From: a virus
Length of the DNA stretch: 64,000 bases
Direction: 5' to 3' (one strand)
Virus record (IMG/VR): IMGVR_UViG_3300022725_000034
Span: 2,659 to 66,658 of that record
Of this stretch, positions 1-64,000 are shown in pieces. Each line of letters opens with the position of its first letter. Position 1 is the first letter of the stretch. The notes below the pieces were generated by a model. It did not search any database. It had not been told where the DNA came from and saw only the letters and a program-made list of their open reading frames with translations. The translations under genes and the position numbers were made by a program.

Positions 1-2208
1 CCGGAGCTATCACGCCCGCTGGTACTGACCAACGGCATCACCGACGACAGCGACGACCCGGACGCCGAAGGGCAACTGCTGGCAGATATTCCGAGCGCCG
101 CCCCGGGGCTATCCCTGAGCGCCACCGGCGAAACCATCTCTGCCGGGGCATTGGCGGCCCAACTGCTAGGCGCCATCCCGGGGATTACGTTTGCGGCCCT
201 CGGGGCACAAGACACCACGTACAACCCGCCGCCGATATTGAGCGATGTGATTCTTAGGGCGGGCTACGCCATGCCCCCGTTGGGCGATCCGGTGGAACTG
301 TCCGAGCAAATCGAGCCGGAATCCTCGATCTACGGCAACCTGCGGGCCGATACCCCGGTGCCACAGCTCAGCCTGACGGCCACCGTCAGCGGCGAAATCA
401 TCCCCGCCGGGGCATTGGCTGCCCAACTACCCAGCGCAATCCCGGGGCTATCCCTGAGCGCCAGCGCGGCCATTATCAACACCGGTAACGCTACCGCGTT
501 ACTGCCCCAGCCGCCGAAGCACCCGGCGACCCTGGCCAGCAACGCCGTGCAGATAATGGACCTGCCCGACAACGACGGCGCCAGCACTCGCACCCGCCAC
601 GGCACCCGCTACCCGGACGCCTGGCAGGGCCTGATCTTCCGCCAGCGCCACGGCCAGCCCACGGCGCTGCACCTGCAAGGCGACCACCAGGCCATGATCC
701 AGCGGCGCAACCGGCTGGCCGCACCGCGAGCCGAGATGATCCGGTTCCAGCGCCCAATCCGCCAAGGCCACCAGCACGGCATCGACGCCAGCAGTCACAT
801 ACAGGCCCCGTATGCCGAGGCCATCCGCACCCGGGCCAGCAAGCAGCAGGCGCACCAGCACGGCCCCGACCGCCACGGCAACACCGGCATGCCCCATGCC
901 GACACCATAAAACGCCAGCCATCACTGCGCATGGCAGAAAGACAGTCAAGGCCATCCGCCAACTCGCTCGGCATAGGGCACCATAACGCATGGCCCACCG
1001 GCACCCGGCTGGAAGTGCGCTGGACAAAGGCAGCTCACCCCGCACCGGGCTATTGGTGGCCCATCTACCAGCCCCCGGGCCTGCGGGCAGTTATCCCATG
1101 CGACGACTACCAGCCGCCAGCGCTGCGCTGCCCGGTCATGCTGGGCAAGGGCTATCCGCTGCAACCGTACTGCCCGCCCGATCCGGAACAGCCCACAACA
1201 ATCATCCCCATCAGGGAGGAGTACCGAGTGATAAACACCCTGACCATCACCGAGCTTGACGGCACCCCGCTGCCCGCCAAGGATTTCAGTGCCAGCATCG
1301 ACGCCGACAGTTGGACCTGGAGCTGGTCAACCCGGATACCCGCCAGCGCCCTGGCACAAGTGCGGCCGGACAGCAGCACCCGGGTAGAGCTGATCGCCAC
1401 CATCAACGGCGAACCCCTGCGGGTACTTGTGGAGAACATACAGCGGGAGCGCCGCTGGGGCGAAGCCTGGCTGCGCGTTTCAGGCCGTGGCCGCGCCGCG
1501 TTCCTGGCCGACCCCCTGGCACCGGTTACTCAGTACACCAACACCAGCGCCATGACAGCACAGCAGGCCCTGGCCGAAGCCCTGCAGGATAACGGCGTAC
1601 CCATCGGCTGGAATCTGGACTGGCAGATCGAGGACTGGCAGATCCCGGCGGGTATTTGGAGCCACAGCGGCACCTGGATCGACGCGGCCAAGCGCATCGC
1701 CGAAGCTGGCGGTGCCTATGTCCAGAGCCACGACACCGACCAGACCCTGCGCATCTTGCCCCGGTACCCGACCGCCCCCTGGAATTGGGGAGCCGCCACC
1801 CCGGGCATTGCCTTACCGGAAGACGTGGTGGAGGTCGAAGGCATCGAGTGGCAGGAAAAGCCGAACTACAATGCGGTCTGGGTGCATGGCGGTGAGCAAG
1901 GCCGTCTGGATCGCATCATCACCGGAGTCAGTGGCGGTACTAATCCAGCGCCCACCATCGTAGACGACCTAGCCACCGACCCGGCCATGACCCGGCAACG
2001 CGGCCTGGCGCTATTGGGCGACACCGGCAAACAAGCCAACATCAACCTGCGCCTGCCGGTACTACCGGAGACGGGCCTGATCCGCCCCGGCGCGCTGATC
2101 GAGTACCACGAACAGGGCAACACCCGGCGCGGCCTTGTTCGCAGCCTGAGCATCAACCACAGCTGGCCGGAGCTATGGCAGACCATCGGAGTAGAAACCC
2201 ATGAGTAA
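1..2208 (+). CDS. Phage tail tip/baseplate-hub-like protein, 5'-partial
   Basis: Frame is open from base 1 to the stop at 2208. The N-terminal part has PGLSLSA-type repeats (23 identical nt at 102-124 and 441-463). The C-terminal part (WTWSW, RWGEAWLRVSGRGR, WPELWQTIGVE) resembles proteobacterial phage tail proteins. Confidence 0.65.
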   Translation, partial: PELSRPLVLTNGITDDSDDPDAEGQLLADIPSAAPGLSLSATGETISAGALAAQLLGAIPGITFAALGAQDTTYNPPPILSDVILRAGYAMPPLGDPVELSEQIEPESSIYGNLRADTPVPQLSLTATVSGEIIPAGALAAQLPSAIPGLSLSASAAIINTGNATALLPQPPKHPATLASNAVQIMDLPDNDGASTRTRHGTRYPDAWQGLIFRQRHGQPTALHLQGDHQAMIQRRNRLAAPRAEMIRFQRPIRQGHQHGIDASSHIQAPYAEAIRTRASKQQAHQHGPDRHGNTGMPHADTIKRQPSLRMAERQSRPSANSLGIGHHNAWPTGTRLEVRWTKAAHPAPGYWWPIYQPPGLRAVIPCDDYQPPALRCPVMLGKGYPLQPYCPPDPEQPTTIIPIREEYRVINTLTITELDGTPLPAKDFSASIDADSWTWSWSTRIPASALAQVRPDSSTRVELIATINGEPLRVLVENIQRERRWGEAWLRVSGRGRAAFLADPLAPVTQYTNTSAMTAQQALAEALQDNGVPIGWNLDWQIEDWQIPAGIWSHSGTWIDAAKRIAEAGGAYVQSHDTDQTLRILPRYPTAPWNWGAATPGIALPEDVVEVEGIEWQEKPNYNAVWVHGGEQGRLDRIITGVSGGTNPAPTIVDDLATDPAMTRQRGLALLGDTGKQANINLRLPVLPETGLIRPGALIEYHEQGNTRRGLVRSLSINHSWPELWQTIGVETHE

Positions 2209-2422
2209 TCTTTATAAGCGCCTGCTCGGATTGCTGCCGAGCGAACCCAGGGACAAAGGGGAGGTGATAGCGACCACCCCGGACGGGGCCATCGTGGAGC
2301 TGGTGACCGGCGCCCGGGTACGGGTAAGGGGCGCTGCCAGCGTAGGGGATCACGTATTTATTCGGGGAGGTCGTATTGAAGGGCCGGCCCCGGCTCTTAC
2401 TGGTGTTGACCAGATCATTTGA
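2201..2422 (+). CDS. Small tail-associated protein
   Basis: 73 aa, coupled to the tail gene; short beta-rich sequence of the kind that follows such tail genes. Confidence 0.55.
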   Translation: MSNLYKRLLGLLPSEPRDKGEVIATTPDGAIVELVTGARVRVRGAASVGDHVFIRGGRIEGPAPALTGVDQII

Positions 2423-2433
2423 GGAGACTGTCC

Positions 2434-2922
2434 ATGGACAACTACAAGCTGATATTACACCACTTCTCCCCGTCAGAGTTTGGGCCTACAGACTTCCGTT
2501 CTGAGGACTGGTTCCCTCAGATGGATCCAAGTCTTCTGGTTCGTGGCGATGTGTTCCGGACCTTGTGGGGAGCTCCTGTGGCAATCTCTGGAGCCAAGAG
2601 GGCTCTGGGTCGGCACAACGGGGCAAAGGGTAGCAAGTCGGATCACAATGTTGATCGACGGGGATCTGTTCAGGGCATGGATGTGTTTCCGGAAGGCCTT
2701 GAGACCAAGCGGGATGCTGAGCGGGCTTTGGAGTGCGCCAAGACTGCGGGTCTTTGTTCTATTGGCCTGTACCCGGAGTGGAACGGTGGCGTTGGCCTTC
2801 ACCTCGGGGTGCGCGAGGGTAGCGGTGGCAGTAAGCCTCTCGCCATGTGGGGTGCCGTACAAGACCAAAAAGGGCAGGCCTACGTATCATGGGAAGAAGC
2901 CCTCGAAAGATTACCGGATTGA
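2434..2922 (+). CDS. Endolysin, peptidase M15A-like zinc peptidase
   Basis: HFSPSEF start, R..HN...SDH, GMD and LHLGVR give the His-Asp-His metal ligands; RBS GAGGAG before ATG 2434. Confidence 0.75.
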   Translation: MDNYKLILHHFSPSEFGPTDFRSEDWFPQMDPSLLVRGDVFRTLWGAPVAISGAKRALGRHNGAKGSKSDHNVDRRGSVQGMDVFPEGLETKRDAERALECAKTAGLCSIGLYPEWNGGVGLHLGVREGSGGSKPLAMWGAVQDQKGQAYVSWEEALERLPD

Positions 2923-2985
2923 TGTTCGAGTAGGCTCAGGCGGGCTGTTTCTGCTATCCTCCATACCCATGTGAAATTAATTTCA

Positions 2986-3246
2986 ATGGGAGTGGTCGTG
3001 TCTGGAGAGTATCATCACACCGACCAAGGGACAGTCCCGCCACCCATGCCACCGGCTCACCGGGAGGCTTCACTTACTGACGAGGAGATACGGGAGGTCC
3101 GAGAAATGCTCGAGGCTGATCGTCGCGTCAAGTGGTTATGGGCCGGGGCTCGTAGGATAGCTATTTGGGTGGCTGCTGTAGTCGGGGCCGCTGTTGTGAG
3201 TTGGGAGTTCTTTGTAAAAATTATCCGTAATATTGCAGGTGCATAA
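2986..3246 (+). CDS. Single-TM membrane protein (holin/antiholin-like); start may be GTG 2998
   Basis: One hydrophobic helix (IAIWVAAVVGAAVVSWEFFV), located next to the endolysin. Confidence 0.5.
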   Translation: MGVVVSGEYHHTDQGTVPPPMPPAHREASLTDEEIREVREMLEADRRVKWLWAGARRIAIWVAAVVGAAVVSWEFFVKIIRNIAGA

Positions 3247-3248
3247 TC

Positions 3249-3722
3249 ATGGTTTTACGCAGTGTCGTTCATCGTTGGATACGCACTCATGACCGTGACC
3301 GGAGATCCGGGCCACCACTCGGCACCAAGACCAAGTGGGCACTCTATTTTGCAGTTATCTGTGCAGTCTGGATCGGGTTCAAGACTATCGAGCCTCATGT
3401 GTTCCCGGTCATCAAGGACTTCACCATCACCAAAGCCATACACGTTGGGGAGAATGTGGCTATCAGTGGTGAATTAAATAAGGTGCGGGCTTGTCGGATC
3501 CTCGACATAGTTGGGTACTCGGGAAAACAATACATTACGGTCATCTATCAAGATTACCCGGAAGCCCTAATATCTAATCGGTTGGTAAGGTCTCAGACGT
3601 ATGGACCATGGATCCTGATACCGAATGTTCCTGAAGTTGAGCTCTATGCTCAGCACCTCTGCACAACAGGGGTAGTCACCACCAAGCTGTTTCAGGGGGC
3701 TATCGTGGGGGTTTCCCAGTGA
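3249..3722 (+). CDS. Membrane-anchored protein with a periplasmic domain (possible antiholin)
   Basis: One TM (WALYFAVICAVWIGF) followed by a Cys-containing soluble domain; follows the holin-like gene. Confidence 0.45.
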   Translation: MVLRSVVHRWIRTHDRDRRSGPPLGTKTKWALYFAVICAVWIGFKTIEPHVFPVIKDFTITKAIHVGENVAISGELNKVRACRILDIVGYSGKQYITVIYQDYPEALISNRLVRSQTYGPWILIPNVPEVELYAQHLCTTGVVTTKLFQGAIVGVSQ

Positions 3723-3878
3723 AGCTCTTACATGGCCTCAGCTACGCCTTCCACTGGCTCCTATGCCACCTCATAGCCTTCCTGCTGAGGCTGGTAGCCA
3801 AGATCCCCGGCATGTCCTAAGATGGTGTGGCCGGGGGTCGCTGTACCACCCTCATAATTCATAACTGAGGGAAACCGT

Positions 3879-4142
3879 ATGAGGGTAATCGTCACCCTTC
3901 TACTGGCCGTTCTGGCTATGCCGGCCTTGGCCGTAACCCTGTCTTGGGGACCACCCACCACCCGGGTAAGTGGGGAGGTGGAGCTACCGGTTGACACCGT
4001 GTTGTCTGACTACAAGCCGAGGCACTTCCGGATCCGGGTCTACGATACTGACGGTCTTGTATCTGAGTGGAGTGATTCAGTCCGGGCAAAGCTCGTAGGC
4101 CCACCTACCGCCCCAACCTTGATGATATTACCCGATGGTTAG
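3879..4142 (+). CDS. Secreted small fibronectin-III-like protein
   Basis: Signal peptide MRVIVTLLLAVLAMPALA, then VTLSWGPPTT...FRIRVYDTDGLVSEWS, which are FN3-type strands. Confidence 0.5.
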   Translation: MRVIVTLLLAVLAMPALAVTLSWGPPTTRVSGEVELPVDTVLSDYKPRHFRIRVYDTDGLVSEWSDSVRAKLVGPPTAPTLMILPDG

Positions 4143-4185
4143 AGTGGGTCATGGGTCTGGGCCGAAAATGAAATTAATTGCAGAC

Positions 4186-4210
4186 AGGCGGGGTTAAGCC
4201 CCGCCTTTTT
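4186..4210 (+). terminator. Rho-independent terminator
   Basis: AGGCGGGG-ttaag-CCCCGCCT followed by a T run. Confidence 0.85.
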
Positions 4211-4221
4211 CATGGGCCTTA

Positions 4222-4249
4222 TTGACAAAACCTATAATTTAGGTAGAAT
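4222..4249 (+). promoter_or_regulatory. Phage sigma70-like promoter
   Basis: TTGACA-16 bp-TAGAAT. Confidence 0.8.
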
Positions 4250-4283
4250 ACTCGTATACTCGGGGAAATAAGGAGAACCCATC

Positions 4284-4541
4284 ATGACCACTGCAACCGC
4301 TATGATTCCTACCGATTCCTTTGAAACGAAATCCGCCAAGGTTCGCCGTCTGTTCAGCGAGGGTAACCGGGAAGAAGCCCTGAAGATTGCCAAGGGTTTC
4401 AAGATGGGTCTGTCTCGTAAGGATCGGGCGGTGCTGCAGCGTGGTTATGAATGCCTGTGGAACCCCGAGTTCTACCAGAAGCTGGGCTACGATCCCGAGA
4501 AGGAAGTAGCCAAAGCCATGATTGTCTGCTCAACCATCTGA
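4284..4541 (+). CDS. Hypothetical protein
   Basis: 85 aa, RBS AAGGAG, first gene after the promoter. Confidence 0.7.
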   Translation: MTTATAMIPTDSFETKSAKVRRLFSEGNREEALKIAKGFKMGLSRKDRAVLQRGYECLWNPEFYQKLGYDPEKEVAKAMIVCSTI

Positions 4542-4556
4542 TCCGAGGAGTTCCGG

Positions 4557-6845
4557 ATGTTGCAAGAAGCTATTGAGGCACGATTGCCTTTGATCTATGC
4601 CTTTGGGTCCGACCCGATTAACGACCTGTCCATCATTCAGGCCATGCTGTCCGAGAATGGGCTGTCGGTTGATGAGGCCTTATTCGATGTGGAGGAGGTT
4701 GTCGAGGATGCCCTGATCTCCAGCCTGTCGAAGGGCTACTGTGCGGTAGTGACCGACTCCCAGCTTGGATCATTCAACGTCAGTGCAGTCTACGAGGCGG
4801 CTAGTGACTGCGAGTTTGAGGAGGGCGGTATTCTGATCATCCTCTACTGCTCCGGTGAGGAACCTTCGGCCATGATCAAGGCCTCATTCTTCTGTGCCGG
4901 CAAAGTCCTTCCGGAGGAGAGGACAGTCAAGGAGGTTCTGAGTAACTACTACCCGGGCGACAAGTTGGAAGATGCGTTGCAGTATTACCGGGGGCTGACT
5001 CTCAACGAGATTGTCACCGTGGCGGCTATGTCCACCACCCTCCATGGGGATTGTTCTTTCTCGTCTGTCCTGAAGACTCGCAGGACCCTCATGGGGGAGA
5101 CCCCGGGGTTGGAACTGGTGGATACGGCCATCGGCTTCTACAAGCCTGACATGAGCCTGAAGAACTACGCAGTGAAGGCCTCGAAGCTGTTTCATGTTGA
5201 CCTGCCCGATTTCAGGCCGCGAGGGATCCTGCTGACCGGGTTGCCCGGGACCGGGAAGACCGAGGCCTCCAAGTATCTCGCCTCACTGCTTGAGGTGCCC
5301 CTGTTCCGGCTGGACATGGGTGGGATGATGACCAAGTGGCAGGGTGAGTGTCACTCCGCTGACACAGAGTATCTTACCCAGAGAGGATACCTGACTTTAC
5401 CCGAGATCTTAGAAAATGACTTGTTGGCCACGGTCAACCCAGAGACGGGAGTCCTTGAATTTCAACCCTACTTGGAGAAAGTAGAGTACGATTTTGAAGG
5501 GGATTTGTTGCAGCTAGGTCAACATCGACCGTTAGGGCTTGTAACCCCCAATCATAGAATGTGGGTTTGTGGTTCAAAGCTTAGCAACCCCTCCTATGAT
5601 TTTTGTGAGGCGGGCCTTTTAAGTACAGTGCCGTACAGAAACTCTGATCGAGTTCGGATACCTACACCATTGCCTGTTGAGGGGAAGAAAGAGATATCCG
5701 ACTTTAATGTGAGTCTAAAAACCGGAACTTCTTATAAGTTAAAGAAGACTGGTAAGTTTCCAATGAATGAGTTTCTTGAATTTCTTGGGTACTTTGTAAC
5801 CGAGGGGTGTTGCCGCAAAGACAAACCGGGAATCATACTGCTGTCTCAAAACCCCGGACCTGTAGCTGATCGTATGATCACAGTAATGGAGGCTCTATTC
5901 GGAAAAGTCTGGACTATGGAGTCTCGGGGGTGCATTACACTTAAGTCTAGCCATTTGCTTGCTTGGGAATGGCTTGCCGACAACTGTGGTGGGTATAGTT
6001 ATCAGAAAAGACTGCCAGAGTGGGTCTTTGACTGTCCCCCGTCTCAGCTAGAAATACTTTTAGAAGCCGCAATAGCTGGAGATGGGTCTTACGATTCTAA
6101 AGGTAGAGGTGGCGAATCGTTTGTCTTCAACCTGACAAGCTTTGAGTTGTCAGAGCAGATTGAGCGTATGGCTACTTTGTTAGGCTACTCCGTATCATCA
6201 AGGACTAGCCATCCTCCCGGAAACAGAAGACCGCAGCGCCACATCTATTGTAGCCCTAGAAAATCTAAAACCCTATCCGTGGCCGACATCACACCGGTAA
6301 AGTACTCAGGTAAAGTTGGATGCTTCACTGTCGCTAATGGGTTGCTCGTAACCCGGTATAAGGGGCAAACCTTAGTGTCTGGTAATAGCGAATCTAACCT
6401 GAAAAACGCTCTGCAGGTGGCTGTTAAGTCTGAGCCTTGTGTCCTGCTGCTGGATGAGGTGGAGAAGGTGCTTGGCAATGAATCGGACTCCGGCGGCTCT
6501 GTCTATCGGATGCTGTCTCAGCTTCTCTGGTGGCTTCAGTCTCACCAAAACAAGATCCTGACTGTTATGACCTGCAACGATATCAATAAGCTGCCTAAGG
6601 AGCTTTATCGTCAGGGTCGGGTGGATCAGGTAATCGAGTTCTACGGCCTCAAAGGAAATGATGTAGACGACTTCGCCAATGATGTTCTGGACTACTTCTA
6701 CAAATCCTCTGGACTCACGCTGGACGGTGGTGCTGTGGACGAGTTTGACCAGATGGTGAACAAGTGGGCAGGCGAGATCATTCACTTGTCTCAAGCCGAG
6801 ATTATCCAAAGCGTGAAGGAGTTGATCATCAAGTCTAACTTTTGA
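4557..6845 (+). CDS. AAA+ ATPase containing an intein
   Basis: Walker A GLPGTGKT, Walker B LLLDEVEK and Arg finger YRQGRVD; the intein interrupts KWQGE|SESN. Confidence 0.85.
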   Translation: MLQEAIEARLPLIYAFGSDPINDLSIIQAMLSENGLSVDEALFDVEEVVEDALISSLSKGYCAVVTDSQLGSFNVSAVYEAASDCEFEEGGILIILYCSGEEPSAMIKASFFCAGKVLPEERTVKEVLSNYYPGDKLEDALQYYRGLTLNEIVTVAAMSTTLHGDCSFSSVLKTRRTLMGETPGLELVDTAIGFYKPDMSLKNYAVKASKLFHVDLPDFRPRGILLTGLPGTGKTEASKYLASLLEVPLFRLDMGGMMTKWQGECHSADTEYLTQRGYLTLPEILENDLLATVNPETGVLEFQPYLEKVEYDFEGDLLQLGQHRPLGLVTPNHRMWVCGSKLSNPSYDFCEAGLLSTVPYRNSDRVRIPTPLPVEGKKEISDFNVSLKTGTSYKLKKTGKFPMNEFLEFLGYFVTEGCCRKDKPGIILLSQNPGPVADRMITVMEALFGKVWTMESRGCITLKSSHLLAWEWLADNCGGYSYQKRLPEWVFDCPPSQLEILLEAAIAGDGSYDSKGRGGESFVFNLTSFELSEQIERMATLLGYSVSSRTSHPPGNRRPQRHIYCSPRKSKTLSVADITPVKYSGKVGCFTVANGLLVTRYKGQTLVSGNSESNLKNALQVAVKSEPCVLLLDEVEKVLGNESDSGGSVYRMLSQLLWWLQSHQNKILTVMTCNDINKLPKELYRQGRVDQVIEFYGLKGNDVDDFANDVLDYFYKSSGLTLDGGAVDEFDQMVNKWAGEIIHLSQAEIIQSVKELIIKSNF
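5349..6386 (+). mobile_element. Intein (346 aa) with LAGLIDADG homing endonuclease
   Basis: Begins CHSADTE, block B VTPNHRM, motifs LGYFVTEGC and AIAGDGS, ends SGN before Ser+1. Confidence 0.85.
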
Positions 6846-6869
6846 CAAAACCATTAATTAAGGTAGAAT
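6842..6869 (+). promoter_or_regulatory. Phage sigma70-like promoter
   Basis: TTGACA-16 bp-TAGAAT. Confidence 0.8.
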
Positions 6870-6904
6870 GAAGCTGTACCACAAACCCAAAGAAGGAATC
6901 TGAT

Positions 6905-7648
6905 ATGTCATTCGATACAGTTGAGCAAAACGGTAAAACCTATGTGATGGGCGATCCCCGAGCCTATGTCGTGATCATGCGGGAGGAGGGGGTCACCCTC
7001 AGCATGAGCATGTTGGCCAACGTCAAGTTCCGGATGGACTGGGACGAGGATTCGACCTACGACGAAAAGCAGGTCATGACTGACGAGGTGGCCAAGGCCT
7101 TCAATGCCCTCAAGCCTTTCATGAAGTCTCCGCACGGCGGCTACTCCACAACCAAGGAGTTCACCCCGGACACCATGAGCAAGGCCATTGAGTTGCTGGA
7201 AACGGCCAAGGATGTTCTGAAGCCGGTGATCCCGTTCGAGGAAGTGATCGGCCCCATCAAGGCGGTAAAGAGCTACCGGGACACTCTGAACGAAATGATC
7301 GAGGAGGGTCTGTCTCCGGAGAATGCTCAGAAGAAGAAGGAACTGGAGGGGCTCAAGGGGCAGATGGAGAAACTGCAGGAGCAAATTAGTAAGCTCCATG
7401 CTGACGCCAGTAAACTGTCCGGGGCTATCAGCGAGGAATACCAGTCTGTGGCCAAGGAAGCTCAGGCCAAGCTGAAGGATGATGGTTTGGAGGAGGCCAT
7501 GTTGTTCTCTACGGCTCCGTTCAATGCCACCACCCGCAGTAGCGTTTACTCTGCCATGCAGGCAAAGGAACACCCCGGCATTCTGGTAGGCCCTGAGGCC
7601 GCTGATAGCGAGGACTTTGACACTGACGATGGGGACGGGGAAGACTGA
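6905..7648 (+). CDS. Hypothetical coiled-coil protein with acidic tail
   Basis: 247 aa, heptad-rich middle region, own promoter and terminator. Confidence 0.7.
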   Translation: MSFDTVEQNGKTYVMGDPRAYVVIMREEGVTLSMSMLANVKFRMDWDEDSTYDEKQVMTDEVAKAFNALKPFMKSPHGGYSTTKEFTPDTMSKAIELLETAKDVLKPVIPFEEVIGPIKAVKSYRDTLNEMIEEGLSPENAQKKKELEGLKGQMEKLQEQISKLHADASKLSGAISEEYQSVAKEAQAKLKDDGLEEAMLFSTAPFNATTRSSVYSAMQAKEHPGILVGPEAADSEDFDTDDGDGED

Positions 7649-7682
7649 GGTCTTGACTAAACCAATTAATACCAGTAAAAAG

Positions 7683-7709
7683 AAAGGCCCCTGTGCAAGA
7701 GGGGCCTTT
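7683..7709. terminator. Hairpin terminator (possibly bidirectional)
   Basis: AAAGGCCCCT...AGGGGCCTTT. Confidence 0.6.
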
Positions 7710-7774
7710 GGGTATCAGATGGGGAATCTGATGCTCATTCACCGAAGTCACTTTGCGAGTAGGAGCAGTAGCGA

Positions 7775-8674
7775 ATGAGCGTCCAGCATATAACAGCTTC
7801 TTGGGACATTCAACTACAACCAACCGAAAAATTACTGTTGGTTTTTCTTTCACATCACGCCAACAAAGCAGACGTTGCTTGGCCGGCTACCCGGACCATC
7901 CTGAAGGCAACCGGTCTGTCCAAGGCAACCTTTTACCGAGCCATCGCCAAATTGAAGAACGCGGGGCTGGTGGTCCAGACTTACTGGAAGGGTCTCAAAG
8001 CCTACCGGGTCAATCTCACCGGGAGACAGGAACAGTCTCCCCCTGATACCGGGGAGTCTCACTGGGATACCGAAGCGTCTCACCATGAGACACATAACTG
8101 TAGTGAACTGTATTTGAACTGTAATAGAACTAAGGCCGAGCCTCCGGCGTCGGCTAATGTCATTTCGATTTTCAAGAATAAGGATCCCGGGATGAAACAT
8201 GAGAAACCCAAGATGCCCGTGGGGGCACCGCTTTCCCAGACCATGAAAACGAAGTTGGATAAGCCTCGCCGGAAGGCGGGTGGTCCAGACACTACCAGCA
8301 TGGTTTACCGGCAGTACCGGGAACTGGTCAGATCTGAATTTAATTTCAAATTGCCGGAGCCGGCAGCGAAAGATCTGGGGATCATGAAACACCTGATCAA
8401 TCGTTGGGCCAGCCAGACTCCGGAATTGTTGTCTGTCATCATCGAGAACTATACTGACTTCAGGGTGTACTTTGAGGAGATCGAAGGCGAGGCCCTGAAA
8501 GGTGCTTACCCGGCTTTGCCGATGCTACTCAAGTATCACCACCTTGGACCCAACTTCTCCGAGTGGTTGAAGACCTCCGGGGACACCGGGCAAACCCACC
8601 AGCAACAGGGGCCGGTCAAGTTTGAAGTCGAAGATCCGGTGCATCAGGAGATCAAAGTTACGGTGGTCCAGTGA
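7775..8674 (+). CDS. Replication initiator with N-terminal winged HTH (lambda O-like layout)
   Basis: EKLLLVFLSHHA...WPATRTILKATGLSKATFYRAIAKLKNAGLV; carries internal iterons; upstream of DnaC-like and DnaB genes. Confidence 0.75.
   Translation: MSVQHITASWDIQLQPTEKLLLVFLSHHANKADVAWPATRTILKATGLSKATFYRAIAKLKNAGLVVQTYWKGLKAYRVNLTGRQEQSPPDTGESHWDTEASHHETHNCSELYLNCNRTKAEPPASANVISIFKNKDPGMKHEKPKMPVGAPLSQTMKTKLDKPRRKAGGPDTTSMVYRQYRELVRSEFNFKLPEPAAKDLGIMKHLINRWASQTPELLSVIIENYTDFRVYFEEIEGEALKGAYPALPMLLKYHHLGPNFSEWLKTSGDTGQTHQQQGPVKFEVEDPVHQEIKVTVVQ
7992..8130. repeat. Putative replication origin: five iterons plus AT-rich AACTGTA repeats
   Basis: TCTC cores at 7993, 8014, 8036, 8057 and 8078 (21-22 bp apart; best copy GTCTCA-CCA-TGAGAC), then AACTGTA at 8096, 8106 and 8117. 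Confidence 0.7.
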
Positions 8675-9285
8675 TGTTAACGGTAAACAACGGCCCCAAC
8701 GGGCCAGTAGATGATTCAGGGGATAGTCCCCTCTACGCTCCCGGGGTGTTGAATCCCGAGGTACATGGTCGCCTTGTAGCCGAGATCGGGAATATCGTTC
8801 GGCAGACCAATGTGCCGGAGAAGTACATCGCCAACTCCCTTGGCCAGTGGCTCAGCCCTGACGAGGTTCAGCTTATCCGGTCCATGCCTCAATGGGATCA
8901 GTCCGGGTTGCGGGGCCTTGTGTACTCAGGGAGCTTTTCAGCCCATACCCGCCTGCTTGCCATTTGCGGGTGTATGATCCGGAATTTCACCGATGCCCGG
9001 TTCCTGACGGTGCATCAGTTGATTGACGGGGTGAAGGCGGACTCGCACCTTCGGGATGTGAGTGTCATTGCCATACCGGATCTGTACGTGTCGCTGCAGA
9101 ACGGGAAGTCTGGCATGTCTCCGTGGCAGGTCGCTGACCTCTACGATATTCTGCAGACCCGGGTTTCATCTGATCTGGTGACCTTCGGTTATGTGGACAA
9201 CATGCAAAGGCTGAAGTCTGACTATGGGGAGGCGTTTCACGCCCTCATGTCCAATTTCCGTATTTTGAAAATGGCAGGGGCTTGA
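8671..9285 (+). CDS. DnaC/IstB-like helicase loader with degenerate Walker motifs
   Basis: Sits between the initiator and DnaB; GLVYSGS, ARFLTVHQLID and VIAIPDL align with the DnaC fold but lack GKT and DD. Confidence 0.5.
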   Translation: MMLTVNNGPNGPVDDSGDSPLYAPGVLNPEVHGRLVAEIGNIVRQTNVPEKYIANSLGQWLSPDEVQLIRSMPQWDQSGLRGLVYSGSFSAHTRLLAICGCMIRNFTDARFLTVHQLIDGVKADSHLRDVSVIAIPDLYVSLQNGKSGMSPWQVADLYDILQTRVSSDLVTFGYVDNMQRLKSDYGEAFHALMSNFRILKMAGA

Positions 9286-11573
9286 TGAATACACTTGGAA
9301 TGCGGCTGATCGCCGCGATTATCGACAGTAAGGATTCCTCTCAATTTGTAACAACAGGCATTCGGCGGGAGCTCTTGACCGGGCAGGAGGCTCAGGTATT
9401 CGATTTCGTGTCGGATTACATCAAGAGTTATGCAGCGGTGCCAAGCCGGGAGGTGGTGAATCAGAAGTTCGCTGTCACCGGGGTTTCACTGCCTGTGGCG
9501 GCGGATCCGCCAAAGTTCTATGCTGACGAGGTGCGGAGGCGGTTCATCAATGATCAGTTGGTTGAGGCGTTTAACCAGTGCGCTCCCTTTGTCAGTTCTG
9601 CCGGCATCAACTCGGATCCTGAGAAGGCCCTGTCCATCCTGACTGAGAAGTGCATGTCGCTGTCAGTCACAAACAAGATGGGGCAGATCCTCGACTTCCG
9701 GGAGGCTGGGCCTTTGGTGTTGAAGAACTACCATGAAGCGCAGTACGGGACCGGGCATGAGCCTATCTATTTCGGGTGGGACTCACTGGACAAGGAGAGC
9801 TCAGGCGCCAGACCCGGGGATCTCATTTCCATTATTGGACGACCAGCGGCAGGTAAGGCCCAGCCACTGGACGAACCCGTTAAGACCATGACCGGATGGA
9901 AGAGAATGGGGGATCTTAAAATCGGGGATGAGTTAGCGTCTATTGATGGTTCCCCCAGTCATGTCACAGGGCTTCACCCTCAGGGAGATTTACAGGTTTT
10001 TGAAATTAAATTCAAAGATGGACGTACTACTCGATGTTGTAAGGATCACCTATGGGAAGTCTTCTACCGAGACTGGGATGCCCCACGGGTTGTATCTACG
10101 GAAGATTTAAGGTCTATGCTGGGTAAGAAGCGATATCAGAGGAGACTTTCTGTCCCGTTATCGGAAGGGCACTTTGGCCACACCAACCCGCTGCCGTTAG
10201 ACCCATGGCTGCTTGGCTATCTGCTCGGTAACGGATGTTTCCGTACCAGCCTGAAGGTGTCATGCTCGGACCCGGAAGCCGTGGATCGGATGAGCTCCTG
10301 CTTGCCCCTAGAGTACTCTCTAGTCAAGGCATCCGGCGTTGACTGGCGAATAACCCACGGCGTTAAGAAACGCGAGAATGAATTAGCTACCGAGTTAAAG
10401 AGTCTCGGACTTTGGGAGCACAAGAGCGTTGAAAAGTTTATCCCGGAATCCTATCTTTTGGCGGATAGATCTAGGCGGGTGGAGCTGCTGCAGGGTCTTA
10501 TGGATTCGGATGGTTGGGTCGATAACGGATCTCCCAACTTCGCAACGTCAAGTCCGAGGTTGTCACAGGATGTTCAATCCTTGGTCAGGTCCCTTGGGGG
10601 TGTATGTCGGGTAACAGAAAGGCAGACGACGCATAATCCGAGCTATAGAATGGTGGTCTGTCTTCAGAAAACGAATGAGGCTTTTTGGTTACCGCGGAAG
10701 AAGCAGCAAACCCGGGAGACCCATAGCCATTCAGGAAGGCCCAGCACTCTTAGGAATGTTATAGAGTCCGTTGATTATGTAGGCACCGAGCCGTGCCAGT
10801 GCATTACGGTAAGCCACCCGAGGAGGCTATACCTAACGAAGGACTATGTGGTGACTCATAACACCTTTCTCAGCCTGTCTGTGGCTCTCCACAACTGGAT
10901 CCGACAGCGCAAGGTCGTGGTATTCCTGTCCATGGAAATGCTGCCAGAGATTCTGGCCATGCGAGCCACGGCCATGTATTCCCGGGTTAACCTCGGGTAT
11001 CTGCAGAAGGGCCAGTTGTCCACGCCATCCTTCGAGAAGGTGAAGGCCAATCTGACCAAGGTGAACACGGATGAGGTTCCGTTCTATATTATCGACGGGA
11101 ACCTGACCGCCACGGTGGAGGATCTATGGAACCTTGCTCAGACCTTGAACCCGGACCACATCATTGTGGATGGGGCCTACCTGCTCTCGCACCCCAACCC
11201 AAGGCTTAACCGGTTCGACCGGGTGGCGGAAAACTCCCGGCTTTTGAAGTCGGCGGTTGCCACCAACCTTGGTGTCCCTGTCACCTGCTCATGGCAGTTC
11301 AACCGGGAAGCCGCCAAGAAGGCGAAAGCCAAGAAGGGAGGTGACAAGGGGGATCTGGAGGATATCGGTTTTGCTGATGAGATTGGTCAGTTGTCCAGTC
11401 TGGCCCTTGGCCTGTACCAGCCGGATTCCGTGGAGACGCTTCACCAGAGGCAGATCCAGATCATCAAGGGGCGGAATGGCGAGTGTTCCGGCTTCAACAT
11501 CAACTGGGATTTCCGGACTATGGATTTCTCAGAGGTTGTCCCGGAAACGGTGCAAGAACTGAATTATATTTGA
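9285..11573 (+). CDS. dnaB: Replicative DNA helicase containing an intein
   Basis: GRPAAGK|T, FLSMEM, IIVDGAYL and QFNR motifs. Confidence 0.9.
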   Translation: MNTLGMRLIAAIIDSKDSSQFVTTGIRRELLTGQEAQVFDFVSDYIKSYAAVPSREVVNQKFAVTGVSLPVAADPPKFYADEVRRRFINDQLVEAFNQCAPFVSSAGINSDPEKALSILTEKCMSLSVTNKMGQILDFREAGPLVLKNYHEAQYGTGHEPIYFGWDSLDKESSGARPGDLISIIGRPAAGKAQPLDEPVKTMTGWKRMGDLKIGDELASIDGSPSHVTGLHPQGDLQVFEIKFKDGRTTRCCKDHLWEVFYRDWDAPRVVSTEDLRSMLGKKRYQRRLSVPLSEGHFGHTNPLPLDPWLLGYLLGNGCFRTSLKVSCSDPEAVDRMSSCLPLEYSLVKASGVDWRITHGVKKRENELATELKSLGLWEHKSVEKFIPESYLLADRSRRVELLQGLMDSDGWVDNGSPNFATSSPRLSQDVQSLVRSLGGVCRVTERQTTHNPSYRMVVCLQKTNEAFWLPRKKQQTRETHSHSGRPSTLRNVIESVDYVGTEPCQCITVSHPRRLYLTKDYVVTHNTFLSLSVALHNWIRQRKVVVFLSMEMLPEILAMRATAMYSRVNLGYLQKGQLSTPSFEKVKANLTKVNTDEVPFYIIDGNLTATVEDLWNLAQTLNPDHIIVDGAYLLSHPNPRLNRFDRVAENSRLLKSAVATNLGVPVTCSWQFNREAAKKAKAKKGGDKGDLEDIGFADEIGQLSSLALGLYQPDSVETLHQRQIQIIKGRNGECSGFNINWDFRTMDFSEVVPETVQELNYI
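9858..10862 (+). mobile_element. Class 3 intein (335 aa) with LAGLIDADG endonuclease
   Basis: Ala1 (AQPLD), W in DHLW, C in CQCITV, T in VVTHN, Thr+1; motifs LGYLLGNGC and GLMDSDG. Confidence 0.9.
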
Positions 11574-11597
11574 CAAACACTGAAATTTACGTAGAAT
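11570..11597 (+). promoter_or_regulatory. Phage sigma70-like promoter
   Basis: TTGACA-16 bp-TAGAAT. Confidence 0.7.
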
Positions 11598-11618
11598 AGT
11601 AGATATAGCGAAGTACTT

Positions 11619-11655
11619 GCCCCGACTGACTCTCGTCTTCCTCGGGGCTTTTTTT
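11619..11655 (+). terminator. Rho-independent terminator
   Basis: GCCCCGA...TCGGGGC followed by a T run. Confidence 0.6.
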
Positions 11656-11724
11656 CGCAGGATGTTGACAAAACCATAAAATACTGCAAGACTTAATTGT
11701 AATCGGAGATAAGGAGCACATTCC

Positions 11725-12216
11725 ATGGCAATTCATATCAACACCACAGGCACCGCTACCAAGGCGAAGCCGAAGGCCAAACCCGGCACGAAGAATCAAA
11801 CCCAGAAGGCAGATCCGTTTCAGGATTTCATTGACGATGTTGGCGTTGAGACCTTTGATCGTATGCTCGAGCTTCAGCATCAGATCGATCAACTCAAGCC
11901 TCAGATGGAAGAGCTCGAGGAGCTTCGCAGCCTGACCAGCAACAAGGCCATGACCATGCTGGAGAAAGGCAAGAAATTCTATGTCAAGCGAGACATCGGC
12001 GTGGTCGAAGTCCCGGCCTGCTCCAACTCGACCGTTCTGGTGGATAAGGATCTGGCAGTCGAACGTCTCACAGAGATCAATCCTGAGTTGATAGACGAGT
12101 GCTTCACCCCGTCGATCAGCAAACTTAAGGGCTACTTGAGTGGTCCTATGGCTGCGGGTGTGTTCGATACCGTGTATGGCAAGTCACGCAAGCCAAAGGT
12201 CAAGTACGGCAAATGA
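11725..12216 (+). CDS. Hypothetical protein with Lys-rich N-terminus and short coiled coil
   Basis: 163 aa, RBS AAGGAG. Confidence 0.7.
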   Translation: MAIHINTTGTATKAKPKAKPGTKNQTQKADPFQDFIDDVGVETFDRMLELQHQIDQLKPQMEELEELRSLTSNKAMTMLEKGKKFYVKRDIGVVEVPACSNSTVLVDKDLAVERLTEINPELIDECFTPSISKLKGYLSGPMAAGVFDTVYGKSRKPKVKYGK

Positions 12217-13181
12217 ACCTGCACCAGTTGACACTGCTGGCTAACTCCCTCGGGGGCAGTTTGTCAGAGGGCACCAGTCGTTTTCACAAGACCAAGTGCC
12301 TTTTGGCTCACTGGAAGCATGATGGTGGGATAGATAATAACCCCTCCGCAGCAATATCCACTGACCAGCCTCATGTGTTTACCTGCTTCTCCTGTGGTTC
12401 CTCTTACCGGTTGTTTGAATTGGTTTACGAGATCCACCGGTTGAATCAGAAAGACCCGGCTCCGTTTGAAATTAATTTCACTCAGGCTTTGGATATTGCT
12501 ATGGCCGAAGAAGATCCAGACCCCTCTGGGTTGGCTTTCGACCCGGGTGCCCTAAAGGCTTATGAAGAGGCTCAAATGCAGGGACCTCAGCCATGGCCGG
12601 AGCAGCACTTGTCAAACTTCCAGCCAGCGTATGATCACTGGTACGTTCAGAGTCGTGGGGTTCCCCGGATGTTGGCTCAATCTTATGACATTCGGTATGA
12701 CCCGTATTACCAGAGGATCTGTTTCCCGATTCGGGATTTTGGGGGTCAGTTGATGGGCCTTCACGGTAGGGCACTCGACAGCAAGAATGAACTTCGGTAC
12801 TTCTCTTATGGATTCATGGGTCAGAGGAATCCTGAGGTAATGATCGGGGAGCATCTTGTCGATGCATCAAAACCTGTTATTGTCACTGAGGGGATGTTCG
12901 ACATGACCCAGATTGCTCAGATCTATCCGAACGTCTTGGCCGTGAAATCCTGCCAGATCCAGAAGCGAATGATGCAACGGTTGTCGGAGTTCCCGGCGAT
13001 CATAACGGCATTTGACACCGGGAAGGGAGGAAACATAGGACGACAGGCTGTAGAGCTGGCGTATGACCACAAGAAGCCAATAGTCCACATGATCCCCGAG
13101 GTCAGATATGGGGACTACGGAGCAACCCCTCTCCCAAGTATCCAAGCCCAACTGGGCAAGGTATTCCAAGCACTGTCATGA
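12213..13181 (+). CDS. dnaG: DNA primase (zinc-binding + TOPRIM)
   Basis: CLLAHWKH...CFSC zinc site, RICFPIRD, IVTEGMFD, AFDTG. Confidence 0.85.
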   Translation: MNLHQLTLLANSLGGSLSEGTSRFHKTKCLLAHWKHDGGIDNNPSAAISTDQPHVFTCFSCGSSYRLFELVYEIHRLNQKDPAPFEINFTQALDIAMAEEDPDPSGLAFDPGALKAYEEAQMQGPQPWPEQHLSNFQPAYDHWYVQSRGVPRMLAQSYDIRYDPYYQRICFPIRDFGGQLMGLHGRALDSKNELRYFSYGFMGQRNPEVMIGEHLVDASKPVIVTEGMFDMTQIAQIYPNVLAVKSCQIQKRMMQRLSEFPAIITAFDTGKGGNIGRQAVELAYDHKKPIVHMIPEVRYGDYGATPLPSIQAQLGKVFQALS

Positions 13182-13188
13182 GGTGAAT

Positions 13189-14616
13189 ATGGCGCTTAAC
13201 ATTCAAGCAAACGAGGGCGTAGATGCCGCACCTGCCCAAAACGAACAGAAGGATCAACCTATGAACAACCAGAACACAGGATTCGGTGCACCCCCTCAGG
13301 ACCAGAATCAAAACCAGAACAATCAGTATCAAGATCCGAACGGTAACTGGCAGTCTGGGCCGAATAACCAGCACCAACCTGATGCTGTAGGTGATCACAA
13401 TCAGGCACCTCCTCAAAATCAGGGTGGCGGTTTCGGAGCCCCGAACCAGCAGCCAAATTATCAGCCTGACCCTCAGCCCACTCATCAGTCTGAGCCACAA
13501 CCTCAGAACCCTCCGCAGAATCAGGGCGGTGGTTTTGCCAATACCTTTGGCGGACCAAACCCCGGAGGTAACCCGCCTATGAATAACGGTGGTTTTAATG
13601 GTAACCCTCAGAATCAGGGGGGCGGTTTCAATGCGCCTCAGAACAATCAGGGTCACAACCAGCAACCTCAGTCTGGCGGTGCCGTACCTGCTAACCTGAT
13701 GAAGACCGGTGCCGATGCGTATCAGGCCTTCCAGAGTGCTCAGCAGAATCAAGGGGGTGGTGATCGCCGGTTCTTCCTCAAGCAAGGTGAAGAGCGGACA
13801 GTCGTGTTTCTTGATGGGGATCTGGATGGTAATGGATTCTTCACTAACCCGGTTACCCGGGAGCATACCGTCAAGATAGGTAACAAGTTCCAGAATATCC
13901 TTTGCCTGAATGAACAGGAGCCTTGCCCTCTGTGCCAGTTGGCCGGCGAGAACTCCCCGGTAGGTCGGGCGTCGTTTGTCTGCTACTTCACCGTACTGGA
14001 TCGCACCGGTTACGTGGACCAGCAGGGCAACCGTCATTCTGACTTCGTGGCAATCTATGTGGCCAAGACCAACACCCTGAAGCAACTCCAAGCCTTTGCT
14101 AAGAAACTGGGTGGACTGCGGGGTCAGGAAATGACCATCACCCGGACCAACAGCAACAATGCTCCCCGAGTTGGTGATATGTTCATCCCGGGTCAGAAGT
14201 GGGACATCCAGAACCAGATCATCCCTCACTTCGTCAGTCAGGGTCGTAAAGCTGAAGAGTTCCAGCCGTTCGACTATGCCAAGGCCATTACCTATTACTC
14301 AGCAGATCAGTTGCGGAGCATGGGTTTCAATGATGGTCACTTCTCTGGATCTCCGGCTGGCTTCAGTGGACCGGGCACCATGAACCAGTCACCGTCCCAT
14401 CAGCAGGACCAGCAACCTCAGGGCGGCGGGTTTGGTAATCAGGGCGGCGGGTTTGGTAATCAGGGCAATCCTCCTAATCAAGGTGGCTTCCCGAATCAGC
14501 AGCCAAACCATAACCAAGGTAGTGGGTTCCCAAACCAGCAACCGAACCAAGGCGGGGGTTTTGGGGGTAATCCGAGCCCAACACCACATACCCAAGATTT
14601 CAGTCAGGATATGTAA
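13189..14616 (+). CDS. Probable single-stranded DNA-binding protein (gp32-like core) with Q/N/G/P-rich tails
   Basis: Core RRFFLKQGEERTVVFLD...CLNEQEPCPLC; located between primase and helicase; RBS GAGGTG before ATG 13189. Confidence 0.6.
   Translation: MALNIQANEGVDAAPAQNEQKDQPMNNQNTGFGAPPQDQNQNQNNQYQDPNGNWQSGPNNQHQPDAVGDHNQAPPQNQGGGFGAPNQQPNYQPDPQPTHQSEPQPQNPPQNQGGGFANTFGGPNPGGNPPMNNGGFNGNPQNQGGGFNAPQNNQGHNQQPQSGGAVPANLMKTGADAYQAFQSAQQNQGGGDRRFFLKQGEERTVVFLDGDLDGNGFFTNPVTREHTVKIGNKFQNILCLNEQEPCPLCQLAGENSPVGRASFVCYFTVLDRTGYVDQQGNRHSDFVAIYVAKTNTLKQLQAFAKKLGGLRGQEMTITRTNSNNAPRVGDMFIPGQKWDIQNQIIPHFVSQGRKAEEFQPFDYAKAITYYSADQLRSMGFNDGHFSGSPAGFSGPGTMNQSPSHQQDQQPQGGGFGNQGGGFGNQGNPPNQGGFPNQQPNHNQGSGFPNQQPNQGGGFGGNPSPTPHTQDFSQDM
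14419..14466 (+). repeat. 21-nt tandem repeat (QGGGFGN x2)
   Basis: CAGGGCGGCGGGTTTGGTAAT twice plus a partial third copy. Confidence 0.9.
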
Positions 14617-15992
14617 TGCTACAGGCTTCTATAATAGCCGCAGCAGGTATTGTTCAGGATTCGCCCAGTATTAGGGCGAGTCTTGAGCGAACCTCTACTT
14701 TCGGTGATGAATATCGACTTTATAAAGATAACGGGGATGGCACCCTTAGCGTCCCTAGAAATTTATGCCAGTCCGCTTCTGATCTTAGATCAAAAGGATA
14801 TTCCTGTAGTCTAGGAGACTTGAGTTTTAAGCCGAGAAATGAAACTCAGATGAGGGTAATGTCTCGGGGGTCTGAGTTGATTGGTCAGGGGTGGTCTTTT
14901 GTTTTAGAGGCCGGCACTGGAGTTGGTAAGACCGTATTGTCTTTGGCTCTTGCTCATAGGCTGGGGGTTACAACCCTAGTTGTTGTGGATCAAGAGAATA
15001 TCATGACTCAATGGATCAATCGTATTCGGGAGTTCTTGGGGTTACCGGATGAGAAAATTGGTCGGATACAGGGAGACACTTGCCGATACAAAGATTGCCC
15101 TATAACGATAGCCATGGTTCACAGTCTCTGCAAAGAAGGACGTTACCCTTCAGAGGTTTACAATCACTTTGGGTTTACCATTTTTGATGAAGTCCATGTA
15201 ATGGGCGCTGAGACTTTTAATAATGCTGGATACCTTGTCAATTCTTATTGGCGTATGGGTCTTTCTGCTACTCCAAACAGAAAAGACGGGAAAGACGAGC
15301 TTTTCAAGGCTCATATTGGGCCGATACTGATACAAGAGGGGTCTGCACCACTGGTTCCAAAGGTGATTTTGTCGGCTTCCGGTTGGAACTGTCCTACCAA
15401 AGCTAAGCAGAATCCAGACGGGAGTTGGTCTCGGGTTAAAGTACCTCACAGTCCTAGCAAGTGCGCTCACATCGTAAAGTCTTTGACAAACTCCCAAATT
15501 AGGACTAGGCTTATAGCCAACTTTACATATCAGGCTTATCGCAAAAATAGAAACATTGTGATTTTTTCTGATCTAAAGGATGCGTACTTACCAAAGATAA
15601 AACAGGCTTTAATTGAGCGAGGTGTGAAATCTAAGGATATAGGTTTTTATGTCGGGGGCATGAAGTCAGAAGCCCTAGATAAGGCCTCACGCAGAAGCGT
15701 GGTTTTGACTACATATAAGATGACTGCAAAAGCTGTTGACTGCCCTTGGTGGGATACGGCTGTTCTGGCCACACCCAAGTCAGACGCTCGTCAGGTAATT
15801 GGTAGGATCTTGAGAGAGTATCCGGGAAAAGTGGATGCCTCTCAGATAGGGTCAGGGGTGATCCCAATAGTCTTTGATGTTGCAGACTTAGATAGCCCCA
15901 TTTTCAAAAACTACTATAAAGCAAGACTTCGCTATTACCGGGAAATTGGTGTTCCCTTCGGGGGCGACACCAGACTACTTAACCTGAGGTAA
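14616..15992 (+). CDS. Superfamily 2 helicase (UvsW/ResIII-like)
   Basis: AGTGVGKT, DEVH, GLSATP and QVIGRILR motifs. Confidence 0.9.
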   Translation: MLQASIIAAAGIVQDSPSIRASLERTSTFGDEYRLYKDNGDGTLSVPRNLCQSASDLRSKGYSCSLGDLSFKPRNETQMRVMSRGSELIGQGWSFVLEAGTGVGKTVLSLALAHRLGVTTLVVVDQENIMTQWINRIREFLGLPDEKIGRIQGDTCRYKDCPITIAMVHSLCKEGRYPSEVYNHFGFTIFDEVHVMGAETFNNAGYLVNSYWRMGLSATPNRKDGKDELFKAHIGPILIQEGSAPLVPKVILSASGWNCPTKAKQNPDGSWSRVKVPHSPSKCAHIVKSLTNSQIRTRLIANFTYQAYRKNRNIVIFSDLKDAYLPKIKQALIERGVKSKDIGFYVGGMKSEALDKASRRSVVLTTYKMTAKAVDCPWWDTAVLATPKSDARQVIGRILREYPGKVDASQIGSGVIPIVFDVADLDSPIFKNYYKARLRYYREIGVPFGGDTRLLNLR

Positions 15993-15997
15993 TAGTA

Positions 15998-16390
15998 ATG
16001 AGTGAACGAGACGACAAGTGGGCAGACCGGTACGGTGAGACCCATAACAAGAAGCGCCGGGAGCGGTATCAAAACGATCCTGCCTACCGGGAGAAAATCA
16101 AGAAGCAGGCCCGGGAGTACAAGCGAAAGCGCAACCGCTACCGGGAGTACAATGGTAAGGAGTATCGGGTCTATCGGGCCGGGGATATCAAGGAGACCTT
16201 GGGAATCACCCAGAGCCAGTACCTTTGGATGCGTGAGCGGGGAGTCTTCCCGGCCTCTGTGTTTGAAGGTGAGCAACATCGTATCAGTGCGGGGCAGTTG
16301 AACTACCTGAAGAAACTTTGGGATCAGCACCCGGGCGAGTACGACAAGCTGAAGACCGAGCTCCATGCTAACTGGATGAGCGTGTTGTAA
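15998..16390 (+). CDS. Basic protein with a MerR-like HTH
   Basis: YRAGDIKETLGITQSQYLWMRERGVFP. Confidence 0.5.
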   Translation: MSERDDKWADRYGETHNKKRRERYQNDPAYREKIKKQAREYKRKRNRYREYNGKEYRVYRAGDIKETLGITQSQYLWMRERGVFPASVFEGEQHRISAGQLNYLKKLWDQHPGEYDKLKTELHANWMSVL

Positions 16391-16719
16391 TGATTCAGAC
16401 CACGGTGATCGGCTGGGCTCGAGTTGAGGTAACCGATTCGATCACCGGCCACGTTGACACAAAGGAGTACACGTTGATGAGTAATCAGGTGGGGATTCCG
16501 TTTGATGTGCCTCAGGCCAATGATAAGGCCGAGGTCGGGGTGACTCTTGGAGGCACCTACAATATGGGCAATTTCAACATGGCCCGGGTGCAGGTGAATA
16601 TCACTGTCCCCTGTCCTGTTGGGCAAGTGGAGGAGGCCTATCAGTTCTGCCAGTCTTTTGCAGAATCGAAGGTATCTCAGTACCACCAGATGTTGTTCAA
16701 CCCGTACAACCCGCAGTAA
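16390..16719 (+). CDS. Hypothetical protein
   Basis: 109 aa, translationally coupled. Confidence 0.65.
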   Translation: MIQTTVIGWARVEVTDSITGHVDTKEYTLMSNQVGIPFDVPQANDKAEVGVTLGGTYNMGNFNMARVQVNITVPCPVGQVEEAYQFCQSFAESKVSQYHQMLFNPYNPQ

Positions 16720-16729
16720 GGAGTAGGGT

Positions 16730-17803
16730 GTGGCTCTAAAGTTAAATAACGGAACGAAGTCTGGATCTGACGGCCTCCCATCTATCTCGAAAGTGATGGA
16801 GGCTCAGGTCAAGAAAAAGGGCAACAGTTCGGCATTTATCTCCTCGGCAGTCCAGAACGATAATGAGAAGTATGGGGATATGACCCGCCTGCCTTTCGGG
16901 GTCTTCCCTCTGGATTACATTCTCGGGGGCGGTATGCCTTACAACCGGATCACCGAGATCTGGGGTAAGGAGTCCTCCGGGAAAACCATGCTGGCCCTCA
17001 AGGCTGCGAATCAGGCAATGCACAAGTGGCAGGACAAGAATGTGGTTCTGATCGACTTTGAGCAGGCATTCGACAAGGCGTGGTATGAGGCGTTCATCGA
17101 CTTTCCGGACAGGCTGATCGTGTTCACCCCGGACACTACTGAGGAGGCTGCAGACATGATGGAGGCCTGCGTGTCTGCCGGCGATGTGTCCATGGTCATT
17201 TTCGATTCCCTTGGGGCATTGATATCAGGCAATGAGCTTGAGTCCTCAGCGGAGAAGATGGCGGTCGGCGGGCAGTCCATGATCATTGGTCGCCTCTGCC
17301 GGAAGATACTTGCCCGCCTGAAGACTCAGGAGGCTCACGGAAACATCGTGAATGTCATCTTCATCAACCAGCTTCGGTTCAAGATCGGCCAAATGTTCGG
17401 GAATCCCGAGACTCGCCCGGGCGGTCAGGTACTCAAGCACCTCGTTAGTCTATCAATCAAGGTTTATGGCAAGGACAAGACAGACAAGGCTGGCTTCCCG
17501 TATGCGAAGAACATTTCTTGCACTATCGAGAAGCGAAAGATTCCTATCCTTTCACGTAGCACTGATTTTGATATGGCCGTGGTCAACGGCGAGTTCCGAA
17601 TCGGCCACGTTGAATGCATGAACCAGTTTCTCGGATGGTGCAAAGATCTTGGCCAGTTGGAGAACACCGGCAAGGGCTTCAAGTTCTTTGGAGAGATTTA
17701 CGAGAAGCAGAAGGACATTACCAACATGCTCCTGGCCTGCGAGGACGACTACATCAAGTATCAGGCCAAGCTGATCAATCTGGTTAAGGAGACCAATCTG
17801 TGA
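16730..17803 (+). CDS. recA: RecA/UvsX-like recombinase
   Basis: GGMPYNRITEIWGKESSGKT, LIDFEQA, IFDSLGAL, FINQLR, GGQVLK. Confidence 0.92.
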   Translation: MALKLNNGTKSGSDGLPSISKVMEAQVKKKGNSSAFISSAVQNDNEKYGDMTRLPFGVFPLDYILGGGMPYNRITEIWGKESSGKTMLALKAANQAMHKWQDKNVVLIDFEQAFDKAWYEAFIDFPDRLIVFTPDTTEEAADMMEACVSAGDVSMVIFDSLGALISGNELESSAEKMAVGGQSMIIGRLCRKILARLKTQEAHGNIVNVIFINQLRFKIGQMFGNPETRPGGQVLKHLVSLSIKVYGKDKTDKAGFPYAKNISCTIEKRKIPILSRSTDFDMAVVNGEFRIGHVECMNQFLGWCKDLGQLENTGKGFKFFGEIYEKQKDITNMLLACEDDYIKYQAKLINLVKETNL

Positions 17804-18198
17804 GGAAGAAGCGACACCAGCCAAACCCGTATTTGGATGATGGCCCGCCTCGCCATGGAACCAAGTCGGAACGGCGTATCGCCAAGGAGGTCGGTGGTCG
17901 GGAGACCATCGGCTCCGGGAACTTGGAGTTCCAGAAGGGTGACTCCTACTTCACAGCCAAGCCGGCAGAAATTGAAATTAATTTCATGCTCGAGTCGAAA
18001 GCCACCATCCACCAGTCGATCAGCCTGAAGAAGGCATGGCTGGATAAGGTGTATCTGGATGCCAGAAACAAGAACATGACACCGGGGCTGACTCTGAGTT
18101 TTGTGGATGAAAGTGGAAACCCTCAGGACCTGACCAGCGAGTATGTGGTCATTCCGATGAGTGTGTTCCGAGAGCTTACAGGAGGCTCTGATGGTTAA
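17800..18198 (+). CDS. PD-(D/E)XK endonuclease (Hjc-like)
   Basis: SERRIAK...GSG...KGD...LESK pattern. Confidence 0.6.
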   Translation: MRKKRHQPNPYLDDGPPRHGTKSERRIAKEVGGRETIGSGNLEFQKGDSYFTAKPAEIEINFMLESKATIHQSISLKKAWLDKVYLDARNKNMTPGLTLSFVDESGNPQDLTSEYVVIPMSVFRELTGGSDG

Positions 18199-19102
18199 GC
18201 TAAAGAGTCATGGGGAGGCCTCAGCAGACCTTCTGGATAGTGCAAAGATGATCCTCCACCATGCGATGAGAGAAAGTCAGGATCACCGGGGCTGGCTACC
18301 GATTCACGCCTCGGATATCACGAAAGAGGGTAACGAGGAGTTCTGCCCCCGGCAGGTGGCTCTTCACCTGATTGACGATGACATCCCGAACAAGCAAAGC
18401 ATCCCGGCCTGCAACCAGTACATGTTCGATCTGGGGCGTTTCATTGAATCTCTGGTTCGGGACAAGTACCTCAAGGACTATGTGTTTGGCCATTGGAAGT
18501 GCAATAGCTGTGGTGCCGAAACCCCAACTCCAAGGATGAACCCGGGAAACTGCGGTTGTGGGTCAACGGATATCGAGTACAAGGAATTGAACTTGAAGCG
18601 GTATGGTCTCGCTTCCTGTGGTATCGACATGCTTCTCAAGATTCCGGGGCAGGATAAGTACACCCTCTACGAAATCAAGTCGCTTGAACGAAAGCACTTC
18701 GAGGAGCTGATGGGGCCGAAGTCTGAGCACCTGAACAGAACCCGGTTCTATCTGGGTTTCATCGCTGACGATCCTCAGTTGAAAGGTCTGGTTCACCTTG
18801 ATCATGCTCGTATTCTCTATGTCTGCAAGGGCTGGGGGCGAAAGGAGAAGATCAACTTGATAGACGGGACTCGGGAGAACACCACTCCGTTCATCGAGTT
18901 CAAAATCACGGCCAGTCCGGAGACGGTTGCCTACTACGATAAGAGGATCATCCCGGTCAAGAAATTCAAGGAGGAGAAAGTCATGCCCAAAGGGCTCTGT
19001 AAGACTCCCAACAGTCCCCGGGCGAAATATTGCCCGAAGAAATCCCAGTGCTTTAGCTCATATCCGGCAGGGGAGGTTTACGATGCTGATCATGGGGCTT
19101 GA
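18191..19102 (+). CDS. Cas4-like PD-(D/E)XK exonuclease
   Basis: HASDI, FCPRQ, GIDMLL, YEIKS and the C-terminal C..C..C cluster. Confidence 0.75.
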   Translation: MVKLKSHGEASADLLDSAKMILHHAMRESQDHRGWLPIHASDITKEGNEEFCPRQVALHLIDDDIPNKQSIPACNQYMFDLGRFIESLVRDKYLKDYVFGHWKCNSCGAETPTPRMNPGNCGCGSTDIEYKELNLKRYGLASCGIDMLLKIPGQDKYTLYEIKSLERKHFEELMGPKSEHLNRTRFYLGFIADDPQLKGLVHLDHARILYVCKGWGRKEKINLIDGTRENTTPFIEFKITASPETVAYYDKRIIPVKKFKEEKVMPKGLCKTPNSPRAKYCPKKSQCFSSYPAGEVYDADHGA

Positions 19103-19643
19103 TATAAGCACGAAGACTGGCCTTGCCTTTGTCACGGATGTCGATGGTCACGTTGAGATCATTCGGGGCGTAGAGGTGACCTCACCCCTGAAGAACGGTC
19201 AATCGGAAGTGGAACGGTGGGAGCAGTACATGGAAAAGCTGTTTCTTCAGATCGATCAGGTCCAGCAGGAGTACGGATCTATCGACCGGTGCTTCATGGA
19301 GGGCTATGCGTTCACCCCTCACCAAGGCCGTGACACTATCGTTACTCAGGTGGCTCATGGGACTTCGGCTCGGATGATGGTTGAGCACATGGACATCCCA
19401 TACCATCAGGTATCTCCGGGCAACTGGAAGCAGTTTCTCACTGGTAGTGGGACCCTCAAGAAAGACCAGATTATGATGGCCCTGTTCAAGCACTTCGGAT
19501 ATGAGGCCAAGACGGACAACATTGCGGACGCCATGGTGATAGCATTGTTTGGCTTATATGCCAGTGCTAGTATCTCTGGCCCTGCATACAGGATGGACGC
19601 TATCAGCAAGTGGCGTAAGTCCAAATTCGGTGAGGTTTTTTGA
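19083..19643 (+). CDS. ruvC: Holliday junction resolvase
   Basis: MGLDISTKTG, FMEGYAF, NIADAM. Confidence 0.85.
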   Translation: MLIMGLDISTKTGLAFVTDVDGHVEIIRGVEVTSPLKNGQSEVERWEQYMEKLFLQIDQVQQEYGSIDRCFMEGYAFTPHQGRDTIVTQVAHGTSARMMVEHMDIPYHQVSPGNWKQFLTGSGTLKKDQIMMALFKHFGYEAKTDNIADAMVIALFGLYASASISGPAYRMDAISKWRKSKFGEVF

Positions 19644-19744
19644 AATTAATTTCAGAAACCTTTTGACAAAACCTAATAATACTGTCAGTATTAACTTGTA
19701 GCCTAAACAAAACGGCAGTCAAAACGACAGTAAGGAGATATATC

Positions 19745-20668
19745 ATGGCTGAATCCAAAGCAACTACCCCGGCAGCAAAAGCAGCATCTAAGGCCAAAGC
19801 TGCTCCCAAGAATCAAGAAGCTGAGACTCAGACCGAGACTCAGGAAACCGCAACCGTTAAGACCGGCACCAAAAAGGTGACCAAGGCGCAGGCCAAAAAG
19901 CTTGTCTCCGGTACTGACATCAAGACCTTCGATCTGAGCCAGACCGCAACCGCTATTGAAATGTTGGGCGAAGCGGACATTATGAACATGATCCCGGACT
20001 TGGTCGATGAGACCGGTGTCAATGACTTCAAGCTGGGCGGTGCACTGGCCCGGGTACAGGAAAACAAGTGGTGGAAAGACGAAGACTACGAGAGCTTCAA
20101 CGCCTACTGTGATGACCTGTTCTCTGGTGGCTACCGCAAGGCGATGTACCTGATCACGATCTACAAGAATCTGGTCGAGAAGGAAATCCCTTGGGATTCC
20201 GTGAAGGATATCGGTTGGTCCAAGCTGAAAGAACTCCTGCAAGTTATCACCAAGGATAACGTGGAAGACTGGGCGGCCAAGGCCAAGTCAATGACTCTGG
20301 TCCAGTTGGGTCAGTACGTGAAGGACTACCTCGCTTCTCAGAAGGAGGAAGGTGCAGGTGCTCCGACAGGGGACTCAGGCACCATGTCCACTCTGGCCTT
20401 CCGCCTCTTCAAGGATCAGCGGGACATCGTTGAGGCCACTCTGGAAACCGTTAAGACTCAGGCCGGCGATCCAGACATGAAGAAGGAAATGGCACTGGTT
20501 ACCCTGTGTGATGAGATCTCCTCCGGATCATCTACAGGTCCAAAGAGTTCAGAGACTCCTCAGCAGGCTCTTGCTGGGGCGGCTAAGAAGCTGGGCTGGC
20601 AGGAAACGCTGACCCTTCTGGCTGAGCTCTTTGACGATGAGATCGACATCAACGTCACTCAGAAGTAA
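19745..20668 (+). CDS. Phage protein with histone-like A/K-rich N-terminus (possible DNA-binding protein)
   Basis: MAESKATTPAAKAASKAK...; helical core LGGALARV...YRKAMYLITIY; own promoter and terminator. Confidence 0.55.
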   Translation: MAESKATTPAAKAASKAKAAPKNQEAETQTETQETATVKTGTKKVTKAQAKKLVSGTDIKTFDLSQTATAIEMLGEADIMNMIPDLVDETGVNDFKLGGALARVQENKWWKDEDYESFNAYCDDLFSGGYRKAMYLITIYKNLVEKEIPWDSVKDIGWSKLKELLQVITKDNVEDWAAKAKSMTLVQLGQYVKDYLASQKEEGAGAPTGDSGTMSTLAFRLFKDQRDIVEATLETVKTQAGDPDMKKEMALVTLCDEISSGSSTGPKSSETPQQALAGAAKKLGWQETLTLLAELFDDEIDINVTQK

Positions 20669-20685
20669 GACCGGAATCCAAGACT

Positions 20686-20708
20686 GGGGCTGAGGCCCCC
20701 TTTCTTTT
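20686..20708 (+). terminator. Rho-independent terminator
   Basis: GGGGC-tgag-GCCCC followed by a T-rich run. Confidence 0.7.
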
Positions 20709-20716
20709 ACCTGATA

Positions 20717-20744
20717 TTGACAAAACCTCAAACTATAGTATACT
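20717..20744 (+). promoter_or_regulatory. Phage sigma70-like promoter driving the ParB/MTase operon
   Basis: TTGACA-16 bp-TATACT. Confidence 0.75.
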
Positions 20745-20754
20745 GTAAAAAACA

Positions 20755-21645
20755 GTGGATAGATTCATGATTAAGCAGTTTGCTTCCAAATCTAGTTCTG
20801 ATATTTATCAGTGTGATACGGATAAGAAAACCTGCACTTGTCCGGGATTCAAGTTCAGTAACTGGTGTTGTCATCTTCAGGAAGCTGTAGGACCAAAACC
20901 ACAAAGCCCTCAGTCTGATATGTTTGGGCCTCATCCAACAGATGCTCCTGCTTTCGGTAGCTCAAAGCCGGTCAAACCCGCTTCGCCTGCTACCAAGAGT
21001 CAAGACTTTTACGATAAAGTTGATGAGCTAGAGGCGTTCTCTCGGACTCGACTTTCCAAAAATTTTATTATGCGCGATTTCCTATTTAGTGGGGTTGGGT
21101 CTATGGCTGGTATACCCGCTATGCCTGATGATCCAGATCATGTAATTGCGTCAGGTCGGGCGCTGTGTGAGAAAGTTCTTGAGCCTCTGAAAGCAGCGGG
21201 ACTCAGGTTTTCTATCACTTATGGGTATATCAATCGAGAGACCATGGATTTAGAAAGCCCTCACAGTGCCAGCAAGCCGAGATCTTCACGACCCCATCAT
21301 TGGGATCGCAAGACTTTTGGAGACGGGATTTACTGCCGGGTAGATATACTCCCCTACAATGTTGAAGACAAAGAGCTAGATCGCTACGAGCTTGGCCGGT
21401 GGATCATGTACAACCTAGATGTTGACATGCTGATGCAATGGTGGAAGTCCAATGTTTATTGCATTACGATCAGTCCTAAGCCCCGCCGTGTATGGTTAGA
21501 GTGGTGTCCAAAAGGAGAGGGCGATGGGAACTCTAACAAGCGCACCTACATGGGCGAATACTACTGGAATAAAGTCTATCCAAACGAGCATCAACCCCCG
21601 AAGTTCGGACCATCCGCAAGCGGTGGCCGGATGTTTTGGAATTAA
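20755..21645 (+). CDS. SWIM zinc finger fused to a peptidase M15A-like domain
   Basis: CTCPGF...CCHL; RLSKNF..RDF...LCEKVLEPL...ITYGY...H...VD pattern; third metal ligand appears to be Cys (VYCITIS). Confidence 0.55.
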   Translation: MDRFMIKQFASKSSSDIYQCDTDKKTCTCPGFKFSNWCCHLQEAVGPKPQSPQSDMFGPHPTDAPAFGSSKPVKPASPATKSQDFYDKVDELEAFSRTRLSKNFIMRDFLFSGVGSMAGIPAMPDDPDHVIASGRALCEKVLEPLKAAGLRFSITYGYINRETMDLESPHSASKPRSSRPHHWDRKTFGDGIYCRVDILPYNVEDKELDRYELGRWIMYNLDVDMLMQWWKSNVYCITISPKPRRVWLEWCPKGEGDGNSNKRTYMGEYYWNKVYPNEHQPPKFGPSASGGRMFWN

Positions 21646-21655
21646 AGGAGCATTC

Positions 21656-22366
21656 ATGACTAACCTGTCAGACCTTAAAGAAGTACCGCTTTCTGAAATC
21701 AAACCCTACAGTAATAACCCAAGAATTAATGAGGCTGCTGTTTCTGATATAGCAGAATCTATCGAGGCTTTTGGATTTGTTGTTCCTATTCTTCTGGATG
21801 AGAAGAATACTATCATTGCCGGCCATACTCGTTGGGAAGCGGCAAAGACCTTAGATCTTGAATCCGCTCCTTGTCTCTATGCTAAAGGGCTCTCAGACGA
21901 TCAGGTAAAAGCTTTTCGTATTGCCGACAACCGGTTGGCCGAAAACTCCAGTTGGAATATGGATCTTCTGGCGGAAGAAATGCAGGGCCTTGAGAAGTCT
22001 GGATTTCAATTGGGAGTGTTGGGCTTTTCTCGGGAAGAGTTAGACTGCATTCTCGAGCCAGTATCCGCAGATTGTCTGGATGACCTTAACCATGAATCTG
22101 TCTGTGGGGATGTTGAAAAAGTAGATCCCAATTCAGGACAGAGAACCACAGTTCGGATCAGTCTAGGCGAGTTCTCTTGGGTCATTCCTCTGAGCCAGTA
22201 CAATGAGTGGGCATCTAACATGCGGGCCAGCTACTCAAGTGCTTCTGATGTAGTTGCTCACCTACAGAAAATTCTTGACCTCACTCCTGTCCATACAAGC
22301 AAAGAGGAAGAAACCGAGCCTACTTCAGAAACAGACGATAAAGTGGGGGATGGTTTTGATGAGTAA
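21656..22366 (+). CDS. ParB/Srx N-terminal domain protein
   Basis: LSEIKPYSNNPRIN, SIEAFGFVVPI, IIAGHTRWEAA, IADNRLAE. Confidence 0.85.
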   Translation: MTNLSDLKEVPLSEIKPYSNNPRINEAAVSDIAESIEAFGFVVPILLDEKNTIIAGHTRWEAAKTLDLESAPCLYAKGLSDDQVKAFRIADNRLAENSSWNMDLLAEEMQGLEKSGFQLGVLGFSREELDCILEPVSADCLDDLNHESVCGDVEKVDPNSGQRTTVRISLGEFSWVIPLSQYNEWASNMRASYSSASDVVAHLQKILDLTPVHTSKEEETEPTSETDDKVGDGFDE

Positions 22367-23918
22367 TGGTGGGAAGTATGCCAAGTGCAAGATCAAACTG
22401 GTCCCCACAGAAACAGTAGTGGGGGCATCCTACAACCCACGAAAAACCGACCTTGACCGTCTTGAGCATGTGAAATCCTCACTAGAGCATCTGGGGTTTG
22501 TTCTTCCACTCTACGCCCAGTCGAAGACCGGGATACTATTGTCTGGTCACCAGCGTAGCAAAGCCGCTCATCTTCTCGGGTACACAAATCTCCCTGTGAT
22601 GCACTTGAATGTTCCGGCCAAAGATGAGAAAGGTCTGAACCTCACATTCAACAAGGCAACCAACGACCTTGATGTGTCCAAGATTAACGCTAAAGCTGCG
22701 TATCAGGAGTTTGTTGAAAAGACTGCGGGGGAAGTAGATAAAGGAGATCCAGTCCCTCCAGATAGCTTCCCTTGTATGGAAACTGAGAAGATCGAAGTCA
22801 ACACACTACTACACAGCCTCAGTCAGTTTGACGAGCTAACTGAGTACCATTTCAAGGTAGGATTGCCTCTCATTGTCCATAAGGCTTTTATGCCTCTTGT
22901 GGTTACAGAGTCTGGCGATCTGGTGAACGGTGCTTTCAGACTCTACGCCTATTGGAAAAAGGGCTTTGAGTTTTGCGACGTAGTGACTATCCCAGATAAT
23001 AAGTACGAGTTCGCCAACTACAGTCTGAACCTCCTTGCCATGGACTTCGATGTTCAGGATCATTTCAAAGAAGAGCTTCGATATAACGCCTACAGAAGGT
23101 TATCAACCAGTAATCAGATTGTAGGCCTGTCTCGGACATTCTCTTACTTTCCCATGGGACGCACGATGCGTAACAGTCGTGGAACCTCCAAGATGCGTGA
23201 TGGGCAAGTAGACGATCTGGATATGCTTCCCGACCGCAATCCGGAGGCAAGACGTAAATACCATGAATGCTATGGTAAAACCGTTGTCGATTTTGGGGCC
23301 GGAACTTTCCACGATAGTGAGCTTATGGAGAATGCTGGGTTCAACGTCTTGTCTTTCGAGCCGTATTATGTGAGAGAGACGGGGGAGCCGAGTTCCGACT
23401 TGTCTCGTCAATATGGGAAAGCCTTCCTCGACAAATTGCGTGAGACGAAGCGGGTGGATTCGGTAATCTCCAGTTTTACCCTGAACTCAATACCTCACCA
23501 TAAGGATCGCATGGCGGTTCTATGCATCATTGCGGCATTGTGCCGGGTAGATTCAAAAGCTTTCCTTGGAACCCAGCCGGTTAGCCGAAGATCTCGGGGG
23601 GACGCTAGAAATAAGATGGATGCCAACATGGAGCCAAACATGGTCATTGGCCACTCCATGAACTTCAAGTCTCAGAAGTACTATCACAAGGAGGAGCTAG
23701 AGAAGATGGTGGGGGTGTTCTTCAACGATGTTAAAGTCACCAAACACTCTGGGACTCTTTACGTGAGAGCCCAGTACCCCAAGAGAGTACGGCCAGAACT
23801 TCTGGGGGAGGCACTAGAGATAGAGTTCAACATGCCCTACTCAGACGGAACAACCATGGATCTGGTAGACGAGGCTAAAGAGTCTTTCTCAAAATATCTG
23901 GGGGTGAAGATACCCTGA
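22359..23918 (+). CDS. Double-ParB domain protein fused to a class I SAM-dependent transferase
   Basis: YNPRK...LSGHQR, second ParB-like unit LVNGAFRL, then VVDFGAG, FEPY and SSFTLNSIP. Confidence 0.8.
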   Translation: MSNGGKYAKCKIKLVPTETVVGASYNPRKTDLDRLEHVKSSLEHLGFVLPLYAQSKTGILLSGHQRSKAAHLLGYTNLPVMHLNVPAKDEKGLNLTFNKATNDLDVSKINAKAAYQEFVEKTAGEVDKGDPVPPDSFPCMETEKIEVNTLLHSLSQFDELTEYHFKVGLPLIVHKAFMPLVVTESGDLVNGAFRLYAYWKKGFEFCDVVTIPDNKYEFANYSLNLLAMDFDVQDHFKEELRYNAYRRLSTSNQIVGLSRTFSYFPMGRTMRNSRGTSKMRDGQVDDLDMLPDRNPEARRKYHECYGKTVVDFGAGTFHDSELMENAGFNVLSFEPYYVRETGEPSSDLSRQYGKAFLDKLRETKRVDSVISSFTLNSIPHHKDRMAVLCIIAALCRVDSKAFLGTQPVSRRSRGDARNKMDANMEPNMVIGHSMNFKSQKYYHKEELEKMVGVFFNDVKVTKHSGTLYVRAQYPKRVRPELLGEALEIEFNMPYSDGTTMDLVDEAKESFSKYLGVKIP

Positions 23919-23942
23919 GTGAAATTAATTGCAAAAATCACA

Positions 23943-23964
23943 AGGCTCCTTCGGGGGCCTTTTT
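23943..23964 (+). terminator. Rho-independent terminator
   Basis: AGGCTCC-ttcg-GGGGCCT followed by a T run. Confidence 0.75.
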
Positions 23965-23980
23965 ATGTCGTGTAAAAAGT

Positions 23981-24096
23981 GGGGGAGCAGGTCTACCCAG
24001 AGAGTCTATACCTAGAGAACTCTTTGACATTAATTGCAAAAATTTTGGGGGATCCGGGGGAGCAATAACACCACTTCCCAGAGAGCTACTAAGAGA
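23981..24096. repeat. Degenerate direct repeat pair flanking a palindrome
   Basis: GGGGGAGCA at 23981 and 24056; CCCAGAGAG at 23996 and 24077; palindrome at 24025. Confidence 0.6.
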
Positions 24097-24208
24097 CCTT
24101 AACGGGATCCCTATTGGCGACAACCCAATACCCGTAGTAGACTCATCAGCACACGTGTAGAAAACTCTATACTTCACCTAAACCTCTTTAATACTTAAAG
24201 GATTTCCC

Positions 24209-24934
24209 ATGCAAGATAGTCTTAGTCATAAGCCGCCCTCTAAGTGGCAGTTTGATGAAGAGGTAACTCGTTGTTTTGATGACATGTTGTTGAGGTCTAT
24301 CCCCAATTATGAGCAAGCCCAGACCCTTATGGCTAAGCTTACAGTTAAGGCGTTGGAGCAGATGTCCGGGGGTACTGTTCTGGATCTCGGAGTGTCACTG
24401 GCAAACTCGTTCAAACTCATTGAGCACTACGCCAAAAACAAACCCTCGTTATTCGTGAACTATGTTGGTCTCGATAATTCAGAGCCCATGGTGAAGTCCG
24501 CAAAAGAGCAATTCACCAATGCTCGATACTTCCATGCCAATGTTCAAGATTTTATGAAGTTCTATAAAGACCCTATCGGGGTGGCCATCCTTTCCCTGAC
24601 TCTCCAGTTCATACCTGTGGAGCATCGGCAAGAGCTTTTGTCTCAGATTTTTCAGCGCCTGAAGAAGGGCGGCTGTGTCTTCTTGTTTGAAAAGTGTCTT
24701 GGGGCAGATAGCACAGAAGAGGATCTGTTCACTGAGATGTACTACGACTTTAAGCAGTCCAATGGGTATACCATGGACTCCATATTGGCCAAGCGAAAAT
24801 CTCTGGAAAACGTACTTGTACCCCTAGACCAAACCAGAAATCGAGAAATGCTGGAGCGTGAGGGCTTTCGTGTTCATTTGCTCTCTCACTGGTGCAACTT
24901 CTCCCTTATGGTGGGTTACAAAGATACGGAGTAA
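24209..24934 (+). CDS. cmoA: Carboxy-S-adenosyl-L-methionine synthase
   Basis: Full-length similarity to CmoA: WQFDEEV..FDDM..RSIPNY, DLGVS, DNS..M, LTLQF, EK, DFKQSNGY and KRKSLENV (keeps the Arg equivalent to E. coli R199). Confidence 0.85.
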   Translation: MQDSLSHKPPSKWQFDEEVTRCFDDMLLRSIPNYEQAQTLMAKLTVKALEQMSGGTVLDLGVSLANSFKLIEHYAKNKPSLFVNYVGLDNSEPMVKSAKEQFTNARYFHANVQDFMKFYKDPIGVAILSLTLQFIPVEHRQELLSQIFQRLKKGGCVFLFEKCLGADSTEEDLFTEMYYDFKQSNGYTMDSILAKRKSLENVLVPLDQTRNREMLEREGFRVHLLSHWCNFSLMVGYKDTE

Positions 24935-24936
24935 GC

Positions 24937-25866
24937 ATGGCTCTCAAGATCGACCAGAAGTCCGCCGAAAAGGTGGAGGTTGATCCGTCTCTCTCCGCTA
25001 ATGCACAGAAGCGTTTGTCTGAACGTCTCAAGAAGGAGCAGCGACGGGTCATTGCCGCCAATGCGCGGGAAGCCAAAGCCCAGAAGAAAGCCAGAGATGC
25101 TTCAGAGAAAGTAGAATCTTTGGAGTCTCGGCTTAAGAGGTTGGAGGCTGAGCTAAAAGCTCATAAATCCCCAAAGCCTAAAGACCCGAGCAATCGTCTG
25201 GGGGCAAAAAAGAATAACCCCTACCCAAAAGATTTACCCAGAGAGGAAATAGATCGCTTAGCTAATACAGACCCCACATCTGAAGAGGTTCCGGATCAAA
25301 GACTGACAGAATACTCAGCAGAGATTGATCTTCGCCGTAAGCAGGTAGCAAGGTTGATGCTCCGGGGTGTTCCTATATACACGATTGCCAGCTATCTGAA
25401 AGTCAGTCATAGAACTGTAATGAGGGATGCTGAGGTAGTTCGTAAGCAGTGGTCAGAGTCTATTGGATCCTTTGACATCAGCACGGCTCTGGGCGAATCC
25501 ATGGCGTTTTATAGGGAGGCTCGAAATATAGCTCTCAGGACAGCAACTGACACTACAGACAAAGGCATAAAGATGAGTGACAAACTCAACGCCCTGAAGA
25601 CTGCAATTACTTCAGAATCTGATATGCATAAATTCCTACAAGCGGTTGGAGTTTACGACTTGTTTGATCTGAAAGCTTTGACCCGAGGGGAAGAGATGAC
25701 AGATGACGGGACAGATTTTGAAAACTTTTTGGGTGACCTGTCTCAGGCTATTGATGTGGATCGGGATCCAGTCAGTGGGGACTTTGGTCTGGCGGCGGAA
25801 GACTCTCATCAAGATTTGAATCAGGACTTCACTGTAGATGATGACTTTACGGATACCGATATATGA
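24937..25866 (+). CDS. Terminase small subunit (probable)
   Basis: Coiled coil, HTH (LRGVPIYTIASYLKVSHRTVMRD) and acidic tail; overlaps the start of TerL. Confidence 0.65.
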   Translation: MALKIDQKSAEKVEVDPSLSANAQKRLSERLKKEQRRVIAANAREAKAQKKARDASEKVESLESRLKRLEAELKAHKSPKPKDPSNRLGAKKNNPYPKDLPREEIDRLANTDPTSEEVPDQRLTEYSAEIDLRRKQVARLMLRGVPIYTIASYLKVSHRTVMRDAEVVRKQWSESIGSFDISTALGESMAFYREARNIALRTATDTTDKGIKMSDKLNALKTAITSESDMHKFLQAVGVYDLFDLKALTRGEEMTDDGTDFENFLGDLSQAIDVDRDPVSGDFGLAAEDSHQDLNQDFTVDDDFTDTDI

Positions 25867-27695
25867 TCCGCCACCCACAAGTAGAGCAATTGTTGTTACA
25901 GACTGAGAGAGGACTTAGCGGAATACGCAACCCTCGCTTCCGCAAATTCTTAAGGCAGGCCCTTGAAGAGGCGGCAGAAGGTGATCTGGAAAAGCTCAGG
26001 GCAGCGCAGAACTACAAACGGTTCCCGGTTCCTGTTGAAGAGTTTTTGCTGAGTGATGTGTACATGGACGCCAAAAAGTTCCTGTACCCTGCGGTGGTAG
26101 ACGAGTTGATTGAGGTCAACAGTGGGAAGTACGTTGAAGCTCTTTTTGTGGGGGGCATTGGTTCAGCCAAGACTACTTCAGCCTTGTACACCAATGCCTA
26201 TCAGATATACCTGTTAAGCTGCCTCAAGAGCCCTCATAAGCCATTTGGGCTGGACCCCAGTTCGGAGATGCTGTTTGCCTTCCAGAACAGGACAGAGACG
26301 CTTGCAAAGACGGTATCCTATAACCGTTTCCGTGCCATGATCAGGCACAGCCCCTATTTCCAGAAGCACTTCATGTTTGACAAGCGCATGGAGAGTCGAA
26401 TGCTGTTCCCTTACAGGATCGAAGTGGTTCCTTGTGGTGCAAGCCAGTTTGGAACCATCGGCCAGAACGTCATTGGAGGGGTCATTGACGAGTTGAACTT
26501 CATGGATGTGACTAGCAATTCTAAGCGTAGTGTGGATGGCGGAACTTACGACCAAGCGCAAACCACCTACAACTCGATAGCTACTCGTCGTAAGACCCGA
26601 TTCTCGTCACAGGGTAAACTTCCGGGGATCCTGTGTCTGGTTTCTTCTCGTCGCTATCCGGGGCAGTTTACTGATCATAAAGAAATGGAAGCCAAGACTG
26701 ACCCGACGATTTACATCTATGATAAGCGGGTGTGGGAGATAAAACCCGATAGCTTCAAAGAGCCCAAGTTCCCGGTATTCATCGGTGACGTTAGCCGTAA
26801 GCCTCGCATTGTAGAAGATCCGGATGAGTTGGAGGAAGTGGATGAAGAAGATTTGAATCTCTACGACTTCATACCGGAAACATTCAGACAGGATTTCCAA
26901 AACGACATCTATCAGTCTCTCCGGGATGTGGCTGGTGTAAGCACCTTGGCCCTAACTCCGTTTATTACTAACGTGGCTGCGGTGAACGAGTGCTTCGGAA
27001 AAAGGCCTTCACTTCTGACACTCGATAAAGCAGACATGATAACCAAACGGCCTAATGCAGATCCTAAGGCTGTCAGTAATCCCCACCTTCCAAGATTCGT
27101 TCATGGGGATTTTTCTATTAATGGAGATAGCACCGGGGTGGTAATGGGGCATGTCTCCGGGTTTAAGGCTGTACCTCGGGGGGACACGGTTGAAGTACTT
27201 CCGATCATTGAGATCGATTTTGCTTTTGAGATTGTGGCTCCTAAGAATGGGGAGGTTGAGTTCCACCGGATAAGGACAATGCTATACAACCTCAGGGACA
27301 AAATGGGGATCAACATCAAGTGGGCGACCTTTGATAGTTTCCAATCCAGAGACTCTATTCAGACGCTGAGGCAGCAGGGGATCCGCACCGGTCTCCAATC
27401 TATGGATACCAAGGTTACTCCCTACGTGGTGCTTAAACAGGCGTTGTATGATGAAAGGGTGAGGATCCCTGAGAATCAGAAGCTGAAGCTGGAACTACTC
27501 TCCCTTGAGTACGATACAAGGAAGGACAAAATAGACCACCCTTCAACAGGGTCCAAGGATATAGCTGACTCACTGGCCGGGGTGGTGTTCGGGTTGACTA
27601 ATAGACGTGAGATCTGGACTTCATTCGATATCTCGCCCAGTCGTATACCTGAAGAGTTGAAAGAAAGGCTTAAGAAGGACAACACAAAAGAGTGA
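25863..27695 (+). CDS. terL: Terminase large subunit
   Basis: GGIGSAKT Walker A, VIDELNF Walker B, CLVSS motif III, nuclease HGD...TFD...KDIADS. Confidence 0.88.
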   Translation: MIRHPQVEQLLLQTERGLSGIRNPRFRKFLRQALEEAAEGDLEKLRAAQNYKRFPVPVEEFLLSDVYMDAKKFLYPAVVDELIEVNSGKYVEALFVGGIGSAKTTSALYTNAYQIYLLSCLKSPHKPFGLDPSSEMLFAFQNRTETLAKTVSYNRFRAMIRHSPYFQKHFMFDKRMESRMLFPYRIEVVPCGASQFGTIGQNVIGGVIDELNFMDVTSNSKRSVDGGTYDQAQTTYNSIATRRKTRFSSQGKLPGILCLVSSRRYPGQFTDHKEMEAKTDPTIYIYDKRVWEIKPDSFKEPKFPVFIGDVSRKPRIVEDPDELEEVDEEDLNLYDFIPETFRQDFQNDIYQSLRDVAGVSTLALTPFITNVAAVNECFGKRPSLLTLDKADMITKRPNADPKAVSNPHLPRFVHGDFSINGDSTGVVMGHVSGFKAVPRGDTVEVLPIIEIDFAFEIVAPKNGEVEFHRIRTMLYNLRDKMGINIKWATFDSFQSRDSIQTLRQQGIRTGLQSMDTKVTPYVVLKQALYDERVRIPENQKLKLELLSLEYDTRKDKIDHPSTGSKDIADSLAGVVFGLTNRREIWTSFDISPSRIPEELKERLKKDNTKE

Positions 27696-27724
27696 AATTA
27701 ATTTCAAAAAGTGGTCTCAGGTGT

Positions 27725-27752
27725 TTGACTAAACTCTAAATTGTGGTATTAT
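27725..27752 (+). promoter_or_regulatory. Phage sigma70-like promoter
   Basis: TTGACT-16 bp-TATTAT. Confidence 0.75.
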
Positions 27753-27797
27753 AAGTACATAGAGTTAAGAAATCACACGAATTAAGGAGATTCACCA

Positions 27798-27995
27798 ATG
27801 AACATTAAGACTGCAAGAACCTTGAAGCCGGGGTCGAAAGTAAAGTACCCGCCTGACCGGGGATCTCCCGGAGGTGTAGGCACTGTGCGATCCGCCAGTG
27901 TTGATCGAGTCCACAAGAATATCCGTGGGGAAGAATACATCTGGGTCGGCCTGAAAGAAGGTGGTGTCTGGCCCTCTAACCGATTGATGTGGTGA
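27798..27995 (+). CDS. Small hypothetical protein (SH3/KOW-like beta pattern)
   Basis: 65 aa, RBS AAGGAG, own promoter. Confidence 0.65.
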   Translation: MNIKTARTLKPGSKVKYPPDRGSPGGVGTVRSASVDRVHKNIRGEEYIWVGLKEGGVWPSNRLMW

Positions 27996-28024
27996 GACTA
28001 TTTTTGAAATTAATTGCAAAGTAT

Positions 28025-28052
28025 TTGACAAAACTCCTAATTATGGTAGTCT
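28025..28052 (+). promoter_or_regulatory. Phage promoter with upstream palindrome (28005-28018)
   Basis: TTGACA-16 bp-TAGTCT. Confidence 0.7.
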
Positions 28053-28107
28053 ATAGGGACACTCAGGAGCATTACCGATCTGATGAACATGCTGGAGGAG
28101 AAAGAAG

Positions 28108-28359
28108 ATGGCGAATAAAAAATCAAGAACAGTTGAGGGGGTTCTGAAGACCCTGATCCGGGAGAAGTCGAGCCCCTCTGGTAATCCCAGATACACCATG
28201 GCCATTCTGACCGATGACGAAGAGATCTATCATGTGACTACCCGTCCGGATTCAGACCACGCCTACGGGATGACTAACCACCTCGACAAGCGGTTGAGGG
28301 TGGACTTCAGTATGTACCGTAATCGCTTTGCACTGGATTCCCTTGAGGAGCTGTCATGA
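28108..28359 (+). CDS. Small hypothetical protein
   Basis: 83 aa, RBS GGAGGAG. Confidence 0.65.
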   Translation: MANKKSRTVEGVLKTLIREKSSPSGNPRYTMAILTDDEEIYHVTTRPDSDHAYGMTNHLDKRLRVDFSMYRNRFALDSLEELS

Positions 28360-28466
28360 ATAACGCGGATACCCAGTACTTGCTCCAACAGACTCAAGAC
28401 CTGAGACACAGGGTTGGAGACTTGCAGAAACGCATTCGGCGCCGTTCAGGTAGCGGACTTCCATGA
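28356..28466 (+). CDS. 36-aa hypothetical protein (below ORF-track cut-off)
   Basis: ATGA overlap with the preceding gene, GAGGAG RBS. Confidence 0.4.
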   Translation: MNNADTQYLLQQTQDLRHRVGDLQKRIRRRSGSGLP

Positions 28467-28558
28467 GAAATCTCAAGTGGATAGCAGTCCTTTGATCACC
28501 CGACCCGATGGACCCGGAGGCCACGGCGTCTAATTTGAAATTAATTTCAAAAAGTACT

Positions 28559-28586
28559 TTGACAAAACTCTAAACTTTGGTAGACT
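28559..28586 (+). promoter_or_regulatory. Phage promoter with upstream palindrome (28536-28549)
   Basis: TTGACA-16 bp-TAGACT. Confidence 0.75.
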
Positions 28587-28626
28587 ATAAGGGTAGAGAA
28601 ATTCATTGAGACTTAAGGAAAGCAAA

Positions 28627-28872
28627 ATGGACATCAAAGCCGGAACCGAGATCAGAGCCTACGACTTCCCTCACCTGAACGACTGCTACATGGAAGGTCG
28701 GGTGTTCAAGATTGAAGATGGGATGATCCATTGCACCTGCACCACCATTGTTCGTGACGGGGTGGATGTCCCAGTGAATGAGCTGCCCGAAACCTTCTGC
28801 ACACCTGAAGTCGGGAACGCCTTGTTTGATGATAAGACTACCCGGATCACCGAAGCCGGCACTGACCGGTAA
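28627..28872 (+). CDS. Small hypothetical protein
   Basis: 81 aa, RBS AAGGA. Confidence 0.65.
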   Translation: MDIKAGTEIRAYDFPHLNDCYMEGRVFKIEDGMIHCTCTTIVRDGVDVPVNELPETFCTPEVGNALFDDKTTRITEAGTDR

Positions 28873-28896
28873 CTGGCAACGTAAGGAGAGTTGACC

Positions 28897-29019
28897 ATGA
28901 ATATCCAAGTCACTCGGGAGAGCTACGAAGACATGGGCGGGGTGGATAATCCTCGCCTGTATGTTCAAATCTCTGTCACCGCTACCGGCAAGACCACGAC
29001 CTACTGGCTGATCCGATAA
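28897..29019 (+). CDS. 40-aa hypothetical protein
   Basis: RBS AAGGAG; MNIQVTRESY...YWLIR. Confidence 0.5.
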   Translation: MNIQVTRESYEDMGGVDNPRLYVQISVTATGKTTTYWLIR

Positions 29020-29030
29020 GGAGAGGAACC

Positions 29031-29252
29031 ATGGAAATCGCAGCTTATATCGAAGTCGCCAAGAAGCACCAAGCCACCATGCGACAATACCTGAAGGGCG
29101 GCCCCGTCACCGTCAGGGATCTCGATGATATTGTAGCCATCCAAGATGAGTTCGCGGGGGCGGTTGACGCAATGTACTCCAAACCCATCGGAGAGGTACG
29201 GGCTGCAGAGAAGGCCGCCAACATCCACCCTGACTACCGCGCCTTTGCGTAA
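29031..29252 (+). CDS. Hypothetical protein
   Basis: 73 aa, RBS GAGG. Confidence 0.6.
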   Translation: MEIAAYIEVAKKHQATMRQYLKGGPVTVRDLDDIVAIQDEFAGAVDAMYSKPIGEVRAAEKAANIHPDYRAFA

Positions 29253-29263
29253 GGATAAGGATC

Positions 29264-29452
29264 ATGAGCCATAAGCAAAATGCCCGAGCTGCCCTGACCA
29301 ATCACGGGGTTCCCCTGAACCGGGATTACCACACCCTACCCTCAGCCACCGTGGAGGATATTGTCGAGGCCGCCAAGGCCCACCGCTACCGCAAGCCCAA
29401 GAACGCCAACGGCAGCACTGCCCGCTGCTTCTATGAATACGCCAACCGTTGA
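29264..29452 (+). CDS. Hypothetical protein
   Basis: 62 aa, RBS AAGGA. Confidence 0.6.
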   Translation: MSHKQNARAALTNHGVPLNRDYHTLPSATVEDIVEAAKAHRYRKPKNANGSTARCFYEYANR

Positions 29453-29658
29453 GGGGCGTCATGAGAACCCAGCACAACTATCACCAACAGATATGCAGCC
29501 ACACTCACCTGTACGGGGTCAGGAAGTACCACCGCCATCATGTATGTAGCCACACCAGAATGCCGGCCTCAGGGGTACGTGATGCTCATTACATCGTGAG
29601 CCGGGGAGCCGACAAAGATCGAGTTCACGGTACTGAATGTGGAGGCTCTGGTGTCTAA
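29449..29658 (+). CDS. His-rich hypothetical protein
   Basis: 69 aa, coupled; weak support. Confidence 0.35.
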   Translation: MRGVMRTQHNYHQQICSHTHLYGVRKYHRHHVCSHTRMPASGVRDAHYIVSRGADKDRVHGTECGGSGV

Positions 29659-29971
29659 GGTAGTGCAAGAGCAAGAGGCCAACTTTCTCCTTGATGAGAT
29701 AGCCCCGGATCGAATGACTCAGGAGATCTGTGATAATTACAATGAGCGGTGCCCACTGGGGTATGAACTCGAGTTGGAGTTTGACTGGAAAGACGAGGGC
29801 TTTTGGCTGGAGCGCCGATTCCTGAAACCTGTCAATGGACAGTGGGAGCTTTTCTTGGCCCGGTACGCTAACTGGGATGACATCGGGTGGGGTCTCATCA
29901 TCCTCGACATTGAGGGTTGGGAGTGCATGTCAGTTAAGGCTCGGGAAGTCCAGATGCCCACGGAGCACTGA
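29639..29971 (+). CDS. Hypothetical protein
   Basis: 110 aa, acidic and aromatic composition. Confidence 0.55.
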   Translation: MEALVSKVVQEQEANFLLDEIAPDRMTQEICDNYNERCPLGYELELEFDWKDEGFWLERRFLKPVNGQWELFLARYANWDDIGWGLIILDIEGWECMSVKAREVQMPTEH

Positions 29972-30007
29972 CTTCCAGATTTTTTGAAATTAATTGCAGA
30001 TCAGTCT

Positions 30008-30035
30008 TTGACAAAACCCTAAATTTTGGTAGTAT
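30008..30035 (+). promoter_or_regulatory. Phage promoter with upstream palindrome (29985-29998)
   Basis: TTGACA-16 bp-TAGTAT. Confidence 0.75.
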
Positions 30036-30076
30036 ATACATATAGGCAATAAACACCGAGACTTAAGGAGAGTCGC

Positions 30077-30244
30077 ATGTATTACCACGAGCTTGTCAGT
30101 ATGATCGCCAAAGCAATGTCCGAGAAGAACGAAGACGCTCTGTACGAAGTCCACTCCAAGGTTCGAGATCTGCTCCTGAGTGATGATGAGCGGGAAGCCA
30201 TGGAGCAACTTCTGGAAGCCGCCATCGAGAGCGTCATCGAGTAA
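30077..30244 (+). CDS. 55-aa acidic helical protein
   Basis: RBS AAGGAG, first gene after the promoter; missed by the ORF track. Confidence 0.6.
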   Translation: MYYHELVSMIAKAMSEKNEDALYEVHSKVRDLLLSDDEREAMEQLLEAAIESVIE

Positions 30245-30269
30245 TCCAAGTTTGAGTCAAGGAGACCCC

Positions 30270-30578
30270 ATGAAGCAGTACAAAAGTAATCCGATGAAAT
30301 TCCTCCGCTGGTACGTCCGGTTCGCAGCCCTCCTGCTGTTGGTGTTCCTGTTCGGTCTAGGACTGTTTCTCTGGGAAGCGTACCAAGCCCTTCAGGCATC
30401 AGACGGGACGTTCGGTAGCGTGGTTCTGGTTGTCGCCATGGTCTTCGCTTCTTTCTTTTGCTGGAAGCAGGTGAAGTCTCTGGGGACGGTTATTGCGGAG
30501 ATTGTGGATAACAAGGACGCTTATGCTCAAAGCCTGCAGGAACGTCAGGAGACTTCACGAGACAACGAGGATGGGTAA
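30270..30578 (+). CDS. Two-TM membrane protein
   Basis: RBS AAGGAG; two hydrophobic helices. Confidence 0.65.
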   Translation: MKQYKSNPMKFLRWYVRFAALLLLVFLFGLGLFLWEAYQALQASDGTFGSVVLVVAMVFASFFCWKQVKSLGTVIAEIVDNKDAYAQSLQERQETSRDNEDG

Positions 30579-30895
30579 TGCTTGAATTTATCTGGCTATT
30601 TTGGGGGAGTGAGCGGTCTGGCTTTCATTGCCCTCTGGGTTTTGATCAGTTGGGTGATTATAGTGGCCACGATCCCGAGCACTTCGAGTTCAGTGATACG
30701 GTTCCGGAAGATGAGATAGGAATGGGGGGAGTTCATGGCTGAGTTTTTGGGTATGGAAGTGGGTGAACCTGAAGACTCGATTCACAAGCGACAATCAGGC
30801 CCGCAACTGGCTTAAAGATCAGAACGCCGACCAGATGGTCAAGTACCTCAACATCGTCTGTCCTGACGATTACTGAAACCCGTAAGGAGAATTTC

Positions 30896-31528
30896 ATGGC
30901 TTTGAACATAGCAGGCAACAAGCCGAAAGAAGAGAAACCCGTAACACCCTCACCAAAAGAAACCAAATCTGAGCCTGTTGTCACTGAGGAGAAGGACTCC
31001 AAGGCTGAGGTGGAGAAGGTTGAGGCTGCTGAATCCACTCCTCCCAAAGTACCCTTTGATGAGTGGGGTCTGAAGATCACCGACCGGTTCAGCGTGGTCC
31101 GCCAGCGGGAGTCGTTCATGCTTATTGAGCATCGGCCTAGTGAGGATAAGGACGGCAACAAGACCACCAAAGCCATCAAGACCTACCACCCCACGGTGGA
31201 GCAGGTACTTGGTAAGATGGCCAAGGTGCACACTCTGGATCTTCTGGAGCAGGAGGAGGTGGATAAGTTCGCTGATGCCCTGTCTCACCTGACCACCACC
31301 CTCAGAGAAACTGTAGGCCCTCTTCTGGACGCTGCCGATGGAAACCACAAGCAGGCTTCGACTCTGGGCGGGAACGTCTACCTAGACTTTATGGGGCGCC
31401 TCAAGACCGGCTTGAAGGTGGCTGAAAAATCCGAAGCCTTCGAGGTTGATGGACAACAGGTGATGCCGGTAGAAGCTGTCTATAAAGCCATCGAGACCGA
31501 GTTCCCCGGAGGTAAGGATGAATCATGA
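30896..31528 (+). CDS. Hypothetical protein with disordered N-terminus
   Basis: 210 aa, RBS AAGGAG; starts MALNI. Confidence 0.7.
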   Translation: MALNIAGNKPKEEKPVTPSPKETKSEPVVTEEKDSKAEVEKVEAAESTPPKVPFDEWGLKITDRFSVVRQRESFMLIEHRPSEDKDGNKTTKAIKTYHPTVEQVLGKMAKVHTLDLLEQEEVDKFADALSHLTTTLRETVGPLLDAADGNHKQASTLGGNVYLDFMGRLKTGLKVAEKSEAFEVDGQQVMPVEAVYKAIETEFPGGKDES

Positions 31529-31958
31529 TCCGGACACCCTCGACTACGTGTGTGAGCACAACCGGCTTGGGTGCCACTGCAGCTTTGACAAGTTGAAGCC
31601 TGAGCAGAAAGCCTTTCAGATGGGCGCCATGCATCGGGGTTATGGCTGGGCCCCGAAACCGAAGCACTACTACTCGCCTGAGGAGCTTACTGCCTACACC
31701 CTTGGCTTCAAGCAGGGAGATCAGGACACGCTGATCAAGGTGGGGACTCGAGTGAGGGTGGACCATGGCACCGGAGTAGTCCGAAAGTATGAAGTCCTCG
31801 GTTCCCGCCATGCTGTGGAGTACGAAAAGCTGGAGTCTCTCGGGCATTACCGGCTGATGATTGAACTGGATCCGGGGCATACGTGGCAGACTGCCCGACC
31901 GGAGCTTCTGTATTGTGAGTGGCCTGATAAGGTGGAGGTGCTTGATGGAGACGCCTGA
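31518..31958 (+). CDS. Hypothetical protein
   Basis: 146 aa, RBS GGAGG. Confidence 0.6.
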   Translation: MNHDPDTLDYVCEHNRLGCHCSFDKLKPEQKAFQMGAMHRGYGWAPKPKHYYSPEELTAYTLGFKQGDQDTLIKVGTRVRVDHGTGVVRKYEVLGSRHAVEYEKLESLGHYRLMIELDPGHTWQTARPELLYCEWPDKVEVLDGDA

Positions 31959-32370
31959 AGGTTGGAACCCAATGGAGACCGCGCCAAAGGATCGACCTAT
32001 CTTGGTGCTACATTGTCATGAAGCCGACCCCTACCATTTGGGTTCCGGGGCTGGACCAGACCACCTAACGCCCTACGGGTCTCATGTCGAAGCCTTGTCC
32101 CATTCTGAAGATGGACCTTATGTGGCCGCTTGGGGAGGTGATGACTCCGAGTGGTGTGAATGGAAGCAGATGACTCTGGAGTGGCCGGCATGGTGGTTCA
32201 TTAACGATGGAGACTGGGAATCCCCCTTGTCACCGATTGGATGGTTACCGATTCCCGGATTCACGAAAGCTCAGCATGAGAAGTGCAAGGGGTGTGGGGC
32301 TCAGGGGTTTCACCAGAGTAATCGTAAGCCATACGCCTGTGACTTTTGCGACAACCCGGATGCAGATTGA
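31945..32370 (+). CDS. DUF551-like protein with C-terminal CxxC...CxxC
   Basis: WNPMETAPKDRPILV start and PIGWLPIP end. Confidence 0.55.
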   Translation: METPEGWNPMETAPKDRPILVLHCHEADPYHLGSGAGPDHLTPYGSHVEALSHSEDGPYVAAWGGDDSEWCEWKQMTLEWPAWWFINDGDWESPLSPIGWLPIPGFTKAQHEKCKGCGAQGFHQSNRKPYACDFCDNPDAD

Positions 32371-32485
32371 AATTAATTGCACGGCATATTTGACAAACCT
32401 TTAAACTTATGCGAGAATGAGGGGGTAGGATAAAAAATCATCCTGCCCTTTTTTTCGTTCTTTAACATCACATAAGGATATTGAT

Positions 32486-32824
32486 ATGGCTTACGTAGTA
32501 ATTACTGCTGCAGGCAACTGGGGTAAAGGTGAAACCCTTAATGAGGCAGCCAAAACCGCCAAAGTTCGATCTCAGACTGTCCGAGGATTGGTCATCAAAT
32601 TAGACCCTCGTCTCTATGAGAAAGTAGAAGTAGATGATCACGGAGGTATTACGTGGTACGGAACTGATGACCTCAAGCGGTGTTCTTTGTCAATAAGGTC
32701 AGCAGCCAAGGAAGTCAGTTATTTCGGCCACTTCAATCTGAAGATGACCAAAGGCAACCTGTCGATGACCACCATTGACAAATACCCATCAACCCTCCGG
32801 CCTTCGGGCCGGGGGAAGCTATAA
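32486..32824 (+). CDS. Hypothetical protein
   Basis: 112 aa; degenerate promoter at 32390 with palindrome at 32368. Confidence 0.6.
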   Translation: MAYVVITAAGNWGKGETLNEAAKTAKVRSQTVRGLVIKLDPRLYEKVEVDDHGGITWYGTDDLKRCSLSIRSAAKEVSYFGHFNLKMTKGNLSMTTIDKYPSTLRPSGRGKL

Positions 32825-32929
32825 GGATAGGCTTATGGAAACCATCATTGAGCAGGACGACGTCATTTACTGTTGCGCGGCTAACGATACCTCCGTTGAG
32901 GTCGGCCGCATCATCGGGGAAGAATAACC

Positions 32930-33382
32930 ATGAAATCATCGATAACGGATACTCTGTATCACTTGTCATTCAATCGCTCACTCCCCGAGACGTTGACCCC
33001 ACGCCTCCCCGATGGATGGGAAGACGGCAACGGGGAGTTTACGACGCCTCGGGTATCGTTCTCCACTAACATCCTAGGCGCGGTTCGAGCCATCTGGCCT
33101 AACATCGATCACATCTGGCGGGGGTCGCCCGATGGATGGCTGACGATTCACGTCTACCAGGGACAACTGCAGACCCAACGAGTATTGTGGACACAAGACC
33201 TGGTCAAGGATCGTCTGGTGTTTGATGCCCACATGACCGATGAGGTCTGTGTACTGGATCCGATTGAGGTCCAGTACGTGAAAACCATCCGTATCAGACC
33301 TAAAGGTCGCCCTCAGTCATTTCGGGAATACAACGACCCACGAGGAGCTAACCCATGTTTGACCCAGACCCCAACGATGTAG
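32930..33382 (+). CDS. Hypothetical protein
   Basis: 150 aa; LYHLS...TPRVSFSTNI pattern is loosely reminiscent of ADP-ribosyltransferase-like folds (untested). Confidence 0.5.
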   Translation: MKSSITDTLYHLSFNRSLPETLTPRLPDGWEDGNGEFTTPRVSFSTNILGAVRAIWPNIDHIWRGSPDGWLTIHVYQGQLQTQRVLWTQDLVKDRLVFDAHMTDEVCVLDPIEVQYVKTIRIRPKGRPQSFREYNDPRGANPCLTQTPTM

Positions 33383-33525
33383 CTGAACTCAAAGCCGAGG
33401 CTGCTGCAGAGCGGCGGTATCGGAGAATACTCGCCAGACACCCGGACTGCCGGGATCCGGATCACCCGGGCTGTGAACTGTGCGAAGATCAAGACGACGA
33501 AGAAATGGAAGGCGAAGAAGAATGA
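33355..33525 (+). CDS. 56-aa acidic protein with Cys/His cluster
   Basis: RBS GAGGAG; HPDCRDPDHPGCELC; missed by the ORF track. Confidence 0.55.
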   Translation: MFDPDPNDVAELKAEAAAERRYRRILARHPDCRDPDHPGCELCEDQDDEEMEGEEE

Positions 33526-33752
33526 CTGAGAAAGACCTGTACCAAAAAATGGAAGATGCCGGCGTTGTCAGTGGGAACCACGCCTCGGACCTGTATGTGT
33601 TCGACACCCATGCGGCCCGCGAGATCCTGAATCAGTACCCACTTGAGAAGGCGAACTCCAGCCGGTTCAGGTGCAACGTCACTGAGCGGCGGGGTATCGA
33701 GATCCCGTTTGCCTACTCACCCCATTTTGGCAAGGCGTTTGCTGCGCTATAA
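33522..33752 (+). CDS. Hypothetical protein
   Basis: ATGA-coupled; 76 aa (NHASDLY...IPFAY). Confidence 0.6.
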   Translation: MTEKDLYQKMEDAGVVSGNHASDLYVFDTHAAREILNQYPLEKANSSRFRCNVTERRGIEIPFAYSPHFGKAFAAL

Positions 33753-33771
33753 TCACCCCAAGCACGATCAT

Positions 33772-33795
33772 GGCCCCAAACTCGGGGCCTTTTTT
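33772..33795 (+). terminator. Rho-independent terminator
   Basis: GGCCCC-aaactc-GGGGCC followed by a T run. Confidence 0.75.
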
Positions 33796-33797
33796 AT

Positions 33798-33870
33798 CAA
33801 AGCGCGAAAAACCCCGTCCTTTCCGCCTAACGGCGGCAAACCGTAGGTTTGAGGGCGGGGTGGATGTCAA
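33798..33870 (+). mobile_element. 73-bp non-autonomous IS200/IS605 derivative (left-end/right-end fusion, PATE-like)
   Basis: Preceded by TTTAT; 33812-33870 is identical to the 59-nt right end at 43791-43849; the 5' part AGCGCGAAAAACCCCGTCCTT matches the left end at 42197 onward. Confidence 0.85.
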
Positions 33871-33882
33871 GGAGCAGTATTC

Positions 33883-34191
33883 ATGGCGATGAGTCCAGAA
33901 GAACAGGAGTTCACGGTTCGTAAGCTGATGCGGGGTATTGAGTATCGAGTAAAAGCGAACCTGTTGACCAACGATAAGATTGCCGAGATTACCAAGCAGA
34001 GCAAAAACACCGTGAAGAAAGTGACTGGGCCGGGAGGTAAGGATCATCCCGCCTACCCCTTGGTGATGCCGTACATCAAGGATCGAGACCGATACCGGTC
34101 CAAGGCCTATGAGTTGGAGCCTGAGCAGGTGGCGAGGTCTATGGGGCACCCTTTGGATGAAGTGCTGGAGTTGTATCACAATCTCATTTGA
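33883..34191 (+). CDS. Hypothetical protein, possibly HTH
   Basis: 102 aa; RBS GGAG immediately after the mini element. Confidence 0.6.
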   Translation: MAMSPEEQEFTVRKLMRGIEYRVKANLLTNDKIAEITKQSKNTVKKVTGPGGKDHPAYPLVMPYIKDRDRYRSKAYELEPEQVARSMGHPLDEVLELYHNLI

Positions 34192-34208
34192 CATTAATTT
34201 CAAATTCT

Positions 34209-34236
34209 TTGACAAAACCCGACACTATGGTAGACT
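34209..34236 (+). promoter_or_regulatory. Phage promoter with upstream palindrome (34189-34202)
   Basis: TTGACA-16 bp-TAGACT. Confidence 0.75.
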
Positions 34237-34277
34237 GTGAATCAGGAAATCAATTTCCTTGTAGGAGATAGGAAGCC

Positions 34278-34361
34278 ATGACAGGTGTCAGGAAAGACGA
34301 ACTGGAATACCAGATCCTTGAAAACCCAAACCAGACCTTGACGAGGAGGAGTGATGGCTGA
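34278..34361 (+). pseudogene. 5' remnant of a small gene (MTGVRKDELEYQILENP...)
   Basis: 27 codons after a good RBS; homologous to the start-less remnant at 37017-37193. Confidence 0.55.
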
Positions 34362-34599
34362 TCCACAATTCATTGAAGTGAAGCTCTACAGCCATTGGGC
34401 TTCAGCCCTGATCAACGGGGATTACTCAGGCCTTGAGGATGAGGAGGAGGGGGATCTTAACGAGTACCTGAGTGAGGAGGCTCCCAAGCATGACATGTTC
34501 TACTGCGTGGGCAAGGATGACGACAATCACTTTGGCCGTCCGGATATCCCTGCAGGGTTGCCGGGGGACATATCCACCTACACCTTTCAAATAGCTTGA
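34354..34599 (+). CDS. Small acidic phage protein
   Basis: HWASALINGDYSGL motif typical of small phage proteins; RBS GAGGAG. Confidence 0.65.
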   Translation: MADPQFIEVKLYSHWASALINGDYSGLEDEEEGDLNEYLSEEAPKHDMFYCVGKDDDNHFGRPDIPAGLPGDISTYTFQIA

Positions 34600-34607
34600 G
34601 GGGGACT

Positions 34608-34772
34608 ATGAAGACGAACTTGAGCACCGACCGCAACGGGGAGGGCGAGTGGATGGAAGAAGCGTTCCCGAACCGTCAGGGCGCTGGTATCGACTCACCT
34701 GCATCCAACAACATGCAGCTGATCTACCGGCTGGCCTGCCAGCAAGCCGAGCCGGCGGGAGGTGAGAAGTGA
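34608..34772 (+). CDS. 54-aa hypothetical protein
   Basis: RBS GAGGGG; GTGA overlap with the next gene. Confidence 0.45.
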   Translation: MKTNLSTDRNGEGEWMEEAFPNRQGAGIDSPASNNMQLIYRLACQQAEPAGGEK

Positions 34773-35314
34773 CCGACACACCAGAGACCATCTATTTGAT
34801 CCCCGGAGAGGACGTAGACGGCGCGCCCTGTATGGTCTGGTGTGACGATCCAGCGCCGTCCTATGCCTGTGATCCCGCCGAGGCAGTGAAGTACATCCGG
34901 GCGGATAAGCACCTGGGCTGGAATGCCCGAGCCAGCCATGGCAACTGTCAAGGAATCCTTGATAGCTCAGCATGCGAAGTATCTATCACCCCGGAAATGA
35001 TCGAAGCCGGAGCCCAGCGCCTGGTGGCCTGGGAAGATGGCAGTGTATGGCCGGATAGCTGGGACAGCATGACTGTTGCGGCTGCACGGAATGATTCGGA
35101 GCGGGTGATTCGTTCGGCGTTGGGTGCGACAGACCATATTGCTGACGCCAGCGAAATGGTTCACGGCAACGTCCAGGCCATGGGAAACCTGAATTTCAAT
35201 GACGAGGACGATTATCAGAACGCCGTGGTTATTGAGTTTGCCAGCCATGATGAGCTGGTTGGGGCTCTGGAGTCTGGCCAGTGCAAGTTTTCAGTGTTTG
35301 GGGGTGATGCGTGA
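34769..35314 (+). CDS. Mosaic temperate-phage-type hypothetical protein
   Basis: 181 aa; chain of coupled genes with GGAGG RBS. Confidence 0.6.
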   Translation: MTDTPETIYLIPGEDVDGAPCMVWCDDPAPSYACDPAEAVKYIRADKHLGWNARASHGNCQGILDSSACEVSITPEMIEAGAQRLVAWEDGSVWPDSWDSMTVAAARNDSERVIRSALGATDHIADASEMVHGNVQAMGNLNFNDEDDYQNAVVIEFASHDELVGALESGQCKFSVFGGDA

Positions 35315-35721
35315 GCAGGGATATTGACGAAATTGCTTTGATGACGGCGAAGGCCATTGGCAACATAGATCCAGACAAACTGCCGGGAGGACGAACGCAA
35401 GCGAATGCACAGGCGCAGATATTGGTGCGTGATGCCATTGAAAAGCAGCTCGAACAGGCCGAAGCGAAAGCGGACTTGTTCAGGCGGGCATGCGAAGACC
35501 TGCTTGATGATCGACCGATTGCGCGGGCGTTCATCCTCCGCAAGCAGGCAGGGGCGGTGGAGTCTGCCGTCGAGCGGTCACGCGACCACTTAAATGAATG
35601 CGCATGGCCGTTAGGCGGAATCCCTGATGATGCAGAACATGCACTGCAAGAAGTCGAAGGTCACGCCCAACGGCTCCGGAACCAAGCCGACGAAGCCGAG
35701 CGGGCGGGAGGTGATCAGTGA
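35311..35721 (+). CDS. Temperate-phage-type hypothetical protein
   Basis: 136 aa, coupled; ILRKQAGAVE...AERAGGDQ. Confidence 0.6.
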   Translation: MSRDIDEIALMTAKAIGNIDPDKLPGGRTQANAQAQILVRDAIEKQLEQAEAKADLFRRACEDLLDDRPIARAFILRKQAGAVESAVERSRDHLNECAWPLGGIPDDAEHALQEVEGHAQRLRNQADEAERAGGDQ

Positions 35722-35951
35722 GTGGATACAGAAACGAATGGCCGTGCTGTGGCGATGAAACCTACACCCAGGCGTGGGAGCCGGAACGGTGCCCGTTTTG
35801 CGAGCTGAACGAGGCGGAAGACCGCATTGAAGAACTGGAAACCATGCTCAAAGTGTTCCTGGGCTGCATTGAAACAGGCCTGATGCCGGAGCCTGGCAGC
35901 CCCTGCCAACGGAAAATCATCCAACTAGTTAGGGAGCCTGGAGATGACTGA
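35718..35951 (+). CDS. Small Cys-rich hypothetical protein
   Basis: 77 aa; PCCG...CPFC. Confidence 0.6.
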   Translation: MSGYRNEWPCCGDETYTQAWEPERCPFCELNEAEDRIEELETMLKVFLGCIETGLMPEPGSPCQRKIIQLVREPGDD

Positions 35952-36174
35952 CTACAAAATCCGGACAACCCGAATCATGGTACATCCGGCCAATAACCCA
36001 ACGATCCTGAGCGAGATGGTAACGACGGTCAGCATCGATGACGAGGGCGGCGGCGAGTACGTCAAAGCCGAGCAGGTGAATACCGGCTCGATACTCATCA
36101 ACCCCGACGAGTGGCCGGAGTTGCGGGCGGCGATTGATCGGATGATTGCGGAGTGCGAGGGAGGTGAGGAGTGA
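35944..36174 (+). CDS. Hypothetical protein
   Basis: 76 aa, coupled. Confidence 0.6.
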   Translation: MTDYKIRTTRIMVHPANNPTILSEMVTTVSIDDEGGGEYVKAEQVNTGSILINPDEWPELRAAIDRMIAECEGGEE

Positions 36175-36296
36175 AACTCATGAAAGCGACACAATTCCGG
36201 ACACGCTTTTTCGAGAAAGGCAGTGAGCCGGACATGAACACGCTGAAAAAGTGCAATAATTTAAAAATATACACACAAAAGTATTGCAATCCTTAG
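36171..36296 (+). pseudogene. Truncated excisionase-like gene
   Basis: MKLMKATQFRTRFFEKGSEPDMNTLKK resembles the N-terminus of gammaproteobacterial phage Xis proteins, then runs into an AT-rich promoter sequence. Confidence 0.5.
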
Positions 36297-36311
36297 TTAT
36301 GTGTGTATAAT
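36268..36311 (+). promoter_or_regulatory. Promoter with inverted-repeat operator
   Basis: TTGCAA 36284 / TATAAT 36306; TATACACACA (36268) and TGTGTGTATA (36300) are inverted repeats. Confidence 0.65.
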
Positions 36312-36379
36312 ACTAATCATGGAGTTGAGGAAATCAACCCACCGACCCGGCGGAACCGGAGACCGAAAGGAGAAATACG

Positions 36380-36592
36380 ATGAAAACTGAATTCACTTTT
36401 CTGCACGCAGCGCACAAAGAAGTAACCGCTACCCCAGAGAAAGTTATTATGAACGGCCAAAGCGGCAACATTTGGACGTTTTACGGCTTCGACCCGCTGA
36501 CTGAAAACAACAATGTCCATCTAACTAAAACTTTCATGAAAGACCGGTCAACTGAAGCGGACATCGTAGAGCAGTTCAGATTAATGATGTGA
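36380..36592 (+). CDS. Hypothetical protein
   Basis: 70 aa, RBS AAGGAG. Confidence 0.65.
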   Translation: MKTEFTFLHAAHKEVTATPEKVIMNGQSGNIWTFYGFDPLTENNNVHLTKTFMKDRSTEADIVEQFRLMM

Positions 36593-36659
36593 ACGGAGTA
36601 TGTCCGGCACGACACCCGAAAACCGGGCTGGTACGAAATCAGAGACTGGGGTGCCCTGA

Positions 36660-36845
36660 ATGAAAAAGAAATCATCCGAAGATACGGAAATTAAGCGGCC
36701 CGCACACCGACCACAGGAGATGGAGGGCGGCAAAAGGCGGAACATATATATCGACAACGCAAGCTGGGAAATTGCCCAAAAACTGGGCGGCGGCAAGGCC
36801 AGTGAGGGTATTCGAATCGCCCTGCAAATGACCGCCGGCAAATAA
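36660..36845 (+). CDS. Ribbon-helix-helix-like small DNA-binding protein
   Basis: KRRNIYID strand followed by two short helices (SWEIAQKLG, SEGIRIAL). Confidence 0.55.
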   Translation: MKKKSSEDTEIKRPAHRPQEMEGGKRRNIYIDNASWEIAQKLGGGKASEGIRIALQMTAGK

Positions 36846-36889
36846 AGGTTTTGGATATATATTGGATTTGTTTTTGATGGGCCAGAAAC

Positions 36890-36921
36890 GAAAGAAGCCA
36901 GACACCGTGTAAGTGTCTGGC
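36890..36921 (-). terminator. Terminator downstream of the tRNA
   Basis: GCCAGACAC/GTGTCTGGC stem followed by TTCTTT on the minus strand. Confidence 0.6.
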
Positions 36922-36936
36922 CTCTCTGGGGAATTC

Positions 36937-37014
<78 letters not shown>

Positions 37015-37016
37015 AA

Positions 37017-37193
37017 ACTGCTGGCCACCGAAAGGACGGGGCTGATTACCAGATCCTCGCAAACCCGGCAGGAGGAACACCCTCCCCCTTTATTGCGGTG
37101 TATGAGAAGACTACTCCGGATGGTGGGGTGGAGATAGAGGTCAAGGGGTGTCAGACATTGCCTGAAGCAAAGCACTGGATTGTTCGTCGCTGA
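37017..37193 (+). pseudogene. Start-less gene remnant (TAGHRKDGADYQILANP...HWIVRR)
   Basis: Open frame from the tRNA boundary to TGA 37193 with no start codon or RBS; homologous to 34278-34330. Confidence 0.5.
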
Positions 37194-37253
37194 CCGCCTA
37201 CACTGAAGATCCCGGAATAGTCCGGCCTTGCTCTTAACCGAAGGGGGTTCACT

Positions 37254-37532
37254 ATGAGCATCAAGCGTGTTTCCAAAGACACTGTGAAGGGTAAAGCCAT
37301 TCACGCACTGGCCTCTCCGAAGGTCGCTGTGGTTGACGGCGGTGCCGCTGAGACTGACCTTACTGCTACTGGCCTGAGTGCTGGGGATCATGTAGTAAGT
37401 GCCCTCATGTACGCTGGTGGAGTTCCCAGTGACGTGACCGGTGAAGTGACTGTCACTGCAGACGATACCGTTCAACTGTCTACCACTGACAGCACCGGTA
37501 ACAAGATTGTGATCAACGCCGTCCCGGCCTGA
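37254..37532 (+). CDS. Small beta-rich protein, possible capsid decoration protein
   Basis: 92 aa rich in Thr/Val/Gly/Asp; own terminator at 37541-37569. Confidence 0.45.
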   Translation: MSIKRVSKDTVKGKAIHALASPKVAVVDGGAAETDLTATGLSAGDHVVSALMYAGGVPSDVTGEVTVTADDTVQLSTTDSTGNKIVINAVPA

Positions 37533-37540
37533 TCCATCTG

Positions 37541-37569
37541 AAAAGCCCTCCAAGTGAGGGTTTTCTTTT
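37541..37569 (+). terminator. Rho-independent terminator
   Basis: AAAAGCCCTC-caagt-GAGGGTTTT followed by a T-rich run. Confidence 0.75.
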
Positions 37570-37577
37570 GCCCGCTA

Positions 37578-37605
37578 TTGACAAAACCCTAAATTAACGT
37601 AGAAT
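37578..37605 (+). promoter_or_regulatory. Phage sigma70-like promoter
   Basis: TTGACA-16 bp-TAGAAT. Confidence 0.8.
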
Positions 37606-37635
37606 ACCTGAAAGTACGCGATTAAGGAGATCGAA

Positions 37636-37944
37636 GTGGAAGTTCAGCAAAACCTCAAAGACGTTATCCGCAAGGCCAATCAGGCAGCTTCCGACAAGGG
37701 GACGGCAGTCGGGGTGGCATGGGTTACCAGCCCCGGGGAGTGGGTGATCTATGACCTGCAGGACGGGTTGCCGGAAGGCCATGAGCCAGAGCTTGTCTGT
37801 TTCTCCCAAGGGGTCATGCCGTTGGCCGTCACCAAGACCGCACTGGAGTCCCTGCACTGTGCGATTCAGGAAGTGGTGAACGATTGGGACAGAAAATCGG
37901 ATCTTACCAAGGAGCAGACATGCCTGTTGAAGAAAAGCATCTGA
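37636..37944 (+). CDS. Hypothetical protein
   Basis: 102 aa, RBS AAGGAG, GTG start. Confidence 0.6.
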   Translation: MEVQQNLKDVIRKANQAASDKGTAVGVAWVTSPGEWVIYDLQDGLPEGHEPELVCFSQGVMPLAVTKTALESLHCAIQEVVNDWDRKSDLTKEQTCLLKKSI

Positions 37945-38186
37945 CGAAAGACCTTGGGCCTTATGGGTGCCGGAACCGGCCACACCCGAACGATGCCGAG
38001 CCGAGGTTGGTTCAGGATGGTTGGTTTGATGTATTCGACCACGATGATCAAGTTTGGACCCGGGCACCGAACATGGTGCTCAGGAAGACAGAGTGGAAGC
38101 CTATAGTCTGCGGCCATACCGGGAGGTTTGAGGATCCCCGATGTGCCGGCTGCAAGTGGCGACTGTTCAAAAACGATGGCGAGTAA
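37920..38186 (+). CDS. Hypothetical protein with Cys/His zinc-site pattern
   Basis: GCRNR...CGH...CAGC; RBS AAGGAG. Confidence 0.6.
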   Translation: MPVEEKHLTKDLGPYGCRNRPHPNDAEPRLVQDGWFDVFDHDDQVWTRAPNMVLRKTEWKPIVCGHTGRFEDPRCAGCKWRLFKNDGE

Positions 38187-38196
38187 GGAGATCCCT

Positions 38197-38514
38197 ATGA
38201 AGACGACAAAGATGGCCGGTGTATTGATGTGCGAGGCTGACGATCACCAGCGCACTGTTGAAGCCATGACAAACCTTCTCCGGGTTGGGCAGACCGTTCG
38301 AGGGTTCCCTTATGATGACGAGTTGGTGGGTCCGGAGGGGATACTGGCAACGGCCTTCCTTCCATCTTCAGAGATTCGGGAGGTGGTGTTCAGTGAGCTT
38401 GCCTGCATGAGGGACGTGTCTTCTACAAAGGTGGTCGTAGTCCCCCTCTCATGGATCTCTGAGGCCTACAAGGCTGCGTTCGGGCAGGAATCCGGTGCCC
38501 GAGATACAGACTGA
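38197..38514 (+). CDS. Hypothetical protein
   Basis: RBS AAGGAG before ATG 38197. Confidence 0.6.
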   Translation: MKTTKMAGVLMCEADDHQRTVEAMTNLLRVGQTVRGFPYDDELVGPEGILATAFLPSSEIREVVFSELACMRDVSSTKVVVVPLSWISEAYKAAFGQESGARDTD

Positions 38515-38553
38515 CTTTGACGTTATTCTTTGAAATTAATTGCAGTCGGGTAT

Positions 38554-38581
38554 TTGACGAAACCTCTAATTATGGTATTAT
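38554..38581 (+). promoter_or_regulatory. Phage promoter with upstream palindrome (38531-38544)
   Basis: TTGACG-16 bp-TATTAT. Confidence 0.7.
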
Positions 38582-38624
38582 TAGGGTACAGGGTAACGAA
38601 ACGAGCCGATTAAGGAGATCGACT

Positions 38625-38840
38625 ATGAGCCTCAAGCAAGCACCAATCTCAACCTACTATGTAGACCACGCCCTCTACGCCCGTAAGCTGGCCTATGCTG
38701 GGGAGTTCGATGCAGCCTTCGACAGCCTGAGTCAAGCAGTTGACTTGACAGACGAGGGTGACGATGAGGCCATGGCCTTCATTGATCGGGAATATGCAGC
38801 AGTGAAATCCATTGAGTGGTTTGCGAGGAACGCAGCATGA
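38625..38840 (+). CDS. Small acidic helical (TPR-like) protein
   Basis: 71 aa, RBS AAGGAG. Confidence 0.6.
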   Translation: MSLKQAPISTYYVDHALYARKLAYAGEFDAAFDSLSQAVDLTDEGDDEAMAFIDREYAAVKSIEWFARNAA

Positions 38841-39184
38841 GTCAGGAAGTCGAGTGGCGCTACCAGAGTGGAGCGGAAATTGGGACGATGGTTGGACAGC
38901 AGGCCTACGACGAGGAGGGAGACTGCCTCGGGATGTTCTTGTTTGACCTGTCCGACCCGGGCACACCGGAGGCCGAGAAGGTCATGAGGGATCTGGTTGA
39001 AGGCCCGCCGATTGGCCTCTACCCTCAGTATGCCGGTCAGCGCCGAGAGCATCAGGTTCGAGTCTTCTCTGTCCGAGTCGTCTGCACCCCGAAGCACAGT
39101 CGGGTCCGGCAGGCACTGATTCGCTCTATCGACGGTACCCCGGCTTGGGTAAATGCACCGGATCTGAAATTGGGGAGCATGTGA
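38837..39184 (+). CDS. Hypothetical protein
   Basis: ATGA-coupled, 115 aa. Confidence 0.55.
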   Translation: MSQEVEWRYQSGAEIGTMVGQQAYDEEGDCLGMFLFDLSDPGTPEAEKVMRDLVEGPPIGLYPQYAGQRREHQVRVFSVRVVCTPKHSRVRQALIRSIDGTPAWVNAPDLKLGSM

Positions 39185-39465
39185 TGCAGAAAGTATCGAA
39201 GATTCAATTCATGGATGGGATGGCGAAGCTGGAGAGGATGGTCGAATCTGCTACTGATAGGCACACCCCGGTTGTCCGGGGATACCTTGAGAGGCTGGTT
39301 GCCGTGGCACCTCCCGGATCCGCAGAGTTGTTCCTGAAATTCGACAAACCCTTGCGAAGGCTCAACCTGTACCCCATAGTCGAGAATACATTGGACGGTG
39401 GCCATAGCATTGCCATCTTCACCCCACCACAACCATCAGTAAGGAGAGGCCGCAGTAATGGGTAA
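39184..39465 (+). CDS. Hypothetical protein
   Basis: 93 aa, coupled. Confidence 0.55.
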   Translation: MQKVSKIQFMDGMAKLERMVESATDRHTPVVRGYLERLVAVAPPGSAELFLKFDKPLRRLNLYPIVENTLDGGHSIAIFTPPQPSVRRGRSNG

Positions 39466-39646
39466 GACCTACGCCATTGTTCGCTACGATCAGAACCGCA
39501 TGGATGAGTACTATGATCCTCAGGCGGGGGAGTTCGTGGAGACCTTACCGAATACCGGGTATGAGTCCCGGGAACAGGCAGAGGACGTAATGTTCAGTCT
39601 TGAGAAAGACAGTGCTTACGACTACTCTGTGGAAAGGGTCGGCTGA
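39458..39646 (+). CDS. Hypothetical protein
   Basis: 62 aa, RBS GAGG. Confidence 0.6.
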   Translation: MGKTYAIVRYDQNRMDEYYDPQAGEFVETLPNTGYESREQAEDVMFSLEKDSAYDYSVERVG

Positions 39647-39668
39647 CGACCCGGCATCGTTGGAACTT

Positions 39669-39694
39669 GCCTCGGGACTTCCCGGGGCTTTTTT
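39669..39694 (+). terminator. Rho-independent terminator
   Basis: GCCTCGGGA-ctt-CCCGGGGC followed by a T run. Confidence 0.7.
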
Positions 39695-39738
39695 AGCACC
39701 TACCGCTACGAAACCAATTTATACTGTAAGGAAGAAGG

Positions 39739-40353
39739 ATGGGACGTGTTCTCTGTAAGCTGTGTGAGAGCGGCGACTATGATCTTCAGTCGGTCAAGGT
39801 GGCCGGCGATGTAACCCACACCCTCAGGCATGAGTGCTTCCCAGATTCGGAAGACTTGTCAAACGTGCTTCTGCTTCGAGGCCCCTCACCGTCTCACTGC
39901 AAGGCGCAATGGCGGGAGTTGATGATCAAACGGGTGAAGACCCAGAACCCGAGGCCAGTGTCAGACTCTGAGACGCACGATCTGCTGATGAAATGGACTG
40001 ATGCGCAGGGTAAGGATTGGATTGAGCATATTCGGGACAGGGCTGCAGCCGGCTATACGTGGAAGGACGTGGCTGACGACTTTGGCATGAAGCGGGAGAG
40101 GGTGAGGAACTTCTGTTGCCGGCGGGGTTACTACTTCAAATGGTCCGGAAAGAACTCACCACGCAACGAGGTTAAGCGGGGGCATTACAAGCAGTACACG
40201 GCCTTCGGGGTCACTGAGACCCTGCCGAAACTGGTTGAGCAATTCGGGGAGCCCAACGGACTGACCTACAGCATGGTCCATCGGCGCATGTTCAAGAGGA
40301 AGGTTCCCATGGATATTGAGGACGCCCTGACCAAACCCTCTCAGAAAAGGTAA
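39739..40353 (+). CDS. Putative DNA-binding protein (HTH plus HNH-associated-type C-terminal domain)
   Basis: WKDVADDFGMKRERVRNF; YTAFGVTETL...YSMVHRRM...EDALTKP. Confidence 0.5.
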   Translation: MGRVLCKLCESGDYDLQSVKVAGDVTHTLRHECFPDSEDLSNVLLLRGPSPSHCKAQWRELMIKRVKTQNPRPVSDSETHDLLMKWTDAQGKDWIEHIRDRAAAGYTWKDVADDFGMKRERVRNFCCRRGYYFKWSGKNSPRNEVKRGHYKQYTAFGVTETLPKLVEQFGEPNGLTYSMVHRRMFKRKVPMDIEDALTKPSQKR

Positions 40354-40362
40354 GGAGATTTC

Positions 40363-40554
40363 ATGGTATACAAGATCTTGTGGAAAGAACGCTACAAGCC
40401 CGCCTCCTACTTCGCTACCCGGGATGGAAAGGTGACTCAGGTGAGCACCAAGGCGATTGAGCATTTCAAGCTGAGAGACATTTATGGCATCACAGAATTG
40501 CTGGATGAGCTTGGAGCCACCATGTCATGCATCAGCGACAGAACAACCATTTGA
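40363..40554 (+). CDS. Hypothetical protein
   Basis: 63 aa, RBS AAGGAG. Confidence 0.6.
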   Translation: MVYKILWKERYKPASYFATRDGKVTQVSTKAIEHFKLRDIYGITELLDELGATMSCISDRTTI

Positions 40555-40578
40555 CAAAACTTATAAATCAGGTATGAT
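40551..40578 (+). promoter_or_regulatory. Phage sigma70-like promoter
   Basis: TTGACA-16 bp-TATGAT. Confidence 0.75.
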
Positions 40579-40628
40579 GTGAGGTGAGGCTAACGCCTCA
40601 CTTCGCTAACCGATAAAAGGAAATCGGC

Positions 40629-40928
40629 ATGAAATATAAGTCCCAAGACGTGGATCTGCTCATGATCAATGTGGCAGCCAACCTGATTAACCAGAACCTG
40701 AATCATATCTCACGCCAAACCGGTCCCTGTGCCTCGACGTTGAAGCGGTATCGAGATCTGGATGTGAAGCGTCCAAGCGCCCACGTTCTTTTCGTACTCG
40801 CCGGGTACTTCGGGATCAAGGTTCAATTCACCGGCCTGATCAAAGGTCTTCAGGAGCGGGAGACCCGTCTTCGGGTTGTCCAAGCTATCGGTAGACCTTA
40901 TCGGGGGAAGAAGAAGGCCTCTGCCTGA
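40629..40928 (+). CDS. XRE-like HTH protein
   Basis: LNHISRQTGPCASTLKRY...PSAHVLFVLAGYFG. Confidence 0.6.
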   Translation: MKYKSQDVDLLMINVAANLINQNLNHISRQTGPCASTLKRYRDLDVKRPSAHVLFVLAGYFGIKVQFTGLIKGLQERETRLRVVQAIGRPYRGKKKASA

Positions 40929-41485
40929 TGCACCGACTCGTCTTCACTGACGGGGCCTGCAGCCCTAATCCCGGAATAGGGGGTTGGGGCGCAGTTGTCC
41001 TCCACGCAGAAAGTGAGCAGCCCCTGTACTACCTGTCCGGGGGCGTTGATCAAACCACCAATAACGAAATGGAGTTGATGGCCATTGTTGCGGCGATAGC
41101 CAGTACCCCTCCCGGATACACGGTGGAGGTGGTGACGGATTCCAAGTATGCCGTGACCAATTTCCAGAAGTGGCTCCTTACGTGGGCCAAGTACGGCTGG
41201 AAAACGAAGTCCGGATCCAAGGTGAAGAATATCGACCTGTGGAAGTATCTGTTCAAGCTGTCCTGCCACCGGAAGATCACGCTGCATTGGGTGAAGGGGC
41301 ACGATGGCAACATGTTCAATGAAATGGCTGACCAGTTGGCCGTTCGAGCCCGAATGCTGGTAGCCGAGGGAGGCCAGCACTACCCGGAAGATACGGCATT
41401 CGACCTGTTCGACTCCCTCAACCTGTATGAGAGCGTGAATAGCGTTGTGATCGGGAAAGGCCCTGAAGTAGGAGGTCAGAAGTGA
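40928..41485 (+). CDS. rnhA: Ribonuclease HI
   Basis: FTDGACSPNPG, TNNEMEL, TDSKY, WVKGH, NEMADQLA. Confidence 0.92.
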   Translation: MHRLVFTDGACSPNPGIGGWGAVVLHAESEQPLYYLSGGVDQTTNNEMELMAIVAAIASTPPGYTVEVVTDSKYAVTNFQKWLLTWAKYGWKTKSGSKVKNIDLWKYLFKLSCHRKITLHWVKGHDGNMFNEMADQLAVRARMLVAEGGQHYPEDTAFDLFDSLNLYESVNSVVIGKGPEVGGQK

Positions 41486-41907
41486 AGAAGGCAGCAAAGC
41501 AGAAAAAACCCAAAGCCCAAAAGAAGCGCAACAAAAAGTATCAGGGCATCATCCCCAAGCGCCACCAGTTCATCGGATTCACCATCGAGCACTGGAAGGG
41601 TTGGGGAAAAGATCAAGACCACGATGGCATGGCCGAGCTTAGAAACCAGAGAGGGTTGCTGAAAGGGCCCGACTACTGGGACGCCATGTGCAAGTTCGAG
41701 TATCGGTGGAGGGTGCTTGCCCGGGTTAAGATGCAGACCAGTCCGGACGCCGATATCATGTTCAAGGACTACGAGATCACCACCAAGGAAGTCTGCAAGC
41801 TGAACGACCTTGAGGAGATCTACAAGGAGCTTGAGGCGGAACTGATCAGCAAGACTCAGGAGCGGCATATTCTGGACACTGGTTGGTGGGCCTGTGCCAT
41901 CGAGTGA
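41482..41907 (+). CDS. Hypothetical protein
   Basis: 141 aa, basic N-terminus, coupled. Confidence 0.65.
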   Translation: MKKAAKQKKPKAQKKRNKKYQGIIPKRHQFIGFTIEHWKGWGKDQDHDGMAELRNQRGLLKGPDYWDAMCKFEYRWRVLARVKMQTSPDADIMFKDYEITTKEVCKLNDLEEIYKELEAELISKTQERHILDTGWWACAIE

Positions 41908-41931
41908 TTTGAAATTAATTGCAAACCTGCT

Positions 41932-41959
41932 TTGACCAAACCCTTAATTTAGGTAGAAT
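41932..41959 (+). promoter_or_regulatory. Phage promoter with upstream palindrome (41910-41923)
   Basis: TTGACC-16 bp-TAGAAT. Confidence 0.75.
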
Positions 41960-42269
41960 ACAGATTCAGGCAAACGAATTAAGGAGATTCTGATGGCCAC
42001 GGTAACCAAGTCCAAAAAAGCATGTATCCTCAGCCACGCCCTATGGAAGCTGGGCATCGTCACGTTCTACCGGAACTGCTTGCAGCAAGCATGGGTGATC
42101 GTGAAGAAATGGGAGAGCCATGATATGGCGTACCTGCTGGCCTACTGCCGGATGGTTCAAGCCGGTGAGGAGGCGAAAGCCATGCTGCTTTATGAGAGCG
42201 TGAAAAACCCCGTCCTTCAGGTCGGGGATGGATAGCGCTGATTTTCGAAGGCTCAATGCCTGAGAAAAT

Positions 42270-42671
42270 CTATTCTGGTCTTTGCTGGTTCTGAATGTAG
42301 TCCTTCAGAACTTCTATCGGCGCACCGCCAACACTTCCTGCAAAATAACTCGGACTCCAAAGCACGCCTTTGTAGAAGAAACGATGGAGACGTCCATATT
42401 TTTTGGCAAGCTGTCTTGAGCTGACACCTTTCAGGCTGTTCACCAGCTTTGAGACCTGCACCTTAGGCGGGTAATTCACCATCAGGTGAACGTGGTCATC
42501 CTCGCCATTGAACTCGGCCAGCTCACATTCGAAGTCCTCGCACACTGACCGAAACACCTGTTCCAGGAAGTCGAGATGCTCTGAGTCAAAGACATTTCTT
42601 CGGTATTTCGTCACAAATATCAGGTGTGCGTGCATTGCATAGACGACATGCCTGCCTTTTCGTATATCCAT
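42270..42671 (-). CDS. tnpA: IS200-type Y1 HUH transposase
   Basis: HLIFVTKYRR, DHVHL (HUH), SLKGVSS, WSPSYF. Confidence 0.95.
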   Translation of the reverse strand: MDIRKGRHVVYAMHAHLIFVTKYRRNVFDSEHLDFLEQVFRSVCEDFECELAEFNGEDDHVHLMVNYPPKVQVSKLVNSLKGVSSRQLAKKYGRLHRFFYKGVLWSPSYFAGSVGGAPIEVLKDYIQNQQRPE

Positions 42672-42741
42672 AATTTGACCAAGTTTGCAAAAGTGATATA
42701 ACATGCTATAATAGAAGAAATAATACCACTAAAGACCAATT

Positions 42742-43809
42742 ATGGCAAAAACGAAAACATTGAAAGTTCGAGTCAAGGATAAACACGCGAAGGTGCTTGC
42801 AAGACAAGCGGCCTCGGTGAACCTTGTCTGGAACTACATCAATGAGCTGAGTTCGCGGGCGATCCGTGAGCGTGGCCAATTTTTGTCAGCGTTCGATATC
42901 CATAAATACACCACGGGAGCTTCCAAAGAGCTTGGGCTTCACAGCCAGACTCCTCAGGTGGTGGCCAAGGAATACATCACCCGCCGAAAACAATTCAAGA
43001 AGCAAAGACTGGCCTGGAGAAAAACCTTTGGTGTGCGCCGATCCCTTGGTTGGATCCCAGTGAATACTGGCATGGCGAAGTGGAAAAATGGCCAGGTCTA
43101 TTTCAACGGCCAATACTACGGCGTCTGGGATAGCTACGGCCTGTCTCAATACAAATTCCGATCCGCGAGTTTTAATGAGGATTCACGCGGTCGCTGGTAT
43201 TTCAACGTGGCCGTTGATGTGCCGGAGCAAGAAACGACGAAAGGAAAGTCAGCGGTTGGAATAGATCTTGGCTGTAAAGATGCAGCCACCTGCTCCAACG
43301 GCGATAAGCTTTCAGGTCGCTGGTATCGAGGGATGGAAGAAAAGCTCGGAAAAGCCCAGCGAGCCAAAAATAAAAAAGAAGTGAAGACTATTCACGCAAA
43401 GATCGCGAATCGTCGAAAGGACGAAATGCACAAGTTCAGCCGGAAACTGGTGAATGAGAATGCAGCGATCTTTGTTGGAAATGTAAACTCCCTGGCCATG
43501 ACAAAAACGAAGCTTGCCAAGTCCACCTTGGACGCAGGCTGGGGAATACTGAAAACCATGCTGGAATACAAGTGCGATCACGCAGGCGTGGTTTTCGAAG
43601 AAGTGAATGAAGCATACACCTCCCAAACCTGTTCGAGTTGCGGTGCAAAACCCGATTCGAGGCCGAAAGGTATCGCAGGCTTAGGAATAAGAGAGTGGGC
43701 CTGTGACAGCTGTGGTGAGCGTCACGACCGCGATATTAACGCGGCCAGGAACATTCTCGCGGTCGGACATGGCCGTCTTGCAGAAGGAATCCCCGTCCTT
43801 TCCGCCTAA
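42742..43809 (+). CDS. tnpB: TnpB RNA-guided endonuclease (rearranged RuvC-II type)
   Basis: GIDLG, IFVGN (Gly at the usual Glu), VNEAYTS, CSSC...CDSC, DRDINAARN. Confidence 0.93.
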   Translation: MAKTKTLKVRVKDKHAKVLARQAASVNLVWNYINELSSRAIRERGQFLSAFDIHKYTTGASKELGLHSQTPQVVAKEYITRRKQFKKQRLAWRKTFGVRRSLGWIPVNTGMAKWKNGQVYFNGQYYGVWDSYGLSQYKFRSASFNEDSRGRWYFNVAVDVPEQETTKGKSAVGIDLGCKDAATCSNGDKLSGRWYRGMEEKLGKAQRAKNKKEVKTIHAKIANRRKDEMHKFSRKLVNENAAIFVGNVNSLAMTKTKLAKSTLDAGWGILKTMLEYKCDHAGVVFEEVNEAYTSQTCSSCGAKPDSRPKGIAGLGIREWACDSCGERHDRDINAARNILAVGHGRLAEGIPVLSA

Positions 43810-43977
43810 CGGCGGCAAACCGTAGGTTTGAGGGCGGGGTGGATGTCAACGGGACTCGGTTGCTCGGGGTGTCGGAGAGGATTTCAGGAAAGTTGTTCAC
43901 CTGTTGGGGATCTGATACTGGCCACACTGGAAGCTGACGTATAAGATTGGGTGACATTCCATCTGAAAGAGCTTTCC

Positions 43978-44292
43978 ATGTTGGACCAGATTGCAGGCAT
44001 TATTGCCCACTCCCTCGTTCTCCTCACCTTGGGGATTTTGTTGAACCTGCTGGCGGTGCTGATGGATGAAAGCGCCAAGGCGGGGAAACCGGTTCACCCT
44101 ATACAGCATTTCAAAGCCAAGCCTTATCGGACAGCACTGGCTGTGATTGCCTCCTTTGCCGGCTATGGGGCTCTGGCCTCTCAGGGGCCTGTGGAACCAC
44201 TGACCGCTTTGGTGCTTGGATACGCGGGGTCTGATGTGCTGAATCGCCTGATCTCGGCTACCACTGAAAAGATGGCCCGAGGAGCGGCGTAA
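43978..44292 (+). CDS. Holin-like multi-TM protein
   Basis: Up to three hydrophobic segments; directly upstream of the spanin pair. Confidence 0.6.
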   Translation: MLDQIAGIIAHSLVLLTLGILLNLLAVLMDESAKAGKPVHPIQHFKAKPYRTALAVIASFAGYGALASQGPVEPLTALVLGYAGSDVLNRLISATTEKMARGAA

Positions 44293-44295
44293 CCA

Positions 44296-44739
44296 ATGGC
44301 TATCGGTGCGGTGGTAGGAGGATTCCTCCGGGCAAACCTCCTGAGGATTCTGGCAGGGGCCCTGATCGCCGGGGCTGGTTGGTACATCGTCAGCATGATT
44401 CAGGAGAATGGCCGCCTGGAGACTAAGCTGGAGCAGGAGGAGGACAAGGTTGAGGCGTGGGAGTCCCGCTTCGACCAACTCCAGAAGGATCGGAAGACGA
44501 TTGCCAAGTGGGACAACTGGCTTGCTGAGCAGCGGGCCCTTGTCCAATCTCAGAACCGGGAGTACAGCCGGCAACTAGAGGAGTTACGGGATGAGGTTAC
44601 TGGCCTCAAAGACTATCTTGATATGCAGCCTCCCGCTGATTTTAGGGAGTTCCTGTGCAACTCTGGACTTGTTCTCGGAGAAGCCTGCGAGGACGGTAGC
44701 GGAGAGGTATCTTATCGACTGCAAGAAGATTCAGGCTGA
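44296..44739 (+). CDS. Inner-membrane spanin (Rz-like)
   Basis: N-terminal TM followed by a long coiled coil. Confidence 0.75.
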   Translation: MAIGAVVGGFLRANLLRILAGALIAGAGWYIVSMIQENGRLETKLEQEEDKVEAWESRFDQLQKDRKTIAKWDNWLAEQRALVQSQNREYSRQLEELRDEVTGLKDYLDMQPPADFREFLCNSGLVLGEACEDGSGEVSYRLQEDSG

Positions 44740-44872
44740 CGGGTTCACCCCCGGCGATGCATGGGATGCCCTGAAACTGCAGCATTCCGAGATAGATCTT
44801 TGCAACAATCGACTGAAGTGCGCCCGGGCGGCCAACTCTGCGGAAGGTGATCTGCCCGAAGATTGCAATTAA
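44591..44872 (+). CDS. Outer-membrane spanin lipoprotein (Rz1-like)
   Basis: Overlaps the i-spanin 3' end; signal peptide with lipobox-like LGSSC; several Cys. Confidence 0.65.
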   Translation: MRLLASKTILICSLPLILGSSCATLDLFSEKPARTVAERYLIDCKKIQADGFTPGDAWDALKLQHSEIDLCNNRLKCARAANSAEGDLPEDCN

Positions 44873-44891
44873 TTTCAAAAAGGAGACAGGT

Positions 44892-45554
44892 GTGGCGGGA
44901 TTGATTATAGCGGTGGAGGGGTTACCCGGTACCGGCAAGACAAGCCTTTGCAAGGTGGTTGCTCAAGAGCTTGGAGTTCAGTACACCAAGGAGCCCTACA
45001 CCCGGGGAGACTGGGGTGGTCACCGAGACCTGCTGTATAACCCGAATCATTCCCAACGCACCCGAGCCTTTCTGATGATGGCCCAGCGTTCGAGCCATCT
45101 TGAAGAATTTGAGGCCATCCCTCGGGCCCACTTTGAGCCCGTCATCTTTGACCGCTACATCCTCACCACCGTAGGCCATCAGGCCGAGAGCCTTGGTGAT
45201 GCCCACATGCTTTACAAGTACCAGACCATGGTCGGATTCCGGAAGCCGGATCTGCAGGTGTACCTGACGGCGCCCCGGGATGTTCGCCTGTCCCGCATGG
45301 AGGATCGGGGCGAGAACGATGAACTGGATGAAATGAACACCGAGTCCTTGGAGGAGCACTTTCACCATGGACTGAAGCTGATGGTTGAGGACGGTGTGCC
45401 GGTGACCATCATTGACACCTCGAAGTCCTCTTTCGAGCAATGCCTGAATATGCTTCTCTCTGACATTAAGGAGATAGTCGATGGAAACCGAGACATTGAT
45501 ACTGTTAATCATAGTAACCGCTCTGACACTGGCCGTAGCCTCCCTTTGGCTTGA
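44892..45554 (+). CDS. tmk: Thymidylate kinase
   Basis: IAVEGLPGTGKT, KEP, IFDRY, PDLQVYL. Confidence 0.85.
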   Translation: MAGLIIAVEGLPGTGKTSLCKVVAQELGVQYTKEPYTRGDWGGHRDLLYNPNHSQRTRAFLMMAQRSSHLEEFEAIPRAHFEPVIFDRYILTTVGHQAESLGDAHMLYKYQTMVGFRKPDLQVYLTAPRDVRLSRMEDRGENDELDEMNTESLEEHFHHGLKLMVEDGVPVTIIDTSKSSFEQCLNMLLSDIKEIVDGNRDIDTVNHSNRSDTGRSLPLA

Positions 45555-45732
45555 AGTCCAAAAGCTCCGGGGCCGAGCCCTCAGATCGGAGATTCTGCTC
45601 AAGAACCTGTACCTTGAGGCAGAAGTTGAGACGACCCCTGATGAGGGGCAGGTACAGGAAACCTTCAATTATGGCAACCTGAAAGGAATGTTTGCCCATG
45701 GCACTGAACATCGAGAAGAATCCCAAGGCTGA
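45481..45732 (+). CDS. Small N-anchored membrane protein
   Basis: Hydrophobic N-terminus; RBS AAGGAG. Confidence 0.55.
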   Translation: METETLILLIIVTALTLAVASLWLEVQKLRGRALRSEILLKNLYLEAEVETTPDEGQVQETFNYGNLKGMFAHGTEHREESQG

Positions 45733-45994
45733 TAGTCCGAGCAAATCCGGAGAAGGCCTGCATATCCCCGCCCTGAAGAAGAATCCGGCATGGCCGAAGC
45801 TACGGGACCGCCTGAGGGAGTACCTTGAGTGCGTGTACCTGTACGACACCGTGAAGTCTTACATACTCGGGTTCGGCAAGGTTGGGTTGAGTAAGGACGA
45901 AGCCTTTGACTTGTCACTGTTAACGCAGGAACTGGTCAGAGTCCACCAATCGGGCAAGCCAGCCCAGAAACTGAGAGACACGCTGTATGACTGA
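45698..45994 (+). CDS. Hypothetical protein
   Basis: 98 aa, starts MALNI. Confidence 0.6.
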   Translation: MALNIEKNPKADSPSKSGEGLHIPALKKNPAWPKLRDRLREYLECVYLYDTVKSYILGFGKVGLSKDEAFDLSLLTQELVRVHQSGKPAQKLRDTLYD

Positions 45995-46427
45995 CATGAA
46001 GTTTGAACTGATAGCGGAAGGTTTCACCCCGGAATATGCCGATGATGGTGATGCCGGCATGGATTGTCGGGCGAGACTGGATGAGGAGTTGATCGTCTTC
46101 CCGGGGCAGGCGGAGTTGGTACCTCTCGGGTTCAAGATTGAGATCCCGAACAATCAGATTGGCGGGTTCCTGTTCCCGAAGTCTGGCCGGGGCCACAAAG
46201 AAGGGCTGATTTTGGGCAACTGCATTGGCGTCATTGATTCCGGATATCGAGGTGAGGTGATGGCCTCTATCTGGAACCGGAACAGCAACGAGGCCTTGAG
46301 GATCAAGCCGGGGCAGAAGGTCTGCCAGATTGTGTTCCTGCCGATTATCCGGGCGGACCTGTATCACGGCGCCGTTGGCCACACCACTCGGGGAGAAGGC
46401 GGTTTCGGTAGCACCGGCATTTCCTGA
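45987..46427 (+). CDS. dut: Trimeric dUTPase
   Basis: DAGMD, KSG, GVIDSGYRGE, KVCQ, RGEGGFGSTG. Confidence 0.95.
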   Translation: MTDMKFELIAEGFTPEYADDGDAGMDCRARLDEELIVFPGQAELVPLGFKIEIPNNQIGGFLFPKSGRGHKEGLILGNCIGVIDSGYRGEVMASIWNRNSNEALRIKPGQKVCQIVFLPIIRADLYHGAVGHTTRGEGGFGSTGIS

Positions 46428-46435
46428 AAAACTAT

Positions 46436-46463
46436 TTGACTAAACCTCTAACTTTGGTAGACT
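46436..46463 (+). promoter_or_regulatory. Phage sigma70-like promoter
   Basis: TTGACT-16 bp-TAGACT. Confidence 0.75.
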
Positions 46464-46500
46464 AAGAGGGTGGCAAAAATACCGACCTAAGGAGAGTCGA

Positions 46501-48285
46501 ATGCTGGAATACATAACCACGGTCTTCACAGACCCTGAAAAGATGACCCCTGACCTTCTCGGGGGTAAGGGTTACCACCTCGCCAAAATGGTCTCCATGG
46601 GATTGCCGGTGCCACATGCCGGCATTCTCACCACTGCGTTTTTTGCTAAGCACTTCCATCCGGAAGACGTGAAGTCGAAGAAGACCCTCATTGATGATGT
46701 GATGATGGACGAGCTTCGGACCATGCTGGATTCGATCATCTGGACTATCGAGAATGACCACACCCTGATCTCTGTCCGCTCCGGCGCCAAGATCTCGATG
46801 CCGGGGATGATGGATACCATCTTGAACGTGGGCATCACTTCAAAGACTCGACCGGGCCTGATCGCCAAATACGGTGAGGAGCTTGTCGATGCCTTGGAGA
46901 TACGCCTGATTCGGATGTATGCCGATGTGGTGTTCGGGGTAGACGTTCTGGATTACCCGACCCCGACTCTGGTCAGGGATGAATACCAGCACAAGGTTGG
47001 CATCCCGTTCTTCGACACGGTTGAGGAGCAGGTGCTGAATGCGGTGGTGGCTGTCTTCGAGTCTTGGTACAACGAACGGGCGGTGAAGTACCGGGAGATC
47101 AACAACATCCCACACGATATCGGGACCGCCGTTGTACTGCAGAAGATGGTGTTCGGCAATAAGGACTCCGCCTCCTGCACTGGCGTCTACTTCACTGGAA
47201 ACCCGAACACCGGAGACACCAAGCACACCGGGGAGTTTCTGGTGGGCGCTCAGGGTGAGGATGTGGTTTCTGGTGAGGTGACCCCAGACAACGTGGAAGA
47301 CCTCGACTTTGACGGCCCCCACAAAGGCATGACCCACGCTTTCAAGCAGTTGGCCGGATACGCCCACTACCTCACCGAGGAGTTCCGGGACATGCAGGAT
47401 ATCGAGTTCACCATTGAATCTGGTGAGCTTTACATCCTCCAGACCCGCAGTGCCAAGCGCACGGATCGGGCGGCCCTGAGGTTCGTAACTGAGAAGATCA
47501 AGAAGGGGTGGTCCTTTCAAGAAGGCGACAAGGCCCTGAGCTACGTCACACCTGAACTGATTGGTCGCATGTTCCGGGAGACGATTCACCCTGACAGCTT
47601 GAAGGATCTGCAGGAGGTCTGCTCTGGTCTGGCGGTTGGTGGGGGCCTTGTCCAAGGCAAGCCGGTATTCGACCGGGAGGACGCCGTGGCCGGGACTATC
47701 TTCATGACCGAGTACACGACCCCTGACGATCTGGATGCCATGTTGGCCTCGGAGGGTGTGGTCACTCGCACCGGAGGTGCTACCAGCCATGCTGCCATCG
47801 TTGCCCGGTCACTGGGTAAGCCTGCGGTGGTTGGCTGTGGCGACTCTGTGGGTAACGTGATTGGGAACGACTGGATAGTGATCGACGGGGATGCTGGCAA
47901 GGTCTACAAGACTCTCGGAGGACAGCCGGTGGTCATGGTGCAGGGTGAGGCCACCCCGGAGTTCCTTGAGTTCGCCAAAATGGTGTGGGGAAAAGACCTC
48001 GACACCAAGACGAACTACGTCAGACCGTTCTCGAACTTGGAGGAGTCGTCCTGCATTGCCCGAATCTTCGGAGTGGAGTCTACCGTCGCTGGCACCAACA
48101 CCCCGAAAGACCCGGTGGAGGAAACGGATATTCCTGAGGAGGTGCTGGCCTTCTTGGAATCCGTGAACATCAAGGAGGAGACGATAAAAGTAATCACCTC
48201 CAAGGGGTTCAAGATTTCAGAATCCTGCTATGATAGAGACCCAGTAGTTGTGGCGTTGAACGAGATTCTGAAGGATAAGGACTGA
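46501..48285 (+). CDS. PPDK-like dikinase lacking the pyruvate-binding domain
   Basis: LLGGKG, SVRSGA.ISMPGMMDTILN, QGEDVVSG, DIEFTIE, LQTR and phospho-His motif TSHAAIVAR; ends about 110 aa after the His domain. Confidence 0.85.
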   Translation: MLEYITTVFTDPEKMTPDLLGGKGYHLAKMVSMGLPVPHAGILTTAFFAKHFHPEDVKSKKTLIDDVMMDELRTMLDSIIWTIENDHTLISVRSGAKISMPGMMDTILNVGITSKTRPGLIAKYGEELVDALEIRLIRMYADVVFGVDVLDYPTPTLVRDEYQHKVGIPFFDTVEEQVLNAVVAVFESWYNERAVKYREINNIPHDIGTAVVLQKMVFGNKDSASCTGVYFTGNPNTGDTKHTGEFLVGAQGEDVVSGEVTPDNVEDLDFDGPHKGMTHAFKQLAGYAHYLTEEFRDMQDIEFTIESGELYILQTRSAKRTDRAALRFVTEKIKKGWSFQEGDKALSYVTPELIGRMFRETIHPDSLKDLQEVCSGLAVGGGLVQGKPVFDREDAVAGTIFMTEYTTPDDLDAMLASEGVVTRTGGATSHAAIVARSLGKPAVVGCGDSVGNVIGNDWIVIDGDAGKVYKTLGGQPVVMVQGEATPEFLEFAKMVWGKDLDTKTNYVRPFSNLEESSCIARIFGVESTVAGTNTPKDPVEETDIPEEVLAFLESVNIKEETIKVITSKGFKISESCYDRDPVVVALNEILKDKD

Positions 48286-48289
48286 AGTT

Positions 48290-48886
48290 ATGGCATTAAT
48301 GATCGGAAGAAAAGAAGGCGAAGACCTGTTTATCGAGGACACCCGAGTTGAGGTTCTTCAGATCACTTCGTCCCGGCTGTTCACCCTCCGGGTCCATGAA
48401 GAATCCGGGCCGGTGGACTATGAGATTGATGATCGGAAGGAGTACCCGATTTACTTCGAGAAGGAGCACTCGAAAGACTTTGGCAAGGTGGATCGACCTG
48501 TGGTGTTCGTGAGTGCCCGACCAAACGGATCGTCTCACTTCGCCATCATCGGATTGAAGGCGCCTCGCCGGGTGGCCATCATGAGGGGTGAGCTTTATCG
48601 CCAGTCCGGAGGAGAGTACCGATTCTCCGATAAGGCCCGAGATCAGATCGAGCAAGGGCTTGTTGGCGTATCACTGGACAGCATTACTGAAATCCTGCCG
48701 AGGACTACGGTCTACTCGCATCCGAGGGCGAACAGAAGGTTTGACGACCTGCTATTCCGGATGAACGGCAAGATCGTGGAGGAGGTGTTCACCCTTTCGA
48801 CCTCTCCCACGCTGGTACGGTCGGAGTGTGTGGCTCCACTGTACGAATCAGACAAGGGTCTTGGTTTTGAAATTAATTGCAATTAA
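48290..48886 (+). CDS. CsrA-like protein (tandem/split fold) with extra C-terminal domain
   Basis: LMIGRKEGEDLFIEDTRVEVL matches the CsrA N-terminus; IGLKAPRRVAIMRGELY matches IGVNAPKEVSVHREEIY. Confidence 0.6.
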   Translation: MALMIGRKEGEDLFIEDTRVEVLQITSSRLFTLRVHEESGPVDYEIDDRKEYPIYFEKEHSKDFGKVDRPVVFVSARPNGSSHFAIIGLKAPRRVAIMRGELYRQSGGEYRFSDKARDQIEQGLVGVSLDSITEILPRTTVYSHPRANRRFDDLLFRMNGKIVEEVFTLSTSPTLVRSECVAPLYESDKGLGFEINCN

Positions 48887-48897
48887 GGAGATTGGGC

Positions 48898-49473
48898 GTG
48901 AAGCAACTACTGAGCAGTATCCGTGAATGGTTCCGAGGAGCTTTTACTTTTGCAGAAGGAGAGCCTGCAGCGGAAGGGACGGAGTCTTTCTTTGATGTGG
49001 CCCCGAGGGATTTGTTTACCGGGCGGGCCGGCAATGGAAAGGTGATCCTGCCGCACCCGTATCAATCGGGACCTTTGGTGCTTCACGGTGGACCCTACCG
49101 GAGTAAGCCCCATGAATTGCTGGGCGTTCGGCTGGAAATGTCGGCGCCGGCAGATGACACTATGGTTGTGGACTTCCCGATTGTTGATTTCGGGGTTCCC
49201 GATTACGAGGATCTGGTGACCGCTGTCCATAAGGCGTATGAGCGGGCGCTTGGGGCCAGAGAGCTTTACATCGGATGTACCGGAGGGTTCGGACGCACCG
49301 GGTTGTTCATGACCTGCCTGATGGCCCGAGTCATGTTTGAAAACGGATTCCCCTTCCCGGATGCCAAGGCCGCCGTCACCTACCTGCGGGCCCTGTATGT
49401 CCCGAACGCAGTTGAGACTGCAGATCAGATGGATATGGTTGAGCGGTATATCAGCGACCTGAACGCCGCATGA
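48898..49473 (+). CDS. Cys-based (PTP/dual-specificity-type) phosphatase
   Basis: IVDFGVP, CTGGFGRT (CX5R), AVETADQ; RBS AAGGAG before GTG 48898. Confidence 0.8.
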   Translation: MKQLLSSIREWFRGAFTFAEGEPAAEGTESFFDVAPRDLFTGRAGNGKVILPHPYQSGPLVLHGGPYRSKPHELLGVRLEMSAPADDTMVVDFPIVDFGVPDYEDLVTAVHKAYERALGARELYIGCTGGFGRTGLFMTCLMARVMFENGFPFPDAKAAVTYLRALYVPNAVETADQMDMVERYISDLNAA

Positions 49474-49476
49474 TTT

Positions 49477-49496
49477 GGGGCCTTCGGGCCCTTTTT
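49477..49496 (+). terminator. Rho-independent terminator
   Basis: GGGCC-ttcg-GGCCC followed by a T run. Confidence 0.75.
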
Positions 49497-49499
49497 CAT

Positions 49500-49527
49500 T
49501 TGACAAAACCTATAATTTAGGTAGAAT
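49500..49527 (+). promoter_or_regulatory. Phage sigma70-like promoter
   Basis: TTGACA-16 bp-TAGAAT, identical over 28 nt to 4222-4249. Confidence 0.8.
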
Positions 49528-49554
49528 GAGAGCATAACCTAAAGGAGAGGTGAA

Positions 49555-50562
49555 ATGTTCTTCAAAGACTACAAGCTGGCTTTCCGAACTCCCCACGATT
49601 TATCCGAAGTTCCGTTCAAGGCGGTTAAGGGGAGTCTCGATCTGCATCACAGCAAGGCCCACCAAGTAGAAGAAGATATCGTCAGCTTCTACAACCTCGT
49701 TGCATTGGTGAATCATCAGATCCGGGGCGACTACCACGTAATGACCAGCCGTGACGCTGACATTCTCCGGAGAGTTGATGAATTGATGGAGCCGATACTT
49801 CGGCGCATGATCAACTACCTGACGGTGGTCTGCATTCGGGAGTGCCGGCACTACAAGAAGTTCCCAGTGAAGGGAGCGTCGGACAACTGGAACGAGGCCG
49901 TTTCCGGGGTAAAGGGTACCAGTGGCTTCGACTGTGTTGAGAAGGTCTACGCCACGCCAGACCTCAATACCATGAGCCTCCGAGAATTGTTGGAAGGGGC
50001 TTCGGCCTGCTTCGGATCCTCGTACTGGGGCGGAGCCTTTGGAGGTAAGGCTTGGAAGACGATCTCGGACCACACTCTGAAGTTCGTAGCCGGAGAGATC
50101 TCGGCGGAAGTCTTCATTGATCAGGCGTTCTCGCTACAGCACAACACGACGACCGTCTTCAACAAGTCCGTGATTTACAAGTATGACACTGTGGACAACA
50201 TCACCACCCTGCTTGATATGCAGGCCCATGGCATCATCGGACTTGCTTTCGAGGCCTATGACAGTGGAAAGTGTGACGCCACAAAAAAGCTGATGGAGGA
50301 GTTCTACCCGGAGTTCCTGAATCCGGACCTGACCGGTGTGGATAAGCCTCTGCTCTCAAAGGTTCCGATGATCGGCGTCAATCTGGGGGCCAAGTCGAAG
50401 ACTGCCAGCCCCACTCATAAAGCCTTGTGGACCTACCAGAAGCTGACCGAGGCTGAGGCCAAAAAGATGCTGACGTTCATGAAGTCCACATTGACCATCA
50501 CCAAAAAGCAACGCTCGGCAGGCAATCACGCTGCCAAGGTTCAAGTTCTCACTAGCCAGTAA
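49555..50562 (+). CDS. Unassigned helical protein with conserved-looking motifs
   Basis: 335 aa; IRECRH, FGGKAWKTI, FIDQAFSLQHN...FNK. Confidence 0.75.
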   Translation: MFFKDYKLAFRTPHDLSEVPFKAVKGSLDLHHSKAHQVEEDIVSFYNLVALVNHQIRGDYHVMTSRDADILRRVDELMEPILRRMINYLTVVCIRECRHYKKFPVKGASDNWNEAVSGVKGTSGFDCVEKVYATPDLNTMSLRELLEGASACFGSSYWGGAFGGKAWKTISDHTLKFVAGEISAEVFIDQAFSLQHNTTTVFNKSVIYKYDTVDNITTLLDMQAHGIIGLAFEAYDSGKCDATKKLMEEFYPEFLNPDLTGVDKPLLSKVPMIGVNLGAKSKTASPTHKALWTYQKLTEAEAKKMLTFMKSTLTITKKQRSAGNHAAKVQVLTSQ

Positions 50563-50572
50563 GGAGATTGCT

Positions 50573-51256
50573 ATGTGCCGATGCACACCTAAGCCGGTGC
50601 CTTTCCAGATAGGGCACCACACGATTTACGGTACCGGATTCGGATTCAGCAAGACTGCCTCCGTGTCTGTGAAAGGGTTTGATCTGGGTGTACTGCTGGA
50701 CTGGAGTGCCGGGTCGGAGTTTCTTCGGGCGGCCAAGCCGTGGAAGTCCCCCAAAGTGTTCAGCTATGAGATCCGGGATATGAGTGTTCCGGACAACATG
50801 GCCGAGTTCCAGAAGCTGCTGGATTATCTGGGGCAGGCCCTCAAAGATGAGAAGAAGGTGATCGTCGGATGCATCGGCGGACATGGACGCACAGGGCTCT
50901 TACTGGCGGCTTTGCACCACCACCTAACCCAGTCCCCAGATGGGATGAAACAAGTCCGCCAACAGTACTGCAAGAAGGCCATTGAGACCCAGAAACAGAT
51001 CGACTGGCTGCATGACAATTTTGGACTCGAGAAGGTGGAGCCCTCCAAGAAGTATGGCCGTGGCAAGGGTAACCAGATCGACTGGTTTGGAGACTCCACG
51101 CCCGGGTTCGGAAGCACTGAGTTTGAGAGGCCCGGATTCTACAAGGGACGCAAGCAGGCCAACTCCGGAGGTAAGAAGCGGGAGAAGCCTATCGAATTTG
51201 AGGAAGGCACTTCGTCACTATTTGACAAAACCCCAATTTCTGGTAGACTGTGGTAA
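50573..51256 (+). CDS. Second Cys-based phosphatase
   Basis: IRDMSVP, CIGGHGRT (CX5R), AIETQKQ. Confidence 0.8.
   Translation: MCRCTPKPVPFQIGHHTIYGTGFGFSKTASVSVKGFDLGVLLDWSAGSEFLRAAKPWKSPKVFSYEIRDMSVPDNMAEFQKLLDYLGQALKDEKKVIVGCIGGHGRTGLLLAALHHHLTQSPDGMKQVRQQYCKKAIETQKQIDWLHDNFGLEKVEPSKKYGRGKGNQIDWFGDSTPGFGSTEFERPGFYKGRKQANSGGKKREKPIEFEEGTSSLFDKTPISGRLW
51222..51249 (+). promoter_or_regulatory. Phage sigma70-like promoter
   Basis: TTGACA-16 bp-TAGACT. Confidence 0.7.
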
Positions 51257-51283
51257 CAGAATTAGGTTTTAAGGAGAAACCTC

Positions 51284-52048
51284 ATGGCATTGAAGATCAA
51301 CCAATCCAAGCCCAAAATGCAGATCAACCTGTACCTGCTGACTTCAGCCGGCGGGGCCAGTCAGGCGGTACTGTCCAACTGTCCGGCCCATGCCGTTTAC
51401 GATGGCACCAACATCACCTTTGACTTTGCCGGCGAGGAGATCATCGTTGGCCCGATCAAGGACATTAACTACTTCCTTGAGAACGTGTCGAAGGGGGAGG
51501 CTGGGTCGATCAAGTTGTGTCAGTCCATCTGTGAACAGCTTGAAACCCACCTGAAGGATAGTGGCTTGGCCAACTCGTTTGAGCAAACCACCCCGCAGGC
51601 CCAAATGCCGGCCTACGAGGGCAACACGACTGTCAATGGCCTGCAGCCACGGCACAAGTCCCCGGCGGAAATCAGTGCTACCGATCACCCGGCGCTGGCC
51701 CTGTACGATTACGTGCCCGGTACCAGCGAGACCAATTATCGGGCGATTGGCCGGACCATGTGCTTCCTGTTTTCGGTGAAACTGAGCAACGAGAAAAGCG
51801 GATCTATCCGGGTGGAGGCCCTGCCGGAGTATGATATTGACTCGACCGGCAAGGAGCGTCTGGATGCCCTCGGGTTCTCAATCAAAAATGGTGTCAACAG
51901 TGCCGGTAAGCACTGTCAGTATGCAACGCTGCATGGCGGGCTCGGACCTGATGACATGGCCAACATGTTCGACCTGATTGGAGCCCTCCTTGCCCGGTTC
52001 AACATGCGCCTGCCAGTCGGGGTGACTCTGGAGGATCTGCAGCCATGA
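51284..52048 (+). CDS. Hypothetical protein
   Basis: 254 aa, RBS AAGGAG, starts MALKI. Confidence 0.7.
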   Translation: MALKINQSKPKMQINLYLLTSAGGASQAVLSNCPAHAVYDGTNITFDFAGEEIIVGPIKDINYFLENVSKGEAGSIKLCQSICEQLETHLKDSGLANSFEQTTPQAQMPAYEGNTTVNGLQPRHKSPAEISATDHPALALYDYVPGTSETNYRAIGRTMCFLFSVKLSNEKSGSIRVEALPEYDIDSTGKERLDALGFSIKNGVNSAGKHCQYATLHGGLGPDDMANMFDLIGALLARFNMRLPVGVTLEDLQP

Positions 52049-52248
52049 AAAACCTGACTCTCGACGCCACCCGATACCAGAAGGTGAGGGATGGTCACTC
52101 TGTCAAGCTGGGTCGATTGATCCCCGGCCTTGGCACTGACTCTATCGAATGGTCCCCGGTGGAGGTGCAACCTGACTGCGTTATCTGTGAGGGACGTTAT
52201 GCCGGGGCGGTTGTGGTTAAGGTTCGGATGCGAGGTGAGCCGAAATGA
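52045..52248 (+). CDS. Hypothetical protein
   Basis: 67 aa, coupled. Confidence 0.5.
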   Translation: MKNLTLDATRYQKVRDGHSVKLGRLIPGLGTDSIEWSPVEVQPDCVICEGRYAGAVVVKVRMRGEPK

Positions 52249-52667
52249 AGCTGACCAATAGACAGGCAGAATTGATCAACGCTCTCCTCGGGGTGAAGGT
52301 GACTCACTCGAAGAACGGACACTCGCAGATCCACCCGAGAAAGCTGGCCGGTGTAGCTGGACGACTCGGACTGAAGCTGGAGAAGGCTTCTATGGTTCGA
52401 TCTTCTACCGGTGGAGTGATTGTCAATTTTCGGATTGGCGAGGACTTGGGGTTGTCGGTGGAGATTGCCAGCGATCAACACGTAAGGCTTTTCCTTGGAA
52501 GTCTGGTCCTACTGTTATCGGCAGGGCCGGATTCCGAGAATTTGAAATCAATTTCAAACCAGTACTACGAGGTCATTGATGGGAAAATTATACATAGTCG
52601 CAAAAGGGAATCAGCAGCACATGGAGCACTCGGTTGGGGTGGCCCTGAGGAGGTTCCAAGCGACTGA
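52245..52667 (+). CDS. Hypothetical protein
   Basis: 140 aa; overlaps the polymerase start. Confidence 0.45.
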   Translation: MKLTNRQAELINALLGVKVTHSKNGHSQIHPRKLAGVAGRLGLKLEKASMVRSSTGGVIVNFRIGEDLGLSVEIASDQHVRLFLGSLVLLLSAGPDSENLKSISNQYYEVIDGKIIHSRKRESAAHGALGWGGPEEVPSD

Positions 52668-55600
52668 CGTTGTACTGTGGAAATTCATCGAAGCCCAACC
52701 CTCATTCCCCCAGCTACAGGCTGGGGATGTTGCTTTGTGCATGGGCAAAGCGGTTTATAAGTTTCTCGCCTCTCACTCCATAGTCCCGAAGAACAAGAGT
52801 CACGCCAGCAACCGCATGAAGATGATTCCGTGCGGAGAAGGCAACCTGATTTTCACCTTTGACCCGTATGAGGGATGGAACGATTACGCCCGCCGAGTCG
52901 ATATCATGACGGACGCGACCTTGGCCCTGAGAGTTCAGCGAACGGGGAGCTTGAAGGTTCAGTACGGGGAGTATCAGTTCGTTGAGCATTATGGCCACAT
53001 TGTTGACCGGATCAAAGACTGCCCCAACGATCAGTTTGTGGATATCTCACTGGATCTTGAAACGGTGGGGCTGGACGAATGGGATCCGGAGAAGTGGATC
53101 GTCAGCATATCCCTGACTGTGGATGAAGGGACTGCCGATCTGGTGTATTTCACCAAGGATTTCCAGCCAGACCGGACCCAACCAGAGGGAATGATACAGC
53201 GGACTCTTTGGGAGCAGCTTCAATTCATCCTGAATCACCCGAGGGTGAAGATCCGTGGCGCAAACCTGAAGTTCGACTGTCGCTGGATCCGGGTGAAGTG
53301 GCAGATGCTGGTAACCCGATTCGTGTTCGACTGTATCCTTGCTGGATCACTGCTTGATGAGAATCGCAGTAATTCCCTGAACATTCTGACCAAGATCTAT
53401 GAGCCTCAGCTTGGCGGTTACGATGATTGCGTGGCTCCCCATGTCCGGGTACTCACCAGTGATCTTCGATGGATTCCAGTCGGAGATGTAGTAGCCGGGG
53501 ATAAGTTGCTGGGCTTTGATGAGCACTCAGGGTCCGGCAAGGGTAAGCGCAGAAGGATGAGAATATCCGAGGCTGTCTCCACCAAGAGGATTACCAAGCC
53601 GGGGGTGAGGATAACCCTCTCGAATGGCGTGGAGATTGAATGTAGCTCCGACCATGGTTTCCTTAGCCCGAGAGGGACCAACGGCGGTAGTACCCTTTGG
53701 AAGAGAGCTTACCAGTTGAAGGTTGGGGATCGTCTCCTCCAAGTGTGTTCAGTGAAAGATCCAGCCCAAGACTGGGATGCTGGGTATATCAGCGGACTCT
53801 ATGATGGGGAGGGGTACGTTTCTTATCAGGGAGGAGGGCTGACCTCGGGCATATCCCAACGTCCGGGCAAAGTTTGGGACAAGTACTGTGAAGTGATGGA
53901 GGCCCATGGGTTCTCTGGCTTCTATGCTGGGCAGAAGAACACGGACGGGGTTATGACCAGTAAGCACTCAGGAGCCCAAACTTTGGAAATCCTGCAGGTG
54001 TTCCGACCCCGGCGACTCCTTGAAAAAGAATGCTTCGATGGGAAGTGCATCCCCTCGGGAACAGAAAAGGTCTGGATAACCGATATTAAGCAGATTGGTG
54101 ATATCGAGGTGGTCAGTCTGGAAACCAGCACCCACACCTTTGTTGCGGAAGGGATTGCCTCGCACAATTCGTTCAACCTGAAGTATGACAAGAGCCGGAT
54201 GGATCTGGTGCCAAAGGAAGACATGTTGGGCTATGCCGGTGGCGATACCGATGCCTGCCAGCGAGTCTCCACCAAAGTCAGGAATGACCTCCTGCAGGAT
54301 AAGCAGCTTTCCCGGTTCTATGTGAAACTGCTTCACCCGGCTTCCCGAGCCTTCGAGGAAATGGAGTGCGGCGGGGTACTGGTTGACAAGGATCGGTATG
54401 AAGATCTCCGGGGTAAGCTGGAGGCCGAGCTTAAACGCTGTCAGGCGGAAGCCAACGAGATACTGCCGGCACGATTGAAGGCCAAGCACAACTGGGACAC
54501 ATCACTCACAAAGGCAAAGGTGATAACGGACTTCCTGTTCTCCCCGCTTGGCCTGAATTTGAAGCCTCTTGAGGTCACAGGTAAGACCGGGGCTCCGAGT
54601 TCAGCGAAATCCCACATCATGAAGTTCATCGACCACCCGGACGTAAAGGAGTTCATGGATGTGTACTCCGATTTTCTGGGGGCAAAGAAAACCCTGTCTA
54701 CCTACGTCGAGGGGTTCCTGAAGCACCTGCGTAGTGATGGCCGGTACCACCCCAGTTACATAATGCACAGGTCCGATGATGGCGGTACGAACTGTCTTCC
54801 AGCCGATCAGTTGGTTCTTACAGAGCAGGGGTACAAGCCTATTGTTGAAGTCAAGGTTGGTGCCAAGGTTCTCAGCCACACAGGGTACTGGTCTGAAGTG
54901 ACCGACTTTATAAACAACGGCAGAAAGCCAGTTTTCCGAGTCATTATGAGTGATGGTAGGAGTATCAGGGCTACCGAGAATCACCCACTTCTAACTGTCA
55001 ACGGTTGGGCCACTGTAGGAGACCTCAACTCAGGAGACACGGTTATTGGGTACAGTGGCGAAGAGATCTGGACCCGAGAGGCTATTGAGTCTGAGAAGGC
55101 CACGTTCGATGCCTGCACAGTTGTATCTGTAGAGTATTGCGGAGTAGAGCCGACCTATGACATCACTGTGGAAGGTAGTCATTCCTTTGTTGCGGAGGGT
55201 TTGGTGGTTCACAACACGGGTCGATTGTCAGCTAAAGATCCTGCAATACAGTGCGTCACAGGGGAGACCATTGTGTGGGCCCCTGATGGACTTCATCGGA
55301 TAGACAGTCTGGTTGATGGTGTGGGGTTCATCGAAAAGAAAATAGACCTGATCACGGAGTCAGGAGTTGAGGAGACATCGTACACCTTCAAGAAGTGGGC
55401 GGATGCTTTAGTTAGGGTGACTCTCAGGAACGGTATCCAGTTCAGATGCACACCAGACCACCCGTTCCGAGTAGCCACGGGGGAGATGGTACAGGCTAAA
55501 GACCTGACCCCGGGCCAACAGGTGAAGAACCAAACCCACCTTCCAGATTTCTCTCGGGAGACCGAACTTCCCACTGCCGGGTATATCGACCGGGACAAGA

Positions 55601-57180
55601 TTAAGGATCTGACCCTGCCCGAGAAGATGACCGGGGATCTGGCGTGGCTCATTGGCTTCTGGCTGGGTGAGGGCTCTATCTGTAAAAGACTGGGCCTGAT
55701 TGTTACTGCCACCTCGAAGCCTATGTATCAGAACAGAGTTGCAAGCACATTTGAGTCCTTCGGGTTAAATCCGGGGACAAGACCAGACCGAGTGTACGTT
55801 TACTCCAACGCCTTCTACCGGTGGTGGACTGAGGTTCTTGGGCTGGGGGAGAAGTCTTACGCCCACACCAAAACCGTGCCTGAGTTTATGATGTCCGACA
55901 AACATCTCAAGAGCCTTATTCGAGGGCTGATGGATGCCGATGGGAGTGTCCATATTGCGAAGAGTGGTCACCGAGGCAAACGCCTTGTCCTGTCCTTCAG
56001 CAGCAACAGCCGATACCTGATCGAGCAAGTACAGCAGGCGGTACTGGCTTTCGGGTTCGGGGCCGGCAGTGTCGGAGTGGATAAGCGGACTGAAAACTAC
56101 CTACTGCAGTGGTCTACAAAGCAAGCCCTACCGCTTCTGAATTTCCTTGAGATAGAGCATGACTTCGAGGGGGATGTTCGATCAGGGGGACGATCACCGT
56201 CTCTGGGGTATCAGGTGAAATCGGTGGTTCCATGTGAAGGGGATTACGTCTATGATGTGACTGTTCCCGGCTCCCACACCTTCACCCCGAATGGGGTTGT
56301 AACCTCAAACACCGTTCCGAAACACACCAAATGGGCGAAGGCTTTGCGGGCCTGCTACATAGCCCCTCCCGGGTACAAGTGTTTCGAGGTGGACTTCTCT
56401 CAGGGTGAACTCCGGATCGCTGCTTGTGTGGCCAATGAGCCCACGATGATCAAGTATTACCTTCAGGGTATGGACCTTCACCTAGTAGCAGCTTGCAACG
56501 CTATGGGGATCAGCATTGAAGAGGTCCTGCAAATGAAGGGGACTGACAATGTGATTCTGGATAGTCACGGGGTTCCCCAGACTTTCAAGTCGATTCGTCA
56601 AAACGGAAAGGCGGCTAACTTCGGACTGATCTATGGCATGAGTGCCGATGGCTATCAGATCTATGCGGAGGATAGTTACGGTGTGAAGCTGACTTCTGCT
56701 CAGTGTCATGCTCAGCGAAACGCCTTCTTTGATCTCTATTCAAGACTCGGACCTTGGCACGATAGCTACAAGGGGCTGGCCAGACAGCAGGGATTCATCC
56801 GGTCACCGTTGGGACGGGTACGCCACCTGCCTCTTATCAGACACCCCTCCTCTGAGATACGATCCAAGGAAGAGCGGAGGGCCATCAACGCCCCGGTTCA
56901 GTCAACCCTGTCGGACCTCACCCAGTATTCTCTGGTCAAGTTTCAGGAGTACTACGGATTCGGGACTACCAACCCGGAAGTACAATTCGCTATGATGACC
57001 CATGACTCCCTGTCTGGTTATGTCCGGGAAGATAAGGCTGAGGAGTGGCTTGGCAAGCTGGTTGAGCTGATGTCCAACCTTCCACTGGAGCAGGAGTTCG
57101 GCTGGAGACCTCAAGTGCCGTTTGTAGCAGAAGCTGAATTGGGCGACGATATGGCTACACTTGAAGAGATCGAAGTCTGA
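52579..57180 (+). CDS. polA: Family A DNA polymerase with 3'-5' exonuclease and three inteins
   Basis: DLETVG, NLKFD, YAGGDTD, TGRLS, DFSQGELR, KAANFGLIYG, THDS motifs; about 793 aa after splicing. Confidence 0.93.
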   Translation: MGKLYIVAKGNQQHMEHSVGVALRRFQATDVVLWKFIEAQPSFPQLQAGDVALCMGKAVYKFLASHSIVPKNKSHASNRMKMIPCGEGNLIFTFDPYEGWNDYARRVDIMTDATLALRVQRTGSLKVQYGEYQFVEHYGHIVDRIKDCPNDQFVDISLDLETVGLDEWDPEKWIVSISLTVDEGTADLVYFTKDFQPDRTQPEGMIQRTLWEQLQFILNHPRVKIRGANLKFDCRWIRVKWQMLVTRFVFDCILAGSLLDENRSNSLNILTKIYEPQLGGYDDCVAPHVRVLTSDLRWIPVGDVVAGDKLLGFDEHSGSGKGKRRRMRISEAVSTKRITKPGVRITLSNGVEIECSSDHGFLSPRGTNGGSTLWKRAYQLKVGDRLLQVCSVKDPAQDWDAGYISGLYDGEGYVSYQGGGLTSGISQRPGKVWDKYCEVMEAHGFSGFYAGQKNTDGVMTSKHSGAQTLEILQVFRPRRLLEKECFDGKCIPSGTEKVWITDIKQIGDIEVVSLETSTHTFVAEGIASHNSFNLKYDKSRMDLVPKEDMLGYAGGDTDACQRVSTKVRNDLLQDKQLSRFYVKLLHPASRAFEEMECGGVLVDKDRYEDLRGKLEAELKRCQAEANEILPARLKAKHNWDTSLTKAKVITDFLFSPLGLNLKPLEVTGKTGAPSSAKSHIMKFIDHPDVKEFMDVYSDFLGAKKTLSTYVEGFLKHLRSDGRYHPSYIMHRSDDGGTNCLPADQLVLTEQGYKPIVEVKVGAKVLSHTGYWSEVTDFINNGRKPVFRVIMSDGRSIRATENHPLLTVNGWATVGDLNSGDTVIGYSGEEIWTREAIESEKATFDACTVVSVEYCGVEPTYDITVEGSHSFVAEGLVVHNTGRLSAKDPAIQCVTGETIVWAPDGLHRIDSLVDGVGFIEKKIDLITESGVEETSYTFKKWADALVRVTLRNGIQFRCTPDHPFRVATGEMVQAKDLTPGQQVKNQTHLPDFSRETELPTAGYIDRDKIKDLTLPEKMTGDLAWLIGFWLGEGSICKRLGLIVTATSKPMYQNRVASTFESFGLNPGTRPDRVYVYSNAFYRWWTEVLGLGEKSYAHTKTVPEFMMSDKHLKSLIRGLMDADGSVHIAKSGHRGKRLVLSFSSNSRYLIEQVQQAVLAFGFGAGSVGVDKRTENYLLQWSTKQALPLLNFLEIEHDFEGDVRSGGRSPSLGYQVKSVVPCEGDYVYDVTVPGSHTFTPNGVVTSNTVPKHTKWAKALRACYIAPPGYKCFEVDFSQGELRIAACVANEPTMIKYYLQGMDLHLVAACNAMGISIEEVLQMKGTDNVILDSHGVPQTFKSIRQNGKAANFGLIYGMSADGYQIYAEDSYGVKLTSAQCHAQRNAFFDLYSRLGPWHDSYKGLARQQGFIRSPLGRVRHLPLIRHPSSEIRSKEERRAINAPVQSTLSDLTQYSLVKFQEYYGFGTTNPEVQFAMMTHDSLSGYVREDKAEEWLGKLVELMSNLPLEQEFGWRPQVPFVAEAELGDDMATLEEIEV
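53428..54168 (+). mobile_element. Intein 1 of PolA (247 aa, one LAGLIDADG motif)
   Basis: CVAPH...CSSDH...GLYDGEG...SHN before Ser+1. Confidence 0.88.
54793..55215 (+). mobile_element. Intein 2 of PolA (141-aa mini-intein)
   Basis: CLPAD...ATENHP...VVHN before Thr+1; no endonuclease. Confidence 0.9.
55252..56310 (+). mobile_element. Intein 3 of PolA (353 aa, LAGLIDADG endonuclease)
   Basis: CVTGE...CTPDHP...GFWLGEG...GLMDADG...TSN before Thr+1. Confidence 0.88.
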
Positions 57181-57207
57181 AATTAATTTCAAAAGAGAGG
57201 ATCGAAC

Positions 57208-58968
57208 ATGGCGTCCAACGATCAGGCCAACGATGAGGCCAAAGTGATGCTTGGAGGCACGGTGACCAAAATTGAGGGTGAGCGTCCTGACTCGGATGCG
57301 GCCCTTCTTGGCACCAATGCCCTTGAGGTCGATGATGAGTTTGTAGCCCTGTATGAGGGGGCCAATGGCGAGGGGACCGTTCTGGCTCCTCCCTATAATC
57401 CAAAGCAACTGAAGAAACTGGTAGAGCAGAACAACACGCTTGGCCAGTGCGTTGATGCGTATGAATCCAGTATCGATGGCACCGGGTTCCTCTTGCAACC
57501 GAAAGACGGGACAGAATCAGACGACTCTCAGAAAGACGAGATCGCCGGCATCATGGAGTTCTTTGATGAGCCTTACCCGGGAGAGTCATTCCTGAGCCAA
57601 CGGAAGGGACTTCGCCGGGATCTTGAGTCCACTGGCGTTGCCTACCTTGAGGTTATCCGGAATCCTCAGAAGGAGATCGTGTTCACCCGCCGAATGGAAT
57701 CCGAGTACGTTCGCAAGATGCGTCTCGGACAGGCTGTACCTACGACCTTGACCTTGCGCCGTAACGGGACTGAGAAGTCTGTCCGCACTACCGTTCGGTA
57801 TCGCCGGTACATTCAGAAGGTGGGTAATGTGACCACCTACTTCAAAGAGTTTGGCTGTGAGTTGGACCTGAATAAGCGAACTGGTGAGTGGGCTGAATCT
57901 GGTAAGCAACTCCCGTACAACCAGAGGGCCAGTGAGATCATCGAGTTCGGGGTGAACGAAAGTGTTGGCACGGCTTACCATGTGCCTCGCTGGATCAACC
58001 AGCTCCCTTCTGTTCTGGGCTCTCGTCAGGCGGAAGAGTTCAACTTGGATTTCTTCTATGCTGGGGGTATGCCGCCTGCCTTGATTATGATCTCAGGCGG
58101 GTCCATGCATAGTGACACGAGGAAAGCCCTTGAGGCTCACTTCCACGGAAAGAAGAATCAGTCCCGGGCTGCTATTGTCGAACTGTTCTCTACTGGGGGA
58201 TCTCTCGACAAGGACTCTGTTCCGAGCGTCAAGGTGGAGCGTTTTGGCTCTGAGCAACAGAAAGACTCCATGTTCGAGAACTATGACATGCGCTGCGAGG
58301 AGCGGGTTCGCCGGGGGTTCCGCCTTCCTCCTCTTTTTGCGGGGAAAGCTGATGCTTACAACTATGCTACAGCGGTAATCTCCTACGTGGTGGCAGAGCA
58401 GCAGGTCTTTGCACCGGAGCGGATTGAGTTTGATCAGACCATCAATAACACCCTGATGCGGGAGATTGCCCCGGGCTACGAGTTCAAGTCTAAAGGCCTG
58501 ACCTTGAAAGACATCCAGACCCAGATGAAAGCCATCGGTATTGCGGCTGATAAAGGGGTCATCAGCGGGGGTCAACTGGTCACCTCTCTTAACGAGACGG
58601 CAGGCACCAATCTTAATGTCCATGAGGATATTGAGGATCAGCCTTTGGCCCAATCGAGGCCTGCTTCTCAGACCACTCCGGCTGAGGGAGAGGGTGACGA
58701 CGAGGGTGACACTGCTACCAAGTCCGAAGGCACTGATGTCGATCTCCCTCGGCTTGTCCGGGACTGGTCAAACTACATGACCGGGTATCGTGATTTTGAG
58801 CTGTATGAGGTCGCTGAAATGGAATCGACCCTGAAGTCTCTGTCTGGCAAGGACAAGGACATGTTCGAGTCGGCTCTTGCGGCAAGCATGATGGATCTGG
58901 ACTACGACCCAGAGGGTATGTCTGAACTGATCGGATGCCTCTGTAGTGGAGGTACTCATGCCCATTAG
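57208..58968 (+). CDS. Portal protein (PBSX-family-like)
   Basis: PPYNP..L, TGVAYLEVIRN, FYAGGMPPALI, RRGFRLPPLF; precedes MuF. Confidence 0.85.
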   Translation: MASNDQANDEAKVMLGGTVTKIEGERPDSDAALLGTNALEVDDEFVALYEGANGEGTVLAPPYNPKQLKKLVEQNNTLGQCVDAYESSIDGTGFLLQPKDGTESDDSQKDEIAGIMEFFDEPYPGESFLSQRKGLRRDLESTGVAYLEVIRNPQKEIVFTRRMESEYVRKMRLGQAVPTTLTLRRNGTEKSVRTTVRYRRYIQKVGNVTTYFKEFGCELDLNKRTGEWAESGKQLPYNQRASEIIEFGVNESVGTAYHVPRWINQLPSVLGSRQAEEFNLDFFYAGGMPPALIMISGGSMHSDTRKALEAHFHGKKNQSRAAIVELFSTGGSLDKDSVPSVKVERFGSEQQKDSMFENYDMRCEERVRRGFRLPPLFAGKADAYNYATAVISYVVAEQQVFAPERIEFDQTINNTLMREIAPGYEFKSKGLTLKDIQTQMKAIGIAADKGVISGGQLVTSLNETAGTNLNVHEDIEDQPLAQSRPASQTTPAEGEGDDEGDTATKSEGTDVDLPRLVRDWSNYMTGYRDFELYEVAEMESTLKSLSGKDKDMFESALAASMMDLDYDPEGMSELIGCLCSGGTHAH

Positions 58969-60256
58969 TAACGAGGCTTTCATTGACATCGAGAACGCAC
59001 TGTCAAAGAAGCTTCGCCGGGGTTGGAGGGGCAAGGTAGAGACTGTCCTACGGGATGTGGAGACGGCTCTGAGGAAAGGGAACTTCGCCCAAGCCCATTC
59101 TGCACTGGATAATCTGGATCTGTCGGATCTGGTGGATAAAGCGGAGGCTTATCTGAAGACCATGTTCAGGGCCTCTTACCTGTTCGGGGTTTCCGGAGTT
59201 GGAGATCCTAAGCAGGCGCTGGCCCCGGATGATGAGGTGATGCCGATTATCGAGGCGGCAGTGCGGCAACTCAGGAGCATGGTCCGGGCTACCGTTGAAG
59301 ACTCTGTTCGGGATATCGGGAAGGGACTGATTGCTGAGGCTGAGATCGAGCAGTCCGCTGTTAAGTCTGATGGTAAGTCGAAGGTGACAAAGGCCGCTGT
59401 CTCCATGGACACCATCGAAGCTTTTAATCGGAAGATGCGTCAGGAGGGTGATGCGAGGATCGCTGCCATCGCTGGACTTCAGAACTCCCGGATTGCGAAC
59501 TGGGGGTTCACCGTAGAGGCTACCCTTCGTGGCGTCAGCACTTATGAAGTGAATGAAGTGATGGACTCCCTCACTTGCCCAGTGTGCCGGGAAATGCATG
59601 GCCGCACCTTTGAGGTGGAGCACGCCAAGCAGAAGCTGGAGAGACAGCTATCTGTAGACAACCCTCAGGAGCTGAAGGAAATGGCTCCGTGGCCGAAGCA
59701 GACCAAGGATTCTATCGAGGAGTTGAAGAGTCTATCCAAGGAGGAGATTCAGGACCGGGGTTGGGATACTCCTCCGTATCATCCGGGGTGCCGTGGAGTC
59801 CTGAGATACAAATCCAGCTCTACCCGTATCGAAGATCAGGAAGTCACCCTGAATGAGGTTCTACCCAACACCGAGGCCAGTGTCGCCAGTGCCGTCAAAG
59901 CTCTGGACAGGCAGAAGGTAGTGGATGCTCAGGGCAAGGAGTCTGATGAGGGACGGTACATCGTTCTGCCTTTTGGGGTGGCTACTCCGAAGATGGCGGA
60001 AAAGGTGGAGTCTCTGAGGGAAAAGGCTCTTAACGGGGACACCTCTATCCAGAATGTCAGGCTTACTCGAATCCAAGGACTTGAGAAGATCGTAGACAAG
60101 GACAGGGTAAAGACTATGATCGAGTCAGGATCGACACAACCTCCTCTTGTAGTGAAGCGTAGTGGGCGCTACTATGTTCTGGACGGGATCGAGGTTTTGG
60201 TTGCGGCCAAGCTTGCGGGAAGTGAGACCTCACCTGTCCGGGTTTACAAGCCATGA
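58958..60256 (+). CDS. MuF/SPP1 gp7 head morphogenesis protein with C-terminal ParB-like domain
   Basis: MDSLTCPVCREMHG...PPYHPGCRG; C-terminal PPLVVKRSGRYYVLDG...AAKLAG. Confidence 0.75.
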   Translation: MPISNEAFIDIENALSKKLRRGWRGKVETVLRDVETALRKGNFAQAHSALDNLDLSDLVDKAEAYLKTMFRASYLFGVSGVGDPKQALAPDDEVMPIIEAAVRQLRSMVRATVEDSVRDIGKGLIAEAEIEQSAVKSDGKSKVTKAAVSMDTIEAFNRKMRQEGDARIAAIAGLQNSRIANWGFTVEATLRGVSTYEVNEVMDSLTCPVCREMHGRTFEVEHAKQKLERQLSVDNPQELKEMAPWPKQTKDSIEELKSLSKEEIQDRGWDTPPYHPGCRGVLRYKSSSTRIEDQEVTLNEVLPNTEASVASAVKALDRQKVVDAQGKESDEGRYIVLPFGVATPKMAEKVESLREKALNGDTSIQNVRLTRIQGLEKIVDKDRVKTMIESGSTQPPLVVKRSGRYYVLDGIEVLVAAKLAGSETSPVRVYKP

Positions 60257-60276
60257 ATCTCATTGTTGCATGTTCC

Positions 60277-60303
60277 AGCCTCGCTTTTGCGGGGCTTTTT
60301 TTT
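60277..60303 (+). terminator. Rho-independent terminator
   Basis: AGCCTCGC-tttt-GCGGGGCT followed by a T run. Confidence 0.75.
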
Positions 60304-60325
60304 GACATTAATTTCAAAAAGCCCT

Positions 60326-60353
60326 TTGACAAAACCCCAACTTTTGGTAGTAT
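60326..60353 (+). promoter_or_regulatory. Phage promoter with upstream palindrome (60303-60316)
   Basis: TTGACA-16 bp-TAGTAT. Confidence 0.75.
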
Positions 60354-60395
60354 ATACATAACGGCAACCGAATATCACGACCTAAGGAGAGTCTG

Positions 60396-60698
60396 ATGGA
60401 ACACGCCAAAGTTACTTCCGCCAAGCAAGAAGTTTCTGAGATCCGCCTTGAGATCTATGCCCTCGAAGTTCAGCGCGAAGCCTTCCGAAAAGAGACCCAT
60501 CATCGCCTGTATCAGGAGGGCCGCACAGTAAACCCACGCCACGAGATTGTTCGACTGAACAGCCTGATCCGTAAGCTGAAGCGTCGTCTGGATAATGAGT
60601 GGAGGCTGGTGGCTGCGGCGGCCATTATGGAAGCTGAAGAAATCGAGTGGGAAGAGTATCGCCGTCAGGTCCAGTCACGTAACACCGCTAAGGCATAA
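60396..60698 (+). CDS. Hypothetical coiled-coil protein (moron unit)
   Basis: 100 aa, RBS AAGGAG. Confidence 0.65.
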   Translation: MEHAKVTSAKQEVSEIRLEIYALEVQREAFRKETHHRLYQEGRTVNPRHEIVRLNSLIRKLKRRLDNEWRLVAAAAIMEAEEIEWEEYRRQVQSRNTAKA

Positions 60699-60709
60699 GG
60701 AGATCTATC

Positions 60710-60994
60710 ATGTATATTCGCTGCTCCATCCGTAAAGTAGGCAACAGCTTTCACGCAGAGACCCGCACAAAGTCGGTCTACAGCATCCACAGTACACCGG
60801 TAAAAGCGGTTCAGTGCATCGCGGATCACGAGCATCCTGCTTTGGGCGACAGCATCATTGTGGCTCACCCTCAGGAAAACGGGTACATCATCTGCCCGGT
60901 GAACCAACTCCTGTTCCGGGGTCAACCTATGTGGCAACACACTGACATCGGAAAGATGATTCTTGAACAACAGGCTCAGATCACTCACGCCTGA
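60710..60994 (+). CDS. Hypothetical protein (moron unit)
   Basis: 94 aa, RBS AAGGAG. Confidence 0.65.
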   Translation: MYIRCSIRKVGNSFHAETRTKSVYSIHSTPVKAVQCIADHEHPALGDSIIVAHPQENGYIICPVNQLLFRGQPMWQHTDIGKMILEQQAQITHA

Positions 60995-61017
60995 ACCCCT
61001 CCAAAATAACCCTCAAG

Positions 61018-61042
61018 GCCTCGCAACTCGCGGGGCTTTTTT
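61018..61042 (+). terminator. Rho-independent terminator
   Basis: GCCTCGC-aactc-GCGGGGC followed by a T run. Confidence 0.75.
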
Positions 61043-61124
61043 ACGTCTTGATGTTTGCAAGTTCTGATTCATGGTGTACGATTGCAATTAATTTCAAATT
61101 TGCGGCTGAGGTTTCTCTCGCACC

Positions 61125-61700
61125 ATGATCATCAGGAAAGCCGACAAAGAGCGTCAGGTAGTTTACGGGGAGGTTTACGCCCCGGGGATTCCCGACTCTG
61201 ACGGCGAGTACATGACCGAAGATGAAATCTGGAAAGCCGCGTACAAATATCTTCAGTCTGGAAACCTTCAAGCTATCGACCGGGAACACGACAACGCCGA
61301 AACAGGTGCCTTTGTTGTTGAGTCCTTTATAGCCCGAGAGGCCGATCCAGACTTTATCCCGAACTCTTGGGTTGTTGGGGTTCACGTCCCAAGCCCGGAG
61401 CTGTGGGGCCTGATCATGTCAGGAGAGATCAACGGGTTCTCCATGGAGGCTTACGTGAATTACGTGCCTCAGGAGATCGAGCTTGAGATCCCAGAAGACA
61501 TTGAGGGCTCTACCAGTGAGGCTCATGGCCACAGCCACAAGTTTCGTGTCGAGTTTGATGACAATGGTAAGTTCCTTGGCGGTAGAACTGATATCGTGAA
61601 CGGGCATTATCATGTTATCCGTAGGGGCACGATCACTGAGAAGGCTGACGACCATCATCACCGGTATTCCTTTACGGAGATTTTGAATGGCGAAGCGTAA
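61125..61700 (+). CDS. Prohead protease (XkdF-like)
   Basis: RQVVYGEVYAPG..DSDGE, IDREHD, ESFIA, WVVGV, GEINGFSME; His-rich C-terminus. Confidence 0.8.
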   Translation: MIIRKADKERQVVYGEVYAPGIPDSDGEYMTEDEIWKAAYKYLQSGNLQAIDREHDNAETGAFVVESFIAREADPDFIPNSWVVGVHVPSPELWGLIMSGEINGFSMEAYVNYVPQEIELEIPEDIEGSTSEAHGHSHKFRVEFDDNGKFLGGRTDIVNGHYHVIRRGTITEKADDHHHRYSFTEILNGEA

Positions 61701-62883
61701 ACTCACCATGAAAGTCCGGGAAATGCGGGATGCTGATGTTCAGTGGATCTCACTGGTAAATCGTCCTGCTAACAGGATTCCTTTCCGGGTAACCAAAAAC
61801 GAAGGCAAGTTGGAGGCTGGTATGTTCCACCTTAATCGGATGTTTCCGAGCAAGAAGAGTGAAAAGACCGGTTCCAGTGTTGCGGCTTTTCTGATCCAGA
61901 AGTCTGATCAGGAGACCCTGCTGCCGCGTCTCAAAGAGGCCGGCTTCAACACTGATAACCTGATCGACCAAGACGGTGTTCTGATCGTAAAACAGGACGC
62001 TGACTTTAACGAAGCTGAATGCGTTGCAGTCCAACTGAACGAGCGGGTTGGTGCCATGCTGTCGAATGTGCAGAAGGCCTTTACTCCGTATCGTGAGGAC
62101 TCCAGCAGCTTCAGCGAAAACCTGAACAAGCACGGGTTCTACCCGAGCGTGAATGTGGCCATGGGTGCTCTGGATGAAACAGTCCGGAATGCTCTCTGGG
62201 ATGCTGAGAATGTGGGCGAAGCTGCCTCCTTTATCGGCAATGCCTTGGAGCAATTCTCTGGCTACATCGTGACTCTGGTCGAGAACCTGCCCGAGGAAGC
62301 CTTCACTGCTATGAAGGTTGCTTCCGCTCCCGCCGAGAAGTCTGAAGACGGCGATACCTCAGAAGAAACTGCCAAGTCCGAAGCCCCGACTGAAGGGGAA
62401 AAGGAAGAGCAGGCTGCTGGGGCCTCCAAGTCCGAAGAAGGCGACGAAGCTGGTCAGGCTGAGAAGTCTGAGGATGCTGGGGAGCAGGGCAATGAAGAAA
62501 CCTCTACGACGGAAAAGTCTGAGGAAGAGTCTGCAGAAGAGACGCAGAAATCTGAATCTGACACCTCCGGTTCAGCCGAAGCTGACGACAAAGGCGAGTC
62601 TGCCTCCAAGTCGGAAGACGACCTGACTAAGAAGATGGACTCCATTCTGGAAGGTTTGGGTAACCTGACCTCTAAGGTGGATTCTCTCGAGAAAAATCAG
62701 GGCACCCTTTCCGAGAAGGTGGAGAGCGCCAGCAAAGTTGCCAAGGCTGCTCAGGAGGCCGTAGAGGGAACCGTGAGTGCTTCTGAAGAAGACTCTCATG
62801 AGCGCCCCAACCTTCGGGCCGTGAAAGGTGACAAAGGCGATTTCTGGTCCGGTACTGGTCTGGATAGTCTGTTTCCAAAGTAA
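61687..62883 (+). CDS. Scaffold/protease-associated head protein
   Basis: ISLVNRPAN N-terminus, acidic xKSE repeats and C-terminal coiled coil; lies just before the capsid gene. Confidence 0.7.
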   Translation: MAKRKLTMKVREMRDADVQWISLVNRPANRIPFRVTKNEGKLEAGMFHLNRMFPSKKSEKTGSSVAAFLIQKSDQETLLPRLKEAGFNTDNLIDQDGVLIVKQDADFNEAECVAVQLNERVGAMLSNVQKAFTPYREDSSSFSENLNKHGFYPSVNVAMGALDETVRNALWDAENVGEAASFIGNALEQFSGYIVTLVENLPEEAFTAMKVASAPAEKSEDGDTSEETAKSEAPTEGEKEEQAAGASKSEEGDEAGQAEKSEDAGEQGNEETSTTEKSEEESAEETQKSESDTSGSAEADDKGESASKSEDDLTKKMDSILEGLGNLTSKVDSLEKNQGTLSEKVESASKVAKAAQEAVEGTVSASEEDSHERPNLRAVKGDKGDFWSGTGLDSLFPK

Positions 62884-62938
62884 TGCCCCGGTCGGCATTA
62901 CAGCACCGTAAGTCATCAGCTAACTAAGGGGAAATACC

Positions 62939-63904
62939 ATGGCTGACAACAAAGATCTTATGAAGAAAGCCGACTGGGCGGTTTCCGATCTGGAATCCAA
63001 CGGCGGCAAGCTCAACGCAGAGCAATCCAACACGTTCATCCGTAAGATGATCAAGGCTCCGACTCTGCTCAACCAAGTACGCACCGTTCCGATGGCGGCT
63101 CCGGAGCGTAAGATCAACAAGATTGGTTTTGCGTCACGTATCCTCCGCGCCGGAACCAGCAACACTGCTCTGGCTGAAGCTGATCGCTCCAAGCCGGCTA
63201 CCGAGCAAGTAACCCTGACCACCAAGGAAGTCGTGGCAGAAGTGAACCTGCCTTACGATGTGGTTGAGGACGTTATCGAGTCCGTGTCTCTCGGTCAGTA
63301 TGACGAGGGCGGTGCTCCGAAGATGTCTGGTCAGATCAAAGACACCATCATGGATCTGATTGCCGAACGTGCCGCACTGGATCTGGAAGAGCTGCTCCTG
63401 TTGGGTGACACTTCTGTTTCTGGTTCCGATGCCTACCTCGGCCTGTTTGATGGCTGGCTGAAGCTGGCTGATCAGAACGTCGTGGATAACTCTGGCGCTG
63501 GTGTGAGCAACAGCATGTTCGCCCAAGGTGTGAAGGCTCTGCCTCAGCAGTATCTCCGCAACCGTCAGGCCATGCGTCAGTTCATTTCCTATGACCGTGA
63601 GATCGACTACCGCGAAGTTCTCGGTGGCCGTGAGACCGCTCTGGGTGACGCACAGTTCTCTGGTACTGCTCCGGTACATGGCGCAGGCATTCGTGTTGAA
63701 GCTGCATCCCTGATGCCTTCCAACAACGGTATCCTGACCTACCCGCAGAACCTGATCACTGGTATCCAGCGTGACATGACCATCGAAACCGACAAGGACA
63801 TTCGCGCCCGGAACTACGTCATCGTTCTGACCATGCGTGTTGCTTGCGCTATCGAGGAAGCTGAAGCGGTAGCCAAGTACAACAACATCGGTGACCTTGC
63901 ATAA
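62939..63904 (+). CDS. Major capsid protein (HK97 fold)
   Basis: GGKLNAEQSNTFI, ERAALDLEEL, IETDKDIRAR...VLTMR; 321 aa; strong terminator after it. Confidence 0.88.
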   Translation: MADNKDLMKKADWAVSDLESNGGKLNAEQSNTFIRKMIKAPTLLNQVRTVPMAAPERKINKIGFASRILRAGTSNTALAEADRSKPATEQVTLTTKEVVAEVNLPYDVVEDVIESVSLGQYDEGGAPKMSGQIKDTIMDLIAERAALDLEELLLLGDTSVSGSDAYLGLFDGWLKLADQNVVDNSGAGVSNSMFAQGVKALPQQYLRNRQAMRQFISYDREIDYREVLGGRETALGDAQFSGTAPVHGAGIRVEAASLMPSNNGILTYPQNLITGIQRDMTIETDKDIRARNYVIVLTMRVACAIEEAEAVAKYNNIGDLA

Positions 63905-63943
63905 GGTCTCCCGCTACTCCGAGTCGGGAATGATGTAATGTCG

Positions 63944-63979
63944 GCGTAGTGGGGGTTTAGGCTCTCACTACGCTTTTTT
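63944..63979 (+). terminator. Rho-independent terminator
   Basis: GCGTAGTGGGG...CTCTCACTACGC followed by a T run. Confidence 0.75.
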
Positions 63980-64000
63980 GTTTAAGGAGAGGATCACATG

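Follow-up and report, generated by a model that had tools for sequence, protein, structure and literature searches.

A short phage relative of PPDK, found in a conserved six-gene cassette, as a very probable trans-acting phosphohistidine donor

What is the function of a dikinase that has the ATP- and phosphate-handling domains of PPDK but ends before the barrel that binds PEP and pyruvate? The question is raised by a 594-residue protein (P0001) encoded in a stretch of viral DNA, 64,000 nucleotides long and referred to throughout as the window (IMG/VR record IMGVR_UViG_3300022725_000034, positions 2,659 to 66,658). A Vibrio phage dikinase has been published as a glycolytic PPDK (PMC9229204, PMC10141217), and in one published paper on the 'PPDK' gene PEP was docked into the phage protein. 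Literature searches on the function of the phage dikinase, or of the cassette in which it lies, found only statements that it is a 'PPDK AMG'. The initial annotation of the window had proposed instead that such a label would be wrong, and that the protein passes its phosphoryl group to an acceptor presented in trans. The features discussed below are collected in Table 1.

Table 1. Features of the dikinase locus, with positions in the window
Feature	Position	Strand	Remarks
Lineage-specific upstream context	44847..46427	+	dTMP/dNMP-kinase-like gene 44847-45554; dUTPase 45987-46427
Sigma-70-like promoter match upstream of the dikinase	46436..46463	+	TTGACT-16-TAGACT, TG extended; consensus match only
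PPDK-derived dikinase half-enzyme (P0001), 594 aa	46501..48285	+	Pfam, alignment, structure model
Catalytic His430 codon (T428-S429-H430)	47788..47790	+	Equivalent to His455 of C. symbiosum PPDK
C-terminal tail, residues 471-594 (125 aa)	47911..48282	+	Linker helix, then ~95 low-confidence acidic residues
CsrA-like protein, 198 aa	48290..48886	+	Residues 1-109, small family; 110-198, lineage-specific extension
PTP-a, Cys-based DSP/PTP-like phosphatase	48877..49473	+	General-acid Asp104; P-loop C134-x5-R140-T-G (C134 TGGFG R140); start codon uncertain
Terminator-like hairpin, then promoter-like site	49477..49527	+	Hairpin 49477-49492; strong promoter-like site 49500-49527 (11/12 matches); consensus only, ahead of U335
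U335, orphan all-alpha protein, 335 aa (phrog_20946)	49555..50562	+	Candidate acceptor-site subunit
PTP-b, second Cys-based DSP/PTP-like phosphatase	50573..51256	+	Asp69; C100-x5-R106-T-G (C100 IGGHG R106); C-terminal tail disordered and basic, with a conserved I/L-W motif at its end
U254, divergent member of the sixth conserved family ('U297')	51284..52048	+	
DNA polymerase A (3'-5' exonuclease + polymerase)	52576..57180	+	Intein with LAGLIDADG endonuclease inside; usual downstream neighbour of the cassette

Domains and catalytic residues of the dikinase

The dikinase gene has a strong ribosome-binding site, AAGGAG, 7 nt 5' of its ATG. The product can be divided into an ATP-grasp domain (approximately residues 1-340), a linker with the phospho-His swivel domain (approximately 341-470) and a lineage-specific acidic tail (471-594). 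A Pfam search gives two matches, PPDK_N (residues 18-265; E 2.7e-43) and the PEP-utilizers mobile domain (residues 398-466; E 1.5e-22), and returns nothing for the C-terminal barrel, PEP-utilizers_C (PF02896). This bears out the initial annotation, which had described intact ATP-grasp and phospho-His (TSH) domains in a protein without a TIM barrel.

The two domains are shared with PPDK itself (EC 2.7.9.1; Clostridium symbiosum, PDB 1kbl/1dik), the first ~500 residues being 33-40% identical; the alignment covers residues 15-508 of the 874 in the C. symbiosum enzyme. The AlphaFold model of P0001 superimposes on PDB 1kbl (Foldseek E 8e-44, TM 0.73 by query), a structural likeness that is again limited to the first ~500 residues, and the PDB matches of the model include the PPDK mutant structures K22A, R337A and T453A. 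Residues K23, R93, D300, E302, Q314, R316 and H430 correspond to K22, R92, D321, E323, Q335, R337 and H455 of the C. symbiosum protein and do not vary among 50 family members; in the same set S429 is also invariant and T428 at least 90% conserved, T428-S429-H430 being aligned with T453-S-H455. As judged from the alignment, all of the residues with known roles in the ATP/phosphate half-reaction of PPDK are present, and P0001 is most likely the ATP-driven phosphoryl-donor half of a PPDK-type dikinase.

The same ATP-grasp and swivelling His module, with a non-pyruvate acceptor, is found in rifampin phosphotransferase, PEP synthase, glucan water dikinase and the prodigiosin ligases PigC/RedH, but these enzymes carry their acceptor domain as a fusion in cis and often have their domains in another order (the His domain is C-terminal in rifampin phosphotransferase and PigC). 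PigC/RedH and rifampin phosphotransferase are among the NCBIfam and Foldseek matches of P0001; its NCBIfam scores for these enzymes fall well short of the cut-offs, that for rifampin phosphotransferase being 85 bits against 999, and its domain order is that of PPDK.

Integrity of the short form

P0001 is shorter than all but a handful of its family, with 164 residues after the catalytic His as against 225-285 in most members. Its tail is conserved in P0002 and P0003 only, and the last ~95 residues are modelled at pLDDT 34-62 with no confident fold. Such features are those expected of a decaying remnant, that is, a PPDK gene cut short by deletion and devoid of function, but this explanation has next to no probability. 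Comparison with a sister phage, 72% identical, gives dN/dS values of 0.08-0.18 across all three regions of the dikinase, the tail (~0.18) being close to the ATP-grasp domain (0.15); by this measure the tail is under purifying selection. The catalytic residues are all intact, the ribosome-binding site is strong, and the sister phage retains the architecture, with a 593-residue dikinase and an unchanged gene order. The next gene begins 4 nt past the dikinase stop with a ribosome-binding site of its own, an arrangement of translational coupling. The position of that gene, the 593-residue sister form and the dN/dS of the tail also exclude an assembly or frameshift artefact as the cause of the truncation.

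Absence of the PEP/pyruvate barrel

It has been widely assumed that the phage gene is a genuine PPDK, an AMG that boosts host glycolysis, in which case PEP or pyruvate would have to be bound by its short C-terminus or, among its relatives, by a four-stranded 'TIM barrel'. Most of 61 phage records carry this annotation and several papers state it (PMC9229204, PMC10141217). The true PPDKs among the homologues have 856-943 residues and contain PF02896, the barrel of ~340 residues that P0001 lacks entirely. An HMM of the PPDK C-domain, run with filters off, finds nothing in the six frames of the window and matches none of the genuine short forms, having matched 93 of 94 full-length PPDKs as a control. 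Nor is PF02896 found in the 67-kb phage record, from which ~26% of the genome is missing, or in five near-complete genomes of cassette-bearing phages, as against 14 of 14 control genomes. The score against TIGR01828, the curated PPDK equivalog, is 370.9 bits, far below the cut-off of 843.45.

The tail of P0001 gives an hhalign probability of only 0.3% against the PEP/pyruvate barrel. The tails of the family have no invariant columns, in contrast to ~90 in the C-domains of true PPDKs, and the ~200-residue tail usual in the family was rejected as a degenerate half-barrel (hhalign 0.7%, no HMM matches). U335, encoded nearby, was likewise rejected as a detached barrel (all-alpha fold, hhalign probability 0.2%). 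With no barrel in the protein, in the phage or in its relatives, P0001 is unable to interconvert pyruvate and PEP. The docking of PEP into a predicted cavity does not amount to evidence that it binds, and the partners described below are missing beside true viral PPDKs. Very little credence can thus be given to a glycolytic role; P0001 is very probably not a PPDK but a trans-acting donor from a phosphohistidine, in keeping with the initial annotation's objection to the metabolic label. The correction applies widely, as the label of glycolytic AMG is attached to this gene in dozens of phage genomes and in several papers.

A phage family and its cassette

P0001 belongs to phrog_18609 (E 3.1e-120). 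The best 150 matches, each representing one cluster at 50% identity, are nearly all short forms, and 142 of 143 short forms fall on one side of a split in the tree (support 0.997), with P0001 inside their clan. The short-form phage dikinases, on this phylogeny, are a single-origin, essentially monophyletic family. The long relatives of the dikinase comprise true PPDKs, forms with an intein and forms whose extensions are unexplained.

The usual length in the family is 640-740 residues, so that P0001 is a minimal member. Most members have a further acidic, non-TIM C-terminal domain of ~200 residues, which is fast evolving (mean column identity 18%). The lineage of P0001-P0003 differs from this majority in having the unrelated-looking tail of 125 residues in its place, and in a CsrA-like protein that is longer by ~90 residues. 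Past the linker helix the tail scores 3.8% (hhalign) against the usual C-domain, and a profile of that domain, itself weak, has no match in the extended CsrA-like protein or in other genes of the window.

The dikinase is followed by genes for a CsrA-like protein, PTP-a, U335, PTP-b and a sixth, orphan protein, all five lying at 48290-52048. The same six genes, in the same order and beside DNA polymerase A, are found in the PHROG 18609 phages (Vibrio SIO-2, VHS1, Ares1, Virtus and J26; Stenotrophomonas DLP5/DLP3; Rhodobacter RcZahn; Rhizobium RHph_TM16), whose dikinases are of the same clade as P0001. Vibrio, Stenotrophomonas, Rhodobacter and Rhizobium are thus among the hosts, and there are prophage-like copies in Alphaproteobacteria and Acidobacteria as well. 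A megablast search of the cassette against phage records gave no match. Among 51 short-form viral loci, U335 and at least one PTP are present in all 51, the CsrA-like protein in 50, two PTPs in 48, the sixth gene in 43 and DNA polymerase A in 41. None of U335, PTP or the CsrA-like protein occurs at any of 10 loci of full-length viral PPDK. Conversely, when U335 was used to locate loci in bacterial genomes and MAGs, 10 of 10 had the complete cassette, dikinase included. These observations define a large, strictly conserved six-gene phage module, with culturable model phages.

Some of the partners can be assigned to known types. The CsrA-like proteins form a small family of 85-130 residues found downstream of short dikinases, with no conserved His or Cys. 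In both PTP families the Asp...C-x5-R-T-G signature is invariant (40-member alignments), so that PTP-a and PTP-b are catalytically intact-looking; profile searches give Tk-PTP, SsoPTP and DUSP23 as their closest solved relatives (E 1e-13 to 1e-7). No known family or fold is matched by U335, by the sixth protein or by the usual dikinase C-domain; searches with the sixth family gave nothing except a match to the L7/L12 C-terminal domain in 5 of 36 members. Polar residues that do not vary are found both in U335 and in the sixth protein. A C-terminal tail that is net basic occurs in 87% of the members of the U335 family, 84% of those of PTP-a and 95% of those of PTP-b, compared with 54% of background ORFs.

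Since only the ATP-using and phosphate-carrying parts have been kept, alongside two phosphatases and three uncharacterised proteins, the dikinase is most likely the power unit of a phage pathway rather than a gene of sugar metabolism.

U335 and its predicted contact with the dikinase

The initial annotation had proposed that the acceptor is presented by a neighbouring gene or a host protein, and had named the product of 49555-50562, which is U335, together with the phosphatases, for prediction of complexes. As regards association, U335 accompanies the dikinase at every short-form locus. As regards contact, a complex predicted from dikinase residues 340-594 and U335 residues 1-290 has a median ipSAE of 0.59 (runs 0.43, 0.59 and 0.75), which is in the weak band, but is clean by comparison with its controls, the best of three scoring 0.00. 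In a benchmark of this score, 58 of 80 solved complexes and 2 of 110 mismatches attained the pass mark; both of these mismatches, and 7 of the 80 solved complexes, passed at 0.60 or less. The prediction thus lends weak support to a dikinase-U335 complex. U335 was not found fused in nature to any other protein of the cassette, and no form of it of 684 residues or more was detected, which is weak evidence against the pairing.

U335 itself is modelled with confidence as an all-alpha protein (pLDDT 83, pTM 0.80). Its alignment has 17 invariant columns, mostly polar, including E96, R98, H99, G163, G164, W167, D189, H196, N197, K204, D221 and Q223, and this conservation makes it a candidate enzyme. 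None of 52 members matches any Pfam family, those of DNA modification included, at E values up to 1; searches with a PDB sequence profile, PADLOC and NCBIfam gave no match, and an Atlas feature search was likewise empty. That U335 is the direct partner or the acceptor site of the dikinase has a little less than an even chance.

The following scheme can be proposed. His430 would be autophosphorylated from ATP, by analogy with the mycobacterial protein VadK (see below). U335 would dock on the part of the dikinase formed by the His domain and tail, and the swivel domain would reach in trans to the invariant polar site of U335 and hand its phosphoryl group to the substrate bound there. The two phosphatases might then strip the phosphate, as a transient activating or leaving group, from the product; alternatively, they could remove it from carrier intermediates and so reset the system. 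For the chain as a whole, U335 as acceptor site included, we consider the prospects of its being right and wrong to be evenly balanced. The final substrate may be a small molecule or polymer other than those considered next, for which the chances are appreciable if below even; a substrate linked to nucleotides or nucleic acid is somewhat unlikely, and a protein, with regulation of the VadK kind, somewhat unlikely to the same degree.

A possible protein substrate

[quoted passage not shown] Like P0001 it has the ATP domain and the His carrier, with the PEP domain in neither protein nor genome (PMC13400623). It is the closest characterised analogue of P0001 and a cellular precedent for an orphan truncated PPDK. 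The residues that ATP/Mg-dependent autophosphorylation of the His would require are all present in P0001. The two differ in that VadK has ~68 residues after the His, as against 164, and that P0001 is phage-borne and, in place of enzymes of the methylcitrate cycle, has two Cys-phosphatases, a CsrA-like protein and orphans for partners. Taken together, they suggest that loss of the pyruvate domain has repeatedly made PPDK into a free-standing phosphoryl donor. The initial annotation was largely right but incomplete, having missed this precedent, the large family and the six-gene module tied to DNA polymerase A.

It might be supposed, then, that the phage dikinase autophosphorylates on its histidine and, once phosphorylated, binds or phosphorylates proteins of phage replication or enzymes of the host, with the PTPs as erasers, the CsrA-like protein as a post-transcriptional regulator and U335 as a target or adaptor rather than an enzyme. 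Besides the VadK precedent, the solved structures closest to both PTPs are those of protein-tyrosine phosphatases, which suits such a regulator at least as well as the scheme above; a CsrA-like regulator is conserved in the cassette; and the fast evolution of the family C-domain is as expected of a host-specific protein-binding surface. Against these points, the invariant polar residues of U335 and the sixth protein are typical of catalytic sites, two distinct phosphatase paralogues hold fixed positions across very divergent phages, and the methylcitrate partners of VadK lie outside the cassette. The score of P0001 against NF004531, a short PPDK-like NCBIfam family for which a link to VadK is our inference, is 377.9 bits, below the cut-off of 456. 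On balance we regard a protein regulator of this kind as unlikely.

A possible nucleic acid substrate

In most loci DNA polymerase A is the gene directly downstream of the cassette, and genes for a dNMP kinase and a dUTPase lie just 5' of it in the P0001 lineage. From this it can be suggested that a hydroxyl of phage DNA, or of a nucleotide precursor, is activated by the phosphohistidine, with the phosphate as the leaving group for U335 and the sixth protein; the phosphatases would trim precursors or unused intermediates, and the adjacent DNA polymerase would use the product. PigC/RedH show that PPDK-type modules can be used as activating enzymes. DNA of the cassette-bearing Stenotrophomonas phage DLP3 is left uncut by 15 of 15 restriction enzymes, the modification not being named, but a DLP3 glycosyltransferase could account for the resistance (PMC7326821). 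The basic tails of U335 and the PTPs would suit a role with nucleic acids, but could equally dock on the acidic C-domain of the dikinase. The lack of Pfam matches to U335, DNA-modification families included, also counts against the idea. No ThyA-type hydroxymethylase is found in the record or in five relatives, and therefore the known 5-hydroxymethyl-pyrimidine kinase route is unavailable; the known kinase-dependent hypermodification of thymidine was rejected for this reason. An action on nucleic acids or their precursors is, in our view, unlikely.

A further step, more unlikely again, is to regard the cassette as an unrecognised pathway in which the dikinase, docked to U335, transfers phosphate to a hydroxyl of nascent phage DNA or of a nucleotide precursor, after which the phosphate leaves or passes through a PTS-like, ATP-driven relay of Cys-P-loop proteins. 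In the PTS the phosphoryl group moves from the His of Enzyme I to HPr, EIIA and the Cys of EIIB, and the His carrier of Enzyme I is homologous to that of P0001. Both systems encode a phosphohistidine donor beside small proteins and Cys-P-loop proteins, but in the cassette the donor is ATP and not PEP, the Cys proteins have the DSP/PTP fold and not that of EIIB, and the small protein is without a conserved His or Cys. A PTS-like relay, which would rest on this analogy, is pure conjecture. If the pathway were real, its product would be a new kind of modification, of DNA or of a nucleotide, for use by the adjacent DNA polymerase, and restriction resistance of the DLP3 type would be explained.

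A possible glucan substrate

The plant starch phosphorylation cycle combines a dikinase with dual-specificity-type phosphatases (SEX4/LSF2). One dikinase and two dual-specificity-type phosphatases in the cassette mirror this arrangement, and the Foldseek and NCBIfam matches establish the superfamily relationship, so that the phage enzyme could be imagined to phosphorylate host glycogen or another polysaccharide, which the phosphatases would help to mobilise. Pfam finds no carbohydrate-binding module, a fused feature of glucan water dikinase, in P0001 or in any other cassette protein; the 594 residues consist of two PPDK domains and the 125-residue acidic tail, with nothing left over. The PTPs are nearest to small archaeal-type PTPs and not to glucan phosphatases, and the linkage to DNA polymerase and the CsrA-like protein would go unexplained. 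A cycle of this type is highly improbable.

Signals within the cassette

The counts of promoters and terminators in the region show no excess over shuffled controls. Because terminator-like and promoter-like sites lie between PTP-a and U335, the genes on either side of this gap may not share one transcript.

The dikinase and its missing domain

A strong ribosome-binding site (AAGGAG) lies 7 nt ahead of the dikinase gene, whose stop is followed after 4 nt by the start of the next gene. In the PPDK (pyruvate, phosphate dikinase)-derived product, Pfam recognizes PPDK_N (residues 18–265, E 2.7e-43) and the PEP-utilizers mobile domain (residues 398–466, E 1.5e-22), the carrier motif being T428-S429-H430; PEP-utilizers_C (PF02896), the PEP/pyruvate TIM barrel, has no Pfam match within its 594 residues. 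It aligns with residues 15–508 of the 874 of Clostridium symbiosum PPDK, and an AlphaFold model (50-sequence alignment; mean pLDDT 84, pTM 0.82) superposes on PDB 1kbl (Foldseek E 8e-44), with a confidence that is high to about residue 495 and 34–62 across the final ~95 residues. Because the domains, the alignment and the superposition agree, the reading frame, domains and missing barrel described in the initial annotation are correct at the coordinates given there.

Coordinates of the dikinase cassette and the adjoining polymerase gene
Feature	Position	Strand	Remarks
Dikinase, 594 residues	46501–48285	+	Pfam, alignment, AlphaFold model
CsrA-like protein	48290–48886		
PTP-a, Cys-phosphatase	48877–49473		
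U335, 335 aa	49555–50562		phrog_20946; no Pfam match
PTP-b, second Cys-phosphatase	50573–51256		
254-aa orphan, sixth family	51284–52048		
DNA polymerase A with intein	52576–57180		two small ORFs between the 254-aa orphan and this gene

The search for a pyruvate half

Phage papers have described the gene as a glycolytic PPDK (PMC9229204, PMC10141217), and residues 524–691 of a 691-aa homologue as a four-stranded 'TIM barrel' into which PEP was docked (PMC12038007). A pyruvate-binding domain in the short C-terminus or in another phage gene, which by the initial annotation's own test would have told against it, was looked for and not found. An HMM of the PPDK C-domain, made from 19 true PPDKs (alignment A3, about 90 invariant columns) and run with filters off, matches 93 of 94 full-length PPDKs and, among 160 short proteins, no genuine short form (a phage dikinase without the barrel), its five matches there all being contig-truncated true PPDKs; nothing was matched in the six-frame translation of the window. 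PF02896 was found neither in the 67,152-bp record (about 74% complete) nor in five cassette-bearing relatives, with a match in each of the 14 control genomes. Three of the relatives (DLP5, RcZahn, Ares1) are represented by complete deposited genomes, and the other two come from IMG/VR, at 95% and 100% completeness. Profile–profile comparison with the barrel gave 0.3% for the dikinase tail and 0.2% for the all-alpha protein U335. The claimed four-stranded barrel is unsupported, the usual family tail of ~200 aa having a mean column identity of 18%, 0 invariant columns, a profile–profile value of 0.7% and no C-domain HMM match. The NCBI curated PPDK models are not reached by the dikinase (371 versus 843 bits; 378 versus 456 bits).

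Family and origin

An exhaustive search returned 20,091 relatives; with few exceptions, the best 150 cluster representatives among them are 610–745 aa long and lack PF02896. Most of these have 225–285 residues past the catalytic His; only about 164 are present in the dikinase of the window, its 72%-identical relative of 593 aa and a third, fragmentary homologue. In a tree of the ATP-grasp and His part common to short forms and PPDKs, a split supported at 0.997 puts 142 of 143 short forms on one side, together with one of 45 true PPDKs, an arrangement that points to a single origin of the short forms. In 96% of members their usual tail carries a net negative charge; that of the dikinase has the linker helix alone in common with it. 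It is well conserved among its three carriers, with a dN/dS of about 0.18 (0.15 in the ATP-grasp domain, 0.08 in the His domain), and a decaying remnant is rejected on these grounds. Judged by its sequence, the dikinase is a functional, lineage-specific minimal form.

P0147 (852 aa) and P0248 (817 aa), which are closely related to the short forms and fall outside their clan in the tree, give weak PEP-utilizers_C matches (57–75 bits; about 245–275 bits in true PPDKs) and are possible intermediates in barrel loss. In P0232, a 989-aa homologue from elsewhere, the dikinase itself is interrupted by a LAGLIDADG-type insertion.

A conserved cassette

The feature is real and well supported: a PPDK-derived phosphoryl donor inside a strictly conserved phage module. 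Its gene order is also annotated in Stenotrophomonas phage DLP5, Rhodobacter phage RcZahn and Vibrio phage Ares1, and the layout of the sister phage is identical, including the short dikinase and an unusually long, 198-aa CsrA-like protein. Linkage was assessed in 80 viral loci fetched via the dikinase, every ORF being searched with iterated HMMs, and counted in the 51 short-form loci with enough DNA downstream. U335 occurs in all 51, at least one PTP in 51 (two in 48), the CsrA-like gene in 50, and all of these together in 48; where the viral PPDK is full-length (10 loci), none of these genes is present in any locus. The sixth family is present in 43 loci and DNA polymerase A in 41, the 254-aa protein of the window being a weak member of that family (E 5e-7). 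In the reverse test, loci found via U335 in bacterial genomes and MAGs contained the whole cassette in 10 of 10 cases; some of these loci, probably prophages, lie within large chromosomal contigs (Roseococcus, Azospirillum, a Thalassobaculaceae chromosome).

The partner proteins

The general-acid Asp and C-x5-R-T-G are invariant in both phosphatase families, and the solved structures closest to them are those of small archaeal-type and atypical PTPs (Tk-PTP, SsoPTP, DUSP23). DLP5 gp143 (L001:11601-12389), annotated as 'thymidylate synthase ThyX', is the cassette's second DSP/PTP-like phosphatase, as is phrog_17568, which was named after it: its Pfam matches are Tc-R-P/PTP-SAK/DSPc, with none to Thy1. 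DLP5 does have a genuine, if weak, ThyX-like match at another position (about 73.4 kb).

The CsrA-like protein matches its family HMM across residues 1–109 (E 5e-17) and, structurally, a mostly viral CsrA-family cluster (TM 0.80 by hit). It is about twice as long as is usual in the cassette (85–130 aa), and the extension (residues 110–198) is seen only in the lineage whose dikinase tail is shortened by ~100 residues. One change may make up for the other; the extension shows no detectable sequence relation to the C-domain that dikinases of the family usually have.

The sixth protein has been called a pyruvate decarboxylase (PMC12038007), which is unsupported. Vibrio phage papers name it as a thiamine-diphosphate enzyme or as a transporter, and none of 36 members (alignment A8) matches either kind of protein. 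Five of the 36 match the C-terminal domain of ribosomal protein L7/L12 (best E 2.9e-6).

Proposed mechanism and substrate

All residues of the PPDK ATP/phosphate half-reaction are invariant in the dikinase family, and for this reason the dikinase is expected to load His430 from ATP. VadK (Rv1127c of Mycobacterium tuberculosis), the only characterized truncated PPDK, autophosphorylates His422 with ATP and Mg, is dead as the H422A mutant and binds methylcitrate-cycle enzymes (PMC13400623); ATP-driven loading is thus demonstrated for VadK, whereas it is expected for the dikinase. The family C-domain lacks any conserved residue, whereas U335, never found without the dikinase, possesses an invariant polar site; for these reasons, transfer of the phosphoryl group in trans at U335 is favoured. 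The two phosphatases would take phosphate off the product or intermediates. The complex proposed for checking in the initial annotation was predicted with dikinase residues 340–594 and U335 residues 1–290 (U335 pLDDT about 80): the median was 0.59 (runs 0.43, 0.59 and 0.75), graded by the tool as weak support, against 0.00 in all three controls. Of 80 solved complexes, 58 reach the mark, as do 2 of 110 mismatches; only seven of those 80 score 0.60 or less, and so do both passing mismatches. The earlier proposal of an enzyme that is not a metabolic PPDK and serves an acceptor in trans is largely upheld, and no pyruvate half was found; to it are added a large cassette-bound family, a minimal variant in the window and VadK as an existing precedent.

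As to the substrate, a link to nucleic acids or nucleotides is suggested by the adjoining DNA polymerase A, by the dNMP kinase and dUTPase that precede the cassette in the lineage of the window, by basic tails in 84–95% of members of three partners (54% of background ORFs) and by the resistance of DLP3 DNA to 15 restriction enzymes (PMC7326821). However, a ThyA-type hydroxymethylase was not found in the record or the five relatives, and cassette-bearing phages have other modification genes. By analogy with VadK, a protein-regulatory role would be about equally likely. The basic, disordered PTP-b tail (alignment A7) recurrently shows an I/L-W motif at its very end or close to it, and the basic U335 tails have a recurrent R-x-A-A ending; together with the acidic dikinase C-domain, such tails could possibly serve electrostatic docking, or else nucleic-acid binding.

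Other features of the window

Positions 1–2000 are 66% G+C (about 52% in the remainder), and the 685-aa ORF in this stretch (151–2208) has no Pfam match. The polymerase intein carries a LAGLIDADG endonuclease, and a DnaB-like helicase (9282–11573) also contains a LAGLIDADG domain. A few kb ahead of the cassette is a TnpB/IS605 OrfB-type gene (42742–43809; OrfB_IS605 and a Cas12f1-like TNB domain).
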